From assembly GCA_902796825.1 (NCBI GenBank), contig CADBQQ010000053.1:1-46371 (forward strand): a stretch of DNA of 46,371 nt, given 5' to 3'. Positions within the stretch are counted from its first letter, which is position 1. Each line of letters starts with the position of its first letter. A program made the translations under genes and the position numbers. The notes under the pieces were generated by a model. It saw only the letters and a program-made list of their open reading frames with translations, was not told the origin of the DNA and made no database searches. Shown here in pieces: positions 1 to 46,371 of the stretch. The stretch is from an uncultured bacterium. Its GTDB lineage: Bacteria > Cyanobacteriota > Vampirovibrionia > Gastranaerophilales > Gastranaerophilaceae.

Positions 1-45
1 AAATGAACTTATTCACTTAATCACTTATTACCTTATTCACTTATC
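1..45. repeat. Partial TAAGT-core octamer-repeat element. Only the right arm (ACTTAWTC-type units) is present; the rest is cut by the window edge.
   Basis: GAACTTATTC ACTTAATC ACTTATTA CCTTATTC ACTTATC read directly. It has the same AAATGAACTTA junction and unit as the right arms at 8995-9020 and 29911-29950. It lies directly 3' of the stop of the 46..888 gene. Confidence 0.7.
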
Positions 46-888
46 TTACAGACTCATATAATAATCTTTTAAAATCTTTGTATCTGTTTCAATATTAGGA
101 CTCTCGCAAACAAGTGCGCCTTTTACTCCGAAAGATTTTAAAGCTTTCAATAAATCCTTATAATTCATATCCGCTTCAGAAAAAATAAGATGTCGTTTTT
201 CTCCTTTTGCGCTATATTCAATTCCTGCTAAATGCGCGTGGAAATTGTCAATAGCTTTTTGCCCGAGTTCAGTGCTTATACGATCTAAAATTTTGCAGAA
301 TTCGTCATAGGTGTTGTATTCTCCACCTGTTCTGGCATGAACATGAGAAAAATCTACACAAGGCAAAACAATGTCAAACTCTTTAGAAAGCCGGATTATT
401 TCTTCGTAATCGCCCCATTGAGTTGCTTTCCCCGTTGTTTCGGGTCTAATCCATACATTAATTTTGTTTTTTTCCAGTATATCAATTATTTTTTGTGTTT
501 GAGTTTTAACTTGTTGATAAACAGTTTCTTTATCACCTCCCATATAAAAAGCTGCGTGATACGTTATGCTGTAGCCACCAAAATCACTTGCTGCTTGAGC
601 GGTTTCGACGATTCTTTGAACACTTGCCTCAACTTTTTCTTCTTCTTTGGAATTTAAATTGATATAGAACGGTCCGTGAGAAGTTAATAAAAACCCTTTT
701 TCCTGTGTAATATGTTTCAAAAATTTTCGTGTATCATCTGACATACGAACACCGTGAACAAATTCAACTTCCAGTCCGTCAAGTCCCATATTTTCAAGAA
801 CTTTGAATGCTCCGTCATAACCCGTGTTACGTGGAGTACAAAGCGGAATTCCCGCTGTCAAAAAATTTAATTTATCTGTTGTTATCAT
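46..888 (-). CDS. Endonuclease IV-like, xylose-isomerase-like TIM-barrel protein (AP endonuclease family 2)
   Basis: ORF 46..918. Segments HGPFYINL, RPETTGK, CVDFSHVHA and FHAHL..GEKRHL resemble Endo IV metal-binding segments. I moved the start to ATG 888 because TGcTATAAT sits 6 nt upstream and no SD precedes either start. Confidence 0.7.
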   Translation of the reverse strand: MITTDKLNFLTAGIPLCTPRNTGYDGAFKVLENMGLDGLEVEFVHGVRMSDDTRKFLKHITQEKGFLLTSHGPFYINLNSKEEEKVEASVQRIVETAQAASDFGGYSITYHAAFYMGGDKETVYQQVKTQTQKIIDILEKNKINVWIRPETTGKATQWGDYEEIIRLSKEFDIVLPCVDFSHVHARTGGEYNTYDEFCKILDRISTELGQKAIDNFHAHLAGIEYSAKGEKRHLIFSEADMNYKDLLKALKSFGVKGALVCESPNIETDTKILKDYYMSL

Positions 889-894
889 TTTTTC

Positions 895-903
895 ATTATA
901 GCA
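895..903 (-). promoter_or_regulatory. Extended -10 (TGcTATAAT) placed 6 nt upstream of ATG 888; candidate leaderless promoter
   Basis: Minus-sense read is cgTGcTATAATgaaaaaATG, with no SD. Confidence 0.5.
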
Positions 904-943
904 CGAAAATTTCAACACAAAAGCAGAAATATTTTTAATATAT

Positions 944-972
944 TAGACAGTTGTGCAGGTATTTGTTATAAT
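944..972 (+). promoter_or_regulatory. Near-consensus sigma-70 promoter, TAGACA-N17-TGtTATAAT
   Basis: TAGACA at 944-949, 17-nt spacer, TG at 964-965 and TATAAT at 967-972. It points into a stretch the ORF track leaves unannotated. Confidence 0.55.
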
Positions 973-1054
973 TAACGTTAAGGGTAGTATCACCAACCTT
1001 TGCCCACACACGTATTTTACTAAGAAATCGGTGGTAGAAAAGGACGGTAAAGCT

Positions 1055-1120
1055 ATGATTGACAAAACAATAATGCTACTCGTAGCATTAACTTTGCTCG
1101 TAGTAGCATTAAAACTATAG
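1055..1120 (+). CDS. Candidate 21-aa hydrophobic peptide MIDKTIMLLVALTLLVVALKL; alternatively a small structured RNA
   Basis: ATG 1055 with AAGGA about 10 nt upstream and the promoter at 944-972 about 80 nt upstream. The peptide looks like a single TM helix. The DNA also contains the hairpin ATGCTActcgTAGCAT and a direct repeat CTCGTAGCATTAA, so coding is uncertain. Confidence 0.3.
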   Translation: MIDKTIMLLVALTLLVVALKL

Positions 1121-1226
1121 TCATCATAGGGTATACTAAGTGAAGTCCTAAGGAAGTCACATTTTCTTAGGGCTTCCCCCTATATGCATATTATTTACTA
1201 TTTTTAATAATTTGTCAACCCTTGTG

Positions 1227-1637
1227 TCAATCTCTTATATAGAATAGTGAATTTGCAAGAAGTTTTGTCGGATTGTCTTTTGAATATACTTGCATTACAT
1301 AAGCTCCTGTTTCACGGAAAACAATATAATCAGTGTAGTAATGAACCATTTCATCACGCATTTTGACTTGACGCGCCCAGACTGTTTCATAGCCAAGTCT
1401 TTCATTAGCGCCCATTTTCATTATTTTGATATAGAGTCTTTGTGTGTATATTTTTTTAGGCAGAGTGACTAAATAATAAATTCGCTCGTTAGGTTTGAAA
1501 ACATTGGAGTTATTAACAATCGTTTCTGTGCTAAAGGGATGTTTATTATAGAAAACTTGCACTTTTTCGCTGTCGCATGCGCAGGTAAATAATAAAACAA
1601 TAAAAAATAGTAGGAATAATATTGTTTTTTTCATCAT
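1227..1637 (-). CDS. Putative lipoprotein, function unknown
   Basis: N-terminus MMKKTILFLLFFIVLLFTCAC has a signal peptide with lipobox-like LFTC. Its start overlaps the TPR gene stop (ATGATGA), which implies translational coupling. Confidence 0.65.
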   Translation of the reverse strand: MMKKTILFLLFFIVLLFTCACDSEKVQVFYNKHPFSTETIVNNSNVFKPNERIYYLVTLPKKIYTQRLYIKIMKMGANERLGYETVWARQVKMRDEMVHYYTDYIVFRETGAYVMQVYSKDNPTKLLANSLFYIRD

Positions 1638-3724
1638 TTTTGAAGTTGTTTAATTTTTTCTTGAATATTTGTTATAAGTTCTTTGTCGTTATTGTGTTTG
1701 ATAAATAACTTATAATTTTTTACGGCATCTTCAATTTTGCCTTGATGTTCAAGAGCCATAGCCAATGCGTAATATGCATAACCAAAATTGTAGTCGTTAT
1801 CGAGCTCTATGACTTTTTCAAAGCTTTTTTGAGATTCAATCAGGTTGTTGTCGTTTGCATAAGCCAATCCCAAATTAAACCATCCGTCTGTATAATCAGG
1901 ATTTACTATAATTGACTTTTGATAATAGTTAACTGCTTTTGTATTATCTTCTTTTAATTTGTAGATGTTTCCGATTTTTAAAAGAGTTACTGCGTCATTA
2001 GGTACAAGCTGTAGTGCGTCTTGATAATTCTTTACTGCAGCATCATAATTTTTTTCTTTGTAGTTTTTGTCGCCCTCAAGAATGAAATCTTCATTTTTTT
2101 TCATTGTAACTTCGGATTTTTTCGGCGGATTATTTGCAGATTGTGTATTGTCCATAGAAAGACTTATGGACGGTAATTCTCCTGTTGCACCTAAAGTTGT
2201 TTGAACGGTTGTTTTTGGAGTATAAAGTGATGAAATGAAATCACTGTATTCCGCGCTGTATAAAGTCTTGTCAGGATTTATTGCAATAGCTTTTTCATAG
2301 TTTTCGGAAGCTTTTGTATTGTTGCCGTCTGCTCGATATGCTTTTGCCAGCCCGTAATATACATAACCGTCTTTGTAGCCGGATTTTATAGCTGTTTTGA
2401 AATCTTCAATTGCACCTTCGTAATTTTCTTGTTCAATGCGCTCATGTCCGCGTGAGACAAGGGCATTGTTAAGGTTATCTTTTACGGCTTTTTCACTTTT
2501 TGCCGTAAGGAGTTCTTTGTATAATTCTATTGATTCATCGTATTGTTTTAGAGCGTGTAATGCCAATGCTTTGTTGAATTTGATGTTATAATCGTCAGGC
2601 TGTACTTCAAGTACTTCGTTGTAGTATTTTATTGCATTTTCAAAGTCTTTTTTGTTGTGGTAGCAGTTAGCAATATCTTTTTTGTAGTCTATATTGCTGC
2701 TATCTTTTGTCAATGCTATGGCGTAATTTTCTATTGCTTTGTCGTAATTTTTTAAATCTTTGTATACGGAGGCAATATTTGCATACCCTTTAACATCATT
2801 AGGGAAAGCTTTTATGTACATATTGTACTGCTCGATTGCTTCGGTATTTTTTTGCATGTCTGCAAGTAAATTAGCATAATCAAGTCTTACTGTATTCAAG
2901 TTAGGTATTTTTTTTAAAACTATTTGGTATTGATTGTAAGAATCCTCGTTTCTTCCTAAATCTTGATATGCCTGCGCAAGCCCTAAATGAGCAGAATCAT
3001 TATCAGCATCAAGCTCAATTGCTTTTTCTAAAATTTCTACTGATTTTTCAGGTACATCAGAATTTAAAAGCGCGATGCCGTATTGCGCGTATCTTTTAAA
3101 AGATTCAGGATTTTTGTTGTAAACCTGTTGATACTGTTTTGCGGCATTGGCATAATCCTTTACCGCAAGATAAGAGTCTGCCAAGTTTTCGCGAGACTCT
3201 GCGTGTCCTGAATACGTTTCGAGAAACAAATTATAATCTTTGATTGCTTCTTTGTAATTTTTCAGTTGGTAATTTACGTTACCTAAATTTAAGTAGTTAT
3301 ATTTGTATTCCGGAAAAATGTCCAGAGCCTTGTTATAAGCTTCCAGTGCCTCATTATATTTCCCGCGATTTTCGTATATGTTTCCTATGCTTATATATAT
3401 AAAAGCATCTTCAGGATTTAAATCAATAACTTTTTTATAGATTTCAAGAGCTTTGTCATAATCGTCGATTTCGGTGTATATGCCTGCAAGCTTAGTGTAT
3501 AACATAACGTCAGGCCCTGAGTCTGCAATTGCTTGCTCAAGTTTTGATATTGCTTCTTTTAAATCCTGCTGGTGTTCGGCAGTGCATGCTTCTTGATACA
3601 ATCTGCTTGCGTTAGGACTCATTTTTGCTTCACAAGGCAAAGCTGTAAATGCAAATGATGATACTAAGATTGTTATTAATAATTTTTGTTTTATATTCAT
3701 ATTCCTAAATCTCTTTAATGACAT
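1634..3724 (-). CDS. Secreted tetratricopeptide (TPR) repeat protein
   Basis: 696-aa ORF with many 34-aa repeats of the type Y..LG..Y...G.Y..AI..Y..AL...P. It has an N-terminal signal-like segment KLLITILVSSFAFTALPCEA. The start could instead be ATG 3700. Confidence 0.85.
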   Translation of the reverse strand: MSLKRFRNMNIKQKLLITILVSSFAFTALPCEAKMSPNASRLYQEACTAEHQQDLKEAISKLEQAIADSGPDVMLYTKLAGIYTEIDDYDKALEIYKKVIDLNPEDAFIYISIGNIYENRGKYNEALEAYNKALDIFPEYKYNYLNLGNVNYQLKNYKEAIKDYNLFLETYSGHAESRENLADSYLAVKDYANAAKQYQQVYNKNPESFKRYAQYGIALLNSDVPEKSVEILEKAIELDADNDSAHLGLAQAYQDLGRNEDSYNQYQIVLKKIPNLNTVRLDYANLLADMQKNTEAIEQYNMYIKAFPNDVKGYANIASVYKDLKNYDKAIENYAIALTKDSSNIDYKKDIANCYHNKKDFENAIKYYNEVLEVQPDDYNIKFNKALALHALKQYDESIELYKELLTAKSEKAVKDNLNNALVSRGHERIEQENYEGAIEDFKTAIKSGYKDGYVYYGLAKAYRADGNNTKASENYEKAIAINPDKTLYSAEYSDFISSLYTPKTTVQTTLGATGELPSISLSMDNTQSANNPPKKSEVTMKKNEDFILEGDKNYKEKNYDAAVKNYQDALQLVPNDAVTLLKIGNIYKLKEDNTKAVNYYQKSIIVNPDYTDGWFNLGLAYANDNNLIESQKSFEKVIELDNDYNFGYAYYALAMALEHQGKIEDAVKNYKLFIKHNNDKELITNIQEKIKQLQK

Positions 3725-4066
3725 TTTAACACGAAATTCTGGTTATGCAAAAAAAGATGTGTTGTCAAATTTTATTATATGCAAAAGTGTAAATAAGTTC
3801 ATTGTTCTATAATTTTTGTAAAAATTATAATAAAAATTTTACAAAAATTATGAATAGTGTGAGAAGATATGCATAAGCTGAATGCAATAATATAAGCATG
3901 TTTCATCCGTTTAATCTTTTCAAAATTATATATTTGCGTCCGGCAAAATTTTGCCAAAATTTTAGTCTAAAGTGCGTGAATTTATAAAAACAAAATTACT
4001 TAATAAAATTTTACAATCCAAAACCCTTGTATTTTGGCAAAAAAATCAGATTTCGTGTTTTATAAC

Positions 4067-4095
4067 TGGAAAAGTTATTACAATTGTGGTATAAT
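4067..4095 (+). promoter_or_regulatory. Extended -10 promoter (TGGAAA-N17-TATAAT with a TGg extension upstream of the hexamer) for the 53-aa ORF
   Basis: TG at 4087-4088 and TATAAT at 4090-4095, with a weak -35 TGGAAA at 4067-4072. Confidence 0.5.
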
Positions 4096-4148
4096 TTAAC
4101 CTGTAAATGGGGTCGAAAATAACTTAAGTTGTAAAAGGAGTAGGTTCT

Positions 4149-4310
4149 ATGGTAACAGCAGTTTCTTCAGAGAAAAAAGTGAAAAAAGTTAAATCACCCT
4201 TTATGGATGAATTTGAAGCTTACTTGAAAAATCAATGTGCAAAGACAACTTTTAACGGTACCGAACTTGAATCATTTTCCTGGTACAAAAAAGTGTTAGG
4301 GCTCGTTTAA
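4149..4310 (+). CDS. Small 53-aa protein (MVTAVSSEKKVKKVKSPFMDEFEAYLKNQCAKTTFNGTELESFSWYKKVLGLV), unknown function; below the ORF-track length cutoff
   Basis: AAAGGAG SD sits 8 nt upstream of ATG 4149. There is an upstream extended -10 promoter and a downstream intrinsic terminator at 4335-4366. Confidence 0.55.
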   Translation: MVTAVSSEKKVKKVKSPFMDEFEAYLKNQCAKTTFNGTELESFSWYKKVLGLV

Positions 4311-4317
4311 CTTTATT

Positions 4318-4623
4318 TTACAATTTTTTTACTAAAAAATCGGCAAGTGTTTTGTGCCGATTTTTTATGTCTATTTGAGTTAACAAGCAATTTTTATTTT
4401 TTATGCCGGATTTTTCTCTTTTTAGAAACAATTCGCTTTGCAATGTGCCGGCATCAAGCACATATTTGTCAAGTTTGGTGCTGACAAGTTCAAGCAAATT
4501 CTCAATATCCCTTTTGTCTGCGGGGTCATATTCATTTTTTATGGCTTGCTTGAGAATAGTTATGCTGCTTCTAATTTCGTCCATGCTCTCCCGTAAATCA
4601 GTAAATTTGTCCTCAGGTGTCAT
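4318..4623 (-). CDS. Hypothetical helical 101-aa protein
   Basis: AAAGGAG SD lies 7 nt upstream of ATG 4623. I recognise no family. Confidence 0.6.
   Translation of the reverse strand: MTPEDKFTDLRESMDEIRSSITILKQAIKNEYDPADKRDIENLLELVSTKLDKYVLDAGTLQSELFLKREKSGIKNKNCLLTQIDIKNRHKTLADFLVKKL
4335..4366. terminator. Bidirectional intrinsic terminator hairpin
   Basis: AAAAATCGGCA-agtgttttg-TGCCGATTTTT, an 11-bp stem with A and T runs on either side. It lies inside the last ~15 codons of the convergent 4318..4623 ORF. Confidence 0.65.
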
Positions 4624-4722
4624 TTTTGTTCTCCTTTATAAATTTATGTTACACATATATGTCCGTATAGCAAAATATTAGTCCATATAATAAAAGATGT
4701 CAACATATAGAAAACAAATTCA

Positions 4723-4728
4723 TAGAAT
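4723..4728 (+). promoter_or_regulatory. -10-like TAGAAT placed 6 nt upstream of ATG 4735; candidate leaderless promoter
   Basis: catTAGAATaatcttATG, with no SD and TCAACA 17 nt upstream. Confidence 0.4.
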
Positions 4729-4734
4729 AATCTT

Positions 4735-4938
4735 ATGATTGAAAACAATATATCAACTCTCATAGGGAAAAGAAGAATGACTGTAGCAGAAACAGCAAGA
4801 TTAGCTAAATTGAAATATACTACAGTACAAAATCTATACAATGACAAAACAAAGGGCATAGATTTCAAGACTATGAACGGTCTGTGTTTTGCTCTTGATT
4901 GCACTCCGGGTGACTTGTTTACATATATTCCGGATTAA
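4735..4938 (+). CDS. Small XRE/Cro-type HTH transcriptional regulator (YozG-like)
   Basis: 67 aa. MTVAETARLAKLKYTTVQNLYNDKTKGIDFKTMNGLCFALDCTPGDLFTY is a typical short Cro/C1 HTH. Confidence 0.85.
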   Translation: MIENNISTLIGKRRMTVAETARLAKLKYTTVQNLYNDKTKGIDFKTMNGLCFALDCTPGDLFTYIPD

Positions 4939-4950
4939 GTATTTGCCTGA

Positions 4951-5823
4951 TTACTTTTGGAATACAAATATATACTCGTGGTTAAAGATTGAAAATCCGC
5001 CGGCAAGCGCTCTATAGCGCCATAGATTTGCGGTGCGGCCTTTTGCGCGTTCATTGCCGTTTATATCTTTAACAATTGTTGATTTCAATTTAAATCCGAG
5101 TTTGCGCATTCTATTCATACATTCAAAGCCAAGCGGTTGAACTTCGGAATTTTTGTAGCTGTCGCCGATTATAAGACACGCAAAACGGCCTTTTTCCAGC
5201 AAATCATAACCGTTTTTGGCAACTTTTTCAAACATATCATAAAATTCTTCTGTTGTTGCGCAGTTCGACAAATCTTCTTTTTTGTCCGAAAACTTGATAA
5301 TATCGTCATAAGGCGGATGAAGCATCAAGAATTGTGCTTTTTCTTCCCCCATAATTTCAAGTCTTGCCTGAACTTTTTCTACGGCATCTTTGCTTGTTGA
5401 ATCCGAGCAAATAATATTTACGTCAGTTACGAGTTGTTTTGGAGTGAATTTTTGGCTTACGCTGTCAACTAAATCTTGTTTTAATTCAACACCAATGCAA
5501 CGTCTATTCATATTGATTGCTTCAATACCGGACGTTCCTGAACCAAAGAACATATCAAGAACTATATCATTTTTCTTTGTATAGCGCTCATACATTTGCT
5601 GGGCAATTTGGGGAATATAATTGCCGTGATATTCGTTAGAATGTCCGTGTTCTTTCAACCTTGCAGGGAATAGCCACAGGGAATTTGTGATTACGTGAGC
5701 GTAATCTTTCCAACGATTAAGATTTATATCGCTATATTTAGTGGTTTTAATATTTGGAGTTTGAACAACTCTTAGGTCTGCTTTTTTTTGCGGTTTTAAC
5801 TTGGTATTTGATAATCTTGCCAA
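4951..5823 (-). CDS. SAM-dependent N6-adenine/N4-cytosine-type methyltransferase, apparently orphan
   Basis: Motif I-like VLDMFFGSGTSG comes first, then motif IV-like LHPPYDD, and the C-terminus is NHEYIFVFQK. I see no recognisable restriction endonuclease next to it. Confidence 0.8.
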   Translation of the reverse strand: MARLSNTKLKPQKKADLRVVQTPNIKTTKYSDINLNRWKDYAHVITNSLWLFPARLKEHGHSNEYHGNYIPQIAQQMYERYTKKNDIVLDMFFGSGTSGIEAINMNRRCIGVELKQDLVDSVSQKFTPKQLVTDVNIICSDSTSKDAVEKVQARLEIMGEEKAQFLMLHPPYDDIIKFSDKKEDLSNCATTEEFYDMFEKVAKNGYDLLEKGRFACLIIGDSYKNSEVQPLGFECMNRMRKLGFKLKSTIVKDINGNERAKGRTANLWRYRALAGGFSIFNHEYIFVFQK

Positions 5824-5940
5824 AATGCCTCCTCACCGGACTATTCGTCTACTGTTCAATCCTATTAAAATTTGAAACATTTGTAATCAAACATTTGAAG
5901 TATTTTGTGCTAAAATAGTCGTAGATATATAGGATGATTT

Positions 5941-7725
5941 ATGGCAAGAATTAAACAATTATCTAAACATTTAATCAATCAAATAGCTGCCGGAGAAGTT
6001 ATTGAACGACCTGCGTCGGTAGTGAAAGAATTAACTGAAAATTCAATAGATGCGGGAGCTTCGAGGGTGAGTATAGATATTGATAACGAGTGTCGTGACA
6101 TTCGTGTTGCGGATAACGGCTCAGGGATACATCCTGACGATATTTTGCTTGCTTTTTCTAAACATGCAACAAGTAAAATTCAGCAGGATGATGATTTGTT
6201 TGATATTCATACTTTTGGTTTCCGAGGGGAAGCTCTTGCCAGTATAATTTCAATCTCAAAAGTAACGTGTATTACCCGCACAAAAGATTTTGAAACCGGT
6301 ACAAAAGTTCACTGTGAAAATTCCGAAGTTAACCAGACCGAAACAGGTTGTGCTGTCGGAACAATTATGGAGGTTAAAGATTTATTCTATAACTTGCCTG
6401 TGCGCTTAAAATTTTTAAAAAGTTCAAACACAGAATTTTCTTATATTCAAGAAATTGTTCAAGGGATTGCGCTTTCTCATCCGGAGGTTTCAATTGAACT
6501 GAAAAAACAGGGCAAAACAATGCTCAAAACTACAGGGCAAAACAATTTGACTCAAACAATTAAAGAAGTATATTCTTCAGATGTTACGAATAATTTGAAA
6601 GAAGTTTTGCGAACGGATGAACTCGCAGGGTTAAAAATCAGCGGTTTTGTCAGCACTCCTGACTATACGCGTTCAAGCAAAAAAAGTTACCATACGTATA
6701 TAAATTCTCGCGCGGTGAAATGTCCTGTTTTCCAAAAGGCGATAGATATGGTTTACAGAAACTTGACTGCAAGTAATAAATATCCTTTTGTTGTCTTAAA
6801 TTTAGAAATTCCTCCTCATGATGTTGATGTAAATGTTCATCCGACAAAAAAAGAAGTTCGATACAAAAATCCAAATCAGATATTTAATTTTATTTATACA
6901 GCTGTTCAAGGCGGATTGTCGAATTACGTTGAGCATTCATCTCCGTCTAATGTATCAGGATTTTATTCTCCTGCCCCAAAAAAGGAAACGGAACAAGAAC
7001 ACAACAATACTGTAATTCAATTCCCAACACGTCAAAAAGATGTATATATAGACGAGAATTCTGATACTATGTATGTGCCGCAAAATGTTATGGCTGAATT
7101 TGAGCCTATAAAACCTCAGCAGCATAGTCAGCAGATAATGTTTACACCTCCGGTTGAGCAAGAGGAGCCGTTAAAAGATAAGATTATAGGGCAGTACAAA
7201 GACACATATATCTTGATTGAGACCGATGATGGACTTGAAATTGTTGATCAGCATATTGCGGAAGAACGGTACAATTATGAAAAATTAATCAATGATAAAA
7301 ATATCGTTTCTCAAATGCTATTTGTCTCTGATGTAATCAGTGTTTCGTCAAGTGAAGCAGAACTTATCAAAGAAAATATTGCAAAATTTGAACGTTTCGG
7401 TTACGGAATAGAGTTCACAGGGGGAAACGAGATTGTTTTCCGTAAAGTTCCTCAAATGCTTGCCAAAGTAAATCCTAAAGATATAATGGCAGATATTCTT
7501 GAAAATATTGAGGGGGATTTGAATAATTTAGAAGAACGTATTTTACGTACGACAGCATGCAAGGCTTCGGTGAAGGCGAATACACCGCTTTCTATCTGGC
7601 AAATGCAAGAGATTATTAAAAAATGGCGTACGACAAAAATGCCTTACACCTGCCCGCACGGCAGACCGATTTGCCATACAATACCTCATAAAGAACTTGC
7701 AGGATTTTTCCAAAGAGCAAAGTAG
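5941..7725 (+). CDS. mutL: DNA mismatch repair protein MutL
   Basis: N-terminal GHKL ATPase motifs (ELTENSIDAGA, DNGSGI, FGFRGEALASI) and a C-terminal dimerisation domain with CPHGRP. Confidence 0.95.
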   Translation: MARIKQLSKHLINQIAAGEVIERPASVVKELTENSIDAGASRVSIDIDNECRDIRVADNGSGIHPDDILLAFSKHATSKIQQDDDLFDIHTFGFRGEALASIISISKVTCITRTKDFETGTKVHCENSEVNQTETGCAVGTIMEVKDLFYNLPVRLKFLKSSNTEFSYIQEIVQGIALSHPEVSIELKKQGKTMLKTTGQNNLTQTIKEVYSSDVTNNLKEVLRTDELAGLKISGFVSTPDYTRSSKKSYHTYINSRAVKCPVFQKAIDMVYRNLTASNKYPFVVLNLEIPPHDVDVNVHPTKKEVRYKNPNQIFNFIYTAVQGGLSNYVEHSSPSNVSGFYSPAPKKETEQEHNNTVIQFPTRQKDVYIDENSDTMYVPQNVMAEFEPIKPQQHSQQIMFTPPVEQEEPLKDKIIGQYKDTYILIETDDGLEIVDQHIAEERYNYEKLINDKNIVSQMLFVSDVISVSSSEAELIKENIAKFERFGYGIEFTGGNEIVFRKVPQMLAKVNPKDIMADILENIEGDLNNLEERILRTTACKASVKANTPLSIWQMQEIIKKWRTTKMPYTCPHGRPICHTIPHKELAGFFQRAK

Positions 7726-7739
7726 GCACAAGGGAGCAA

Positions 7740-7892
7740 TTAAGTTTTTAAGTCGTTGAGACGTTAAGTCGCTAAGTCGTTGAGTCGTTAAGTTCAGTAC
7801 GGTGCTTGCGCACAAATAATTTAGCCTATTTAGCCTGTAGGGCTGAAAAGAACTTATAGACTTAACGTCTTAACGTCCCATAGTCTTATCGT
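7740..7892. repeat. TAAGT-core octamer inverted-repeat element, CG variant
   Basis: Left arm 7740-7795 has 7 tandem units TTAAGTCG-like. Right arm 7852-7891+ has units ACTTAACG/TCTTAACG-like, which are the reverse complement. The central ~55 bp contains TTTAGCCT x2 and GGGCTGAAAAG. It lies between convergent mutL and the ROK kinase and overlaps the kinase's last 7 codons and stop. Confidence 0.85.
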
Positions 7893-8838
7893 CCTCAAAC
7901 AGCATACTTGCGCCTATTACACCTGCGCTGTTGCCAAGTTCAGCAGGAACGATTTGGACACTTTCTCGCGCAACTTTCATTGCGCGTGCTTTAATTGTTC
8001 TGCGAATAGGTTCCAATATAAGTTCGCCTGAGTCTGCAACTCCGCCGCCAATGATTACTTTTTCAGGATTAAGAAGATTGATTACACTTGTTAATCCCAG
8101 TCCGATGTATTCTCCTATAGTTTCAAATATACGTTTTGCAACCACATCACCTGCTTCAGCTGCTTTTGCAACAATGTAAGGAGTAATTTCTCCATCACCT
8201 GCCATCTCGCTAAATTTTGCGGCTTTACCGCCTTTAATGTAGTCCTGAGCCATTGCAACAATTGCAGGACCGGAAGCGAAAGCTTCAAAACATCCTGTAT
8301 CTCCGCAGCCGCATAAAGGACCATCTTTCATTTGGAGTTTGATATGTCCGATTTCGCCTGCTGCGTTTGCGCAACCACGAACAAGCTGTCCGTTAATTAC
8401 AATACCCGAACCTATTCCGGTTCCGACTGTGATACAGATAAAATTCCGGCATCCTCTGCCTGCGCCGAATTTCATTTCGCCTAAAGCTGCACATCTTACA
8501 TCATTATCAACTTTTGTTGGTATGTGAAATTCATCTTCTATCATTTTTGCAATAGGTACATTTACCCAGCCCGGAATGTTTGGGGCAAGTTTTACTATCC
8601 CGTTTTGATAATCAATTTGCCCGGGAAAATCAAATCCAATCGCTTCAATATTTGTTTCATTGGTATTTGTCTCTTTCATAAGATCGCGTATTGCTTGTTT
8701 TATGTTATTGACGGTATATTCATAACCCATTTTTGCGTAAGTCGGAACGCTGTTTGAGTAAATTATTTTTCCTTGTTCATCTACGAGTGCTATTTTAACA
8801 TTTGTTCCGCCGACGTCTATGCCTATTCTTTTTCCCAT
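7870..8838 (-). CDS. ROK-family sugar kinase (glucokinase-like)
   Basis: IGIDVGGTN ATP-binding start and ROK zinc motif GPLCGCGDTGCFE. I moved the start to ATG 8838 (MGKRIG), which has AAGGAG 7 nt upstream. Confidence 0.88.
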   Translation of the reverse strand: MGKRIGIDVGGTNVKIALVDEQGKIIYSNSVPTYAKMGYEYTVNNIKQAIRDLMKETNTNETNIEAIGFDFPGQIDYQNGIVKLAPNIPGWVNVPIAKMIEDEFHIPTKVDNDVRCAALGEMKFGAGRGCRNFICITVGTGIGSGIVINGQLVRGCANAAGEIGHIKLQMKDGPLCGCGDTGCFEAFASGPAIVAMAQDYIKGGKAAKFSEMAGDGEITPYIVAKAAEAGDVVAKRIFETIGEYIGLGLTSVINLLNPEKVIIGGGVADSGELILEPIRRTIKARAMKVARESVQIVPAELGNSAGVIGASMLFEDDKTMGR

Positions 8839-8894
8839 TTTTGTTCTCCTTCTTATAGTGTGAGTATAGCATGAAAGCGAAAGAATAGATGACA

Positions 8895-9020
8895 AAGTGA
8901 ATAAGTGATTAGGTGAATAGGTGATTAAGTTCGTTACAAACTATTTATTAATGTTATTTAAGCACTCTGTTGACCTAAAGCTAAAAACCGAAATGAACTT
9001 AATCACTTAATCACTTAACT
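8895..9020. repeat. TAAGT-core octamer inverted-repeat element, GA variant
   Basis: Left arm AAGTGAAT AAGTGATT AGGTGAAT AGGTGATT AAGT at 8895-8934. Right arm GAACTT AATCACTT AATCACTT AACT at 8995-9020, which is the reverse complement. A ~60-bp AT-rich centre separates them. Confidence 0.85.
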
Positions 9021-9064
9021 CTCTCTACATGTAAACTTTTGTAAACATCCCTTTGTCCAATTCT

Positions 9065-9092
9065 TAAAGTTTTCATAGTGAAATGCCGAAGT
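9065..9092 (+). promoter_or_regulatory. Sigma-28 (FliA)-type promoter, TAAAGTTT-N12-GCCGAAGT
   Basis: Close to the established consensus TAAA-N15-GCCGATAA (E. coli TAAAGTTT-N11-GCCGATAA). It lies ~45 nt upstream of ATG 9140. The same -10 octamer and spacing recur at 13824-13851. Confidence 0.6.
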
Positions 9093-9139
9093 AGTACATG
9101 AAAGGACAGAGTTCGAAGTAATTTATAGAAAGGAAAGCA

Positions 9140-11065
9140 ATGGGATTATCATCAGCACAAGCTAGATTATTAACCATAACAGCCAGAAAATCTGACTGCG
9201 AATTCCAATCTATGAGTTTGTCGCATCAGAAATTGGCACTTTCAAGAGATATGGAAAGTATTACTGATGAATATCAGAATGCTTTGAATGCAACTAAGTT
9301 AGTTTATGATTTTTATGGTACAGGCGGAAGCCAGATGGCATTGAATTATTCATTATTGATGACACCGTCTGTTTATAATGATTTTTCTCCGAGATTTGTG
9401 ACAGATGCAACTAACAGGGTTATATTGAACCCTGAGTTGGCAAATGTTGCAAGGGCTTGCGGTATACCTATGGAGGGGTATGGCGGAACTAATTCTGACG
9501 ATATGAGGGCTGCTTTTATTCAAGCATTGGCGAATGAAGGAATTTTGAGTGCTTCTGAAGTTGCTTCTATTGAAAACGTTGCTTATGACAACGCTGCAGG
9601 CTTGGGATACGGTGTTGTGACGGATGAAGCTATAGAATACTTGACTTATGAGGACTTAATAAGCCAGTTGAAATCAACAGGTATCAATGATATGAATGAT
9701 TATGGCTTGTATCTGGGCGATTTCTACACTTTATATTCTAATGGTGAAGAAAATTGGAGATTGTTGTCCTCACGTGATAATACCAAATTTGGCGATGCCG
9801 GTTGGAATCTTGAAGAATATAAGACAGGAAATAATAAAACAACAACATCTGTTTATTCTACTGATGGTGGCAATGCTGCTACAGGTATATATGTAAAAAG
9901 ATCAGGGGATACTAATGGTTATAAATATGAAACTACTACAACGCCATGTTATGTGAGTGATCTTGGAAAATACTATTTAAATGGTAACACCTATGCAAAG
10001 TATAATGGGCGTGATAATAATTATGATTATTTTAACAATCCTATAACAACACCAATAAAATTTACAGATTTATTAACCGGTGAGGATCAATATACATTTG
10101 CAATTGATTCCAAGAACGGTGTTGTTACAGATGCTGCGTATATGCAAAGATTGATGTGCGGAGACGACAACGGGGACACCAAATCTGTATTAGGATGGAT
10201 GACAGATCAATTGTTGTCGGTTCTTGGTGAAACCGATTTGAATATTCAAGCACTGGATTATGCAAGAGGTTGCATATTAGATTTAATTTGGCCGGATAAT
10301 AGTATTCAAAATGCAGCTACAAGTTATCCTACAAGTTCAGAAGTAAAACATGACGGTGATAAATATGTCAAGAATGCTTCCGGTAAAGATTGTTATAACG
10401 AAACATCAGGTAATAAATGGAACGATACCGTATCACAAGCTGAAAATGTACTTGGTTTTTATACAAATACCAGTTCAGGTATATCAATCAACTTAAACAA
10501 CATTGCTAAGGTATTTATGACGTCATTTGTTGACTATATTCAAGGTATGGAAAATACTAACTATGCTTATGGTCCTATGAAAAAAAGTAATGCAACGTTG
10601 TTCAATTCAAAAACAGATACAAATGTGGTATTTGAACAGCTTGTAGGTTATACTACAGATACCGGCGCGGATACTACTCTTGCAAACTTCTACGATACAA
10701 TGTTCAACATAATCTGTACTCAAGGTTGGACAGAAAACGGAAGAATAGATGATGCCGATTATATGCAAGAAATGATGAAAAACGGCATGGTATATATGTC
10801 TACAATCGGCCACGACGGAACTTACGGTCAAAGCAACTATACAACAGACAAATATGTTTTAGAAGTTGCAGACGAAGAAGCAATCACCCGCGCAGAAGCT
10901 AAATATAAAGCAGCAAAAGCAAGAATTGAAAATAAAGAAAACACTCTTGACTTGAAAATGAAAAGTCTTGATACAGAAATTTCTTCACTAAATCAAGAAT
11001 ATGAAACAGCAAAAACATTGATTAAAAACGCTGTAGATAAATCGTTTACAAGGTATCAAGCTTAA
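9140..11065 (+). CDS. Uncharacterised 641-aa protein with helical N- and C-termini and an N/T/Y/G/D-rich core; candidate flagellum-coexpressed or exported protein
   Basis: Long ORF with an AAAGGAAAG SD-like element. The N-terminal helix is LSSAQARLLTITARKSDCEFQ... and the C-terminal coiled-coil-like segment is NTLDLKMKSLDTEISSLNQEYETAKTLIKNAVDKSF. I recognise no family motif. Confidence 0.8.
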   Translation: MGLSSAQARLLTITARKSDCEFQSMSLSHQKLALSRDMESITDEYQNALNATKLVYDFYGTGGSQMALNYSLLMTPSVYNDFSPRFVTDATNRVILNPELANVARACGIPMEGYGGTNSDDMRAAFIQALANEGILSASEVASIENVAYDNAAGLGYGVVTDEAIEYLTYEDLISQLKSTGINDMNDYGLYLGDFYTLYSNGEENWRLLSSRDNTKFGDAGWNLEEYKTGNNKTTTSVYSTDGGNAATGIYVKRSGDTNGYKYETTTTPCYVSDLGKYYLNGNTYAKYNGRDNNYDYFNNPITTPIKFTDLLTGEDQYTFAIDSKNGVVTDAAYMQRLMCGDDNGDTKSVLGWMTDQLLSVLGETDLNIQALDYARGCILDLIWPDNSIQNAATSYPTSSEVKHDGDKYVKNASGKDCYNETSGNKWNDTVSQAENVLGFYTNTSSGISINLNNIAKVFMTSFVDYIQGMENTNYAYGPMKKSNATLFNSKTDTNVVFEQLVGYTTDTGADTTLANFYDTMFNIICTQGWTENGRIDDADYMQEMMKNGMVYMSTIGHDGTYGQSNYTTDKYVLEVADEEAITRAEAKYKAAKARIENKENTLDLKMKSLDTEISSLNQEYETAKTLIKNAVDKSFTRYQA

Positions 11066-11089
11066 TATTGATGATTTTAGAGGTTAGAT

Positions 11090-11467
11090 ATGGCTGACGA
11101 AATTAAATCTATTGATGAATTAAGAAAGGCTCAAGCAGCAGCTCAGGCACAAGGAACATCTATCACAAACTATGACCGTTGGGAAGAAATTCTTGAAGAT
11201 TTTGAAACAGCAGGAATTCAATCGACAGGAAGTTTTGAGGGAGATGTTAGGCTTCATGGCCAAGTTATGGAAGAAATACAGGCTTTTCTTGAGGAAGCAC
11301 AAAGAGTCCAAAACCAACAACAAAACGCTCCAAATCAAGATGACAACATTAAAGTAGATAACAAAACAAGTTATGATAAAGAACAAAATATAAAAGCCAA
11401 TGCCGCAAACGCAACCAGTTCAACTATTATGGCAGACTATATGAAATATTACCATTTGCTCGGTTAG
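11090..11467 (+). CDS. Small acidic, Q-rich 125-aa protein co-transcribed with the 641-aa gene
   Basis: 24-nt gap after the upstream stop and a GAGG SD. Unknown family. Confidence 0.65.
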   Translation: MADEIKSIDELRKAQAAAQAQGTSITNYDRWEEILEDFETAGIQSTGSFEGDVRLHGQVMEEIQAFLEEAQRVQNQQQNAPNQDDNIKVDNKTSYDKEQNIKANAANATSSTIMADYMKYYHLLG

Positions 11468-11469
11468 TT

Positions 11470-13272
11470 TTATTCTTCGTCAAGACTCAAAATCGCCATG
11501 AATGCTTCCTGTGGAACATCTACGCTTCCGACAGATTTCATACGTTTTTTACCGCGTTTTTGTTTCTCTAAAAGTTTACGTTTACGGCTAATATCACCAC
11601 CGTAGCATTTTGCAAGTACGTTTTTGCGCATAGCTTTAATGTTTGTTCTTGCAATAATTCGACCGCCGACAGCGGCTTGAACAGGAACTTCAAACAACTG
11701 GCGGGGAATTATTTCTTTTAATTTTGCGGTTAATTTTTGACCGATGTAAAAAGCATTATCTGAGTGGCAAATAACGGATAATGCATCGACGATTTCTCCT
11801 GACAGCATTATATCAAGCTTCACAAGGTTTGAACGCTTATAATCGCAAAACTCGTAATCCATGCTCGCATAACCTTTTGTGCGAGATTTTAACTGATCGT
11901 AAAAATCTGTAATAACTTCGCTAAGAGGAATTTCGTAGGTTAAATTGACGCGAATTTTGTCTAAATAAGTCATGTTGATAAAAATCCCGCGTTTTGACTG
12001 TGCCAAATCCATCAATGTTCCGACATAATCATTTGGTGTAAAGATTTGAACTTTTACATAAGGCTCCTCAATGTAATCTCTATACTGGGCATCCGGAAGA
12101 TTTGACGGGTTGTCGATTTCAACAACTTCTCCGTTTGTTTTATGCACTCTGTAAACAACAGACGGAGCCGTTGTTACGAGCGACAAATCATATTCGCGCT
12201 CTAACCTTTCTTGTGCGATTTCCATGTGAAGCATGCCTAAAAAACCGCAGCGGAAACCAAAACCCAGTGCGTTTGAAGTTTCAGGTTCAAAAGTAATACT
12301 GCTGTCATTGAGTTTTAATTTTTCCAATGCTTCTTTCAAATCAGCATAATCTTCGTTATCTACAGGATATAACCCTGAAAATACCATTGGTAAAGCTTCT
12401 TTATAGCCCGGTAAAGGCTCAGAGGCAGGATTTTCAGAGTTTGTCAAAGTGTCGCCGACAAACCTTGTTAATTCTTTTATAGATCCGGCAAAATAACCTA
12501 CATCACCGCAAGTTAGCTTTTGAACAGGTTTTCTTTCAGGAGTCTGATAGCCAAGTTCAACAACTTCGCATTCTTTGCCTGTTGCCATAAACCTGACTTT
12601 ATCTCCGACAGCAATCTCTCCATCCATAATCTTGAAATAGCAAACTGTTCCCAAATATTGATCATAAACACTGTCAAACACTAATGCTCTTAAAGGTTTT
12701 TCGCGATTATCGACAGGCGCAGGAACGAAATTTACTATTGCTTCAAGTACATCTTCTATGCCTTCTCCTGTTTTTGCACTGACAGCAATAGCCACAGAAG
12801 TGTCCAAGCCTAAAATTTCTTCGATTTCTTTTTTTACTCCCTCAACATCCGCTGATGGCAAGTCAATCTTGTTGATTACAGGTATAATTTCAAGATTTTG
12901 CTCTATTGCAAGATAAACATTAGCCAGTGTTTGCGCTTCAACACCTTGCGTAGCATCCACAATTAGCAAAGCACCTTCGCATGCGGCAAGAGAACGTGAA
13001 ACTTCGTAAGAAAAATCAACGTGGCCAGGAGTATCAATCAGGTTTAATTCATAATTTTGGCCGTCATGTGCTTTATAATTCATTCGGGCAGCATTCAATT
13101 TTATGGTAATTCCGCGTTCGCGCTCAATTTCCATAGAATCAAGTAATTGATTTTGCATATCACGCTGCGCAACAGTACCTGTTTTTTCAAGTAAACGGTC
13201 AGCCAGTGTGGATTTTCCGTGATCAATATGTGCTATTATACAAAAATTTCTAACGTTTTCTCTTGTCTTCAT
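11470..13272 (-). CDS. lepA: Elongation factor 4 (LepA)
   Basis: [34 protein letters not shown] and the LepA C-terminal domain; 600 aa. Confidence 0.96.
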
Positions 13273-13278
13273 AAGTTA

Positions 13279-13284
13279 ATTATA
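13279..13284 (-). promoter_or_regulatory. TATAAT placed 6 nt upstream of the lepA ATG; candidate leaderless promoter
   Basis: Minus-sense read is tataTATAATtaacttATG, with no SD. Confidence 0.4.
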
Positions 13285-13322
13285 TATAAAAGACGTTAAA
13301 TGTGAAATGTTTTGAAATCAAA

Positions 13323-13346
13323 AGACCGGCTGTTAACAGCCGGTCT
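13323..13346 (-). terminator. Intrinsic terminator of the 137-aa gene
   Basis: AGACCGGCTG-ttaa-CAGCCGGTCT, a perfect 10-bp stem, followed by TTTTGATTT in minus sense. Confidence 0.8.
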
Positions 13347-13375
13347 GTAATGTGTGAGTAAATATAATAGTCGTT

Positions 13376-13789
13376 TTATTTTGTAAATAATTCTGCAAAT
13401 GGTCCTTCAGGATCTTGAATATGTGCTTCTACAGCTGCGTTTTCCGCAAGTTTCATTGCCGGTGTAACAACAACATTAATCCCATTTGTTACACTCGCTA
13501 CTTGTGCTGCGGTTACTTTGTAATTGTAACCTAAGCTTGCCAAAATCTCGTTTGTAGTATCTGCAATTTCTTTATCTTCTTTGCTGAATTTTGCAAATTG
13601 TACTCCGTAAATATTTTGCGGATTTTGGGTTAATAAATCTGTCTCGTTTTCCAAACCCTTGAATGCTGCTTCTGTTTTTACAACTTCTTTTGCTTCATCG
13701 CTTTCTTGAGCTTTTTTTGAAGCTTCTTGTCCTACAAGTAAGTTGTAATTCGCGTAATTTTTTCCTAAATCATTAAACTTGATTGTCAT
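13376..13789 (-). CDS. Uncharacterised 137-aa protein under a sigma-28-type promoter
   Basis: I moved the start to ATG 13789 (MTIKFNDLGK), which has AAAGGAG 8 nt upstream. The track's longer ORF would swallow its own promoter. Confidence 0.7.
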   Translation of the reverse strand: MTIKFNDLGKNYANYNLLVGQEASKKAQESDEAKEVVKTEAAFKGLENETDLLTQNPQNIYGVQFAKFSKEDKEIADTTNEILASLGYNYKVTAAQVASVTNGINVVVTPAMKLAENAAVEAHIQDPEGPFAELFTK

Positions 13790-13823
13790 TTTACTGACTC
13801 CTTTTATTTTACTCACATTTTTT

Positions 13824-13851
13824 ACTTCGGCATATAGTTTAATAATCTTTA
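13824..13851 (-). promoter_or_regulatory. Sigma-28 (FliA)-type promoter, TAAAGATT-N12-GCCGAAGT
   Basis: Minus-sense read is cTAAAGATTattaaactatatGCCGAAGTaaaaaatg, ~35 nt upstream of ATG 13789. The -10 octamer and spacing are identical to 9065-9092. Confidence 0.6.
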
Positions 13852-14008
13852 GTAATTTCTCAAATTTTAAAACTTTTTTGTAACATTTGTTAACAATTCG
13901 GGTGTTTCCATGCAATTATTTAAAAGATGAATACTTTATATATATACCGAAGGAAAATAAATAGGAAAAATTCATTAAGAGAAATTGAGTACAAAAGGAG
14001 ATTGAATT

Positions 14009-14233
14009 ATGACAAGTGTAAACGGAATATTTGGGAATAAAGGAATAAATTATACAACAAGTGTTCATGCACAGAATATAACTAAAACGAATAATTTGTT
14101 ATTCGGCGGCAAAGTTGAACCTGCAGGTGATGCAGTACAGTTCTCAAAAACTCCGGGTAATACAGGAGTGGCTGAAGCAACAGCAAGAGGTACATTAGCA
14201 CAATTAGACTTGATTGAACAAATCGGGCTATAA
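14009..14233 (+). CDS. Uncharacterised 74-aa N/T/G-rich protein
   Basis: AAAAGGAG SD sits 7 nt upstream, and the terminator at 14263-14290 follows. Confidence 0.6.
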   Translation: MTSVNGIFGNKGINYTTSVHAQNITKTNNLLFGGKVEPAGDAVQFSKTPGNTGVAEATARGTLAQLDLIEQIGL

Positions 14234-14262
14234 CAAGGTTTAATGTATAGATAAATTTATAA

Positions 14263-14290
14263 AGACCGGTCTTTACAACCGGTCTTTTTG
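14263..14290. terminator. Bidirectional intrinsic terminator between the 74-aa gene and lepB
   Basis: AGACCGGT-ctttaca-ACCGGTCT followed by TTTTG, with an A-run upstream. Confidence 0.75.
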
Positions 14291-14293
14291 TAT

Positions 14294-15058
14294 TTAATGT
14301 AAAATTTTTATTCTGTTTAGCGGCCAGAAAACGACAACTGCACGTCCGACGAAGCGATTACGTTTTAGTACTCCCCAGTATCTGCTGTCTTGAGAATTTC
14401 CTCGATTGTCGCCCATCATAAAATATTCGTCGTCTCTTAGTTGGAAAGGCCCGCACTGCATTACGTGTATGCCGTAGTTTATTAATTCCGAATTATTTTG
14501 AGGAATTTTCGGGCAGCGAGGGTATTCGTAGATACTTTTAATGTAATCTTCTTTAAATTTTTTGTCATTTATGTAAACATAAGCAGCGCCGCTCGGTTCT
14601 TCTTTTATTTCTATTTTATCTCCCGGAACACCGATTACTCTTTTGATATAGGCTATATCTTTACAGAAAATTCCTGTTAGCCGTTCAAAGACTTCAAGCG
14701 GTTTTTTGCCGAGTTCTGTTGATGGCGGATAGAAAACCATTATATCTCCGCGTTTCGGTGAGGTGAAAAATCTTGAAAATCGTTCTACAACAATTCTATC
14801 GCCCTCTATTAAAGTCGGGCGCATTGAGCCTGACGGTATCCAGCGAATTTCTCCTATAAAAAATCTTATTATAATAACCATTACGATTACGAAAATAATT
14901 GTACTAACAATTTCTTCAAGACCGGATTTTACATAAAAATTTTCAAAATTGTCTATCGATTTATGAATATTTTCGGGCAATTTTGATTTAATTTTTTCCC
15001 ATTGCGCTCTGCATTTTTCTTTTGATTTAGTTTTAAAATCCTGCCAAAATTTAATCAT
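14294..15058 (-). CDS. lepB: Signal peptidase I
   Basis: SGSMRPTL catalytic Ser box, KRVIGVPGD Lys box and GDNRGNSQDSRYWG. Confidence 0.93.
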   Translation of the reverse strand: MIKFWQDFKTKSKEKCRAQWEKIKSKLPENIHKSIDNFENFYVKSGLEEIVSTIIFVIVMVIIIRFFIGEIRWIPSGSMRPTLIEGDRIVVERFSRFFTSPKRGDIMVFYPPSTELGKKPLEVFERLTGIFCKDIAYIKRVIGVPGDKIEIKEEPSGAAYVYINDKKFKEDYIKSIYEYPRCPKIPQNNSELINYGIHVMQCGPFQLRDDEYFMMGDNRGNSQDSRYWGVLKRNRFVGRAVVVFWPLNRIKILH

Positions 15059-15932
15059 TTATTAAAAGCTCCAAAAAATCGTAAATCTTCTTTTTAAACT
15101 CGTTTTCAGGTAATTTTGAAATCTGAATTTTCGCTTTTTCTATATAATTATTCAACAAATCTCTTGTTTTTTCAATACCTTGAGTATAATTTTCAATACT
15201 TCCTGAATATATAATCGGAGCATTGTAAATACCGTCTTTGAGGTCATTGTTTACGGGTTTTGATTTATCGGTGTTTACAAGGTTTAAAATGTCATCTCTA
15301 ATTTGAAAAGCAATTCCGATATTTAATCCTATTTTGCCTGAAATATCCATATTTTGTGAATGTGTTCCGAGTATTGTACAGCACTTAAAAGCTGTTTCAA
15401 AAAGATAGGCTGTTTTATTTTTAGATTTTTCTATATATTCATCTATTGTGCCTATTTTAAATCTGTTAAAATTTTGGTTGATTTCTCCAATACACATTTG
15501 CCTGATTGTAGAAATAAATTTTTCCAAAATATCTTTAGAATTTAGATTAGTAATTATATCCATTGCGATGCTTAACAGGTAATCTCCTGAGATTACGGCA
15601 AGTTTGTTTCCAAATTCTGCATTAATCGTTTTTTTATTCCTGCGCAAATCACTTTCATCAATTATATCATCATGAATGAGCGAAGCGTTATGTACAAGTT
15701 CTATAGCGCAAAGTAAGTCAAGTTGTTGATTTGATAGTTCTTCACCAAGCGCTTTCGTGTATAAAATAGGCAGGACTGAACGAATTCTTTTTGATGGGCT
15801 TATTAAAAATTTTTTCAGATGGCTGTTAAGCGGTTCAATAATATTTACACTTGAAACCAGTTTATCCTCTATAATTGACAATTCTTTTGAGGCATATTGT
15901 TTAATTGTAGAATATTTTTCATCAAAATTCAT
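15051..15932 (-). CDS. Polyprenyl diphosphate synthase (long-chain, IspB/solanesyl type)
   Basis: Two DDxxD motifs, LIHDDIIDESDLRRN and FQIRDDILN. Confidence 0.9.
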   Translation of the reverse strand: MNFDEKYSTIKQYASKELSIIEDKLVSSVNIIEPLNSHLKKFLISPSKRIRSVLPILYTKALGEELSNQQLDLLCAIELVHNASLIHDDIIDESDLRRNKKTINAEFGNKLAVISGDYLLSIAMDIITNLNSKDILEKFISTIRQMCIGEINQNFNRFKIGTIDEYIEKSKNKTAYLFETAFKCCTILGTHSQNMDISGKIGLNIGIAFQIRDDILNLVNTDKSKPVNNDLKDGIYNAPIIYSGSIENYTQGIEKTRDLLNNYIEKAKIQISKLPENEFKKKIYDFLELLIND

Positions 15933-15934
15933 AT

Positions 15935-16798
15935 TTACTTATTCATTTTCAAATAGTTTACTTTATCCCAGCTTAAATCAATATACTTGATTTGACCATC
16001 CACCTCGCTAATTTGCGGTAAAATTGTATAAATTCTTTTTATTCTGTCAAATATAGTGCTGTCTAAGACTCCCAGTCTTATTTGTGTTGTTTGAATTTTC
16101 ACATATATGTCATTAGAATTGCGCATATCAACATATTCTACTTTTTCTTTTGAATATGTTTCAACTGACTTTACTATCTTTTCAATTTCTTTAACTTTAT
16201 CAAAATTCCACTCTTTATTATACTTTGCAAGAATTTTGATTGAATCAGGTGTTTGAGCCAAATTCATATAATTTTTATTGGTAACAAGAACTCCGTCAGA
16301 TGTATAAAAAGCTTCCGGTTTTGCTTGCAAATCAGGCTTTATGACTGCAAGCGGTGTTCTTTCACGTATAATAATTTGAAATCTTGCGGGGAAACCGTAT
16401 CTGCGTACATAAATGCTGTCAACAACAGGTATTTTGTACAATTCATGTTTTATGGGCTTCACGCTGACCATAAATATTGGGAATTTTGATACAGGAATAT
16501 CTTTTATAACTTTATATACAATATTGGTTGGAATAATCTTGTTATTTATAACTTGTATAATTTCAGGATTTTGAGATTTAAATGTATCTTGCGGTAAATA
16601 CCATTGTTTTAATGTAAAAAATTTATAACAAAGAAAACATAAAGCAAGAGTAAGTAAAAAGCGCAAAAACACTTGAAGCTTTTTAACTTTTTTTCTCTTT
16701 TTTCTTATATTTCTCTCCTTTTGCTTGTGTTTGACTGAAGTTTTTGCTTCAAATTCAGCCTGTTTAGCTTCAGAGATATTGTTTTCACCGTCAATCAT
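15935..16798 (-). CDS. ftsQ: Cell division protein FtsQ/DivIB-like
   Basis: Basic N-terminus, single TM (FLRFLLTLALCFLCYKFF), POTRA-like region, and position directly after ddl. Its start overlaps the ddl stop (TAATG). Confidence 0.7.
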   Translation of the reverse strand: MIDGENNISEAKQAEFEAKTSVKHKQKERNIRKKRKKVKKLQVFLRFLLTLALCFLCYKFFTLKQWYLPQDTFKSQNPEIIQVINNKIIPTNIVYKVIKDIPVSKFPIFMVSVKPIKHELYKIPVVDSIYVRRYGFPARFQIIIRERTPLAVIKPDLQAKPEAFYTSDGVLVTNKNYMNLAQTPDSIKILAKYNKEWNFDKVKEIEKIVKSVETYSKEKVEYVDMRNSNDIYVKIQTTQIRLGVLDSTIFDRIKRIYTILPQISEVDGQIKYIDLSWDKVNYLKMNK

Positions 16799-17751
16799 TA
16801 TTTGTTTAATCCTGCGCTGTTTAAAATTATTTGTACTAAATCATCATAGCTAATTCCCATTACTTTTGATTGTGCGGGAAGATCGCTTGTTGAAGTCATA
16901 CCCGGAGAAGTATTAATTTCGATAACATAAGGAATACCGTCTTTGCTAATCATAAAATCTACCCTTGAAACCCCGCGACATCCTGCGGTTTCGTGGGCTT
17001 TAACTGAGATTTCTTTAGTGCGTTTGGTTAATTCTTCGCTTAGATTTGCCGGCAAAATAAATTCAGACATTCCTGCCGTATATTTTGCTTCAAAATCGTA
17101 CCATTCATTTTTGGGACGAATTTCAAGTATTTCTGTTGCAAAGTTTTTGCCGTCTTTTTCTAAAACACCAACTGTAACAAAAACACCATCAATAAATTCT
17201 TCTATTAAGACATCATCATTGTATTTAACAGCTTCGTTATAGGCATCTTGCAATTCTTCTCTTGTATTAACTTTTGTCATACCAAAGCTTGAACCTTCAC
17301 TTACAGGTTTGGTAATAACGGGGAATTTTAAAGATTTTGTCATTTCATCAACATTTTCCCCTTTGCGAACGAATACAGATTTTGCCATAGGTATATCAGC
17401 ACATGTTGAAAGAATTCGTTTTGTATATTCTTTGTTCATACAAATGGCAGAACTCATAACTCCGCAGCCGGTGTAAGGGATTTGCAGGATTTCAAGGATT
17501 CCTTGAATACATCCGTCCTCTCCGTATTTTCCATGCAGAGCATTATAAGCATAATCGTATTTTCCGTTTTTTAATTTTTCGGAAATATTTTTATCAACTT
17601 CAACGAGTTCTGCGTTTTTATAACCTAATCTTTGTAAAGCTTCAAAACATCCTTTGCCTGAACGTCTTGAAACTTCAGCTTCTGAAGACATTCCGCCGCA
17701 AAGTACAGCGATTTTTGCATCAAGATTTATTTTTTGTTCAATATTTGCCAT
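16798..17751 (-). CDS. ddl: D-alanine--D-alanine ligase
   Basis: ATP-grasp fold with typical segments LHGKYGEDGCIQG, SSFGM and VIEINTSPGMT. Confidence 0.95.
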   Translation of the reverse strand: MANIEQKINLDAKIAVLCGGMSSEAEVSRRSGKGCFEALQRLGYKNAELVEVDKNISEKLKNGKYDYAYNALHGKYGEDGCIQGILEILQIPYTGCGVMSSAICMNKEYTKRILSTCADIPMAKSVFVRKGENVDEMTKSLKFPVITKPVSEGSSFGMTKVNTREELQDAYNEAVKYNDDVLIEEFIDGVFVTVGVLEKDGKNFATEILEIRPKNEWYDFEAKYTAGMSEFILPANLSEELTKRTKEISVKAHETAGCRGVSRVDFMISKDGIPYVIEINTSPGMTSTSDLPAQSKVMGISYDDLVQIILNSAGLNK

Positions 17752-18638
17752 AATTCATTTTCCTCGCTATTTTTACCGCCCAGAAATTTAATTTCAGGTT
17801 CTAATATAATATTGTATTCTTCTTTTACACGATTTTGTAATTCGTACATAAGTTTTAAAATGTCAAGAGATGAGCCGTCTGCAATATTTACGATAAAGTT
17901 TGCGTGATTTCTCCAAACTCTCACTCCGCCCATCATTATTTCTTTTGCGCCTACACTTTCTAACAGTCTGCCTGCCGGATTTCCTGTCGGATTTTTAAAT
18001 ATACTTCCGCAATTTGGCAAAGCAAGAGATGGCTGGTGTGTACGTCTAAAATTCAAATTTTCATCCATCTGTTTTTGAATTTCGTCAGAACTTTTATAGT
18101 TTAATTCAAATCCCGCCTGCAAAACTATAAGCCTGTCTTTTTCACATCGCGAACATCTGTAACCAAATCCCATATCTTCTTTTGAATAGTGGATTAGTCC
18201 GAATTTGCGTGAATAGCAGAGGACATTTGTCAAATTGTCACTTATACATTGATCGTGAGCGGAAGCGTTCATATAAACTTCACCTCCGATAGAACCCGGA
18301 AAACCTATCATAAATTCCAAGCCGGAAAGCCCTGCTTTACAAACTTCCTGCGCAAGCTTTGGACCATTTACTCCGCAATCTGCCGCAACTTTTTCCCCGT
18401 CAATTGAAATATTGTTCATTGCGGAAGTCAAAATTATGCTTTCATCATAACCCCAACTTGAGACTAAAGTATTGGAAAGATTTCCAAAAACTTCTGTTTC
18501 AGGATTTTTTTCGATAATTTGTTGAAATTCCTCAATACTTTCAGGGAAAAATACTTTTTTTATTTTCCCTCCGCATTTGAATGATGTAAGTTTTTTTATA
18601 TCAAAGTTTTCTTTAATTTCCAACTTTGACCCTCTCAT
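17727..18638 (-). CDS. murB: UDP-N-acetylenolpyruvoylglucosamine reductase
   Basis: FAD-binding MurB-type sequence (GGEVYMNASA, PNCGSIFKNP). The start is uncertain, since the 26-nt overlap with murC leaves an alternative TTG at 18623. Confidence 0.9.
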   Translation of the reverse strand: MRGSKLEIKENFDIKKLTSFKCGGKIKKVFFPESIEEFQQIIEKNPETEVFGNLSNTLVSSWGYDESIILTSAMNNISIDGEKVAADCGVNGPKLAQEVCKAGLSGLEFMIGFPGSIGGEVYMNASAHDQCISDNLTNVLCYSRKFGLIHYSKEDMGFGYRCSRCEKDRLIVLQAGFELNYKSSDEIQKQMDENLNFRRTHQPSLALPNCGSIFKNPTGNPAGRLLESVGAKEIMMGGVRVWRNHANFIVNIADGSSLDILKLMYELQNRVKEEYNIILEPEIKFLGGKNSEENELWQILNKK

Positions 18639-20022
18639 TATTTACTTGAAGAAGTTCTTTGCCAAGATTAGTAATGCTTCCTGCGCCAAGTCCTATTACG
18701 ATATCTCCTGATTTTAATGTCGGGAAAAGCTTTTTGGCAACTTCTGAGATGCTGCCTTGAATATATTCACAAGGAATTTCAATTTTTTCTTTCAATTCAT
18801 TTGTGAAAATTTCAGAATTTACACCCTCTATAGGAGTTTCGCTTGCTGCGTAAACGTCAGTTACTACCACTCTGTCAACACTTGAAAATGCTTCCATAAA
18901 TTCATTCCAGAGATTTTGTAATCTTGTGTATCTGTGCGGTTGGAAAACTGCAATTACGTTTCTGTCTTTAAAAGATTTTGAAGCGCTTAAAGTTGCTTTA
19001 ATTTCTGTCGGGTGATGAGCGTAGTCATCATAAATTGTAATTCCGTTGAATTCGCTAACTTTTTGAAAACGTCTGCCCATTCCTGTAAAATCAGCAAAAT
19101 AAGGATTTACACAAGAAGTATCCACTCCGGCTTCTTTTAAGCTTGCCCAAACAGCAAGTGAATTGTATACGTTATGTACACCTTTTAAACAAATTTTTAA
19201 TGTTGTTTGAAATTCATTTTTATAATATATGTCAAACGTTGTAAATTCTTCACCATAATTTATATTTTTCGCGCAATAATCAGTGTTGCCACCAATAGAG
19301 TATGTTACAAATTTTGCATTATGACCGAGTTCGTGTTCTGAAAAATACTTAACCAGTAGTTTTACTCCGTCATTATCGGTATTTGCAAGAATAATACCGT
19401 TTTCACGCATATTTGAAATAAATTTTTCAAAAGTTTCCAATATAGATTCCAAACCGTTTTTGTAAAAATCTAAATGATCAGGCTCAAGATTATTTACTAC
19501 AACCAGATTTGGCGAATATTTTACAATCGTTCCGTCGCTTTCGTCTAATTCCGCTATGAAATATTTTTTGTGTGAACAGTCTGCATTCGTGTTGAAATCC
19601 GGTATTATTCCGCCAACAACGTAAGACGGTTTTAATCCTGCTTTTCCCATTACGTAAGAGCATAAACCGGAAGTCGTTGTTTTACCGTGTGTTCCTGAGT
19701 ATCCTATGAAAAATTCTTCATTTCGAGAAATTTCTGCCAGTAAATCTGATCTGTGCCAAATAGGAAGTCCAAGACGTTTGGCTTTTTGTATCTCAGGATT
19801 TGAGTCTTTGATTGCGGTGCTTGCTATTACCGTACAATTTTCAGGCAAATTGCTTTCATCATGTCCTATGTATACTGTTGCGCCTAAATCGCGGACACTT
19901 TTTACATATTTGCTGTCGCTGATATCGGAGCCTGAGACTTCAAAACCGTTTTGCAAAAGATATTTTGCAAGCCCGCTCATTCCTACTCCTCCGATTGCTA
20001 TAAAATGGTATTTCTTTTTCAA
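18613..20022 (-). CDS. murC: UDP-N-acetylmuramate--L-alanine ligase
   Basis: IGGVGMSGLA and GTHGKTTT motifs. The apparent start is TTG with AGGGA upstream. Confidence 0.95.
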   Translation of the reverse strand: MKKKYHFIAIGGVGMSGLAKYLLQNGFEVSGSDISDSKYVKSVRDLGATVYIGHDESNLPENCTVIASTAIKDSNPEIQKAKRLGLPIWHRSDLLAEISRNEEFFIGYSGTHGKTTTSGLCSYVMGKAGLKPSYVVGGIIPDFNTNADCSHKKYFIAELDESDGTIVKYSPNLVVVNNLEPDHLDFYKNGLESILETFEKFISNMRENGIILANTDNDGVKLLVKYFSEHELGHNAKFVTYSIGGNTDYCAKNINYGEEFTTFDIYYKNEFQTTLKICLKGVHNVYNSLAVWASLKEAGVDTSCVNPYFADFTGMGRRFQKVSEFNGITIYDDYAHHPTEIKATLSASKSFKDRNVIAVFQPHRYTRLQNLWNEFMEAFSSVDRVVVTDVYAASETPIEGVNSEIFTNELKEKIEIPCEYIQGSISEVAKKLFPTLKSGDIVIGLGAGSITNLGKELLQVNNERVKVGN

Positions 20023-20147
20023 AATTACATCCCTATCTATTTATATTTGTGTTTATACCAATTATAATACTAAAATCTTAATCGTCGCAGAATTTTATAA
20101 ATTTTAACATACCGGCAAAAAATATTTTTAGAATTTTATATTTAATT

Positions 20148-20702
20148 ATGCTGAAATATCCTCCGTTAAAACCTCAAAAAATTCCGGAAAGTTTAATATA
20201 TAAAAGATTGTTGACCGAACCTGTAAGAAGGCGGTTTTCCTATAGGTACAATGTAATGTTTAGTACAAAAACCGGTAAAAAGCAGGCAATAATGTCTTAT
20301 GTACCAACATTTAGTTTCCCGAAAGGCAAACCTGTAAAATCTTTATATATAAGCTATTTATATTCATTTGAAAGTGGTCATGGTTATGGGACAAAGATGC
20401 TGAATTTTGCACGTAATTGTAGTATAAAGGAAGGATGTGGCGGACGATTTCATTTGGATGCGAGTATTTCATTATTGCCTCAAAAGGTTCCTCATATTTT
20501 CTATAGGAAATATGGTATGACAACTTACAATAAAAAGTTGGACAAAAAAATAGATAAATTTATAAAGCAGGGTAAAACGGCTACCAGTAGTGATTTTTCT
20601 GATATAGCAATGTATTACAATCCGCAAGAAAATAATAAGAAATCACAATTAAGAAAATTGTTGAATAAATTAAAAATATGGTTTGGTGCGAATAAATCTT
20701 AA
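20148..20702 (+). CDS. Hypothetical 184-aa basic protein, weakly GNAT-like
   Basis: The ESGHGYGTKMLNFA segment resembles the GNAT acetyl-CoA loop. The rest I do not recognise. Confidence 0.5.
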   Translation: MLKYPPLKPQKIPESLIYKRLLTEPVRRRFSYRYNVMFSTKTGKKQAIMSYVPTFSFPKGKPVKSLYISYLYSFESGHGYGTKMLNFARNCSIKEGCGGRFHLDASISLLPQKVPHIFYRKYGMTTYNKKLDKKIDKFIKQGKTATSSDFSDIAMYYNPQENNKKSQLRKLLNKLKIWFGANKS

Positions 20703-20753
20703 TTCATATCCGAGAATTTGTCCTATAAGTTTTGCTATTTACTTACATAAACG

Positions 20754-20779
20754 AACCGCAGGTTTTATAACCTGCGGTT
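20754..20779. terminator. Hairpin between convergent genes; possible bidirectional terminator with weak U-runs
   Basis: AACCGCAGGTT-ttat-AACCTGCGGTT, a perfect 11-bp stem. Confidence 0.5.
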
Positions 20780-20807
20780 AATTGATTTATAATTTAACAC
20801 GAGTAGT

Positions 20808-21182
20808 TTATTCTTCCATCGCTTTTATTTCTTCAACTTCATCAGCAACTTCTGCTTCAACATCACGAATTGAGGCTTTGCTTGAAGAAATATTCTTATC
20901 TTTAAATTTTGTGATTTGTCTTGCAAATTTGTCTGCTAACAAATCGATACTTGCATACATTGATTCTGCAGCTTCTTCACAGCGAATTACACCGGAATTA
21001 GTTCTACAACTAAGTTCTGCAATATTTTTGCCTTCTGCTGCAGGGTTTTTAATAACTGTCAAAACAACGTCAATGCCTTGAATTTGGTCATAACGTGCAG
21101 CTACTTTGCCGATTTTCTCTTTTACATAAGCTTTAATAGCTTCTGTAATTTCAATGTTTTTCCCGTTAACGTGAATGTGCAT
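20808..21182 (-). CDS. hpf: Ribosome hibernation promoting factor / RaiA family, with an acidic C-terminal tail
   Basis: MHIHVNGKNIEITEAIKAYVKEKI and SMYASIDLLADKFARQI are typical of the S30AE family. I moved the start to ATG 21182, which has a GGAGG SD. Confidence 0.85.
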   Translation of the reverse strand: MHIHVNGKNIEITEAIKAYVKEKIGKVAARYDQIQGIDVVLTVIKNPAAEGKNIAELSCRTNSGVIRCEEAAESMYASIDLLADKFARQITKFKDKNISSSKASIRDVEAEVADEVEEIKAMEE

Positions 21183-21255
21183 ATAAAACCTCCGTTCTTC
21201 ACTTACTGTGCTTACATAGTATAACACAGTCAAAGTATTTTTTAAAGGGTAATAA

Positions 21256-21480
21256 CTAAACTTCTTCTTCTAAAAATTGAGGAAGTTCTACATCAGGAGT
21301 ACCAATAACTCTAACCAATTCAAGAACTGAAGCTTTCATCTGACATTTTTGAGATGAACCGCTAAAGAAATCCTTATAAAAACAACCTTCGCAATTGCAT
21401 CCGCGTTTATAACATTCAACCGCAGTTGTAGTCCATCTCCTTACTGCAACTGCTCTGCCCATATCCCTACTTCTAAACAA
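21256..21480 (-). CDS. Small Cys-rich protein (C-x5-C-x-C-x2-C), unknown function
   Basis: The start is TTG 21480 with GGAG 10 nt upstream, or ATG 21462. The cysteine segment is WTTTAVECYKRGCNCEGCFY. The gene is preceded by a ~100-nt leader. Confidence 0.55.
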   Translation of the reverse strand: MFRSRDMGRAVAVRRWTTTAVECYKRGCNCEGCFYKDFFSGSSQKCQMKASVLELVRVIGTPDVELPQFLEEEV

Positions 21481-21588
21481 TTTTATAAATCTCCACTTAT
21501 CTGATTAATGTCCCGATATACCAGAAAAATATTCGGGAACCTCCCCTCAAAGCCGTAAAATCAATGACTTTCGACTTTCCATATACCA

Positions 21589-21616
21589 ATTATAAAAAAT
21601 AAGATTTTTTTTTCAA
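21589..21616 (-). promoter_or_regulatory. Sigma-70-like promoter TTGAAA-N16-TATAAT for the Cys-rich gene
   Basis: Minus-sense read is ccccTTGAAAaaaaaatcttatttttTATAATtgg. Confidence 0.45.
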
Positions 21617-21741
21617 GGGGCATACATGTTGTTATGAAGTTTTGTAACATAGGACTAAAAGCCGTAACTGTAAAGCTTTTCGCCCTGTCAATAATCCCGT
21701 AAATCATGATATATCATGATTATTGCGCCTTATAATCGCAG

Positions 21742-21765
21742 AAAACCATGTCCGGACATGGTTTT
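21742..21765. other. Perfect 24-nt palindrome AAAACCATGTCCGGACATGGTTTT in a 680-bp non-coding gap
   Basis: Read directly. It is followed by a partial repeat ACATGGTTTTT. Confidence 0.8.
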
Positions 21766-22160
21766 ACATGGTTTTTATAATTATTAAGTTTTGTAAAAAT
21801 ATCATCAATTTTGCCAAAATATAGCCAAATAACACAAAAAGGCATGGTTTCAGAAAGTGAAATACATGCCTCTTTGCTACGGCAAAAATAAATCAGGTCA
21901 TGCAAATCTGACATATATAATTTTTGCCGTTTTGTACTTTACCGCATCGTTGCATGTCCGTTAAAGTCACGGTGTAACTCGGCTGAAAGTACAGAGAAAT
22001 TTTTTTTGTGAATTAATTATTCCTTTCTTTTATATGATATACTTCCGTGAAAATTTTTATATCGGATGAAAGCATTGTGTTTTAATCTGCAAATCCTGCA
22101 CTTTTGTTCAATAGACTTTAGCGGTTAATAGAAAATAATAGCTCTATAAAGGAGTGTTAT

Positions 22161-22562
22161 ATGGTTTGTAAAGTGCTTTTCTTTGATATGAATGAGGAAG
22201 AAAAAACTTATTTGGAAGAACATAAATCTGATTATTTCAATATTGAATTTTTCGAAAACAGTTTAAATGATGAAACTGTAAAATGTATAAAAACCCGCGA
22301 TTTTGAAGAAGCGGTGATGATTAGCGTTCGTCCGCATTCGAGGGTTAGTGAGAATATTATAAAAAGATTTGAAAACTTAAGGCTCATTGCTTCGCGTGCG
22401 CAAGAATACAATTACATTGACTGGCGATATTGTCTTAATAATAACATCGCAATTATAAATGTAGAAACAAATAAAGACAATTCTTATGAATATATTTTAA
22501 AAAATTCTTTTGCGGGAATGACGGATTTCTTGTGCGGCGGGAAGGATTATCGTGTTGTTTAA
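22161..22562 (+). CDS. Stand-alone N-terminal (substrate-binding) domain of a D-isomer 2-hydroxyacid dehydrogenase; the NAD-binding domain is absent
   Basis: KVLFFDMNEEEKTYLEE...RLIASRAQEYNYID...NIAIINV matches the first ~110 aa of D-LDH-like enzymes. There is no GxGxxG Rossmann segment. AAAGGAG SD. Confidence 0.6.
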   Translation: MVCKVLFFDMNEEEKTYLEEHKSDYFNIEFFENSLNDETVKCIKTRDFEEAVMISVRPHSRVSENIIKRFENLRLIASRAQEYNYIDWRYCLNNNIAIINVETNKDNSYEYILKNSFAGMTDFLCGGKDYRVV

Positions 22563-22608
22563 TGTTAAAATTTTTACTTAAACAAAAAAATGCACTACAA
22601 TATTTGTT

Positions 22609-23946
22609 ATGAAAGTTGTTTTTGTGCCAATAGATAACAGGCCGGTGTGCTATACATTACCTGAAATAATTGCGGAGATTGATGATAATATAGATTTTCT
22701 CATTCCGCCGCGTGCTATGCTCGGAGATTTAACAAAGTCTGCTGATATAAACAGGCTGCTTGGTTGGTTGGCAAAAATACCGGAAACGGACGCGATAATT
22801 CTATCTTTGGATACCCTTGCTTATGGTGGTCTTATTCCGTCCAGAAGAAGCTCTGATACTTTTGAACAAATAAAATCAAGAATTTTGAGATTAAAAGAAA
22901 TCTTGCAAGTCAAAGGAGCTAAAATTTATGCATTTTCAAGTATAATGCGTATTTCTAACAACAATTTCAATATAGAAGAAAAAGAATACTGGGCGCAGTG
23001 GGGAAAGAAAATCTTTGAATACTCATTCTATACCCATAAAATCGGGATTTCACCCGTGAATGATATTCCGAGTGAAATTCTCAAAGATTATCTTGAAACA
23101 AGAAAAAGAAATTTTGAGATAAATAAAATATATTTGGAGTGGCAAAAAGAAGGCTTATTTGACACATTGATTTTTTCAAAAGATGATTGCGCAGAATACG
23201 GACTCAATGTTCAAGAAGCGCAAGAGCTTGAAAAAATGGGCGCTTTTACTAAAACCGGTGCGGATGAAATTCCGTTAAGTTTATTTTCGCGCGCAATTTC
23301 AGGCGAAATTAAAATTTGTCCGATTTTTCTTGAACCCGAAAGTAAAAATCTTATTTCAAATTACGAAGACATTTCTATTGAAAATTCCGTGAAAGGGCAA
23401 ATCGAGCTTGCGGGAGGCAAATGTTGCCGCGAAAATGAAGCAGACATTTTATTATACATAAACAATTTTAAAGACCATCAAGGTGAAATTGTTATGAATA
23501 TTGATACTGAAATGTTCAATGGTATTTTTGAAGTTCCCAAAAAGCCTTATATGATTGCGGATGTAAGGTTTGCTAACGGTGCAGATAACAATTTTGTAAA
23601 AGAATTATTCAAAAATAATATTGATGATAAATATTTCTTTGGTTATTGCGCATGGAATACTTCGGCAAATACTTTAGGAAGTTTAATTTGCGGGGCAAAA
23701 GTTAAATTTTTTGCGCAAAGATATAACAAAATTGCTTTTAACAGACTTCAAGTAACAAGATTTCTTGATGATTGGGCTTATCAGGCAAATGTTCGTCAAA
23801 ATCTTGACGAGTTAAATATTGATAAACTATACCGGGAAATGAAAGATTATGAGAAAGTTGTGGGTGAGAAATTGGGGATAGATTTCAGTGTTGAATATAT
23901 TTTCCCATGGAACAGATTGTTTGAGGTAGAAATTGGATTTAATTGA
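22609..23946 (+). CDS. DUF4127 family protein
   Basis: MKVVFVPIDNRPVCY...LSLDTLAYGGLIPSR... resembles DUF4127 as I recall it. There is no SD, and TACAAT sits 7 nt upstream of the ATG. Confidence 0.65.
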   Translation: MKVVFVPIDNRPVCYTLPEIIAEIDDNIDFLIPPRAMLGDLTKSADINRLLGWLAKIPETDAIILSLDTLAYGGLIPSRRSSDTFEQIKSRILRLKEILQVKGAKIYAFSSIMRISNNNFNIEEKEYWAQWGKKIFEYSFYTHKIGISPVNDIPSEILKDYLETRKRNFEINKIYLEWQKEGLFDTLIFSKDDCAEYGLNVQEAQELEKMGAFTKTGADEIPLSLFSRAISGEIKICPIFLEPESKNLISNYEDISIENSVKGQIELAGGKCCRENEADILLYINNFKDHQGEIVMNIDTEMFNGIFEVPKKPYMIADVRFANGADNNFVKELFKNNIDDKYFFGYCAWNTSANTLGSLICGAKVKFFAQRYNKIAFNRLQVTRFLDDWAYQANVRQNLDELNIDKLYREMKDYEKVVGEKLGIDFSVEYIFPWNRLFEVEIGFN

Positions 23947-24478
23947 TATAATATTACTTGCAATTGCTCTCGGGGTTGATTGTTTAGTCGTTTCATTCTC
24001 ACAGGGGCTAATATTTACCTCGCAAAGGACAAAGAACTCTCTGCGTCTTGCTTTGTGTATGGGGTTATTTCAGGGCCTAATGCCGATTATAGGCTATATA
24101 GGCGCACACAAAATTTACGATATACTCATTCCATACAGCAGATGGATAGTTTTCGGGATATTTTTTATATTGGGATTGCATTTTATTCTCGAGGCATTTC
24201 AAGAGAAGGTGCGTGAACAAATTTGCCGTATCGGTTTGAGATGTCTTATAGGTTTTGGTATTGCAACAAGTATAGATGCATTGATTTCCGGTGTTAGTTT
24301 AAGGTTAACGGCTGCGAATTTAATACTGGCATGTTCAATAATCGGAGTTGTATCGTTTGTTATGTCGCTTGCGGGTTTTTGGAGCGGAAACAGGTTTAAA
24401 AGTTTTCCGTCAAAATATCTTGAGATAACAGGCGGTTTGATACTTCTGGCACTTGCAGTGAAGTCCGCATTAGTTTAG
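23933..24478 (+). CDS. mntP: Manganese efflux pump MntP (DUF204)
   Basis: Six-TM protein starting DIILLAIALGVDCLVVSF, with the duplicated segment ATSIDALISGVS. The start is TTG with GAGG 6 nt upstream, and it overlaps the DUF4127 gene by 14 nt. Confidence 0.85.
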   Translation: MDLIDIILLAIALGVDCLVVSFSQGLIFTSQRTKNSLRLALCMGLFQGLMPIIGYIGAHKIYDILIPYSRWIVFGIFFILGLHFILEAFQEKVREQICRIGLRCLIGFGIATSIDALISGVSLRLTAANLILACSIIGVVSFVMSLAGFWSGNRFKSFPSKYLEITGGLILLALAVKSALV

Positions 24479-24490
24479 TGGTTGATAATA

Positions 24491-24706
24491 TTAATCAAAA
24501 GAAAAAATGTCTGAAAGAGTAACGCCAAGTGCCCTTGAAATTCTAAATAACATAATTATAGATATATTATTTTTTCCGCTTTCAATTTTACCAACGTAAG
24601 TCGGGTGAATTTTTACCTTTTCAGCAAGTGCTTCTTGAGTTAAGCCTTTCTCAAGTCTAATTCTTTTTAATGTGCACCCGAGTTTTTCTAATACTTTGGT
24701 ATTCAT
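24491..24706 (-). CDS. XRE-family HTH transcriptional regulator (71 aa)
   Basis: LKRIRLEKGLTQEALAEKVKIHPTYVGKIESGKNNISIIMLFRISRALGV. Confidence 0.88.
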   Translation of the reverse strand: MNTKVLEKLGCTLKRIRLEKGLTQEALAEKVKIHPTYVGKIESGKNNISIIMLFRISRALGVTLSDIFSFD

Positions 24707-24707
24707 A

Positions 24708-24736
24708 TTGACAATATAGACTGGTGCGCTTATTAT
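24708..24736 (+). promoter_or_regulatory. TTGACA-N17-TATTAT promoter for the HAD-like gene. It overlaps the divergent XRE gene's -10 (TATATT at 24713-24718, 6 nt from its ATG).
   Basis: Read directly on both strands. Confidence 0.5.
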
Positions 24737-24814
24737 TAGTATAGAATGATACGCTTGTTTTACAGTGATAATGCAATAATAGGTTAAAATATAAATAAAT
24801 TTTGAGGATAATTT

Positions 24815-25141
24815 ATGAGGACAATTTTAATGGATTTGGATGGGGTGCTTAATCAATACACCGGATATTACATGCCCGATTTCATACCCCCGATTAAATT
24901 CGGAGCAAAAGAGTTTGTCGCAAAATTGTCCCAAGACTACAAAATAATATTGTTTACTGCAAGACCTCAAAAATTAGCCGAAAATTGGTTGGTCGAAAAT
25001 AAACTAAATGGTTATATAAAAGAAGTTACAAACAAAAAAGTTCCCGCATATTTACACATAGACGACAGATGTATTAAATTTGACGGTGATTACTCCAATT
25101 TATATGATGAAATACAAAATTTTCATGTTTGGTATAGATAA
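24815..25141 (+). CDS. Minimal HAD-superfamily phosphatase / 5'(3')-nucleotidase-like protein
   Basis: DxDGV motif (MDLDGVL), LFTAR, and HIDDR. GAGGA SD. Confidence 0.65.
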   Translation: MRTILMDLDGVLNQYTGYYMPDFIPPIKFGAKEFVAKLSQDYKIILFTARPQKLAENWLVENKLNGYIKEVTNKKVPAYLHIDDRCIKFDGDYSNLYDEIQNFHVWYR

Positions 25142-25144
25142 AAA

Positions 25145-26104
25145 TTATCTGTTCAAGAAACAAGCACTCTGATGTTCATAAGCAATATTACGCAAATCAG
25201 GAACTTCTTTTCGGCAAATATCCATACAAAATTCACATCTTGGATTGAACCTGCAGCCGGTAATAATTTTAGATAATGCTGGCGGCTGACCTTTTATTGT
25301 CTTAAGTTCTTGTGTTCTATTTGATGGAATAGAATTTAAAAGCGCCTGAGAGTATGGATGATTTGTATTATTGAAGAATTCATAGCTTGATGCGTGTTCA
25401 ACAATTCTGCCTGCATACATCACCGCTATTTCATCAGCGTTTTCATTAACAAGAGCAAGATCATGAGTAATCAACAAAATCGATGTTCCATTATTTATTT
25501 TAATATCTTCCAATAAATTCATAATTTGCGCTTGAATAGTAACATCCAGTGCTGTAGTCGGCTCATCTGCAATTAAAACTTCAGCGTTACAAGCCAGCGC
25601 CATTGCAATAATCGCTCTTTGTTTCATTCCGCCTGAAAATTCATGCGGATAATTTGCCAAGCGTGATTTTGCAGCAGGAATTTTTACCGCGTCAAATGCT
25701 TCTATGGCTTTTTTTTCAGCAGCTTCTCCGCTCAATCCCTGATGTATCTTTATAATCTCTAATAATTGGTCTCCCACTGTATAAAGAGGGTTTAAAGATG
25801 TCATTGGATCTTGCGGAATAAGAGCAATTTTGCGCCCGCGAATATTTTGCATTTCTTTTTGCGATTTTAATAATAAATTTTCACCGTTAAAAAGGATTTC
25901 GCCGGACATTATTTTTGCAGTTTTCGGAATAAGGCCGAGAATACTCATAGCGCTCATTGTTTTTCCGCACCCTGACTCGCCGACTAAAGCGAGCATTTTC
26001 CCGCGTTTGAGCGAAAACGAAACATCAAATAACGCTTGATAAAACTCATCCTCTGATCTAAAACCGAGATTTAAATTTTTAACGCACAGCAAAGTTTCGC
26101 TCAT
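25145..26104 (-). CDS. Oligopeptide/dipeptide-type ABC transporter ATP-binding protein (OppD/DppD-like), with no adjacent permease or binding protein
   Basis: Walker A GESGCGKT, signature FSGGMKQR, Walker B LIADEPTTALD, and the Cys-rich Opp C-terminal extension GCRFNPRCEFCMDIC. Confidence 0.88.
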   Translation of the reverse strand: MSETLLCVKNLNLGFRSEDEFYQALFDVSFSLKRGKMLALVGESGCGKTMSAMSILGLIPKTAKIMSGEILFNGENLLLKSQKEMQNIRGRKIALIPQDPMTSLNPLYTVGDQLLEIIKIHQGLSGEAAEKKAIEAFDAVKIPAAKSRLANYPHEFSGGMKQRAIIAMALACNAEVLIADEPTTALDVTIQAQIMNLLEDIKINNGTSILLITHDLALVNENADEIAVMYAGRIVEHASSYEFFNNTNHPYSQALLNSIPSNRTQELKTIKGQPPALSKIITGCRFNPRCEFCMDICRKEVPDLRNIAYEHQSACFLNR

Positions 26105-26195
26105 AATTAAAGTTTATAATACTTACGAGCGAAAATCAATTATTCAAAAGATTAAATATCTATAAATTTAATTTTTAAGTTAGTCCGAAAACTAC

Positions 26196-26224
26196 TTGAC
26201 AAATTGTAGTGAAAACACTACAAT
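26196..26224 (+). promoter_or_regulatory. Consensus promoter TTGACA-N17-TACAAT with an embedded 8-bp inverted repeat TTGTAGTG-aaaa-CACTACAA (putative HigA/HigBA operator). The ATG lies 6 nt after the -10, so the mRNA would be leaderless.
   Basis: Read directly. The inverted repeat spans 26204-26223. Confidence 0.65.
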
Positions 26225-26230
26225 GCAACC

Positions 26231-26559
26231 ATGAAAGAAATAAAATTCTATAGCCTGCCAAATGGGAAAGAACCTGTTAAAGAATGGCTGTTGAATTTGG
26301 ACAATTCAATACATTAAAGATTATCCGGCGAATTGAACGAATTTATGATGACAACTTTGGAGATTTTAAACAGCTTGATTCTAATTTATACGAATTAAGA
26401 TTTAAAATTGGTAAAGGATATAGAATTTATTACACAATACAAAATAGTGCAGTGGTTTTACTGTTAAATGCAGGCGATAAATCAAAACAAGCAAGTGATA
26501 TTGAGCTTGCAAAATCGTATATAAAAAATTTAAGGGAAAACGAAAATGACAGATTTTAA
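26231..26559 (+). pseudogene. higB: HigB-like RelE/ParE-family toxin (addiction module killer) split by a 1-nt frameshift
   Basis: Frame 1 reads MKEIKFYSLPNGKEPVKEWLLNLDNSIH then stops at 26315. Translation continues in another frame as LKIIRRIERIYDDNFGDFKQL...GYRIYY. One extra T in CATTAAAG would restore a canonical toxin. Confidence 0.75.
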
Positions 26560-26833
26560 TGATTTTGTAATAGAACAGCTTAAAGATGTTGAATTTCAAA
26601 AAGAATATATGAACGATTCACTTGAACAATATGTGAATGATGGTGATTTTAATGCTTTTTTTCATTCACTGGAAATGGTAATAAAGTCACGCGATAGCAT
26701 TTCAGGCTTCTGTGAAAAAGCCGGTATTGATAGGGCTATGCTTTATGATATTTTTGCGGGGAAAAGAGTTCCGCGTGTTGATACACTCGCAAAAATTCTC
26801 AAAACGCTGGGTTACAACCTGAAAGTCGCATAG
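26546..26833 (+). CDS. higA: HigA-like antitoxin (addiction module antidote, HTH)
   Basis: The sequence ends ...SISGFCEKAGIDRAMLYDIFAGKRVPRVDTLAKILKTLGYNL. It overlaps the end of the toxin gene by 14 nt. Confidence 0.85.
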   Translation: MTDFNDFVIEQLKDVEFQKEYMNDSLEQYVNDGDFNAFFHSLEMVIKSRDSISGFCEKAGIDRAMLYDIFAGKRVPRVDTLAKILKTLGYNLKVA

Positions 26834-26848
26834 AACGAATTCAATATA

Positions 26849-28318
26849 CTATTTTACAATTTCTTTAATATCGGGGCTTGATTTTACATACGCATCAAGT
26901 TGTTTTGCAGCCTGTTTATAAGAGTTAATAGTGCTTGAACCGCCGATACAGCCTCCCGGACAAGCCATAACTTCAATCAGGTTGCCTAATTCACATTTAC
27001 CGTTTTTAGCAAATTTTTTCAAATCGCGAATTCCTGCTTTATCAAGTCCATTAATTACATAAGCATTTGCTTTTTCATTTTCGTCAAGTAAAGAATTAAC
27101 TGCAGCCGCAACTCCACCTGTTATAGCAAAATTTCTTGCCTGAGCAGATGAGTCTTGTGAATATTCTGCTTCGTCGCATTCTGCAACCTGAACATGAAGC
27201 GCGACAAACCAAGCTCCCAGTTCCTCAAAATTCAAAACATAATCAATATTAGGGTTTTGCATAGCTTCGCGGCGTTTTGCAACGCAAGGGCTGAAAAATA
27301 CTGTAATAGCTTCGGGTTGTTCTTTCTTAACTATTTCAGCAGTATAATATGCAGGAGTACCTGTTGATGAGCGATAAGGTTTAATTTCAGGAATATGTTT
27401 TTCTACAAGCTCATTATATGCAGCACAGCAAGATGTTGTCATAAACGGAGCACCGCCCTCGATTACTCTTTCTTTAAATTCGTCAGATTCTTTTTTAGTT
27501 GTGACATCTGCTCCGACGGCTACTTCTATAACATCTGAAAAACCTATTTGTAATATAGCTTGTTTTAGTTGTTTTGGAGTGCAAGGAAGTTGTGCCATAA
27601 TTGACGGAGCAACCATTGCAATAACTTTTTCTCCTGCTTTTATATGTTTAATAATATCAATTACCTGACTTTTTTTATGAACTGCGCCAAACGGGCAAGC
27701 AGAAACGCATTTTCCGCAAGAAATACATTTTTCATGGTCAATTTTTGTCAAACCGTCTTCGTCTTTTGCGATTGCGCCTACAGGGCAAGCGTTTTCACAA
27801 GGTACAATAATTTTGGTAATTGCTTGAAACGGGCATACTTGAGCGCACATCCCGCAATTTTTACATTTTTCATGGTCTATTCTTGATTTACCGTCGACAA
27901 CTTTAATTGCGCCAAATCGGCATGCGCTTTCACAAGGTCTTGCTACGCAGCCCTGACATAAATCAGTTACGTGAATTCTTGCCGGTACACATTCGTTGCA
28001 AGCGGTTTGTAATAGTGTCAAAGGATGTTCTTCCGGCTGTTCTCTTTTAACAGCTTTTGCAGCTAAGTCAGAGAGTAATTCGCTATCTTGTGCTTCTTCA
28101 ATGTCAAAACCTAAACCGGCAATTACACGATCCCGCAAAATAGCACGTTCTTTATGAATACAGCATCTGAAAGGAACTTCGCTTCCTTTAGGGCGCATTT
28201 CAAACGGGATTAATCTGACATCTTCTTCAAAATTATCTCCAAGATATGCTCTTATAAGTCTTACTAAAATTTCTCTTTTTAAATGAGAAGTTTGTTTATT
28301 CGGGGTATTTATTGACAT
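26849..28318 (-). CDS. hydA: [FeFe]-hydrogenase catalytic subunit, HydA-like, with N-terminal 4Fe-4S ferredoxin domains
   Basis: H-cluster motifs TTSCCAAY, FFSPCVAKRRE and EVMACPGGCIGG. Ferredoxin motifs CKNCGMCAQVCP and CISCGKCVSACP. Confidence 0.88.
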   Translation of the reverse strand: MSINTPNKQTSHLKREILVRLIRAYLGDNFEEDVRLIPFEMRPKGSEVPFRCCIHKERAILRDRVIAGLGFDIEEAQDSELLSDLAAKAVKREQPEEHPLTLLQTACNECVPARIHVTDLCQGCVARPCESACRFGAIKVVDGKSRIDHEKCKNCGMCAQVCPFQAITKIIVPCENACPVGAIAKDEDGLTKIDHEKCISCGKCVSACPFGAVHKKSQVIDIIKHIKAGEKVIAMVAPSIMAQLPCTPKQLKQAILQIGFSDVIEVAVGADVTTKKESDEFKERVIEGGAPFMTTSCCAAYNELVEKHIPEIKPYRSSTGTPAYYTAEIVKKEQPEAITVFFSPCVAKRREAMQNPNIDYVLNFEELGAWFVALHVQVAECDEAEYSQDSSAQARNFAITGGVAAAVNSLLDENEKANAYVINGLDKAGIRDLKKFAKNGKCELGNLIEVMACPGGCIGGSSTINSYKQAAKQLDAYVKSSPDIKEIVK

Positions 28319-28376
28319 AATTTTATCCTTCTTGCTATTCTTTTGTACTTAATTAAATTATCGCACAAAAATAAAA

Positions 28377-28400
28377 AGGTGCAATTCCTGCACCTTTTTT
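28377..28400 (-). terminator. Intrinsic terminator between the 2Fe-2S ferredoxin gene and hydA
   Basis: AGGTGCA-attcc-TGCACCT flanked by A5 and T5 runs. In minus sense it is followed by TTTTTATTTTT. Confidence 0.7.
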
Positions 28401-28402
28401 AT

Positions 28403-28660
28403 TTATTTACCAAGTTTTTTATCTATTGCTGTCAGAACTTTTTCAACGGTTGCCTCTTTTATAACCTCGTCATCAACTTTCACATAAGGAGCCTTTGAAA
28501 ATTCCCAATCTATTGAGCATAACCCCAAACACGGAGAGCCTGCAACATCTACCTGATCGCCGTATTTTCTGGGAACAAGTTCAATTAATTCCTGCAAATT
28601 TGCTGAACCCATTACGAAACAAGTTGTTCCCAAACATACTTTTACATTAACTTTTGCCAT
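28403..28660 (-). CDS. Thioredoxin-like [2Fe-2S] ferredoxin (NuoE/HndA-like small protein)
   Basis: CLGTTCF...SPCLGLC four-Cys pattern. AGGAG SD. Confidence 0.75.
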   Translation of the reverse strand: MAKVNVKVCLGTTCFVMGSANLQELIELVPRKYGDQVDVAGSPCLGLCSIDWEFSKAPYVKVDDEVIKEATVEKVLTAIDKKLGK

Positions 28661-28672
28661 TTTCTTTAACTC

Positions 28673-29836
28673 CTACATATACTGTACACTAACTTTTTTA
28701 TAATATTTGTCCTGTAAGACAGATTTCATTTTTTTGATAATATTTTTTCTAATTTCAATCTCAATCGGTAAAGACGGATTGTAATGAGCTTGATTAAGTT
28801 TTGCACCTACCATAAAATAGATACAGTCACTATTCAATAAGAATTCTACCAGCTTTCCGGCTGCGTTGTCAATATCCCACTGACCGTTTTCGAGATATTC
28901 TAATGTTTGGGTAAGTGTCAAAATACCTTCTGTCACAAGATCTACACCTTCCATGTATGAACAGCTCGGAAGTTTTCCTATACTGATAGTTTTGTCCATT
29001 GTAATCGGAATATTTAACTCTCTTGATACAAGGTTTGCGGTTGTTCCGCCGCAGATAGCTTTTTTACCTTTAAAATCTTTGAATATTTGAACATATTCAG
29101 GATCTTTATTCTGCAAGAAAGGCGGTCCTGTAAACACAAGAGATTTGCGAGGTTCGCGGCAATACAATACAACTGCGGACATGTCATCTTTCGGGTTACG
29201 GTCTTTTTCAATGTTTTTTGCCTGACGAACAATGTAATGCGACAAATCACTGCTTGAAATTTCAGGTTCTTCTTTCAATTTTGTTAAAATAATTTTTATT
29301 AAGCCGTCACGGCGCAAACCTAATTTTAATGTTTCGTTCCCGAGCCCGCACTGAGTAATTCCGTCAGAACAAAAGATTAATCTGTCCCCTAATTCAAGAT
29401 TAATTCTATAACTTTTCATGCAACGGTTTTTATGAGTTTTAGATGGGATTAAATCACATTCCGGAGTCATTACTTCGCCATTTTTTATCCAGATAAAATC
29501 AGGATTTCCCTCCTCAACAATTTTTGCATGCCCATCATCATTTATATCAATTATTGAAAAAGTTGAATAGCTGATTTTTCTAACTTGACAAACAGGCAAA
29601 GAATTCATAACTATTTCCGCCGCATCTTTTATCGGAATTTGGTCTCCCTCAACAAAGCGCAAAAGCATAGTGGCTGTCATACAAGATAGAATGTTTGCTT
29701 TTATACCTGAGCCCAAACCGTCAGATAAAACTGCCACAAGCCTTTCTTCGTCAGGATAACGCTTGGAAACAAAATAATCTCCATAAGCATTCTGGTTGTA
29801 TTTTTTTATTTGATTACAATCAATATCGATGAACAT
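28673..29836 (-). CDS. PP2C/SpoIIE-family Ser/Thr phosphatase with an uncharacterised C-terminal domain
   Basis: GDYF...VAVLSDGLGSGIKANILS...FCSDGI are typical SpoIIE-like phosphatase motifs. No SD is visible, and a repeat element abuts the start. Confidence 0.7.
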   Translation of the reverse strand: MFIDIDCNQIKKYNQNAYGDYFVSKRYPDEERLVAVLSDGLGSGIKANILSCMTATMLLRFVEGDQIPIKDAAEIVMNSLPVCQVRKISYSTFSIIDINDDGHAKIVEEGNPDFIWIKNGEVMTPECDLIPSKTHKNRCMKSYRINLELGDRLIFCSDGITQCGLGNETLKLGLRRDGLIKIILTKLKEEPEISSSDLSHYIVRQAKNIEKDRNPKDDMSAVVLYCREPRKSLVFTGPPFLQNKDPEYVQIFKDFKGKKAICGGTTANLVSRELNIPITMDKTISIGKLPSCSYMEGVDLVTEGILTLTQTLEYLENGQWDIDNAAGKLVEFLLNSDCIYFMVGAKLNQAHYNPSLPIEIEIRKNIIKKMKSVLQDKYYKKVSVQYM

Positions 29837-29843
29837 AAATACT

Positions 29844-29950
29844 ATGGTGATTAAGTGACTAAGTGATTAAGTTAATAAGTACTTAAAAAAAATATTAATA
29901 AATGAAATGTACTTATTCACCTATTCACTTATTCACTTAATCACTTTATA
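29844..29950. repeat. TAAGT-core octamer inverted-repeat element (GA variant) inside the hydrogenase operon
   Basis: Left arm ATGGTGAT TAAGTGAC TAAGTGAT TAAGTTAA TAAGTACT at 29844-29883. Right arm ACTTATTC ACCTATTC ACTTATTC ACTTAATC ACTTTATA at 29911-29950. The hydS stop (29941-29943) lies inside the right arm. Confidence 0.85.
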
Positions 29951-31656
29951 CCCTCCTTATCATCATAATCATTTGCAATTGAATTCAGAAGTGTTTCTGT
30001 TTCAACCATGTGTTCTCCTAAAAGACAGGCAATCTCTTGAACAATTGAAATGTTTTTGGAAATAACTTCGCGTGCTTTTTCCGAGATTTTTTCACGTGTA
30101 GTTTCTGTTTGAGTAACATCAGTGATTACGGCTCCGACAATTTCGTTTTCTTCAATTGTAAAAGCATTTATATCATAAAGTCTGTCTTTTATTGCGTAAT
30201 GTTCTTTATGCAGATCTTTTCCTGTTTTTAAAATAGTTGCAAAAATTTCGGGGAAATCTACTATTCTATCGATTGCAGCCCCTGTCATTCCGTCAGGGCG
30301 AGACTTGAACATTTCATACATATCGCCTGCAAACATCTTCATAAAGCTGTCATTAGCTTCAAGTATGTTCATATTGTTATCTACCATAACGATAGCTGAT
30401 GGCATACAACGCAACATTGCAGCAGCTTTTCTCATTGCAATTTTTCTCATATATGATACGCACATAGATGTTTCTGCTACACCATCAAGTAAAGCAACCG
30501 CAAGTTCCCTGCATGATGAATATCCGCAACCGCCGCAGTTTAATTCATCTTCCTCACTATGTTTGCCTATTTTTTTTAATGTTGCTTGAATTTCTTCCAG
30601 TGAATATCTTGAATTAGAAACTGCTTTCGGGGAATAATCACATTCTACAACCGTTTGAGCTTTTTTAGGAATTTCGTTTCTTACTTTCAATTTAAACATT
30701 ACGTCTGAAATCGAACTGATACTTGCTTTGTTTGAAGCAATGCAAGGACCGGTTATACACCCGGATTCACACGCAAGAGCTTCAACAAACACAGGAACTT
30801 CAAGTTTGTCAGGCTCAAGGTTATCTATAGCTTTTTCTAAAGCAGGAATTGTACAAATTTCCATTAGTTGAACTTTTGAATTAACACCTGTTTTGCGGAT
30901 AGTTTCATTCATACCGCCGTTAATCGGGTAAAGAGTTCCTTCATGTGCGCTGTATGGAACAAATTCATAATCATTTTCTTTTTTTATTTGTGAAATGTCT
31001 CCGATTTCATCTGCAATCCAGAATTTCAATTCTTCAAATGTAATAGAAACATCGATAAGTCCATCGTTTTCATCGGCTTCATTTTTCTTACCGATACAAG
31101 GTCCTATAAAAACAACGGCAATATCATTACCGTAAATGTTTTTAAGCATTCGGGCATGTGTTTTTGCAGGCGAGCCGATAGGAGTTATATATTTTGCAAA
31201 CTGCGGTTTATAAAGTCTTATATAATCTACAACAACAGGGCATGCGCTGGAAATTAATAAGCCTTTATCCATATTATTCAAAACTTCAGCATCATGAATA
31301 GAGACTTCTTGTGCGCCAAGTGCAGTTTCTGAAACCTCTTTAAATCCTAATTTTTTGAGGATAGCAATCATTTTTTTTGCAGAATTTTCAAAAACCGCTC
31401 TCCAAGATGGTGCCAGTGAAACATAAACATCTTTTTTTGCAATAAACAAATTTTTGACTTTTTCCAAATCTGTACGAACACACTTGGCATTTGTTGGGCA
31501 TACCTGAACGCAATGACCGCAGGAAATACATTTTTCTGCAATAACTGAAGCGTGGTCATTTTCTATTTTTATGGCTTTTACCGGACAGTGACGAACACAT
31601 TTGTAGCAGTCTTTGCATTCGTTTGTCAAAGTATAAACCGGATGCTGATTATTCAT
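29941..31656 (-). CDS. hydS: Sensory [FeFe]-hydrogenase (HydS-like, group C type) with a C-terminal PAS domain
   Basis: Two 4Fe-4S motifs (CKDCYKCVRHCP, CISCGHCVQVCP). The H-domain motifs are modified: ISSACP (proton-relay Cys replaced by Ala), GPCIGKK and ALACESGCITGPC. There is an extra Cys cluster CGGCGYSSC, then a PAS-like segment SAIVMVDNNMNILEANDSF. Confidence 0.82.
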   Translation of the reverse strand: MNNQHPVYTLTNECKDCYKCVRHCPVKAIKIENDHASVIAEKCISCGHCVQVCPTNAKCVRTDLEKVKNLFIAKKDVYVSLAPSWRAVFENSAKKMIAILKKLGFKEVSETALGAQEVSIHDAEVLNNMDKGLLISSACPVVVDYIRLYKPQFAKYITPIGSPAKTHARMLKNIYGNDIAVVFIGPCIGKKNEADENDGLIDVSITFEELKFWIADEIGDISQIKKENDYEFVPYSAHEGTLYPINGGMNETIRKTGVNSKVQLMEICTIPALEKAIDNLEPDKLEVPVFVEALACESGCITGPCIASNKASISSISDVMFKLKVRNEIPKKAQTVVECDYSPKAVSNSRYSLEEIQATLKKIGKHSEEDELNCGGCGYSSCRELAVALLDGVAETSMCVSYMRKIAMRKAAAMLRCMPSAIVMVDNNMNILEANDSFMKMFAGDMYEMFKSRPDGMTGAAIDRIVDFPEIFATILKTGKDLHKEHYAIKDRLYDINAFTIEENEIVGAVITDVTQTETTREKISEKAREVISKNISIVQEIACLLGEHMVETETLLNSIANDYDDKEGIK

Positions 31657-31689
31657 AATTCTTAACCCCTGTACACTAAAACTTAATTA

Positions 31690-31929
31690 TCATTTTAAAC
31701 TTTCAAGAATATTTTTCAACTTTTCTTCATCTACTTCGTCAAAAGATTTGTCATCAATACAAACATGAGGACCGTTTTCGCATTTATTTTCACAATGCGA
31801 ACCGACAAGTTCGACATTTATATCCAAATTGTTTTCTTTTATATAATTTTCAAGAAAATTCAAGTTATTCATATTCCCGCGCGCGAAACAGGAGCTTCCC
31901 ATACATATTTTTATACAATGTTTATTCAT
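31690..31929 (-). CDS. Thioredoxin-like [2Fe-2S] ferredoxin
   Basis: CMGSSCF...SHCENKC Cys pattern. AGAGGA SD. First gene of the cluster. Confidence 0.72.
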   Translation of the reverse strand: MNKHCIKICMGSSCFARGNMNNLNFLENYIKENNLDINVELVGSHCENKCENGPHVCIDDKSFDEVDEEKLKNILESLK

Positions 31930-32194
31930 ACTATCCTCTTATATTCAATAATATAATTGTATAATATAAAACATATAAGGCAATACCTAAAAAAGGAAAG
32001 CTCCGCACTGTACAGTTCGGAGCAATGATATCGAGTTATGCTAATTCCCGAGCTGGAGCTTGGAATTAGTCATGTTGTAATTTTATTATAGTACATTTTT
32101 GCCTGATTTTCAAGTATTTAGACATTAGTGTACTGTCAAACCGGACAAAATTATACTAAAATTTACCAAATAGTATTAATAAGGGTAATAAATT

Positions 32195-32521
32195 TTGTTT
32201 GATGATATCGACAGAAAGTCAATAGGTGCCGAAATCAGGAAAGCTCGTAAGGTCTTAAAATTGTCTCAATTTGAGCTTGCCGAGATGACCGGTATAGATG
32301 AAAAACAAATTTATAGAATAGAGTCAGGTCTTTCCAGTCCAAAGCTTGAAAACTTTTTAAAAATAGCAAAAGCCCTTAATCTTGATATAAAATATTTTAA
32401 TTTTGTAAATTTAAAAAATTCTCCTTATATGAAAGAGACAATGGAATTGTTAACGACAATGCCTGATGATAAGATTAAAATATGTTATGGAGTTATAAAA
32501 AGCCTGAGTGAAAATTTGTAA
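32195..32521 (+). CDS. XRE-family HTH regulator (108 aa)
   Basis: IRKARKVLKLSQFELAEMTGIDEKQIYRIESG. The start is TTG with AAGGG 9 nt upstream. It is divergent from the hydrogenase cluster. Confidence 0.78.
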   Translation: MFDDIDRKSIGAEIRKARKVLKLSQFELAEMTGIDEKQIYRIESGLSSPKLENFLKIAKALNLDIKYFNFVNLKNSPYMKETMELLTTMPDDKIKICYGVIKSLSENL

Positions 32522-32617
32522 AACTTAATTTTCTTGTAAAGTTTATCTTAACCTAAGGTAAAGAATTTGGCATAAATGGAGTGTTTGTGATAGACTATTT
32601 ATATAATCCGATAATAG

Positions 32618-35209
<2,592 letters not shown>

Positions 35210-35212
35210 CAT

Positions 35213-35341
35213 CTTGTAAGTTGGGCATACTTGCCAGGCAGAACATATCGTAAGTTGGGCTTTCAGCCCAACCAAACAAAGAATAGGTGACAAATTGTAA
35301 GTTGGGCTTTTAGCCCAACAATGCAAAGAATGGATAACAAG
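35213..35341. repeat. Three copies of TGTAAGTTGGGC; copies 2 and 3 form ~47-bp tandem units, each with a perfect hairpin GTTGGGCT-ttY-AGCCCAAC
   Basis: Copies start at 35216, 35250 and 35297. The spacers share CAAAGAATGG. The element shares the TAAGT core and GAATAGGTGA with the octamer elements. Confidence 0.85.
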
Positions 35342-35363
35342 GAGATTCTGAAACAAGTTCAGA

Positions 35364-36035
35364 ATGACATTAAATATGAAGAAAGAACTTATATTTTTAG
35401 GGCCGCCGGCTTGCGGTAAAGGAACACAGACTTCAAAATTGGCAAAATATTTAGGGTTTCCTCATGTTGATACCGGTTCGTTACTAAGAGCCGAAATATC
35501 AGCAGGGACTGAAAACGGTAAAATTGCCAAATCGTTTATTGATAAAGGTAATCTTGTTCCGGTGTGGCTTGTTGGCGAAATAATTAAAAATCGTCTTGCT
35601 CAAGATGATTGTAAAAACGGATACATTCTTGACGGTTATCCGCGAAGTGTGGAACAAGCCGATTTGCTTCTAAAGATTAATGAAGAGATTGACGGTAATA
35701 ATTCTGCGGATTTCAGAGCGATATATTTTGATATTGATGAGAGTATTCTTATTTCTCGTATAGTAAATCGTCGTTCTTGTCCAAAATGCGGTGAAATATA
35801 CAACCTAAAATATAAACCGACAAAAGTTGAAGGTATTTGTGACCATTGCGGTGCAGAGCTTACACAACGCAAAGACGATAATGAAGAAACCGCAAAAGCG
35901 CGTTTTGATACATATTTTAACGAAACAGCGCCGCTGATTGATTATTACAAAAACAAAAACTCTTTAAGAACCATAAACGCAGACGGCTCAATTAATGAAG
36001 TTTGGGAAAGATTGTTAGAAGTTGTCAATGATTAA
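35364..36035 (+). CDS. adk: Adenylate kinase with a Cys4 zinc lid
   Basis: GPPACGKGTQ P-loop and lid CPKCGEIYN...CDHCG. The start may be ATG 35376 (MKKELIFLGPP). Confidence 0.93.
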   Translation: MTLNMKKELIFLGPPACGKGTQTSKLAKYLGFPHVDTGSLLRAEISAGTENGKIAKSFIDKGNLVPVWLVGEIIKNRLAQDDCKNGYILDGYPRSVEQADLLLKINEEIDGNNSADFRAIYFDIDESILISRIVNRRSCPKCGEIYNLKYKPTKVEGICDHCGAELTQRKDDNEETAKARFDTYFNETAPLIDYYKNKNSLRTINADGSINEVWERLLEVVND

Positions 36036-36049
36036 AAAATCGCTATAAT
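36022..36049 (+). promoter_or_regulatory. TTGTCA-N16-TATAAT promoter inside the adk 3' end; the fliI ATG lies 6 nt after the -10 (leaderless geometry)
   Basis: gTTGTCAatgattaaaaaatcgcTATAATaatattATG, with no SD. Confidence 0.55.
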
Positions 36050-36055
36050 AATATT

Positions 36056-37402
36056 ATGCAGGAACTTGATAAAAGCGAAATTGAAGATTTAAAGGTTCGT
36101 GTTCGTCAAAAACTTGACGAAACTCAGTTATATTCTTATAAAGGCTCTGTATCAAAACTTTTAGGGCTTACTGTAGAGGTTAAACTTCCGGGATTAAAAA
36201 TCGGAGATTTATGTTTTATTGAAACTTATGACGGCAGGCAAAAACCTGCTGAAGTTCAAGCTTTTAAAGGTGAAGTTGCGCAGTTATCTCTTTTATTAGA
36301 CGGTGAGGGAATTGGTCAGGGAAGTTTGGTGACTTCGACAGGACGTCCGATTATTATTCCTGTGGGAGATTTTTTGCTCGGCAGGTTAATTGACCCAATG
36401 GGAAACCCTCTTGACGGAAAACCTTTAGATACGTCAAATGCGCAATGGCGCCCGATTGAGGGGCCTCCTCCGGGACCTTTTGAAAGACCGATTATTACCG
36501 AACAATTTTCAACTGGTGTTCGAGCAATTGATGGATGTATGACAATGGGATGCGGACAGCGTTTGGGTTTATTTGCAGGCTCAGGTGTCGGTAAAAGTAC
36601 ATTGCTCGGTATGATTGCAAGAAATTCAGATGCAGATGTAAACGTAGTAGCTTTAATCGGAGAACGTGGCAGAGAGGTTAAGGAATTTATTGAAGATGCT
36701 CTTGGTCCTGAGGGTATGGAACGCTCTGTTCTTGTGTGTTCAACGGGCGACAAGCCGCCGTTAATCCGCCAGAAATGTCTGCTTGCCGCAACAGCGGTCT
36801 GTGAATATTTTAGAGATCAGGGCAAAAAAGTTTTCTTGATGACTGATACCGTAACGCGTTGTGCTATGGCAGGACGTGAAGTAGGGCTATCTCTTGGAGA
36901 ACCGCCTACAATGAAAGGTTATCCGCCATCAATTTTCTCATGGCTCCAAAAAGCATTAGAACGTGCCGGTAACAGCGAAAAAGGCTCAATTACCGCACTA
37001 TATACAGTGCTTATGGAGGGAGATGATATCACTGACCCGATTGTAGATATTGTGCGCGGTATTGTAGATGGACACATTTTCTTATCAAGAAAAGTTGCAG
37101 AATCAAACCATTATCCTGCAATTGATGTGTTGGGAAGCATTTCCCGTTTAATGAGCGCAATTGCAAGCCCTGAGCATAAGCAAGCTGCTGCAAAATTAAG
37201 AACAATTATGTCTTTATACCGAGAAAATAAGGACCTTATTGATGTTGGTATGTATCAACCTGGGTCTAACCCTCGTCTTGACACTGCAATCGAGATGATG
37301 CCGAAAGTTAACGCATTTTTACAGCAAAGAACTGACGAAAGTGTAACAATGGAAGGCACTATCGGCGAACTTGTCAATATGATGGAAGGTGTTGAAATTT
37401 AG
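36056..37402 (+). CDS. fliI: Flagellum-specific (type III secretion) ATPase FliI
   Basis: Walker A GSGVGKSTLLGMIARN, Walker B FLMTDTVTRCAMA, F1-beta-like fold; 448 aa. Confidence 0.9.
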   Translation: MQELDKSEIEDLKVRVRQKLDETQLYSYKGSVSKLLGLTVEVKLPGLKIGDLCFIETYDGRQKPAEVQAFKGEVAQLSLLLDGEGIGQGSLVTSTGRPIIIPVGDFLLGRLIDPMGNPLDGKPLDTSNAQWRPIEGPPPGPFERPIITEQFSTGVRAIDGCMTMGCGQRLGLFAGSGVGKSTLLGMIARNSDADVNVVALIGERGREVKEFIEDALGPEGMERSVLVCSTGDKPPLIRQKCLLAATAVCEYFRDQGKKVFLMTDTVTRCAMAGREVGLSLGEPPTMKGYPPSIFSWLQKALERAGNSEKGSITALYTVLMEGDDITDPIVDIVRGIVDGHIFLSRKVAESNHYPAIDVLGSISRLMSAIASPEHKQAAAKLRTIMSLYRENKDLIDVGMYQPGSNPRLDTAIEMMPKVNAFLQQRTDESVTMEGTIGELVNMMEGVEI

Positions 37403-37403
37403 A

Positions 37404-38981
37404 TTACACTTTCGCTTTGGATTTGTCTGCAAGTTCAGAATCTACTCTTAAAAATACAGGATAGATTTCTTCTTTTGAAATTAATTTGCCTGTTTTTATA
37501 TTTGAAGTTGTTATATTTTCATATTTTGTTGACAAATCGTAAGACAACTGTTTTGCCATATCTGCTGCAATGTTTGGACAATATGGGTAGATTAATGAAG
37601 AAATTACACACATAATTTCCAAAACCGTTGCCAAAACTTGACCGCATTCAGTCATTTTTTCTTCTTTTGCAAGAGTCCAAGGAGCGTTGTCTGTTACGAA
37701 TTTGTTTGTCATATCGACAAGCGAGATTATTTCTTGAGCAGCTTCTTGAAGTTCAAAATGGTTAAAATGATTTTCAACAATCTTAACTGTTCCTAATGCA
37801 GTTTTTAATAGACTTTCGGCTTCTTTTGAACGATTGTTTAAAAATTCTTCTTTCACTTCTCCATCAAAATATTTTACAAGCATTGAAAGGCTTCTGTTCA
37901 ATAAATTACCCATACTGTTTGCAAGGTGTGCATTCACTTTTTCCTTAAAATCAATGTCTGAGTAATTCCCGTCACGACCGCAAGGAGCTGATGTTGCCAT
38001 ATAATATCTAAATGCATCAGGATATTTTAATTCAAAGTTTTCCAAAACAGAAGTTGGAGAAACAACGTTACCCAATGATTTTGACATTTTTGTTTCATCA
38101 ATAGTAATCCAGCCGTGAGCAAATATATGTTTTGGAAGCGGCAAATCTAATGCCATCAATATTGCAATCCAATATATACTGTGGAATTTTAGGATATCTT
38201 TACCTATGACATGTACATCGACAGGCCATAATGTATTAAACTGTTCGCTTGAACCATCAGGGTCATATCCTATTGCAGTAATATAATTTGATAATGCATC
38301 AATCCAAACATAAATAGATTGATTAGGATCATCAAGAACATCTATTCCCCATCCGACATTTTCTTTTGAACGAGAAACAGAAATATCTTGAATATCTTCT
38401 AGCTGATTTAAAACTTCATTTGCTCTGAATGCAGGAACAATAAAGTCAGGATGTTCTTTTATATGTTTAATAATTGCATCTTTATAAACCGATAATTTAA
38501 AGAAATAATTTTCTTCTTTAACTATATCCGGTTTTTTCAAGTGGTTAGGGCAGAGTCCGTCTTCTGTTAAATCTTTAGGGTTTAGAAAGCATTCGCAGCC
38601 CTGACAGTACCAGCCTTCATACTCATTTTTATATATATCGCCTTTGTCTTTCAATTTTTGAAATATTTTTTGGACAACTTTTTCGTGTTCTTTATCTGTT
38701 GTACGAATGAATTTATTATATTTAATATCCAAAGCTTTCCATGCATCTTTAAATTTTTGAGCATTCTCATCACACAATTGTTTTGGAGTTATACCGTTAG
38801 CTTGTGCTGTTTTTTGGATTTTGATTCCGTGTTCGTCAGTTCCTGTTAAGAAAAACATATTACCTGTTCTTAGAGAATAGTGTCTTGCAAGAATATCTGT
38901 TAATATTTTTTCATAAGCGTGGCCGATATGCGGTGCGCCATTTACATAATCAATCGCAGTAGTTAAATAATATTTATCCAT
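37404..38981 (-). CDS. metG: Methionine--tRNA ligase (short form)
   Basis: HIGH motif (PHIGHAYE), KMSKS (KMSKSLGN) and zinc knuckle CQGCECF...CPNH. Confidence 0.95.
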   Translation of the reverse strand: MDKYYLTTAIDYVNGAPHIGHAYEKILTDILARHYSLRTGNMFFLTGTDEHGIKIQKTAQANGITPKQLCDENAQKFKDAWKALDIKYNKFIRTTDKEHEKVVQKIFQKLKDKGDIYKNEYEGWYCQGCECFLNPKDLTEDGLCPNHLKKPDIVKEENYFFKLSVYKDAIIKHIKEHPDFIVPAFRANEVLNQLEDIQDISVSRSKENVGWGIDVLDDPNQSIYVWIDALSNYITAIGYDPDGSSEQFNTLWPVDVHVIGKDILKFHSIYWIAILMALDLPLPKHIFAHGWITIDETKMSKSLGNVVSPTSVLENFELKYPDAFRYYMATSAPCGRDGNYSDIDFKEKVNAHLANSMGNLLNRSLSMLVKYFDGEVKEEFLNNRSKEAESLLKTALGTVKIVENHFNHFELQEAAQEIISLVDMTNKFVTDNAPWTLAKEEKMTECGQVLATVLEIMCVISSLIYPYCPNIAADMAKQLSYDLSTKYENITTSNIKTGKLISKEEIYPVFLRVDSELADKSKAKV

Positions 38982-39132
38982 TTCAATTCCTTTTTTTAAA
39001 TTACTTGTAGAAAAATTTTATCATAAACAATTTTTTATATTAAGTAATAATTATAAAATATGTTATGTAACTAATTGTTTATTAAAATACAAAATTATTA
39101 GATTTTCAAAATTTTTATTGTATATTGTTGCT

Positions 39133-40557
39133 ATGCAAAATAAAACCCTGAATAATAAACGTACAAATATACAAGCCCCGATTGTAGAAGCTCTTAAAGC
39201 ATATTACAATAATCCGGCTTATCAATTTCATATACCGGGACATACGCGCGGATTAGGAACACTTCCGGATTTTCGTAATCTAATGGGGAAAAAAGCTCTT
39301 TCTCTTGATACAACAGATGAATTTGATAATCTTGGGACTTTGACACCTGCAACAGGTCCTATAAAAGAGGCACAAGAGTTGGCCGCGCAGGCTTTTGGAG
39401 CAAAAGAAACTTTCTTTTTGTTAAACGGTTCAACAATAGGTAACCTTGCTATTGCAATGGGATTAACTAAAAAAGGACAAAAGGTTATAGTTAACCGTAA
39501 TTGTCATCGTTCTATTTTGACAGGTTTAATAATTTCAGGCGCTGAACCTTTGTGGATTTTGCCTGAAAAGTTTGAAGATTGGGGTTTGTGGGGTAATATT
39601 AATCCTGAGTCTGTAGAAAAATTATTAAAAGAAAATGATGATGTTTCTATGGTTTGGATTACAAATCCTACCTATGAGGGCGTTGTTTCTGATGTAAAAT
39701 CAATTGCTTCTATCTGCAAAAAATATAATGTCCCTTTGATTGTAGATGAGGCTCATGGTTGTTTGTGGAATTTCAATGACAAGCTCCCTGAAACTTCATT
39801 AAAGTTGGGTGCGGATGTTGTGGTTCACTCTTTGCATAAAACAGGCGGTAGTATGAGCCAGTCATCAATGCTGCATATTAGTGAAAATTCAAAAATCAAT
39901 GCTGATGATGTTGAACGTGCTTTAATGCTCTTACATACAACAAGTCCGTCTTTAATTTTACTTGGCAGTCTGGATGCTGCAAGAGCAAATTTGCAAAGTG
40001 TGAGAGGACAAAAACAGTTAAGTCAGGCGATTAATAATGCAAAATATTTACGTGCAGAAGTTGACAAGATGGAGCATATTCATCAATTAAAATCTGATTT
40101 TGGTTATAAAACAGATGTTACTAAGATTTTTATAAAAGCAGACGGACTTTCGGGAAAAAGATTAGAATCTATTTTGGAAATAGATTTTGGTATAGAAGTT
40201 GAAAGTGCATCTGATGCAGGTATTTTGATTTTGAGTAATATCGGTAATAAACGCAGTGATTTTGAATATCTGGCCGAATGTTTGCACAAAATTGATATTC
40301 ACGATTATAAAGATATTTATTACCTTGAGAATAAAAAACACATGCCTATGTTAACTCCTATTATTAAAAAAAGTTTGCGGGAAGCTTATTTTTCGGAAAA
40401 AGAGGTTGTTCCAAAATCTGAAGCAGTCGGAAGATTATCGGGAGAAGTCGTTGCAGAATGCCCTCCTGGAATTTCTATTTTGCTTCCGGGAGAACTTATA
40501 ACAGAAGCGCATTTACCTTATCTGGCAGATTATAATTTTATAGAAGTTATTAAATAA
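39133..40557 (+). CDS. PLP-dependent Orn/Lys/Arg decarboxylase family protein
   Basis: HIPGHTRG and HSLHKTGGSMSQSS (PLP lysine). I chose ATG 39133 as the start because TATATT sits 6 nt upstream; the track uses TTG 39118. Confidence 0.82.
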   Translation: MQNKTLNNKRTNIQAPIVEALKAYYNNPAYQFHIPGHTRGLGTLPDFRNLMGKKALSLDTTDEFDNLGTLTPATGPIKEAQELAAQAFGAKETFFLLNGSTIGNLAIAMGLTKKGQKVIVNRNCHRSILTGLIISGAEPLWILPEKFEDWGLWGNINPESVEKLLKENDDVSMVWITNPTYEGVVSDVKSIASICKKYNVPLIVDEAHGCLWNFNDKLPETSLKLGADVVVHSLHKTGGSMSQSSMLHISENSKINADDVERALMLLHTTSPSLILLGSLDAARANLQSVRGQKQLSQAINNAKYLRAEVDKMEHIHQLKSDFGYKTDVTKIFIKADGLSGKRLESILEIDFGIEVESASDAGILILSNIGNKRSDFEYLAECLHKIDIHDYKDIYYLENKKHMPMLTPIIKKSLREAYFSEKEVVPKSEAVGRLSGEVVAECPPGISILLPGELITEAHLPYLADYNFIEVIK

Positions 40558-41329
40558 TACTTGCAAATTGAATAAAATATTCTTCAATTACATTCATAAT
40601 CATAGGTAAAATCCATATTAAAATTGCCGCACCTAAAACAGGTTTAAAAAGAAAGCTTAATTGGAAAACGTTTACTTGAGGTGCGGTTCTTGAAATTACA
40701 CCTAAAATTATGTCCTGCCCCAGTGTAGCAAGAAGAACAGGAGATGCGATTTGAAGCCCCATATACAAAGTATTTGAGGATAATTTTATAAGTAAGTCCA
40801 TTTTAACAAGATTGGCAAGCGGTATGTGTGATGCGTAAATCGGAAAAATTTCGCAGCTTTTTAAAAGAGCGTTAAACATCCAGTAAACTCCGCCCACACT
40901 GATAAAAATTAAAATTCCTAAAATCGCCATTATGTTTGTCAAAATCGAAACTTGCGAAGATGATGTCGGGTCAAGCACTGTAGCAGATGTTAAACCCATC
41001 TGCATATTTATCATTTCCGCCCCGCACTCAACCGCAATTGTAATAAGGCGCGCCATATAACCAATCATTGCACCTACTGCAATATTTAATAAAATTGATA
41101 GTGCAAATGAATCGCATTGCATGACTTTTTCAGGGCTTAAAAACGGAAGCATAAACACTGAAATAATTATAGCCAGAGGGATTTTAACAAGAGCAGGAAT
41201 GTCTTTTCTGTTGAATATCGGTGCCATTCTAAAAAATCCTAAAAGGCGTGCAAAAATTAACGTACCGGCCATTAAGTACATATTCATTTGCGGAAATATT
41301 TTCATTAACTCGCTAAGAATTTGGTCCAT
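40550..41329 (-). CDS. fliR: Flagellar export apparatus protein FliR
   Basis: Polytopic membrane protein of 259 aa, located directly after fliQ, with a FliR-like N-terminus. Its 3' end overlaps the convergent decarboxylase gene by 8 bp. Confidence 0.82.
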   Translation of the reverse strand: MDQILSELMKIFPQMNMYLMAGTLIFARLLGFFRMAPIFNRKDIPALVKIPLAIIISVFMLPFLSPEKVMQCDSFALSILLNIAVGAMIGYMARLITIAVECGAEMINMQMGLTSATVLDPTSSSQVSILTNIMAILGILIFISVGGVYWMFNALLKSCEIFPIYASHIPLANLVKMDLLIKLSSNTLYMGLQIASPVLLATLGQDIILGVISRTAPQVNVFQLSFLFKPVLGAAILIWILPMIMNVIEEYFIQFASII

Positions 41330-41332
41330 TTA

Positions 41333-41821
41333 TTACCGTCCAAGAATTTTTTTCGTTTCAACAAGATCAGGCTTAGGCATAGGAGTTTTTGGGGCGGCAG
41401 TATATTTTTCTCTTTGATATTTATCTATATATGGAGCTTTCCCGGGATGTTTCATTATGTATTCAATGTCATCCCTGCTTTTGAATTTATCTTTCATCTC
41501 ATCTGCAAACGGAGTTGTATACTTGTGATAATTAGCATCAAGTACAAAATTTTCGCTCTGAGGAACAGCTGTAAAAGCCAAAACAACTCCCTCTTGGAAT
41601 AGATTTGTTAAAAGTCTTGTAAAGCCGACACCGCCAATTATTATTACAAGGAAAACTCCGAGAATTTTAGGTGCTGCCGCAATAGTTTGTTCTTGAACCT
41701 GCGTAACAGCCTGCAAAATTCCGACTACAAGACCAATACCTGCTGCTACAAGTACGCAAGGCATTGAAATGGTAAGCATTACCAGAAATCCTCTAGCCAT
41801 ATATTCCATCAACATTTCCAT
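41333..41821 (-). CDS. fliQ: Flagellar export apparatus protein FliQ with a ~70-aa hydrophilic C-terminal extension
   Basis: The first ~90 aa match FliQ (GILQAVTQVQEQTIAAAPKILGVFL). The ORF then continues for 72 more residues (SENFVLDANYHKY...KKILGR). GAGGTG SD. Confidence 0.85.
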   Translation of the reverse strand: MEMLMEYMARGFLVMLTISMPCVLVAAGIGLVVGILQAVTQVQEQTIAAAPKILGVFLVIIIGGVGFTRLLTNLFQEGVVLAFTAVPQSENFVLDANYHKYTTPFADEMKDKFKSRDDIEYIMKHPGKAPYIDKYQREKYTAAPKTPMPKPDLVETKKILGR

Positions 41822-41833
41822 TTCAATTCACCT

Positions 41834-42472
41834 CTAATTGTAACTTGATACAAGCCCCTGTACTATTAATGCCCAACCGTCAACCGCAATAAATATAAGC
41901 AATTTGAACGGCATAGAAATAATTGTCGGAGATAACATAAACATGCCGAGTGCTAACAAAATATTTGCAACGACCAAATCCAATATAATAAATGGTACAA
42001 ATATTATAAATCCGATTTCAAAGGATGTTTTTAGTTCACTGATAATATATGCCGGAGCTACATCCCATACTGACAAATCATCCGGTGATGATGGTTTAGT
42101 TTTATGAGTCATACTGACAAAGAATTCTAAATCTCCTTGCCGGGTTTGTTTCAGCATAAATTCTTTTAGCGGTTTTGCGCCTTCTGTCAATGCCGCGACA
42201 ACATCATGATTTTTGTTATACGGTACAGAACCCATATCGTACATTTTTTGGAAAGTTCCGCCCATTGTATAAAAAGTCAAAATCATAGACAAACCTATAA
42301 TTACAATAGCAGGAGGTACTTGTTGAGTTCCCATTGCAGTTTTTAACATTGAAAATACAACGACAAACCTCAAAAAACTTGTCATTGAGCAAAAAACAAA
42401 CGGTAACAATGAAAACATTGTTATCATTACAAGCATTTGTATTATAGGGTTTAGAGTCTGTACTTGATCCAT
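41834..42472 (-). CDS. fliP: Flagellar export apparatus protein FliP
   Basis: TSFLRFVVVFSMLKTAMGTQQVPP and PFKLLIFIAVDGW are typical FliP segments. Confidence 0.92.
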   Translation of the reverse strand: MDQVQTLNPIIQMLVMITMFSLLPFVFCSMTSFLRFVVVFSMLKTAMGTQQVPPAIVIIGLSMILTFYTMGGTFQKMYDMGSVPYNKNHDVVAALTEGAKPLKEFMLKQTRQGDLEFFVSMTHKTKPSSPDDLSVWDVAPAYIISELKTSFEIGFIIFVPFIILDLVVANILLALGMFMLSPTIISMPFKLLIFIAVDGWALIVQGLVSSYN

Positions 42473-42485
42473 TATAAGTTATCCT

Positions 42486-42995
42486 TTATAGTTCATTGAT
42501 TTTCATTGCCATTTCTTTCATTGTGGAAAATCCATGTTCAACTGATTTATTTACATCCAAATTCACCATTTTACCGGTACTCATTCCTTTTGAAATATTT
42601 TTTCTTCTTAATCTTGGTGATTGCGGATTATTACTATTTATTAGTTCAAGATGAACTTCTTTTTTAGGGTATATTGTGTCTAAATTTTCGTTTTCAACGG
42701 ATGTAAAATACGGTTTATCAACAAATTTTGAATTGTTCGTTTTTCCATTTTCAAGTTTTGATATTAAAGAAGTTCTGTCCATATCAGAAGCGATAAGAAA
42801 GCGTTCGGCTCCTGCTCGAACAACCATGAGTGATTTGCGCGGATTAACACTCATAGTTTCTTCTATTTCAAGAAATTTTGAAGCTTTAGAGCTGAAACTG
42901 CCACTCATAACTTTTTTGTATACAAATAATGCAAAGCAGATTAAACCTGACATTGCAAGCGTATAAACCGTAAAATTCATTATGTAATGACCCAT
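42486..42995 (-). CDS. fliO: FliO-like flagellar protein
   Basis: Single N-terminal TM followed by LEIEETMSVNPRKSLMVVRAGAERFLIAS, which is the FliO pattern, and a position upstream of fliP. It is longer than usual at its C-terminus. Confidence 0.62.
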   Translation of the reverse strand: MGHYIMNFTVYTLAMSGLICFALFVYKKVMSGSFSSKASKFLEIEETMSVNPRKSLMVVRAGAERFLIASDMDRTSLISKLENGKTNNSKFVDKPYFTSVENENLDTIYPKKEVHLELINSNNPQSPRLRRKNISKGMSTGKMVNLDVNKSVEHGFSTMKEMAMKINEL

Positions 42996-43035
42996 ATTTT
43001 GTCTCCCTCAAGTCTTATTATTTTAGTAATTTGAA

Positions 43036-43464
43036 TTATATATTGTCATCATCTAATTCAAAATCACTGTAGTCAAAATCTTCGCCGTTTTCAGACTCCT
43101 CTTTGTCGAAGTCTTCTTCATCTTCAATTTCGTCATCATATTCTTCATCGTATTCTTCGCCTTCTTCCTCCTGCGGCAAATCTTCTTCGGTATTTTCACT
43201 ATATTCTTCTGAATGTTCTTCACTTTGTTGAGCAATGACATTATTGATTCTCACACCGTATCTGTCATTAACTATTACAAGTGAACCTGTTGCAACAGGT
43301 CTGCCTTCAACTTTCAATGTTACGTTATTGTCATAAAGTGAAGCTAAATCAATAACGAGTCCGTTTTCAATGTCTTTTAATTCTCCGAGCGTAATTTTAA
43401 CAGAATCAAGTTCTGCTTTCATTTCCACTTCAATGTTATCCCATATATTTTGATGATCACCCAT
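43036..43464 (-). CDS. Possible internally initiated 142-aa FliN-sized product (second SpoA domain plus acidic tail)
   Basis: In-frame ATG 43464 is preceded by AAGGAG (43478-43473) with an 8-nt spacer. Confidence 0.3.
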   Translation of the reverse strand: MGDHQNIWDNIEVEMKAELDSVKITLGELKDIENGLVIDLASLYDNNVTLKVEGRPVATGSLVIVNDRYGVRINNVIAQQSEEHSEEYSENTEEDLPQEEEGEEYDEEYDDEIEDEEDFDKEESENGEDFDYSDFELDDDNI

Positions 43465-44238
43465 ATTGTCATCTCCTTCATTAATTTCTTCTGATATTAA
43501 TAATTCCATATTCGGATTTATGTTAAAACTTTTTTCTTCTCCTTGAATTTCAAGGGTAAGATTTTCTATATTACTGTTATCAAAAACAACAATATCATCC
43601 ATTTCAAGGTTTTTTAAATTGTAAAGAGAAAATTTTGTTGAACCGACAATTATTTTTGCCAAAGTTTCGGTTTCTTGAAAATCTTCTTCGGAAAATTTTT
43701 CCTCATTAGATATTATTTTATCCGGAGTCAAAAGTACGTGAGGCAGTGTCATTACTATTTTCCCGGATTTTTTACTTTGAATGTCAGAATCTTCAATCAA
43801 AAAGGTTAAATTTACTATATCGAAATTTTTCCGTTTTAATTCTTTCGGATCCGGTTCATTTAAATTTTGTTTTATGGACTTGAACAAATTAGAATTAAAA
43901 TTCGTAATAACTTTTGCTTCAAGTTCTGAAATTTTATTCAGGTCAAATTTACTTTTCAATTCTCCCAGAGATTTGTCAAGAATGAGTTTTACAGCTTTGT
44001 TTGTCAGTCTGAAAAAGACTTCATAATCATTATTAATTTTGGCTTTTGTGACAAAGCAAGGTTCTTTATCTAGCAGATAGTTTATATTTTGGCTTATAGC
44101 AATTAGATTTAATTTAAAATTTTCTCCAAAAAAATCGTTAAATGAATTCTGCACAACATTAGAAAACGTGTTTTGATACCAGTTGTATTCTTTACACAAT
44201 TCCTTTGTAGCTATTGAGTTGTTGAACTTTTCATTCAT
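43036..44238 (-). CDS. Flagellar switch protein: FliM-like middle domain plus two SpoA (FliN-type) domains plus an acidic tail
   Basis: ISELEAKVITNF is FliM-like. SpoA-like 1 is IVGSTKFSLYNLKNLEMDDIVVFD...LEIQGEEKSFNINP. SpoA-like 2 is ITLGELKDIENGLVIDL...TLKVEGRPVATGSLVIVNDRYGVRI. The last ~62 aa are about two-thirds D/E. Confidence 0.8.
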   Translation of the reverse strand: MNEKFNNSIATKELCKEYNWYQNTFSNVVQNSFNDFFGENFKLNLIAISQNINYLLDKEPCFVTKAKINNDYEVFFRLTNKAVKLILDKSLGELKSKFDLNKISELEAKVITNFNSNLFKSIKQNLNEPDPKELKRKNFDIVNLTFLIEDSDIQSKKSGKIVMTLPHVLLTPDKIISNEEKFSEEDFQETETLAKIIVGSTKFSLYNLKNLEMDDIVVFDNSNIENLTLEIQGEEKSFNINPNMELLISEEINEGDDNMGDHQNIWDNIEVEMKAELDSVKITLGELKDIENGLVIDLASLYDNNVTLKVEGRPVATGSLVIVNDRYGVRINNVIAQQSEEHSEEYSENTEEDLPQEEEGEEYDEEYDDEIEDEEDFDKEESENGEDFDYSDFELDDDNI

Positions 44239-44429
44239 CTCAACTATCCCTTTGATTTATCCCCGAGGTTAGTCTCCCCGATACTACAATAACTTATATT
44301 CCAAGGTGTGACATCAATCTTTTAATTGATATTTTAAAAAAGTCAGATTTATATGAAAAAATTTATAATTTTAATTATAGGTGCGAGCATTTAATGAGAG
44401 TTAGATAGACTTAACTTTAAATAACTTTT

Positions 44430-44457
44430 GGCGCGGCGATAGCCGCGCCTTTTATTT
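44430..44457 (+). terminator. Strong plus-strand intrinsic terminator with no annotated upstream plus-strand gene
   Basis: GGCGCGGC-gata-GCCGCGCC followed by TTTTATTT. The minus-sense version lacks a U-run. Confidence 0.7.
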
Positions 44458-44489
44458 ATGCTATAATAAATTCGAAAAAGGAGATTTAT

Positions 44490-45674
44490 ATGGAAGAAAA
44501 ACGAGCAATAATAATGGTTATTGATTCTATGGGAATTGGGGCGATGTCTGATTGTAAAGACTTTGGCGATATTCCTGAATGCAATACACTCAAGCACGTT
44601 TGTGAATTTAATCATGGCTTAAACGCACCTAATATGGAAGCGATTGGCTTAGGTTTGTTAGGGGATTTTGAAGGAATAAAGAAAGTCCAAAACCCTACAG
44701 GAACAGTCGCAACACTTGTTGAAAAATCTAAGGGTAAAGACACCACTACAGGTCACTGGGAAATTGCAGGATTGGTTTCTGAAAAGCCGTTTGCGACATA
44801 CCCTGACGGATTTCCAAGGGAACTTATAGCAAAATTTATTGAAGAAACCGGATGCGGCGGAGTTCTTGCCAATTGTCCTGCAAGCGGAACGGCAATCATA
44901 ACAGAGCTTAATTGTGAACACCACGCAACAAAGTTCCCTATAGTTTACACATCTGCTGATAGCGTATTTCAAATTGCGCTTGACACTGATTTGATAGAAC
45001 TCGAAACACTCTATGAATGGTGTCGGATTGCTCGCAGACTTCTTGATGAGGGAGGTTACAATACAGCACGAGTAATTGCAAGACCATACAAAATTATAGA
45101 CGGAAAACCAACCAGAATTTCAAAAGATAGACGTGATTTTTCAATGGCGCCAAAACATACTTATTTAAACGAATTAAAAGACGGCGGGGCTAAAGTTGTT
45201 GCAATCGGGAAAATTGAGGACATTTTTTCAAAATCGGGTATAACTCACGCAATCCACACCGGCTCTAACAAAGAGGGGCTTGAATTAACATTAAAAGCTG
45301 TTAAAAACGAATTACCGCTTGAAGAAATCGCTTACGAAAGCGGGAATAGATATAACGAAAAAACTTTGATTTTTACAAACCTTGTAGATACAGACATGCT
45401 ATACGGGCATAGGAACGATGCAGCAGGATACGGCAAAGCTATTGAAGAAATAGACACTTATGTAAAACCGATTATAGATTCTATGACGGAAAATGATTTG
45501 TTAATAATAACAGCCGATCACGGATGTGACCCTTGTGTTGAAGGAACAGATCACACAAGAGAAAAAGTTCCTGTATTATTTTATTCAAAAAAATTAAAAC
45601 CAAGTGGTAATCTGGGCGAATTACAAGGGTTTGACACAATTGTTGATTATCTTAAAGATTGGTTTTCAAAATAA
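44490..45674 (+). CDS. deoB: Phosphopentomutase
   Basis: IMVIDSMGIG, TTGHWE and ITADHGCDP motifs. AAAGGAG SD. Confidence 0.93.
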   Translation: MEEKRAIIMVIDSMGIGAMSDCKDFGDIPECNTLKHVCEFNHGLNAPNMEAIGLGLLGDFEGIKKVQNPTGTVATLVEKSKGKDTTTGHWEIAGLVSEKPFATYPDGFPRELIAKFIEETGCGGVLANCPASGTAIITELNCEHHATKFPIVYTSADSVFQIALDTDLIELETLYEWCRIARRLLDEGGYNTARVIARPYKIIDGKPTRISKDRRDFSMAPKHTYLNELKDGGAKVVAIGKIEDIFSKSGITHAIHTGSNKEGLELTLKAVKNELPLEEIAYESGNRYNEKTLIFTNLVDTDMLYGHRNDAAGYGKAIEEIDTYVKPIIDSMTENDLLIITADHGCDPCVEGTDHTREKVPVLFYSKKLKPSGNLGELQGFDTIVDYLKDWFSK

Positions 45675-45756
45675 TTGTGGAAATTTAAAATTTTTGATAT
45701 ATAATATTCACGTGGTGAAATTCCACGCGGTTATATAAAATAAGGAGAAAACTAAA

Positions 45757-45933
45757 ATGACAGTAACAATTAGTGATGATTGCATTGCTTGCGGCGCTTG
45801 CGAATCAATTTGCGACGCAGTATTTTCAATTGAGGACAAAGCAGTTGTAAACGATTCAGCAGTAGCAGACAACGTTGATGGTGTAAAAGAAGCTGCAGAT
45901 GCTTGCCCTGTTGGCGCTATCATTGTTGAATAG
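45757..45933 (+). CDS. 58-aa single-cluster 4Fe-4S ferredoxin (missed by the ORF track)
   Basis: MTVTISDDCIACGACESICDAVF...ADACPVGAIIVE has the CxxCxxC...CP pattern. TAAGGAG SD lies 9 nt upstream and the terminator at 45961-45992 follows. Confidence 0.85.
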   Translation: MTVTISDDCIACGACESICDAVFSIEDKAVVNDSAVADNVDGVKEAADACPVGAIIVE

Positions 45934-45960
45934 TTTTTCAAATCCATTGAATACTAAAAA

Positions 45961-45992
45961 AGAGATCTTATTTTTTAAGGTCTCTTTTTTTT
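45961..45992. terminator. Bidirectional intrinsic terminator
   Basis: AGAGATCTT-atttttt-AAGGTCTCT (9 bp including one G-U) flanked by A5 and T8. Confidence 0.8.
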
Positions 45993-46206
45993 ATTGAAAC
46001 ATATCCCTAAATTCAAGTTTATAGTTTAAAATTTGGGCAATAATTTGTGCCTCTTTTAACGATAAACTTTCTCGATTAAGCTTTCCTAATAAACTATTAT
46101 AGGAATACTCCTGCCCTGTTCTGGCACTTAATTCTTTTGCAAGAGATTTCAATGTTATGCCGCGCGAAGCAGCGAGCATTTTGATTTTATTCCTAATATC
46201 GTTCAT
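45991..46206 (-). CDS. Small XRE-like HTH regulator (71 aa)
   Basis: MNDIRNKIKMLAASRGITLKSLAKELSARTGQEYSYNSLLGKLNRESLSLKEAQIIAQIL. I moved the start to ATG 46206 because the upstream part of the track ORF is AT-rich promoter DNA. Confidence 0.7.
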   Translation of the reverse strand: MNDIRNKIKMLAASRGITLKSLAKELSARTGQEYSYNSLLGKLNRESLSLKEAQIIAQILNYKLEFRDMFQ

Positions 46207-46313
46207 AACAGAATAATTATATCTGTTATTGACATTTAAATTAAAATACATTATATTATTATTCGCATACAATTAATAATATTCGAATACGAATATAATA
46301 AAGGAGAAAGTTT

Positions 46314-46371
46314 ATGAAAAATAAATGTAACAATTGGTGGGTTAAAAAATCCCTCGCCCAAAATCTTTCCC
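46314..46371 (+). CDS. 5' end of an unknown gene (MKNKCNNWWVKKSLAQNLS...), truncated by the window
   Basis: AAAGGAG SD lies 7 nt upstream. It is divergent from the XRE gene. Confidence 0.45.
   Translation, partial: MKNKCNNWWVKKSLAQNLS

Follow-up and report, generated by a model that had tools for sequence, protein, structure and literature searches.

The DNA analysed here, referred to as the window, is a 46,371-nt (46-kb) stretch of a rumen Melainabacteria/Gastranaerophilales chromosome. Pfam scans of its ~40 open reading frames (ORFs) revealed housekeeping genes only, and between these genes lie 3.5 copies of one repeated element, three of them complete and one partial. In each complete copy, tandem octamers lead to a left junction (TAAGTTCG), followed by a unique centre of 17-55 nt, a right junction (AAATGAACTTA) and complementary octamers. 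The octamer units are TAAGTGAW or TAAGTCGT, and within this one genome the octamers of element B are unlike those of A, C and D. The parts of the four copies are as follows:

1-45, + strand: element A, truncated at the window edge to its right junction, AAATGAACTTA (1-11), and a right arm of units ACTTATTC, ACTTAATC, ACTTATTA, CCTTATTC and ACTTATC; nhmmer E=8e-9.
7741-7796, + strand: element B, left arm of seven octamers, TAAGTTTT, TAAGTCGT, TGAGACGT, TAAGTCGC, TAAGTCGT, TGAGTCGT and TAAGTTCA, the last being the junction; profile E=1e-8.
7797-7844, + strand: element B, centre; no ORF, a unique sequence, richer in GC, that forms small hairpins within itself.
7845-7892, + strand: element B, right junction GAAAAGAACTTA and right arm of units ACTTATAG, ACTTAACG, TCTTAACG, TCCCATAG and TCTTATCG; profile E=4.5e-9.
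8884-8934, + strand: element C, left arm of units GAATAGAT, GACAAAGT, GAATAAGT, GATTAGGT, GAATAGGT and GATTAAGT, with junction TAAGTTCG at 8927-8934; profile E=5e-11.
8935-8989, + strand: element C, centre; AT-rich, no ORF, weakly aligned to the untranslated parts of the full cassette L209 described below.
8990-9019, + strand: element C, right junction GAAATGAACTTA and right arm of units ACTTAATC, ACTTAATC and ACTTAAC; profile E=2.6e-6.
29846-29886, + strand: element D, left arm of units GGTGAT, TAAGTGAC, TAAGTGAT, TAAGTTAA and TAAGTACT.
29887-29903, + strand: element D, short A/T loop.
29904-29949, + strand: element D, right junction GAAATGTACTTA and right arm of units ACTTATTC, ACCTATTC, ACTTATTC, ACTTAATC and ACTTTAT; profile E=4.5e-10.

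All four copies lie between protein-coding genes, in a window where Rfam finds no rRNA, and they share the + strand orientation irrespective of the direction of the neighbouring genes. Element A directly adjoins a minus-strand xylose-isomerase-like TIM-barrel gene at that gene's stop codon (46-48). The left arm of element B begins 16 nt past the mutL stop codon, and the 3' end of the minus-strand ROK gene (7870-8838), its final 8 codons plus the stop, is encoded by the right arm. [quoted passage not shown] The ROK gene is bracketed by B and C, as an initial annotation of this DNA had noted. In that divergent promoter spacer, read-through transcription may be absent. A minus-strand SpoIIE-type phosphatase gene has its start codon at 29836, 10 nt from where the left arm of element D begins; the right arm of D covers 29941-29943, the stop codon of a minus-strand Fe-hydrogenase-like gene, and the element thus sits between two same-strand genes.

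A profile made from half-elements and run with nhmmer matched seven half-elements in the window (A-right, B-left and B-right, C-left and C-right, D-left and D-right) and nothing further. Period-8 arrays were found by TRF at 7-44, 7740-7793, 7861-7877, 8895-8930, 8997-9018, 29847-29880 and 29911-29946, and TAAGT-like cores chained at 8-bp spacing are restricted, within the window, to the four element loci. The three longest inverted repeats in the window are the three complete elements: I1 at 29847-29944 (89% complementary), I2/I3 at 7741-7888 (76%) and I4 at 8909-9018 (85%). These arrays and inverted repeats bear out the architecture of octamer arms around a centre that the initial annotation had proposed. 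Its list of members needed two changes: the profile recovered all four loci, but two degenerate units stretch the left arm of element C to ~8884, and an array at 35213-35341, listed there as related, falls outside the family, being profile-negative and consisting of three GTAAGTTGGGC copies in a ~47-bp hairpin-bearing tandem unit. The 11-mer at 44405, which the initial annotation had noted as recurring alone, was discarded as an isolated match with no adjoining array.

The shared junctions were found as described earlier, TAAGTTC on the left and AAATGAACTTA, GAAAAGAACTTA or GAAATGTACTTA on the right, and in 888 kb of related DNA 8/9 matches to AAGTTCNTTTC are array junctions. Pfam scans of the ~40 window ORFs found no transposase, in agreement with the earlier reading, and an RAYT (IS200/IS605-like Y1) gene was found neither among these ORFs nor beside related cassettes. 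No direct repeats of the kind left by target-site duplication are evident at the element edges, which are not fixed by an empty allele. Blastn against phages gave no match.

Folding of the + strand as RNA gave z-scores of -4.6 for C, -5.4 for B and -9.0 for D, with none of 200 shuffles folding equally well, as expected of the long hairpins suggested at the outset. The claim that the arms co-vary also withstood a statistical test: the best partner of an arm was its own opposite arm in 16 of 23 elements, and the observed total score was matched by 0/20000 permutations. Arm complementarity is not absolute, since the arms of L049 are built of differing units and the arrays of Pseudanabaena (L233) are direct rather than inverted. 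Mismatches between arms are G.U-compatible 38 times in the sense and 35 times in the antisense direction, without RNA-type bias, and because of this wobble symmetry RNA pairing is not claimed from the sequence. The symmetry lends no support to selection on pairing in one transcript orientation and is just as compatible with pairing of DNA or with concerted evolution.

The identity of these elements becomes apparent from longer relatives. In related gut bacteria (contigs L209-L218) a 114-aa gene of the PF05635 family (P0043; TIGR02436, E=7e-36) lies between rimP and nusA, with TATAAGTGAATGGGTGAATAAGTGAATAAGTTCGTTTTAAAA and AAAATGAACTTATTCACTTATTGACACATTCACTTATTGAC at its two borders. Window elements A, C and D have the unit of the L209 cassette, TAAGTGAA, as well as its junctions, TAAGTTCG and AAATGAACTTA. 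Once the ORF is taken out, this cassette can be aligned along the entire length of element D (85% identity), of C (80%) and of B (67%), and of L117 (86%, leader and trailer included). In the full cassette, a 5' array of 3-8 or more 7- or 8-bp tandem repeats, purine-rich on the sense strand, is followed by a short leader, a gene of ~115 aa, a short trailer and a 3' array of complementary repeats. The encoded protein, a relative of Avd from diversity-generating retroelements, is a four-helix bundle (PF05635, "23S rRNA-intervening sequence protein"; TIGR02436).

Neither tblastn nor a profile run against the six-frame translation detected a PF05635 ORF in the window, and the further sequence covered from this species contained no such gene either. 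Given the absence from the window, and with centres no longer than those listed above, the window copies were classed as ORF-less derivatives rather than full members; because they match both ends of the gene-bearing cassette, we infer that the gene was lost from them. To judge from sequence, the copies retain both arms and the inner junctions of one Gastranaerophilales subfamily, and the window loci are very probably miniature, ORF-less derivatives of the PF05635 cassette. A cognate full cassette is assumed to reside in the host genome.

The TAAGT core, treated in the initial annotation as the hallmark of the family, proved to be the mark of one subfamily and is not universal, sister cassettes having GCGATAAG, TTTGATAAG or AGTTTGAA instead. 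Two such cassettes, L199 and L219, are at the rimP-nusA site too, and L129 is elsewhere in a relative's genome; the units of these three are GCGATAAG and TTTGATAAG/TAGGATAAG, and their arms are complementary nonetheless.

The association of arrays with this gene family extends to other phyla. Sixteen PF05635 genes on finished plasmids, selected by protein similarity alone, all have period-7/8 arrays within 200 bp (16/16; 14 on both sides and 2 on one side), against a background rate of 0.0085 such arrays per 200 bp. Heptamer units are present in the homologous cassettes of Cyanobacteria and Riemerella, and inverted heptamer arrays flank PF05635 genes in Nostoc, Calothrix, Anabaena, Geminocystis and Stanieria. 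One of the sixteen, a cassette of Azospirillum lipoferum with inverted heptamer arms, is located inside a 23S rRNA gene. This type of cassette also forms the classic 23S rRNA intervening sequences (IVS) and may, through its design, account for some of the heptamer (STRR) repeats of cyanobacteria.

Melainabacteria relatives were identified by searching genome contigs with the pattern (TAAGTNNN)x3TAAGT, a search that is no census, most of the matches listed being (TAAG)n or perfect 8-mer microsatellites. Also among the matches listed, and recovered solely by the TAAGT-array pattern, are L033 and L069 (Proteobacteria) and L052 (Saccharibacteria), in which a PF05635 gene lies directly against the array. 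A TAAGTTC junction seemingly conserved across phyla (L071, L072) was dropped because the similarity is partial and the search pattern itself introduces the TAAGT bias. PF05635 genes were also seen wedged inside operons, at cas6-cas4, cas10-cmr3, rimP-nusA and between ribonucleotide reductase subunit genes.

Comparison of related genomes revealed the presence/absence polymorphism that the initial annotation had suggested looking for. The spacer upstream of ROK contains element C in the window, an element of different units in L180 and no element in L131; the closest homologue of the ROK protein has 87% identity. On the downstream side of ROK, relatives do not preserve the gene order, which leaves element B without a comparator. 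The TAAGTGAW type accounts for 7 half-elements in the 46-kb window and for weak matches only in ~810 kb of orthologous loci from relatives. Unit number varies as well, L214 being one octamer shorter than its nine sister contigs. A full cassette at another site in the genome might mobilise the miniature copies in trans.

The best overall explanation, to which we assign a probability of about 0.7, is that the window elements are gene-less copies of a selfish cassette. In this scheme the arms would pair to give a long imperfect hairpin, which in a transcript would become a double-stranded RNA stem that RNase III could cut, a step extrapolated from experiments on rRNA-borne IVS in other bacteria. 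Such cutting would let the element occupy tight operon spacers, gene ends and even rRNA with host function intact. The miniatures would then persist as intergenic hairpins able to remodel neighbouring 3' ends, two of the window copies providing the stop codon of the upstream gene, and slippage of units would alter the tandem structure while the two arms stay alike. We put the chance that the hairpin or its RNase III processing is the relevant activity slightly below even.

One proposal extends the selfish-cassette explanation rather than conflicting with it. According to this proposal, the tandem units are sites, in DNA or RNA, bound by a pentamer of the PF05635 protein, which would promote excision, copying or integration, and the ORF-less copies are non-autonomous, mobilised in trans like MITEs. 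The strict periodicity of the units and the ATAAG/TAAGT core conserved across diverged Gastranaerophilales cassettes both speak for binding. Tandem periodicity would be needless for a long stem alone. The median arm has ~4-5 units and the closest solved homologue, 2GSC (E=6e-26), was deposited as five chains (in a title cited by PMC3936711 it is described as five four-helix bundles), although arms range from 3 to >15 units. Unit type follows protein similarity, the L129 and P0006 proteins being 72% identical and GCGATAAG being the unit of both, a correspondence that common descent predicts equally well. On the Nostoc punctiforme replicon pNPUN02, an ORF-less inverted-heptamer element and a PF05635 cassette lie 7 kb apart and are both built from the unit AGGAGTC, so that one replicon holds ORF-less and ORF-bearing copies of one unit. 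Cassette sequence maps there to 15234-15640, and ORF-less elements map to 19961-20135 and 22341-22600. However, the PF05635 family has no known catalytic activity, binding is purely hypothetical, and the Coxiella study suggests that no S23p is produced in vivo at all (PMC4990558). We regard binding by the protein, and likewise mobilisation dependent on it, as tentative and rather unlikely. The broader proposition, that PF05635 cassettes and their ORF-less miniatures constitute a single widespread and hitherto unrecognised class of bacterial mobile element, whose arrays are recognised by a pentameric protein that drives their spread in place of a canonical transposase, is a little more doubtful again; if true, it would account jointly for IVS, part of STRR and the operon-wedged PF05635 genes.

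The elements might instead serve the host, as 8-bp-periodic operators for repressors (MetJ, ribbon-helix-helix), terminators, mRNA stabilisers or small RNAs. In favour of this are the location of A, B and D at gene 3' ends, that of C between the operator-like box and the ROK promoter region, and the strength of the hairpins. Nevertheless, the orthologous spacers of relatives are without these elements, the unit of B differs from that of A, C and D within one genome, and the adjoining genes (mutL, ROK, hydrogenase, TIM-barrel) are unrelated; neither a conserved element at one orthologous site nor a functionally linked regulon was seen. Scanning of two elements, B and C, found no terminator-like site, U tract or promoter consensus inside them, and Rfam models matched nothing, whether at gathering score across the entire window or at E<=1 over 7650-9150. 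An intrinsic terminator was rejected specifically: the stems of all four elements are AT-rich rather than GC-rich, and no T run (U tract) follows them. Several ideas considered from sequence alone (a Rho-utilisation-like C-rich arm, -10-like TTAAGT boxes, TRAP/HutP-like RNA arrays and ribbon-helix-helix operators) were set aside because they leave the link to a gene family and the variation of units unexplained. A host regulatory role is accordingly improbable.

Still less probable is that these are neutral palindromic microsatellites, generated in place by slippage and intrastrand template switching, with neither mobility nor function. The whole-unit difference in L214, the strand symmetry of the arm mismatches and the higher-order tandem amplification seen in L180 are what such a process would give. 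But the dispersed copies share non-repetitive junctions, and in part leader and trailer, with one another and with a foreign full cassette, which independent origin in place cannot account for, and the arrays are tightly tied to one gene family across phyla. An artefact of metagenome assembly, through chimeric joins or collapsed repeats, can be dismissed: the window and most related loci are indeed metagenome contigs or MAGs, but the ROK protein with its element-encoded tail is found on 9 contigs and the mutL protein on 8, and finished isolate genomes of Nostoc, Calothrix, Anabaena, Riemerella and Azospirillum show the same architecture.

If the window elements are gene-less copies of a selfish cassette, what the window adds is a common plan, a gene or its remnant within inverted short-tandem arrays, that IVS, STRR and scattered four-helix-bundle genes would share, together with the indication that gene-less miniatures of this architecture multiply in intergenic DNA. 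This would provide a concrete, testable model for three puzzles, the origin of IVS, the origin of STRR and the four-helix-bundle genes dispersed among operons in many phyla, and a simple annotation rule for many of the intergenic hairpins that stand unexplained in Melainabacteria, Cyanobacteria and Bacteroidota. Four-helix-bundle genes have been reported in cas loci (PMC3936711); PF05635 genes beside cas or other genes may be selfish inserts and not functional partners. A full-text search, with older subscription literature outside it, found no paper linking PF05635 cassettes, IVS and STRR.

Among known systems, the REP/BIME/REPIN elements to which the initial annotation had likened these repeats are also intergenic, hairpin-forming and multicopy, and REPINs are inverted doublets of similar total size. 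That assignment was not sustained, as the window arms have no short (20-40-bp) GC-rich palindrome unit and no GTAG/CGTC tag, and no RAYT gene was found in the window or next to related cassettes. A match to a known MITE had also been considered. MITEs, like the window copies, are small, multicopy and intergenic, have terminal inverted repeats, derive as non-coding forms from a longer coding element and show presence/absence polymorphism. Unlike MITEs, however, the window copies have as parent an element that encodes a four-helix-bundle protein and no recognisable transposase, and in place of a single invariant sequence their inverted repeats have arrays of units that vary. Eukaryotic foldback transposons have long terminal inverted repeats composed of short tandem repeats, and many copies are non-coding. 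They are much longer than the window elements, and the likeness is an architectural analogy only, with no homology.

Cyanobacterial STRR (short tandemly repeated repetitive) heptamers, reportedly described by Mazel and colleagues in 1990, are likewise intergenic short tandem arrays in the cyanobacterial lineage, and we know of no established origin for them. The analogy drawn earlier between STRR and the window elements holds in that Cyanobacteria, the sister lineage of the host, use heptamers in the same cassette design. It does not extend to the period, which in the window is 8 by TRF and not 7, and the classic STRR1-3 units are not among the units seen.

The short IVS in the 23S rRNA of enterobacteria and Campylobacter are AT-rich hairpins of ~100-150 nt without an ORF, removed by RNase III from helices 25 and 45. 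The window copies resemble them in size (~100-150 nt), in forming a hairpin and in having no ORF, a likeness drawn by description only. In contrast to strict 23S rRNA IVS (helix 25 or 45), the window copies are in no 23S rRNA gene.

The S23p-type IVS of Leptospira, Coxiella and Xanthomonas differ from the window copies, which are without an ORF, lie between protein-coding genes and have arms that are explicit 8-bp arrays. IVS of 23S rRNA are described as having no known origin, and the mobility of the Coxiella IVS as not known either (PMC4990558). [quoted passage not shown] S23p-type IVS thus have, like the window elements, terminal inverted repeats and a long stem; like the cassettes, they have short tandem repeats next to the ORF in strain-variable number (the Coxiella heptamers; L214); and their gene belongs to the same protein family as that of the full-length relatives of the window elements.

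The elements in the window share one architecture, in which an octamer array is followed by TAAGTTC(G/A), a unique centre, (G)AAA(T/A)G(A/T)ACTTA and a complementary octamer array. The sequence agrees with what the initial annotation had described at its reported positions, and Tandem Repeats Finder returned period-8 arrays at 7-44, 7740-7793, 7861-7877, 8895-8930, 8997-9018, 29847-29880 and 29911-29946. The elements and their gene settings are as follows:

1-45, +: element A, right half only, truncated by the window edge; TAAGTGA(T/A) units; adjoins the stop codon of a TIM-barrel gene
7741-7892, +: element B, TAAGTCGT-type units; between the convergent mutL and ROK genes; its arm at 7870-7893 supplies the final 8 codons and stop of ROK
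8884-9019, +: element C, TAAGTGA(T/A) units; in the divergent spacer between ROK and a 641-aa gene
29846-29949, +: element D, TAAGTGA(T/A) units; between two minus-strand genes; its arm at 29941-29949 encodes the stop codon of the upstream Fe-hydrogenase-like gene

The complete elements B, C and D exceed all other inverted repeats of the entire 46 kb in length, chains of TAAGT-like cores spaced by 8 bp are confined to the element sites in a window-wide scan, and a profile built from half-elements finds seven of these in the window and no more. The potential for the long hairpin proposed initially was borne out by RNA folding of the + strand (z-scores of -4.6 for C, -5.4 for B and -9.0 for D). 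The ROK proteins of relatives are shorter than the window ROK by ~8 C-terminal residues; as the ROK tail and the Fe-hydrogenase-like stop are arm-encoded, the insertions have reshaped host genes at their 3' ends.

The window belongs to a bovine-metagenome contig of 52.9 kb (GC ~35%), and its gene content is ordinary chromosomal (mutL, ROK kinase, lepA, murB/murC/ddl/ftsQ, gyrB, adk and metG), including flagellar export genes and Fe-only hydrogenases. Relatives with the same element design (L113, L117) are Melainabacteria/Gastranaerophilales MAGs, and one ROK homologue comes from 'Cyanobacteria bacterium SIG26'. The window also carries a toxin-antidote pair at 26284-26833 (genes for a Gp49-like toxin and an HTH antidote) and, near its end at 46245-46301, 2.7 copies of the 20-bp tandem repeat AATACGAATATAATAATATTCG.

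Two items drawn into the family by the initial annotation were set aside. The array at 35213-35341, between gyrB and adk, escapes detection by the half-element profile and is no octamer array: it has three copies of GTAAGTTGGGC, arranged in a tandem unit of ~47 bp, and two of the copies form GTTGGGC-loop-GCCCAAC hairpins. Between 35277-35296 and 8881-8900, at the left edge of element C, 18 of 20 positions match. The 11-mer at 44405 stands alone.

The origin of the elements is indicated by loci from other genomes. At one of these, L129, the arrays enclose a 117-aa ORF that encodes a PF05635 '23S rRNA-intervening sequence protein' (E=1e-35). When the collected sequences were searched with it by tblastn, matches came from three loci that had been recovered originally through the TAAGT-array pattern alone, and in each the PF05635 gene lies directly against the array, as confirmed by a later profile search: a gene in a proteobacterial MAG (L033), a pseudogene in a Thiohalomonas MAG (L069), and in Saccharibacteria (L052) a gene whose start codon immediately follows TAAGTTC. 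Three different homologues of the L129 protein sit between rimP and nusA, each within inverted octamer arrays. The cassette that encodes the 114-aa protein P0043 (L209-L218) begins with TATAAGTGAATGGGTGAATAAGTGAATAAGTTCGTTTTAAAA... and ends with ...AAAATGAACTTATTCACTTATTGACACATTCACTTATTGAC, its unit and junctions being those of elements A, C and D. With the ORF removed it aligns end to end with L117 (86% identity), D (85%), C (80%) and B (67%). Leader and trailer are recognisable in L117, which is thus a clean ORF deletion, and from the end-to-end alignments we consider it highly probable (about 0.9) that the window elements are ORF-less derivatives of the PF05635 cassette family.

Such arrays accompany the PF05635 family across phyla, including inside rRNA. 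A tblastn search of finished plasmids with P0043 gave 30 records, mostly from Cyanobacteria, with Riemerella, Gemmatirosa and Azospirillum. Sixteen of the 30 were examined, and in all 16 period-7/8 tandem arrays lie no more than 200 bp from the PF05635 gene, on both sides in 14, against a background of 0.0085 per 200 bp. Read in the direction of the ORF, 16 of 17 cassettes have a purine-rich 5' arm. Representative arms are:

Nostoc edaphicum: upstream (AGTAGGG)x8, downstream (TCCCTAC)x5
Nostoc C052: upstream (GGGAACA)x4, downstream (TGTTCCC)x7
Calothrix: upstream (GGGTGTA), downstream (TACACCC)
Anabaena 90: upstream (GTGACAG), downstream (CTGTCAC)
Riemerella: upstream (GGTTYAA), downstream (AACCTTG)
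Gemmatirosa: 8-mers on both sides

The cassettes typically occupy tight spacers within operons (sites recurring among L199-L228, L232, L233, L243 and L229). Gut Gastranaerophilales have them between rimP and nusA, Anabaena sp. 90 and Pseudanabaena between cas6 and cas4, Picosynechococcus between cas10 and cmr3, and Nostoc edaphicum between the genes for the alpha and beta subunits of ribonucleotide reductase. PF05635 genes have been noted between cas4 and cas6 (PMC3936711); the recurring spacers suggest that their reported 'association' with cas loci may stem from selfish insertion. The Azospirillum cassette is located inside a 23S rRNA gene and is a true intervening sequence (IVS), whose arms are likewise inverted tandem repeats. 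Nostoc punctiforme pNPUN02 has two ORF-less inverted-heptamer elements, at 19961-20135 (units CAATTCG/AATTGCG) and 22341-22600 (AGGAGTC/GACTCCT), the latter sharing AGGAGTC with a PF05635 cassette 7 kb off at 15234-15640.

AT-rich imperfect TTAAGTNN arrays were also seen in high-GC MAGs labelled Clostridiales, Gammaproteobacteria and Kiritimatiellaeota (L071, 4117-4330; L072, 7314-7440; L055, 7700-7860; L107, 4965-5055). Some form inverted pairs that flank a short, GC-rich centre lacking an ORF, and the arrays probably represent ORF-less members of this class in other phyla.

The co-variation of the arms proposed initially is real: an element's own arm was its best partner in 16 of 23 independent elements, and none of 20000 permutations reached the observed total score. 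Arm mismatches had no G.U bias on either strand (38 versus 35), and hence gave no sequence sign of pairing selected in one RNA orientation. Two exceptions to the paired-arm design were found, L049, whose arms have different units, and a Pseudanabaena galeata plasmid (L233), in which the arrays around the PF05635 gene are direct rather than inverted (AAAAGCT x15.6 at 278-386; AAAAGCC x14 at 754-851). The arrays undergo unit slippage, since L214 has exactly one octamer fewer than nine sister contigs, and at 12440-12800 of the relative L180 complete arm-plus-junction modules are amplified as higher-order tandem repeats, as ~48-bp units on the left and ~52-bp units on the right with 3-4 copies each.

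A metagenome scan with the ROK protein supplied ~50 orthologous loci of 70-86% identity, ~0.75 Mb in total, in which TAAGT arrays are essentially absent and matches to the half-element profile are weak only. Judged from this comparison, the window elements are lineage-specific insertions. In the ROK-upstream spacer, where the conserved box TTGTAACA..TTTACAA aligns between relatives, presence/absence polymorphism is seen: L131 is empty, L180 has a same-design element built of GGATAAGT units, and the window has element C. Unrelated small inserts occupy this spacer (compare window 8839-9139) in L126, with a DUF559-like endonuclease gene, in L137/L139, with a GIY-YIG-like nuclease gene (both named by eye from translated sequence), and in L143, with another inverted-repeat element; across different relatives this spacer is an insertion hotspot for small selfish elements of unrelated kinds. 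Upstream of the divergent 641-aa gene, whose product has no Pfam domain, lies a conserved palindromic box, TTGTAACAAATATTTACAA, which reads GTTTACAAAAGTTTACATG in the window (~9040-9065). The box was seen in L127, L130, L131, L134, L143-L145, L148, L169 and L180 and is probably an operator or promoter element. Elements of the same design in relatives have other units, AGTTTGAA/CAAACCTG in L180, AAGTTGAA in L151 and ACTAAGGC/CTTAGTGC in L057. The inner junction AAGTTCNTTTC is specific, with 8 of its 9 occurrences in 888 kb at array junctions.

IVSs that are bounded by terminal inverted repeats and carry an S23p ORF are excised from 23S rRNA by RNase III, and the Coxiella IVS has tandem heptamers upstream of the ORF in strain-variable number, the origin of IVSs being given as unknown (PMC4990558). 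By analogy, the arms would form a double-stranded stem processable by RNase III, which would account for the tolerance of these elements inside operons and rRNA, and miniature ORF-less copies would persist as intergenic hairpins. The PF05635 family is related to Avd of diversity-generating retroelements (PMC10053308). The closest solved structure, XCC0516 (2GSC), was deposited as five chains and is described as five four-helix bundles in a title cited in PMC3936711; a pentameric PF05635 protein would be an attractive candidate for binding to the periodic units.

Our full-text search found no paper linking PF05635 genes to flanking tandem arrays, STRR or ORF-less derivatives; relevant older papers lie outside its reach, and a prior description is possible. 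The likeness to REP/BIME suggested initially does not hold, as the elements have no tag, nor do they qualify as MITEs, with no target-site duplication evident at the elements and no transposase, reverse transcriptase or RAYT among the window genes. Among known elements, those of the window come closest to rRNA intervening sequences and to cyanobacterial STRR repeats. They differ from the former in having no ORF and lying outside rRNA, and from the latter in their period of 8 rather than 7, and so belong strictly to neither; one testable architecture ties together three old puzzles.

Follow-up and report, generated by a model that had tools for sequence, protein, structure and literature searches.

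The window, that is, the whole stretch of 46,371 nucleotides analysed here, carries on its forward strand a coding sequence of 641 amino acids (9140..11065), defined by ORF reading and family searches, behind a sigma-28 (FliA)-type promoter motif. The -35 element, TAAAGTTT (9065..9072, + strand), and the -10 element, GCCGAAGT (9085..9092, + strand), were assigned by motif reading, comparison of orthologues and a weight matrix, and are separated by a spacer of 12 nt. The ATG at 9140 lies 47 nt past the -10 element and is directly preceded by GAAAGGAAAG; the original prediction had placed the motif about 45 nt upstream of this ATG. The presumed 5' leader (9093..9139, + strand) would comprise a conserved ACATGAAAGGACA, close to where transcription is expected to start, and the Shine-Dalgarno sequence GAAAGGAAAG (9128-9137). 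Direct reading further revealed an upstream element, TGTAAAC-TTT-TGTAAACA (9030..9047, + strand), about 17 nt 5' of the -35 element. This element is kept upstream of the orthologues and is the lineage-typical partner of the promoter class, where it is TTGTWACA-like and often duplicated. The TTGTWACA-like element was part of the search pattern that pulled out 120 metagenome loci. About 14 metagenome matches with TGCTGACGGTAAAGTTTACGG were set aside as a coding-sequence coincidence in a different organism.

The sigma-28 consensus has 11 nt between TAAAGTTT and GCCGATAA (TAAA-N15-GCCGATAA). In the window, TAAAGTTT has the TAAA(GTTT) of the -35 element, and GCCGAAGT keeps the GCCGA core of GCCGATAA, with 5/8 positions matching; the orthologues show GCCGTAAT, GCCGATAA or GTCGATAT at this place, often exactly GCCGATAA. 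The pattern TAAAG-N16/17-CG[AT] was found in 75 of the 76 orthologue upstream regions from Gastranaerophilales genomes, with identical spacing in 72, while the proteins encoded are only 35-76% identical. The spacer is 12 nt in the window and in these 72 orthologues and 11 nt in 3, against 11 nt in the E. coli and B. subtilis consensus. Both elements agree with the consensus as had been claimed; the spacer exceeds that of E. coli by one base. A weight matrix derived from the orthologous promoters only gave 33.2 bits for the site at 9065-9092, compared with at most 5.9 bits in shuffled sequence, and apart from this site and one of 18.5 bits nothing in the 46 kb window scored above 12 bits. The loose pattern TAAA-N14-17-GCCGA was not enriched in the window (4 found versus 1.9 expected). 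A third GCCGAAGT (23659-23685, - strand) was taken as a chance occurrence because it lies antisense within a DUF4127 gene and its matrix score is under the threshold. As judged from sequence, the putative promoter fits the sigma-28 consensus and is phylogenetically conserved, and the predicted motif with its N12 spacer is thereby confirmed.

A 125-aa acidic ORF (11090..11467, + strand) begins 24 nt downstream of the 641-aa coding sequence and is probably co-transcribed with it. Its membership of the unit is uncertain, since it was not found downstream of the orthologues; its candidacy as a conserved partner or chaperone was rejected, as it is absent beside the orthologues and unrelated to the small proteins of L045 and L075. 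The 18.5-bit site is a second, intergenic promoter of the same class, TAAAGATT-N12-GCCGAAGT (13824..13851, - strand; matrix site at 13854), also accompanied by a TTGTTAACAAATGTTACA element (13896-13879). Behind it lies a 137-aa ORF with a strong RBS and no assigned function (13376..13789, - strand), whose orthologues in L079 and L164 stand behind the same promoter; its identification as FlgM was dropped, with no family match in support. Model matches further placed in the window a FliI-type flagellar/T3SS export ATPase (36056..37402, + strand) and an export-apparatus operon (40550..44238, - strand) encoding FliN/SctQ-like (43036-44238), FliO (42486-42995), FliP (41834-42472), FliQ (41333-41821) and FliR (40550-41329). 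Scored with the FliI and FliN models, the apparatus genes come out as flagellar or generic T3SS, and the weight matrix detected no sigma-28-type motif at these early export genes, including the operon. Rfam and tRNA scans of the window returned nothing. The gene has a ROK kinase and MutL as neighbours, in conserved synteny, and flagellar genes are usually not adjacent.

The 641-aa protein has no signal peptide and no transmembrane segment. Its AlphaFold2 model (pLDDT 79.6) contains one heptad helix at each end, covering residues 2-49 (9143..9286, + strand) and 579-640 (10874..11059, + strand); a/d heptad periodicity is present in both helices throughout the family. Helical termini had been predicted and are there, at about 48 and 62 aa instead of the 55 and 70 proposed. 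The N-terminal helix, MG[LM]AASQARLL.[IL]T.R, is near-invariant within the family, starting at residue 1, and common to the wider superfamily described below. Majority-residue frequencies at the termini reach 0.8-0.93 per column. In contrast, about residues 200-300 (9737..10039, + strand) are hypervariable, rich in indels and of low model confidence, and relative to the closest relative the ends are 88-94% identical and the centre 52%. The core is rich in T (10.4%), N (9.5%), G (9.1%), D (8.5%) and Y (8.0%). The protein therefore combines heptad helices at both ends with a variable insert, which is the architecture of flagellar axial proteins, and the layout originally read from the sequence is borne out by the helix model, the heptads, and the conserved ends around a hypervariable centre. 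Family members retain a median of 5 cysteines, with C526 invariant and C20 present in at least 90% of members; conserved cysteines are unusual for flagellar axial proteins.

Database searches connected this architecture to no described family. In Pfam, NCBIfam and PHROGs no real match was found for the 641-aa protein, 10 long relatives and 10 short ones. The Flagellin_N/C models (PF00669, PF00700) gave nothing in the 641-aa protein at E <= 0.01 in Pfam and NCBIfam, the Flg_bb_rod (PF00460), Flg_bbr_C (PF06429), PF22638 and FliD models of these collections did not match, a profile search against PDB sequences gave nothing at E <= 10, and hhalign of the family profiles A1 and A3 against flagellins yielded a probability of 0.1%, a null result. 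These searches confirm that the FliC, FlgK, FlgL and FliD signatures are missing, as first noted. When the 641-aa model was submitted to Foldseek, PDB and BFVD contained no significant match, and no match reached E < 0.5. For the model of a short-type relative, the top neighbours among 350,542 PDB chains were Salmonella flagellin chains from cap-filament and junction complexes, at non-significant values (E = 0.03-0.2); over all its top flagellin hits the values were E = 0.03-0.3 and TM 0.15-0.19. Neither model superposed on flagellin D0/D1 in Foldseek, and in both each terminus forms one long helix in place of a D0/D1 bundle. The 641-aa protein cannot be recognised as a flagellin or a hook-associated protein.

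We considered whether it could nevertheless be an extremely diverged true homologue of flagellin or of a hook-associated protein (FlgL, FlgK, FliD), working in a conventional rotating flagellum. The shared layout of heptad termini and variable centre, the sigma-28-type promoter and the flagellin neighbours of the short-type model would agree with such an origin. The empty model and PDB profile searches, the hhalign result and the single helix per terminus speak against it, as does the gene content of the host genomes. Zag_221 and Zag_111 (L031, L045) both have homologues behind the conserved promoter. These genomes are listed as devoid of FliC, FliD, FlgK/L/E, FliF/G/M and MotAB, keeping only the export gate, ATPase and rod (Soo et al., 2014; PMC4040986 supplement). 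Retention of FlhA/B, FliI/J/P/R and rod proteins is likewise described for reduced Gastranaerophilales (PMC4040986 supplement; bioRxiv 10.64898/2026.04.24.720558), and flagellated Melainabacteria have canonical flagellins (PMC3787301). Fully flagellated relatives possess canonical FlgK and FlgL, and the FlgK of a flagellated relative carries rod/hook axial domains of the PF00460, PF06429 and PF22638 class. Taken together, we regard a diverged flagellin or hook-associated protein as very improbable. The original prediction of a late-class flagellar component holds as far as the sigma-28-type promoter is concerned; its reading as part of a motile flagellum is doubtful, because homologues are found in genomes lacking hook, filament and motor genes and because the relatives have canonical FlgK and FlgL.

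The prediction of an undescribed family was right but understated. The protein belongs to a superfamily of 2,918 clusters at 50% identity, previously undescribed and with core folds absent from the PDB, which has so far been seen only in Gastranaerophilales and one related Vampirovibrionia lineage. Its members are between 107 and about 840 aa long, and all they have in common across the superfamily is the helix at each end and one further block; the C-terminal helix of the 641-aa protein is homologous to that of the short-type members (hhalign probability 96.5%, E = 1e-9). The 641-aa protein is one of the single-copy members of about 600 aa. Some loci hold tandem arrays of 8-10 diverging paralogues, with subunits of 250-390 aa; such arrays, together with a 107-aa member consisting of the helices only (L201, 16673-16996), lie beside a PilZ gene. 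Many members stand behind the sigma-28-type promoter, and some tandem paralogues have other promoter types.

These features bear on the possibility that the 641-aa protein is cytoplasmic and belongs to a re-purposed sigma-28-type regulon, its helices oligomerising inside the cell in a cytoskeletal, scaffold or regulatory role, with no export. Such re-use has a parallel in Chlamydia, where sigma-28 controls non-flagellar late genes. The missing Sec signal, the invariant C526 and near-invariant C20, the position of the gene among housekeeping genes in conserved synteny, and the homologues in genomes that have no hook, filament or motor genes are all consistent with an intracellular protein. However, a hypervariable, indel-rich centre of N/T/Y/G/D composition is not expected of one, tandem arrays in which 8-10 paralogues diverge from one another typify surface or antigenic proteins and not cytoplasmic scaffolds, and the extreme N-terminus is near-invariant from residue 1. 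We consider a purely cytoplasmic role unlikely.

The promoter class extends beyond the superfamily. It precedes many proteins with no Pfam match and with N-termini that by eye lack a Sec-type signal, several genes with weak N-terminal EF-hand-type calcium-binding motifs, and a gene of the GAF+HD-GYP c-di-GMP phosphodiesterase type. A c-di-GMP phosphodiesterase gene (yhjH/pdeH) is also part of the sigma-28-dependent flagellar gene class of E. coli. The regulon members seen are nearly all lineage-specific unknowns and not flagellin, motor or chemotaxis genes. The window and 2.1 Mb of related loci yielded no fliA, and csrA, fliW, fliS and flgM were absent from the related loci examined. Sigma genes occur in L003, L050, L112 and L164; those of L003 and L050 were compared with sigma-factor models, where RpoD gave the best score and the FliA_WhiG cut-off was not reached. 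At the flgN-flgK-flgL loci of a flagellated relative the promoter motif is absent. An attempt to reach a flagellin of the lineage through the FlgK of this relative led to flgN-flgK-flgL and then pheT, with no flagellin and no motif; a canonical flagellin gene with the promoter pattern (L188) comes from a different organism of 46% GC.

It could be argued that the motif is read by another alternative sigma factor, such as a cyanobacterial group-3 SigF-like one, with no functional tie to flagella and with the likeness to FliA being ancestral or coincidental. The missing fliA, a regulon almost wholly of lineage-specific unknowns and the flgNKL loci without the motif would fit this possibility. Against it stand the near-perfect match to TAAAGTTT-N11-GCCGATAA in both elements, with orthologues often showing exactly GCCGATAA, and the fact that the same pattern also retrieved the flagellin gene of L188. 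Moreover, group-3 sigma factors include FliA, SigD and WhiG. A sigma factor of this other kind appears decidedly unlikely to us.

Known systems offer several points of comparison. With flagellin, FlgL and the axial class (FlgK, FlgE, rod) the superfamily shares conserved heptad ends around a hypervariable centre of variable length, the lack of a Sec signal, the sigma-28-type promoter and multi-copy tandem paralogues. It differs from this class in having no detectable sequence or profile homology, one long helix per end in place of a D0+D1 bundle, cysteines kept in the 641-aa family, unrelated core folds absent from the PDB, and members in genomes from which hook, filament, cap and motor genes are missing. 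In Campylobacter jejuni, the FlaC, FspA and Fed proteins are sigma-28-dependent and exported by the flagellar T3SS but are not parts of the flagellum, and FlaC keeps flagellin-like termini without the central domains. The combination that marks this class, namely a late promoter, no Sec signal and export apparatus genes, is present here, and in both cases the genes lie away from flagellar clusters. Unlike the present family, those proteins occur in fully motile bacteria and their export has been shown experimentally, whereas here it is inferred; the family in question is also far larger, and many of its host genomes are without a complete flagellum. Non-motile Buchnera keeps flagellar basal bodies as protein exporters, and non-flagellated Chlamydia has a sigma-28 regulon. 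As in these bacteria, a partial flagellar set (gate, ATPase, rod) and sigma-28-type promoters outlast the motility genes, but we know of no dedicated, expanded cargo family of flagellin architecture in either system. Needle, filament and tip proteins of injectisomes (PrgI/MxiH hairpins, EspA, LcrV/IpaD) are built on a helical hairpin or coiled coil formed by the termini. Our superfamily probably shares such a unit, and the 107-aa helices-only member is of needle size. In contrast to injectisomes, there is no sequence or fold match, the apparatus genes are of flagellar or generic T3SS type, and rod genes are kept.

Our results are best explained, we tentatively propose, if the type III export apparatus derived from the flagellum takes the 641-aa protein as a late-class substrate, a proposal to which we give somewhat less than an even chance. 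A putative T3SS-exported co-expressed determinant fits all data. A conserved late promoter of the sigma-28 (FliA) type, bearing a lineage-specific upstream TGTWACA element, would drive transcription of the gene alone, or here together with the small ORF downstream. The product has no Sec signal and would be soluble. The heptad helices at its two ends most likely come together as a coiled-coil stalk, which would carry the hypervariable N/T/Y/G/D-rich core, of the type found in surface proteins. The T3SS export apparatus is retained by all these bacteria, even where hook, filament and motor genes are gone; it may take the protein as a substrate and recognise it by its conserved termini. After export it could be polymerised or displayed outside the cell, or released. 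What the sequences show directly is the conserved promoter motif, the family and superfamily, the architecture, the missing Sec signal and the co-occurrence with export genes; that FliA is used, that the T3SS exports the protein and that it is assembled or exposed at the surface is what we infer from these features.

Alternatively, something other than the T3SS, for example type I secretion, outer-membrane vesicles or a system not yet known, may carry the protein to the surface or into the medium, with the promoter serving only to co-regulate it with the flagellum-derived apparatus. The surface-type composition and hypervariable centre of the core would suit any such route, the weak EF-hand-type motifs in several genes behind the promoter class could be cited in its favour, and clustering of the gene with flagellar genes is not the general rule. 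Yet no other secretion genes were seen beside the 641-aa gene or beside the paralogue arrays, the fliN-OPQR operon directly adjoins the homologue in L043 and L027, and a conserved N-terminus with paired terminal helices is a feature used by flagellar and injectisome substrates. We judge a different secretion route to be quite unlikely.

In the wider picture, type III export of the 641-aa protein may be one case of a more general function. The gut Gastranaerophilales are regarded as mostly 'non-flagellated' because only the export gate, ATPase and rod are left of their flagellum. This remnant could serve them to secrete and assemble a large, private superfamily of cargo proteins, all under one sigma-28-type late promoter class. 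Its cargo would comprise flagellin-shaped proteins (107-aa hairpins, 250-390-aa array subunits and single-copy proteins of about 600 aa) and dozens of Pfam-less proteins whose N-termini are by eye not of Sec type, and the subunits would build an unseen surface filament or appendage non-homologous to flagellin. We put this forward as a possibility, and a somewhat unlikely one.

In summary, the short list of families with an axial layout grows by thousands of clusters for which neither a Pfam model nor a PDB fold exists. The lineage is common in the guts of humans and animals, and the hypervariable centres of the proteins suggest that they are exposed to selection by the host or by phages. The partial flagellar gene sets of gut Melainabacteria have been unexplained since 2013-2014, and were read as genome decay or 'perhaps secretion'. 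The promoter class, together with an expanded and unannotated superfamily of flagellin architecture, provides concrete candidate cargo, and the secretion hypothesis therefore becomes testable.

The ATG of the 641-aa ORF (9140-11065, +; window G+C 34.8%) is preceded by GAAAGGAAAG and lies 244 nt from the divergent ROK glucokinase gene (7870-8895, -). Within this gap we read a -35 element, TAAAGTTT (9065-9072, +), a 12-nt spacer, and a -10 element, GCCGAAGT (9085-9092, +). The textbook sigma-28 consensus is TAAAGTTT-N11-GCCGATAA, which the window promoter matches in both elements with a spacer 1 base longer. The loose pattern TAAA-N14-17-GCCGA was not enriched in the window (4 matches vs 1.9 expected), and the test that decides whether the promoter is real is conservation rather than this count. 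Relatives of the protein are encoded in 308 genomes, and 79 loci from species-representative genomes, with protein identities of 35-76% to the query, were compared. TAAAG-N16/17-CG[AT] was present in 75/76 orthologue upstream regions, 72 of which had exactly the spacing of the window; their consensus was TTTTAAAGTTTT-N8-AAAATGCCGTAATAC.ACATGAAAG, with 43-55 nt between the end of the -10 element and the ATG. A weight matrix trained on the orthologue promoters, with the window excluded, scored the promoter of the 641-aa gene at 33.2 bits and a second site, at 13854 (-), at 18.5 bits, while the rest of the 46 kb held nothing above 12 bits and shuffled sequence reached at most 5.9 bits. These results show that the sigma-28-type promoter of the original prediction is conserved. 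Neither fliA nor a flagellin of this lineage was found in the window and 2.1 Mb of related loci. A different sigma factor might read this promoter, with its two textbook elements; we consider this improbable, and it overlaps the other alternatives. A third match, TAAA-N15-GCCGAAGT at 23659-23685 (-), is antisense within the DUF4127 gene; its score does not reach the matrix threshold, and we take it as a probable chance match.

The second promoter, TAAAGATT-N12-GCCGAAGT, lies 34 nt upstream of the RBS and ATG of a 137-aa ORF (13789-13376, -), and orthologues of this ORF at two related loci (L079 and L164) keep it. Divergent from it is a 74-aa ORF (14009-14233, +) with a strong RBS and no family match; its counterpart in L079 is a paralogue of the 137-aa protein. 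A further conserved element stands ~17 nt 5' of -35, as TGTAAAC-TTT-TGTAAACA at 9030-9047 (+) in the window and TTGTWACA-like elsewhere. Most promoters of the class (loci L001-L200) carry such a TGTWACA or TGTTTACA-type element ~16-27 nt upstream of -35, as does the window at 13896-13879 (-), often doubled as TGTAAAC-N3-TGTAACA, and it could be a lineage-specific activator, repressor or UP-like site. Tandem repeats (GGATA x4-5 or CATAG x4) replace it ~60-100 nt before the homologue ATG at L020, L023 and L025, where the homologues are divergent (34-35% identity); control at these three loci may therefore differ or be phase-variable. In the leaders (window 9093-9139; L087, L090, L118, L120, L121, L138, L201, L203), AAAGGGACA or AAAGGACA is frequent 12-18 nt past -10, together with an AAGGA-type Shine-Dalgarno. 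This two-GGA arrangement recalls the CsrA sites of flagellin mRNAs; a search of 2.1 Mb of related loci for csrA and fliW found neither.

The divergent ROK kinase gene is retained in 49/79 loci and MutL in 30/79, and the downstream gene differs between loci. In the window it is a 125-aa ORF (11090-11467, +), which starts 24 nt after the 641-aa ORF, reaches the end of the convergent lepA on the opposite strand, and had no counterpart at other loci of the 79-locus set. Hence the 641-aa gene is in essence a single-gene unit set among syntenic housekeeping genes. Two genomes (L024 and L031, the latter Zag_221) hold two homologue copies <5 kb apart. Elsewhere in the window, a Gp49/HigB-like toxin and HTH antitoxin (dnstrm_HI1420) pair (26284-26833, +) sits between ABC ATPase and [FeFe]-hydrogenase genes.

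To the protein itself, no family match was found in Pfam, NCBIfam or PHROGs, and a profile of 73 homologues against PDB sequences gave nothing at E <= 10. AlphaFold2 with an alignment (pLDDT 79.6, pTM 0.56) placed helices at 2-49 and 579-640; the core between them is mixed alpha/beta, has a high content of T, N, G, D and Y, and contains a low-confidence insert at ~215-300. Foldseek searches of PDB and BFVD with this model gave no significant match. Across the family, the two terminal helices are heptad-periodic at the a/d positions. The majority-residue frequency per column is 0.8-0.93 at both ends and falls sharply, with indels, at residues 200-300; against the closest relative, the ends are 88-94% identical and the centre only 52%, with 30 gapped positions. 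Thus the predicted flagellin-like layout was borne out, as was the absence of a recognisable flagellin or HAP motif. Since flagellin shares this pattern of conserved ends and variable centre, the protein might be a true, hyper-diverged flagellin or hook-associated protein. However, each end has a single long helix, the family retains cysteines (a median of 5, with an invariant C526 and with C20 present in at least 90% of members), and hhalign against a small flagellin alignment gave a probability of 0.1%. By the membership criteria tested for the flagellin, FlgL, FlgK, rod/hook and FliD families it belonged to none, and we regard this explanation as very improbable. The protein is filed as acting like the axial-protein class without being a member.

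When 1.84 billion representative proteins were searched with a profile, 2,918 clusters matched at E <= 1e-3, and 379 did so at E <= 1e-30; lengths were ~150 to 843 aa, the shortest entries being probably fragments. A composite promoter scan of metagenome contigs (TTGTWACA-N10-30-TAAAGWTT-N11-12-GCCGWWAW) retrieved 120 gut/rumen loci, and G+C was 31-39% in the superfamily-bearing loci checked. Many proteins behind these promoters share the N-terminus MG[LM]AASQARLL.[IL]T.R...E[FY], a C-terminal helix alignable with that of the 641-aa protein, and one pre-terminal block, FY..[LM]F..I...GW; apart from these termini and block, their cores are unrelated. Short-type members (250-390 aa) gave 3,575 matches and no real Pfam match, and hhalign aligned their C-terminal 52 residues with the 641-aa family (96.5% probability, E = 1e-9). 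A confident short-type model (pLDDT 89.8) shows a beta-rich core flanked by two helices, at 3-47 and 234-308. Its best PDB neighbours were not significant (E = 0.03-0.3, TM 0.15-0.19); of the 350,542 chains, however, the three ranked highest were Salmonella flagellin in cap-filament and hook-filament-junction complexes. Tandem arrays of 8-10 short-type paralogues occur on three contigs (L201 7820-14925; L203 3-11496; L204 99-7672), each followed by small ORFs, one of them of 94 aa, by a 107-aa mini member made of the two helices alone, and by a PilZ-domain gene and folP. The sigma-28-type promoter stands before just one or two genes of each array, the remainder having TGnTATAAT-like -10 elements. 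Housekeeping proteins of L201 are 49-59% identical to those of the Zag_111 locus, and one genome (L064) holds an orthologue of the 641-aa protein together with a short-type paralogue, so the superfamily spans Gastranaerophilales and a related Vampirovibrionia lineage. Our literature search found no published description of it. Collectively, this is a new superfamily with flagellin-like architecture and conservation pattern, in line with the undescribed family originally proposed.

Genes behind this promoter class also encode a GAF+HD-GYP protein (L022), a 51-53-aa family (MLKKI..PS.N...VEFILRGAKKRR...; L026 19202; L082, L085, L116, L117, L165, L184) recurring directly behind it, and many further proteins that are either small or very large, the longest of 1,158 aa. 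The large ones, of 340 to 1,158 aa, are at L069 15381 and at L096, L100, L119, L140, L141, L142, L168 and L180. EF-hand-like motifs lie at the N-terminus of several of them, and one has a weak calpain-like catalytic motif; for the scanned ones among these further small and large proteins Pfam gave nothing beyond weak EF-hand motifs, and no Sec-type signal was seen by eye in their N-termini. The large proteins are possible further cargo or effectors. The scan also returned a canonical flagellin, at L188, whose G+C is 46% and which probably stems from another phylum. The 641-aa protein likewise has no Sec signal, with no hydrophobic segment or signal peptide (Kyte-Doolittle-19 maximum 0.97). A cytoplasmic protein of a re-purposed regulon would look like this too, and we judge this fairly unlikely. 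The gene co-occurs with, and is occasionally adjacent to, flagellar export genes. At L043, fliN-like, fliO, fliP, fliQ and fliR come immediately after the homologue, and at L027 it and the fliN-OPQR unit are divergent neighbours. With these neighbours, exit from the cell by a non-flagellar route also seems quite unlikely.

The window encodes FliI (36056-37402, +) and an operon of FliN/SctQ-like, FliO, FliP, FliQ and FliR (44238-40550, -); the matrix found no site of this promoter class at these export-apparatus genes, as expected of early genes. Flagellated Melainabacteria have canonical flagellins, and MEL.A1 was noted to be without the filament, the cap, the junction and the L/P rings (Di Rienzi et al., 2013, PMC3787301). 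In Zag_221, Zag_1, Zag_111 and MH_37, the flagellar genes still present are those for FlgB/C/(F)/G, FliE, FlhA/B and FliI/J/P/R, and FliC, FliD, FlgK/L/E/D/H/I, FliF/G/M and MotAB are absent (supplement of Soo et al., 2014, PMC4040986). Complete flagellar sets occur in ~25% of Gastranaerophilales genomes, and all remaining ones are described as retaining genes 'postulated to be involved in extracellular secretion' (2026 preprint, 10.64898/2026.04.24.720558). A rumen contig with the same promoter architecture (L157, 35% G+C) carries flhB (1-866, -) and a canonical flgI, flgJ(N), 90-aa ORF, flgH, flgN, flgK cluster (882-5303), and related contigs have flgN-flgK-flgL without the motif, then pheT; flagellated relatives thus have ordinary hook-associated proteins. 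The family is present in genomes without a complete flagellum: homologue and promoter motif occur in both Zag_221 (L031) and Zag_111 (L045), which lack hook, filament and motor genes. This makes a flagellar component, one half of the original prediction, doubtful; the other half, a determinant of an undescribed family exported by the flagellar T3SS, would fit the sequences.

Our tentative reading, at somewhat under an even chance as a whole, is that FliA would read the promoter and a retained flagellar type III export apparatus would export the 641-aa protein as a late substrate, its paired termini mediating recognition and possibly polymerisation and its centre being surface-exposed. The partial flagellar gene sets of this lineage are a standing puzzle, and the finding gives access there to a superfamily that carries no annotation and to a large regulon whose proteins are uncharacterised.
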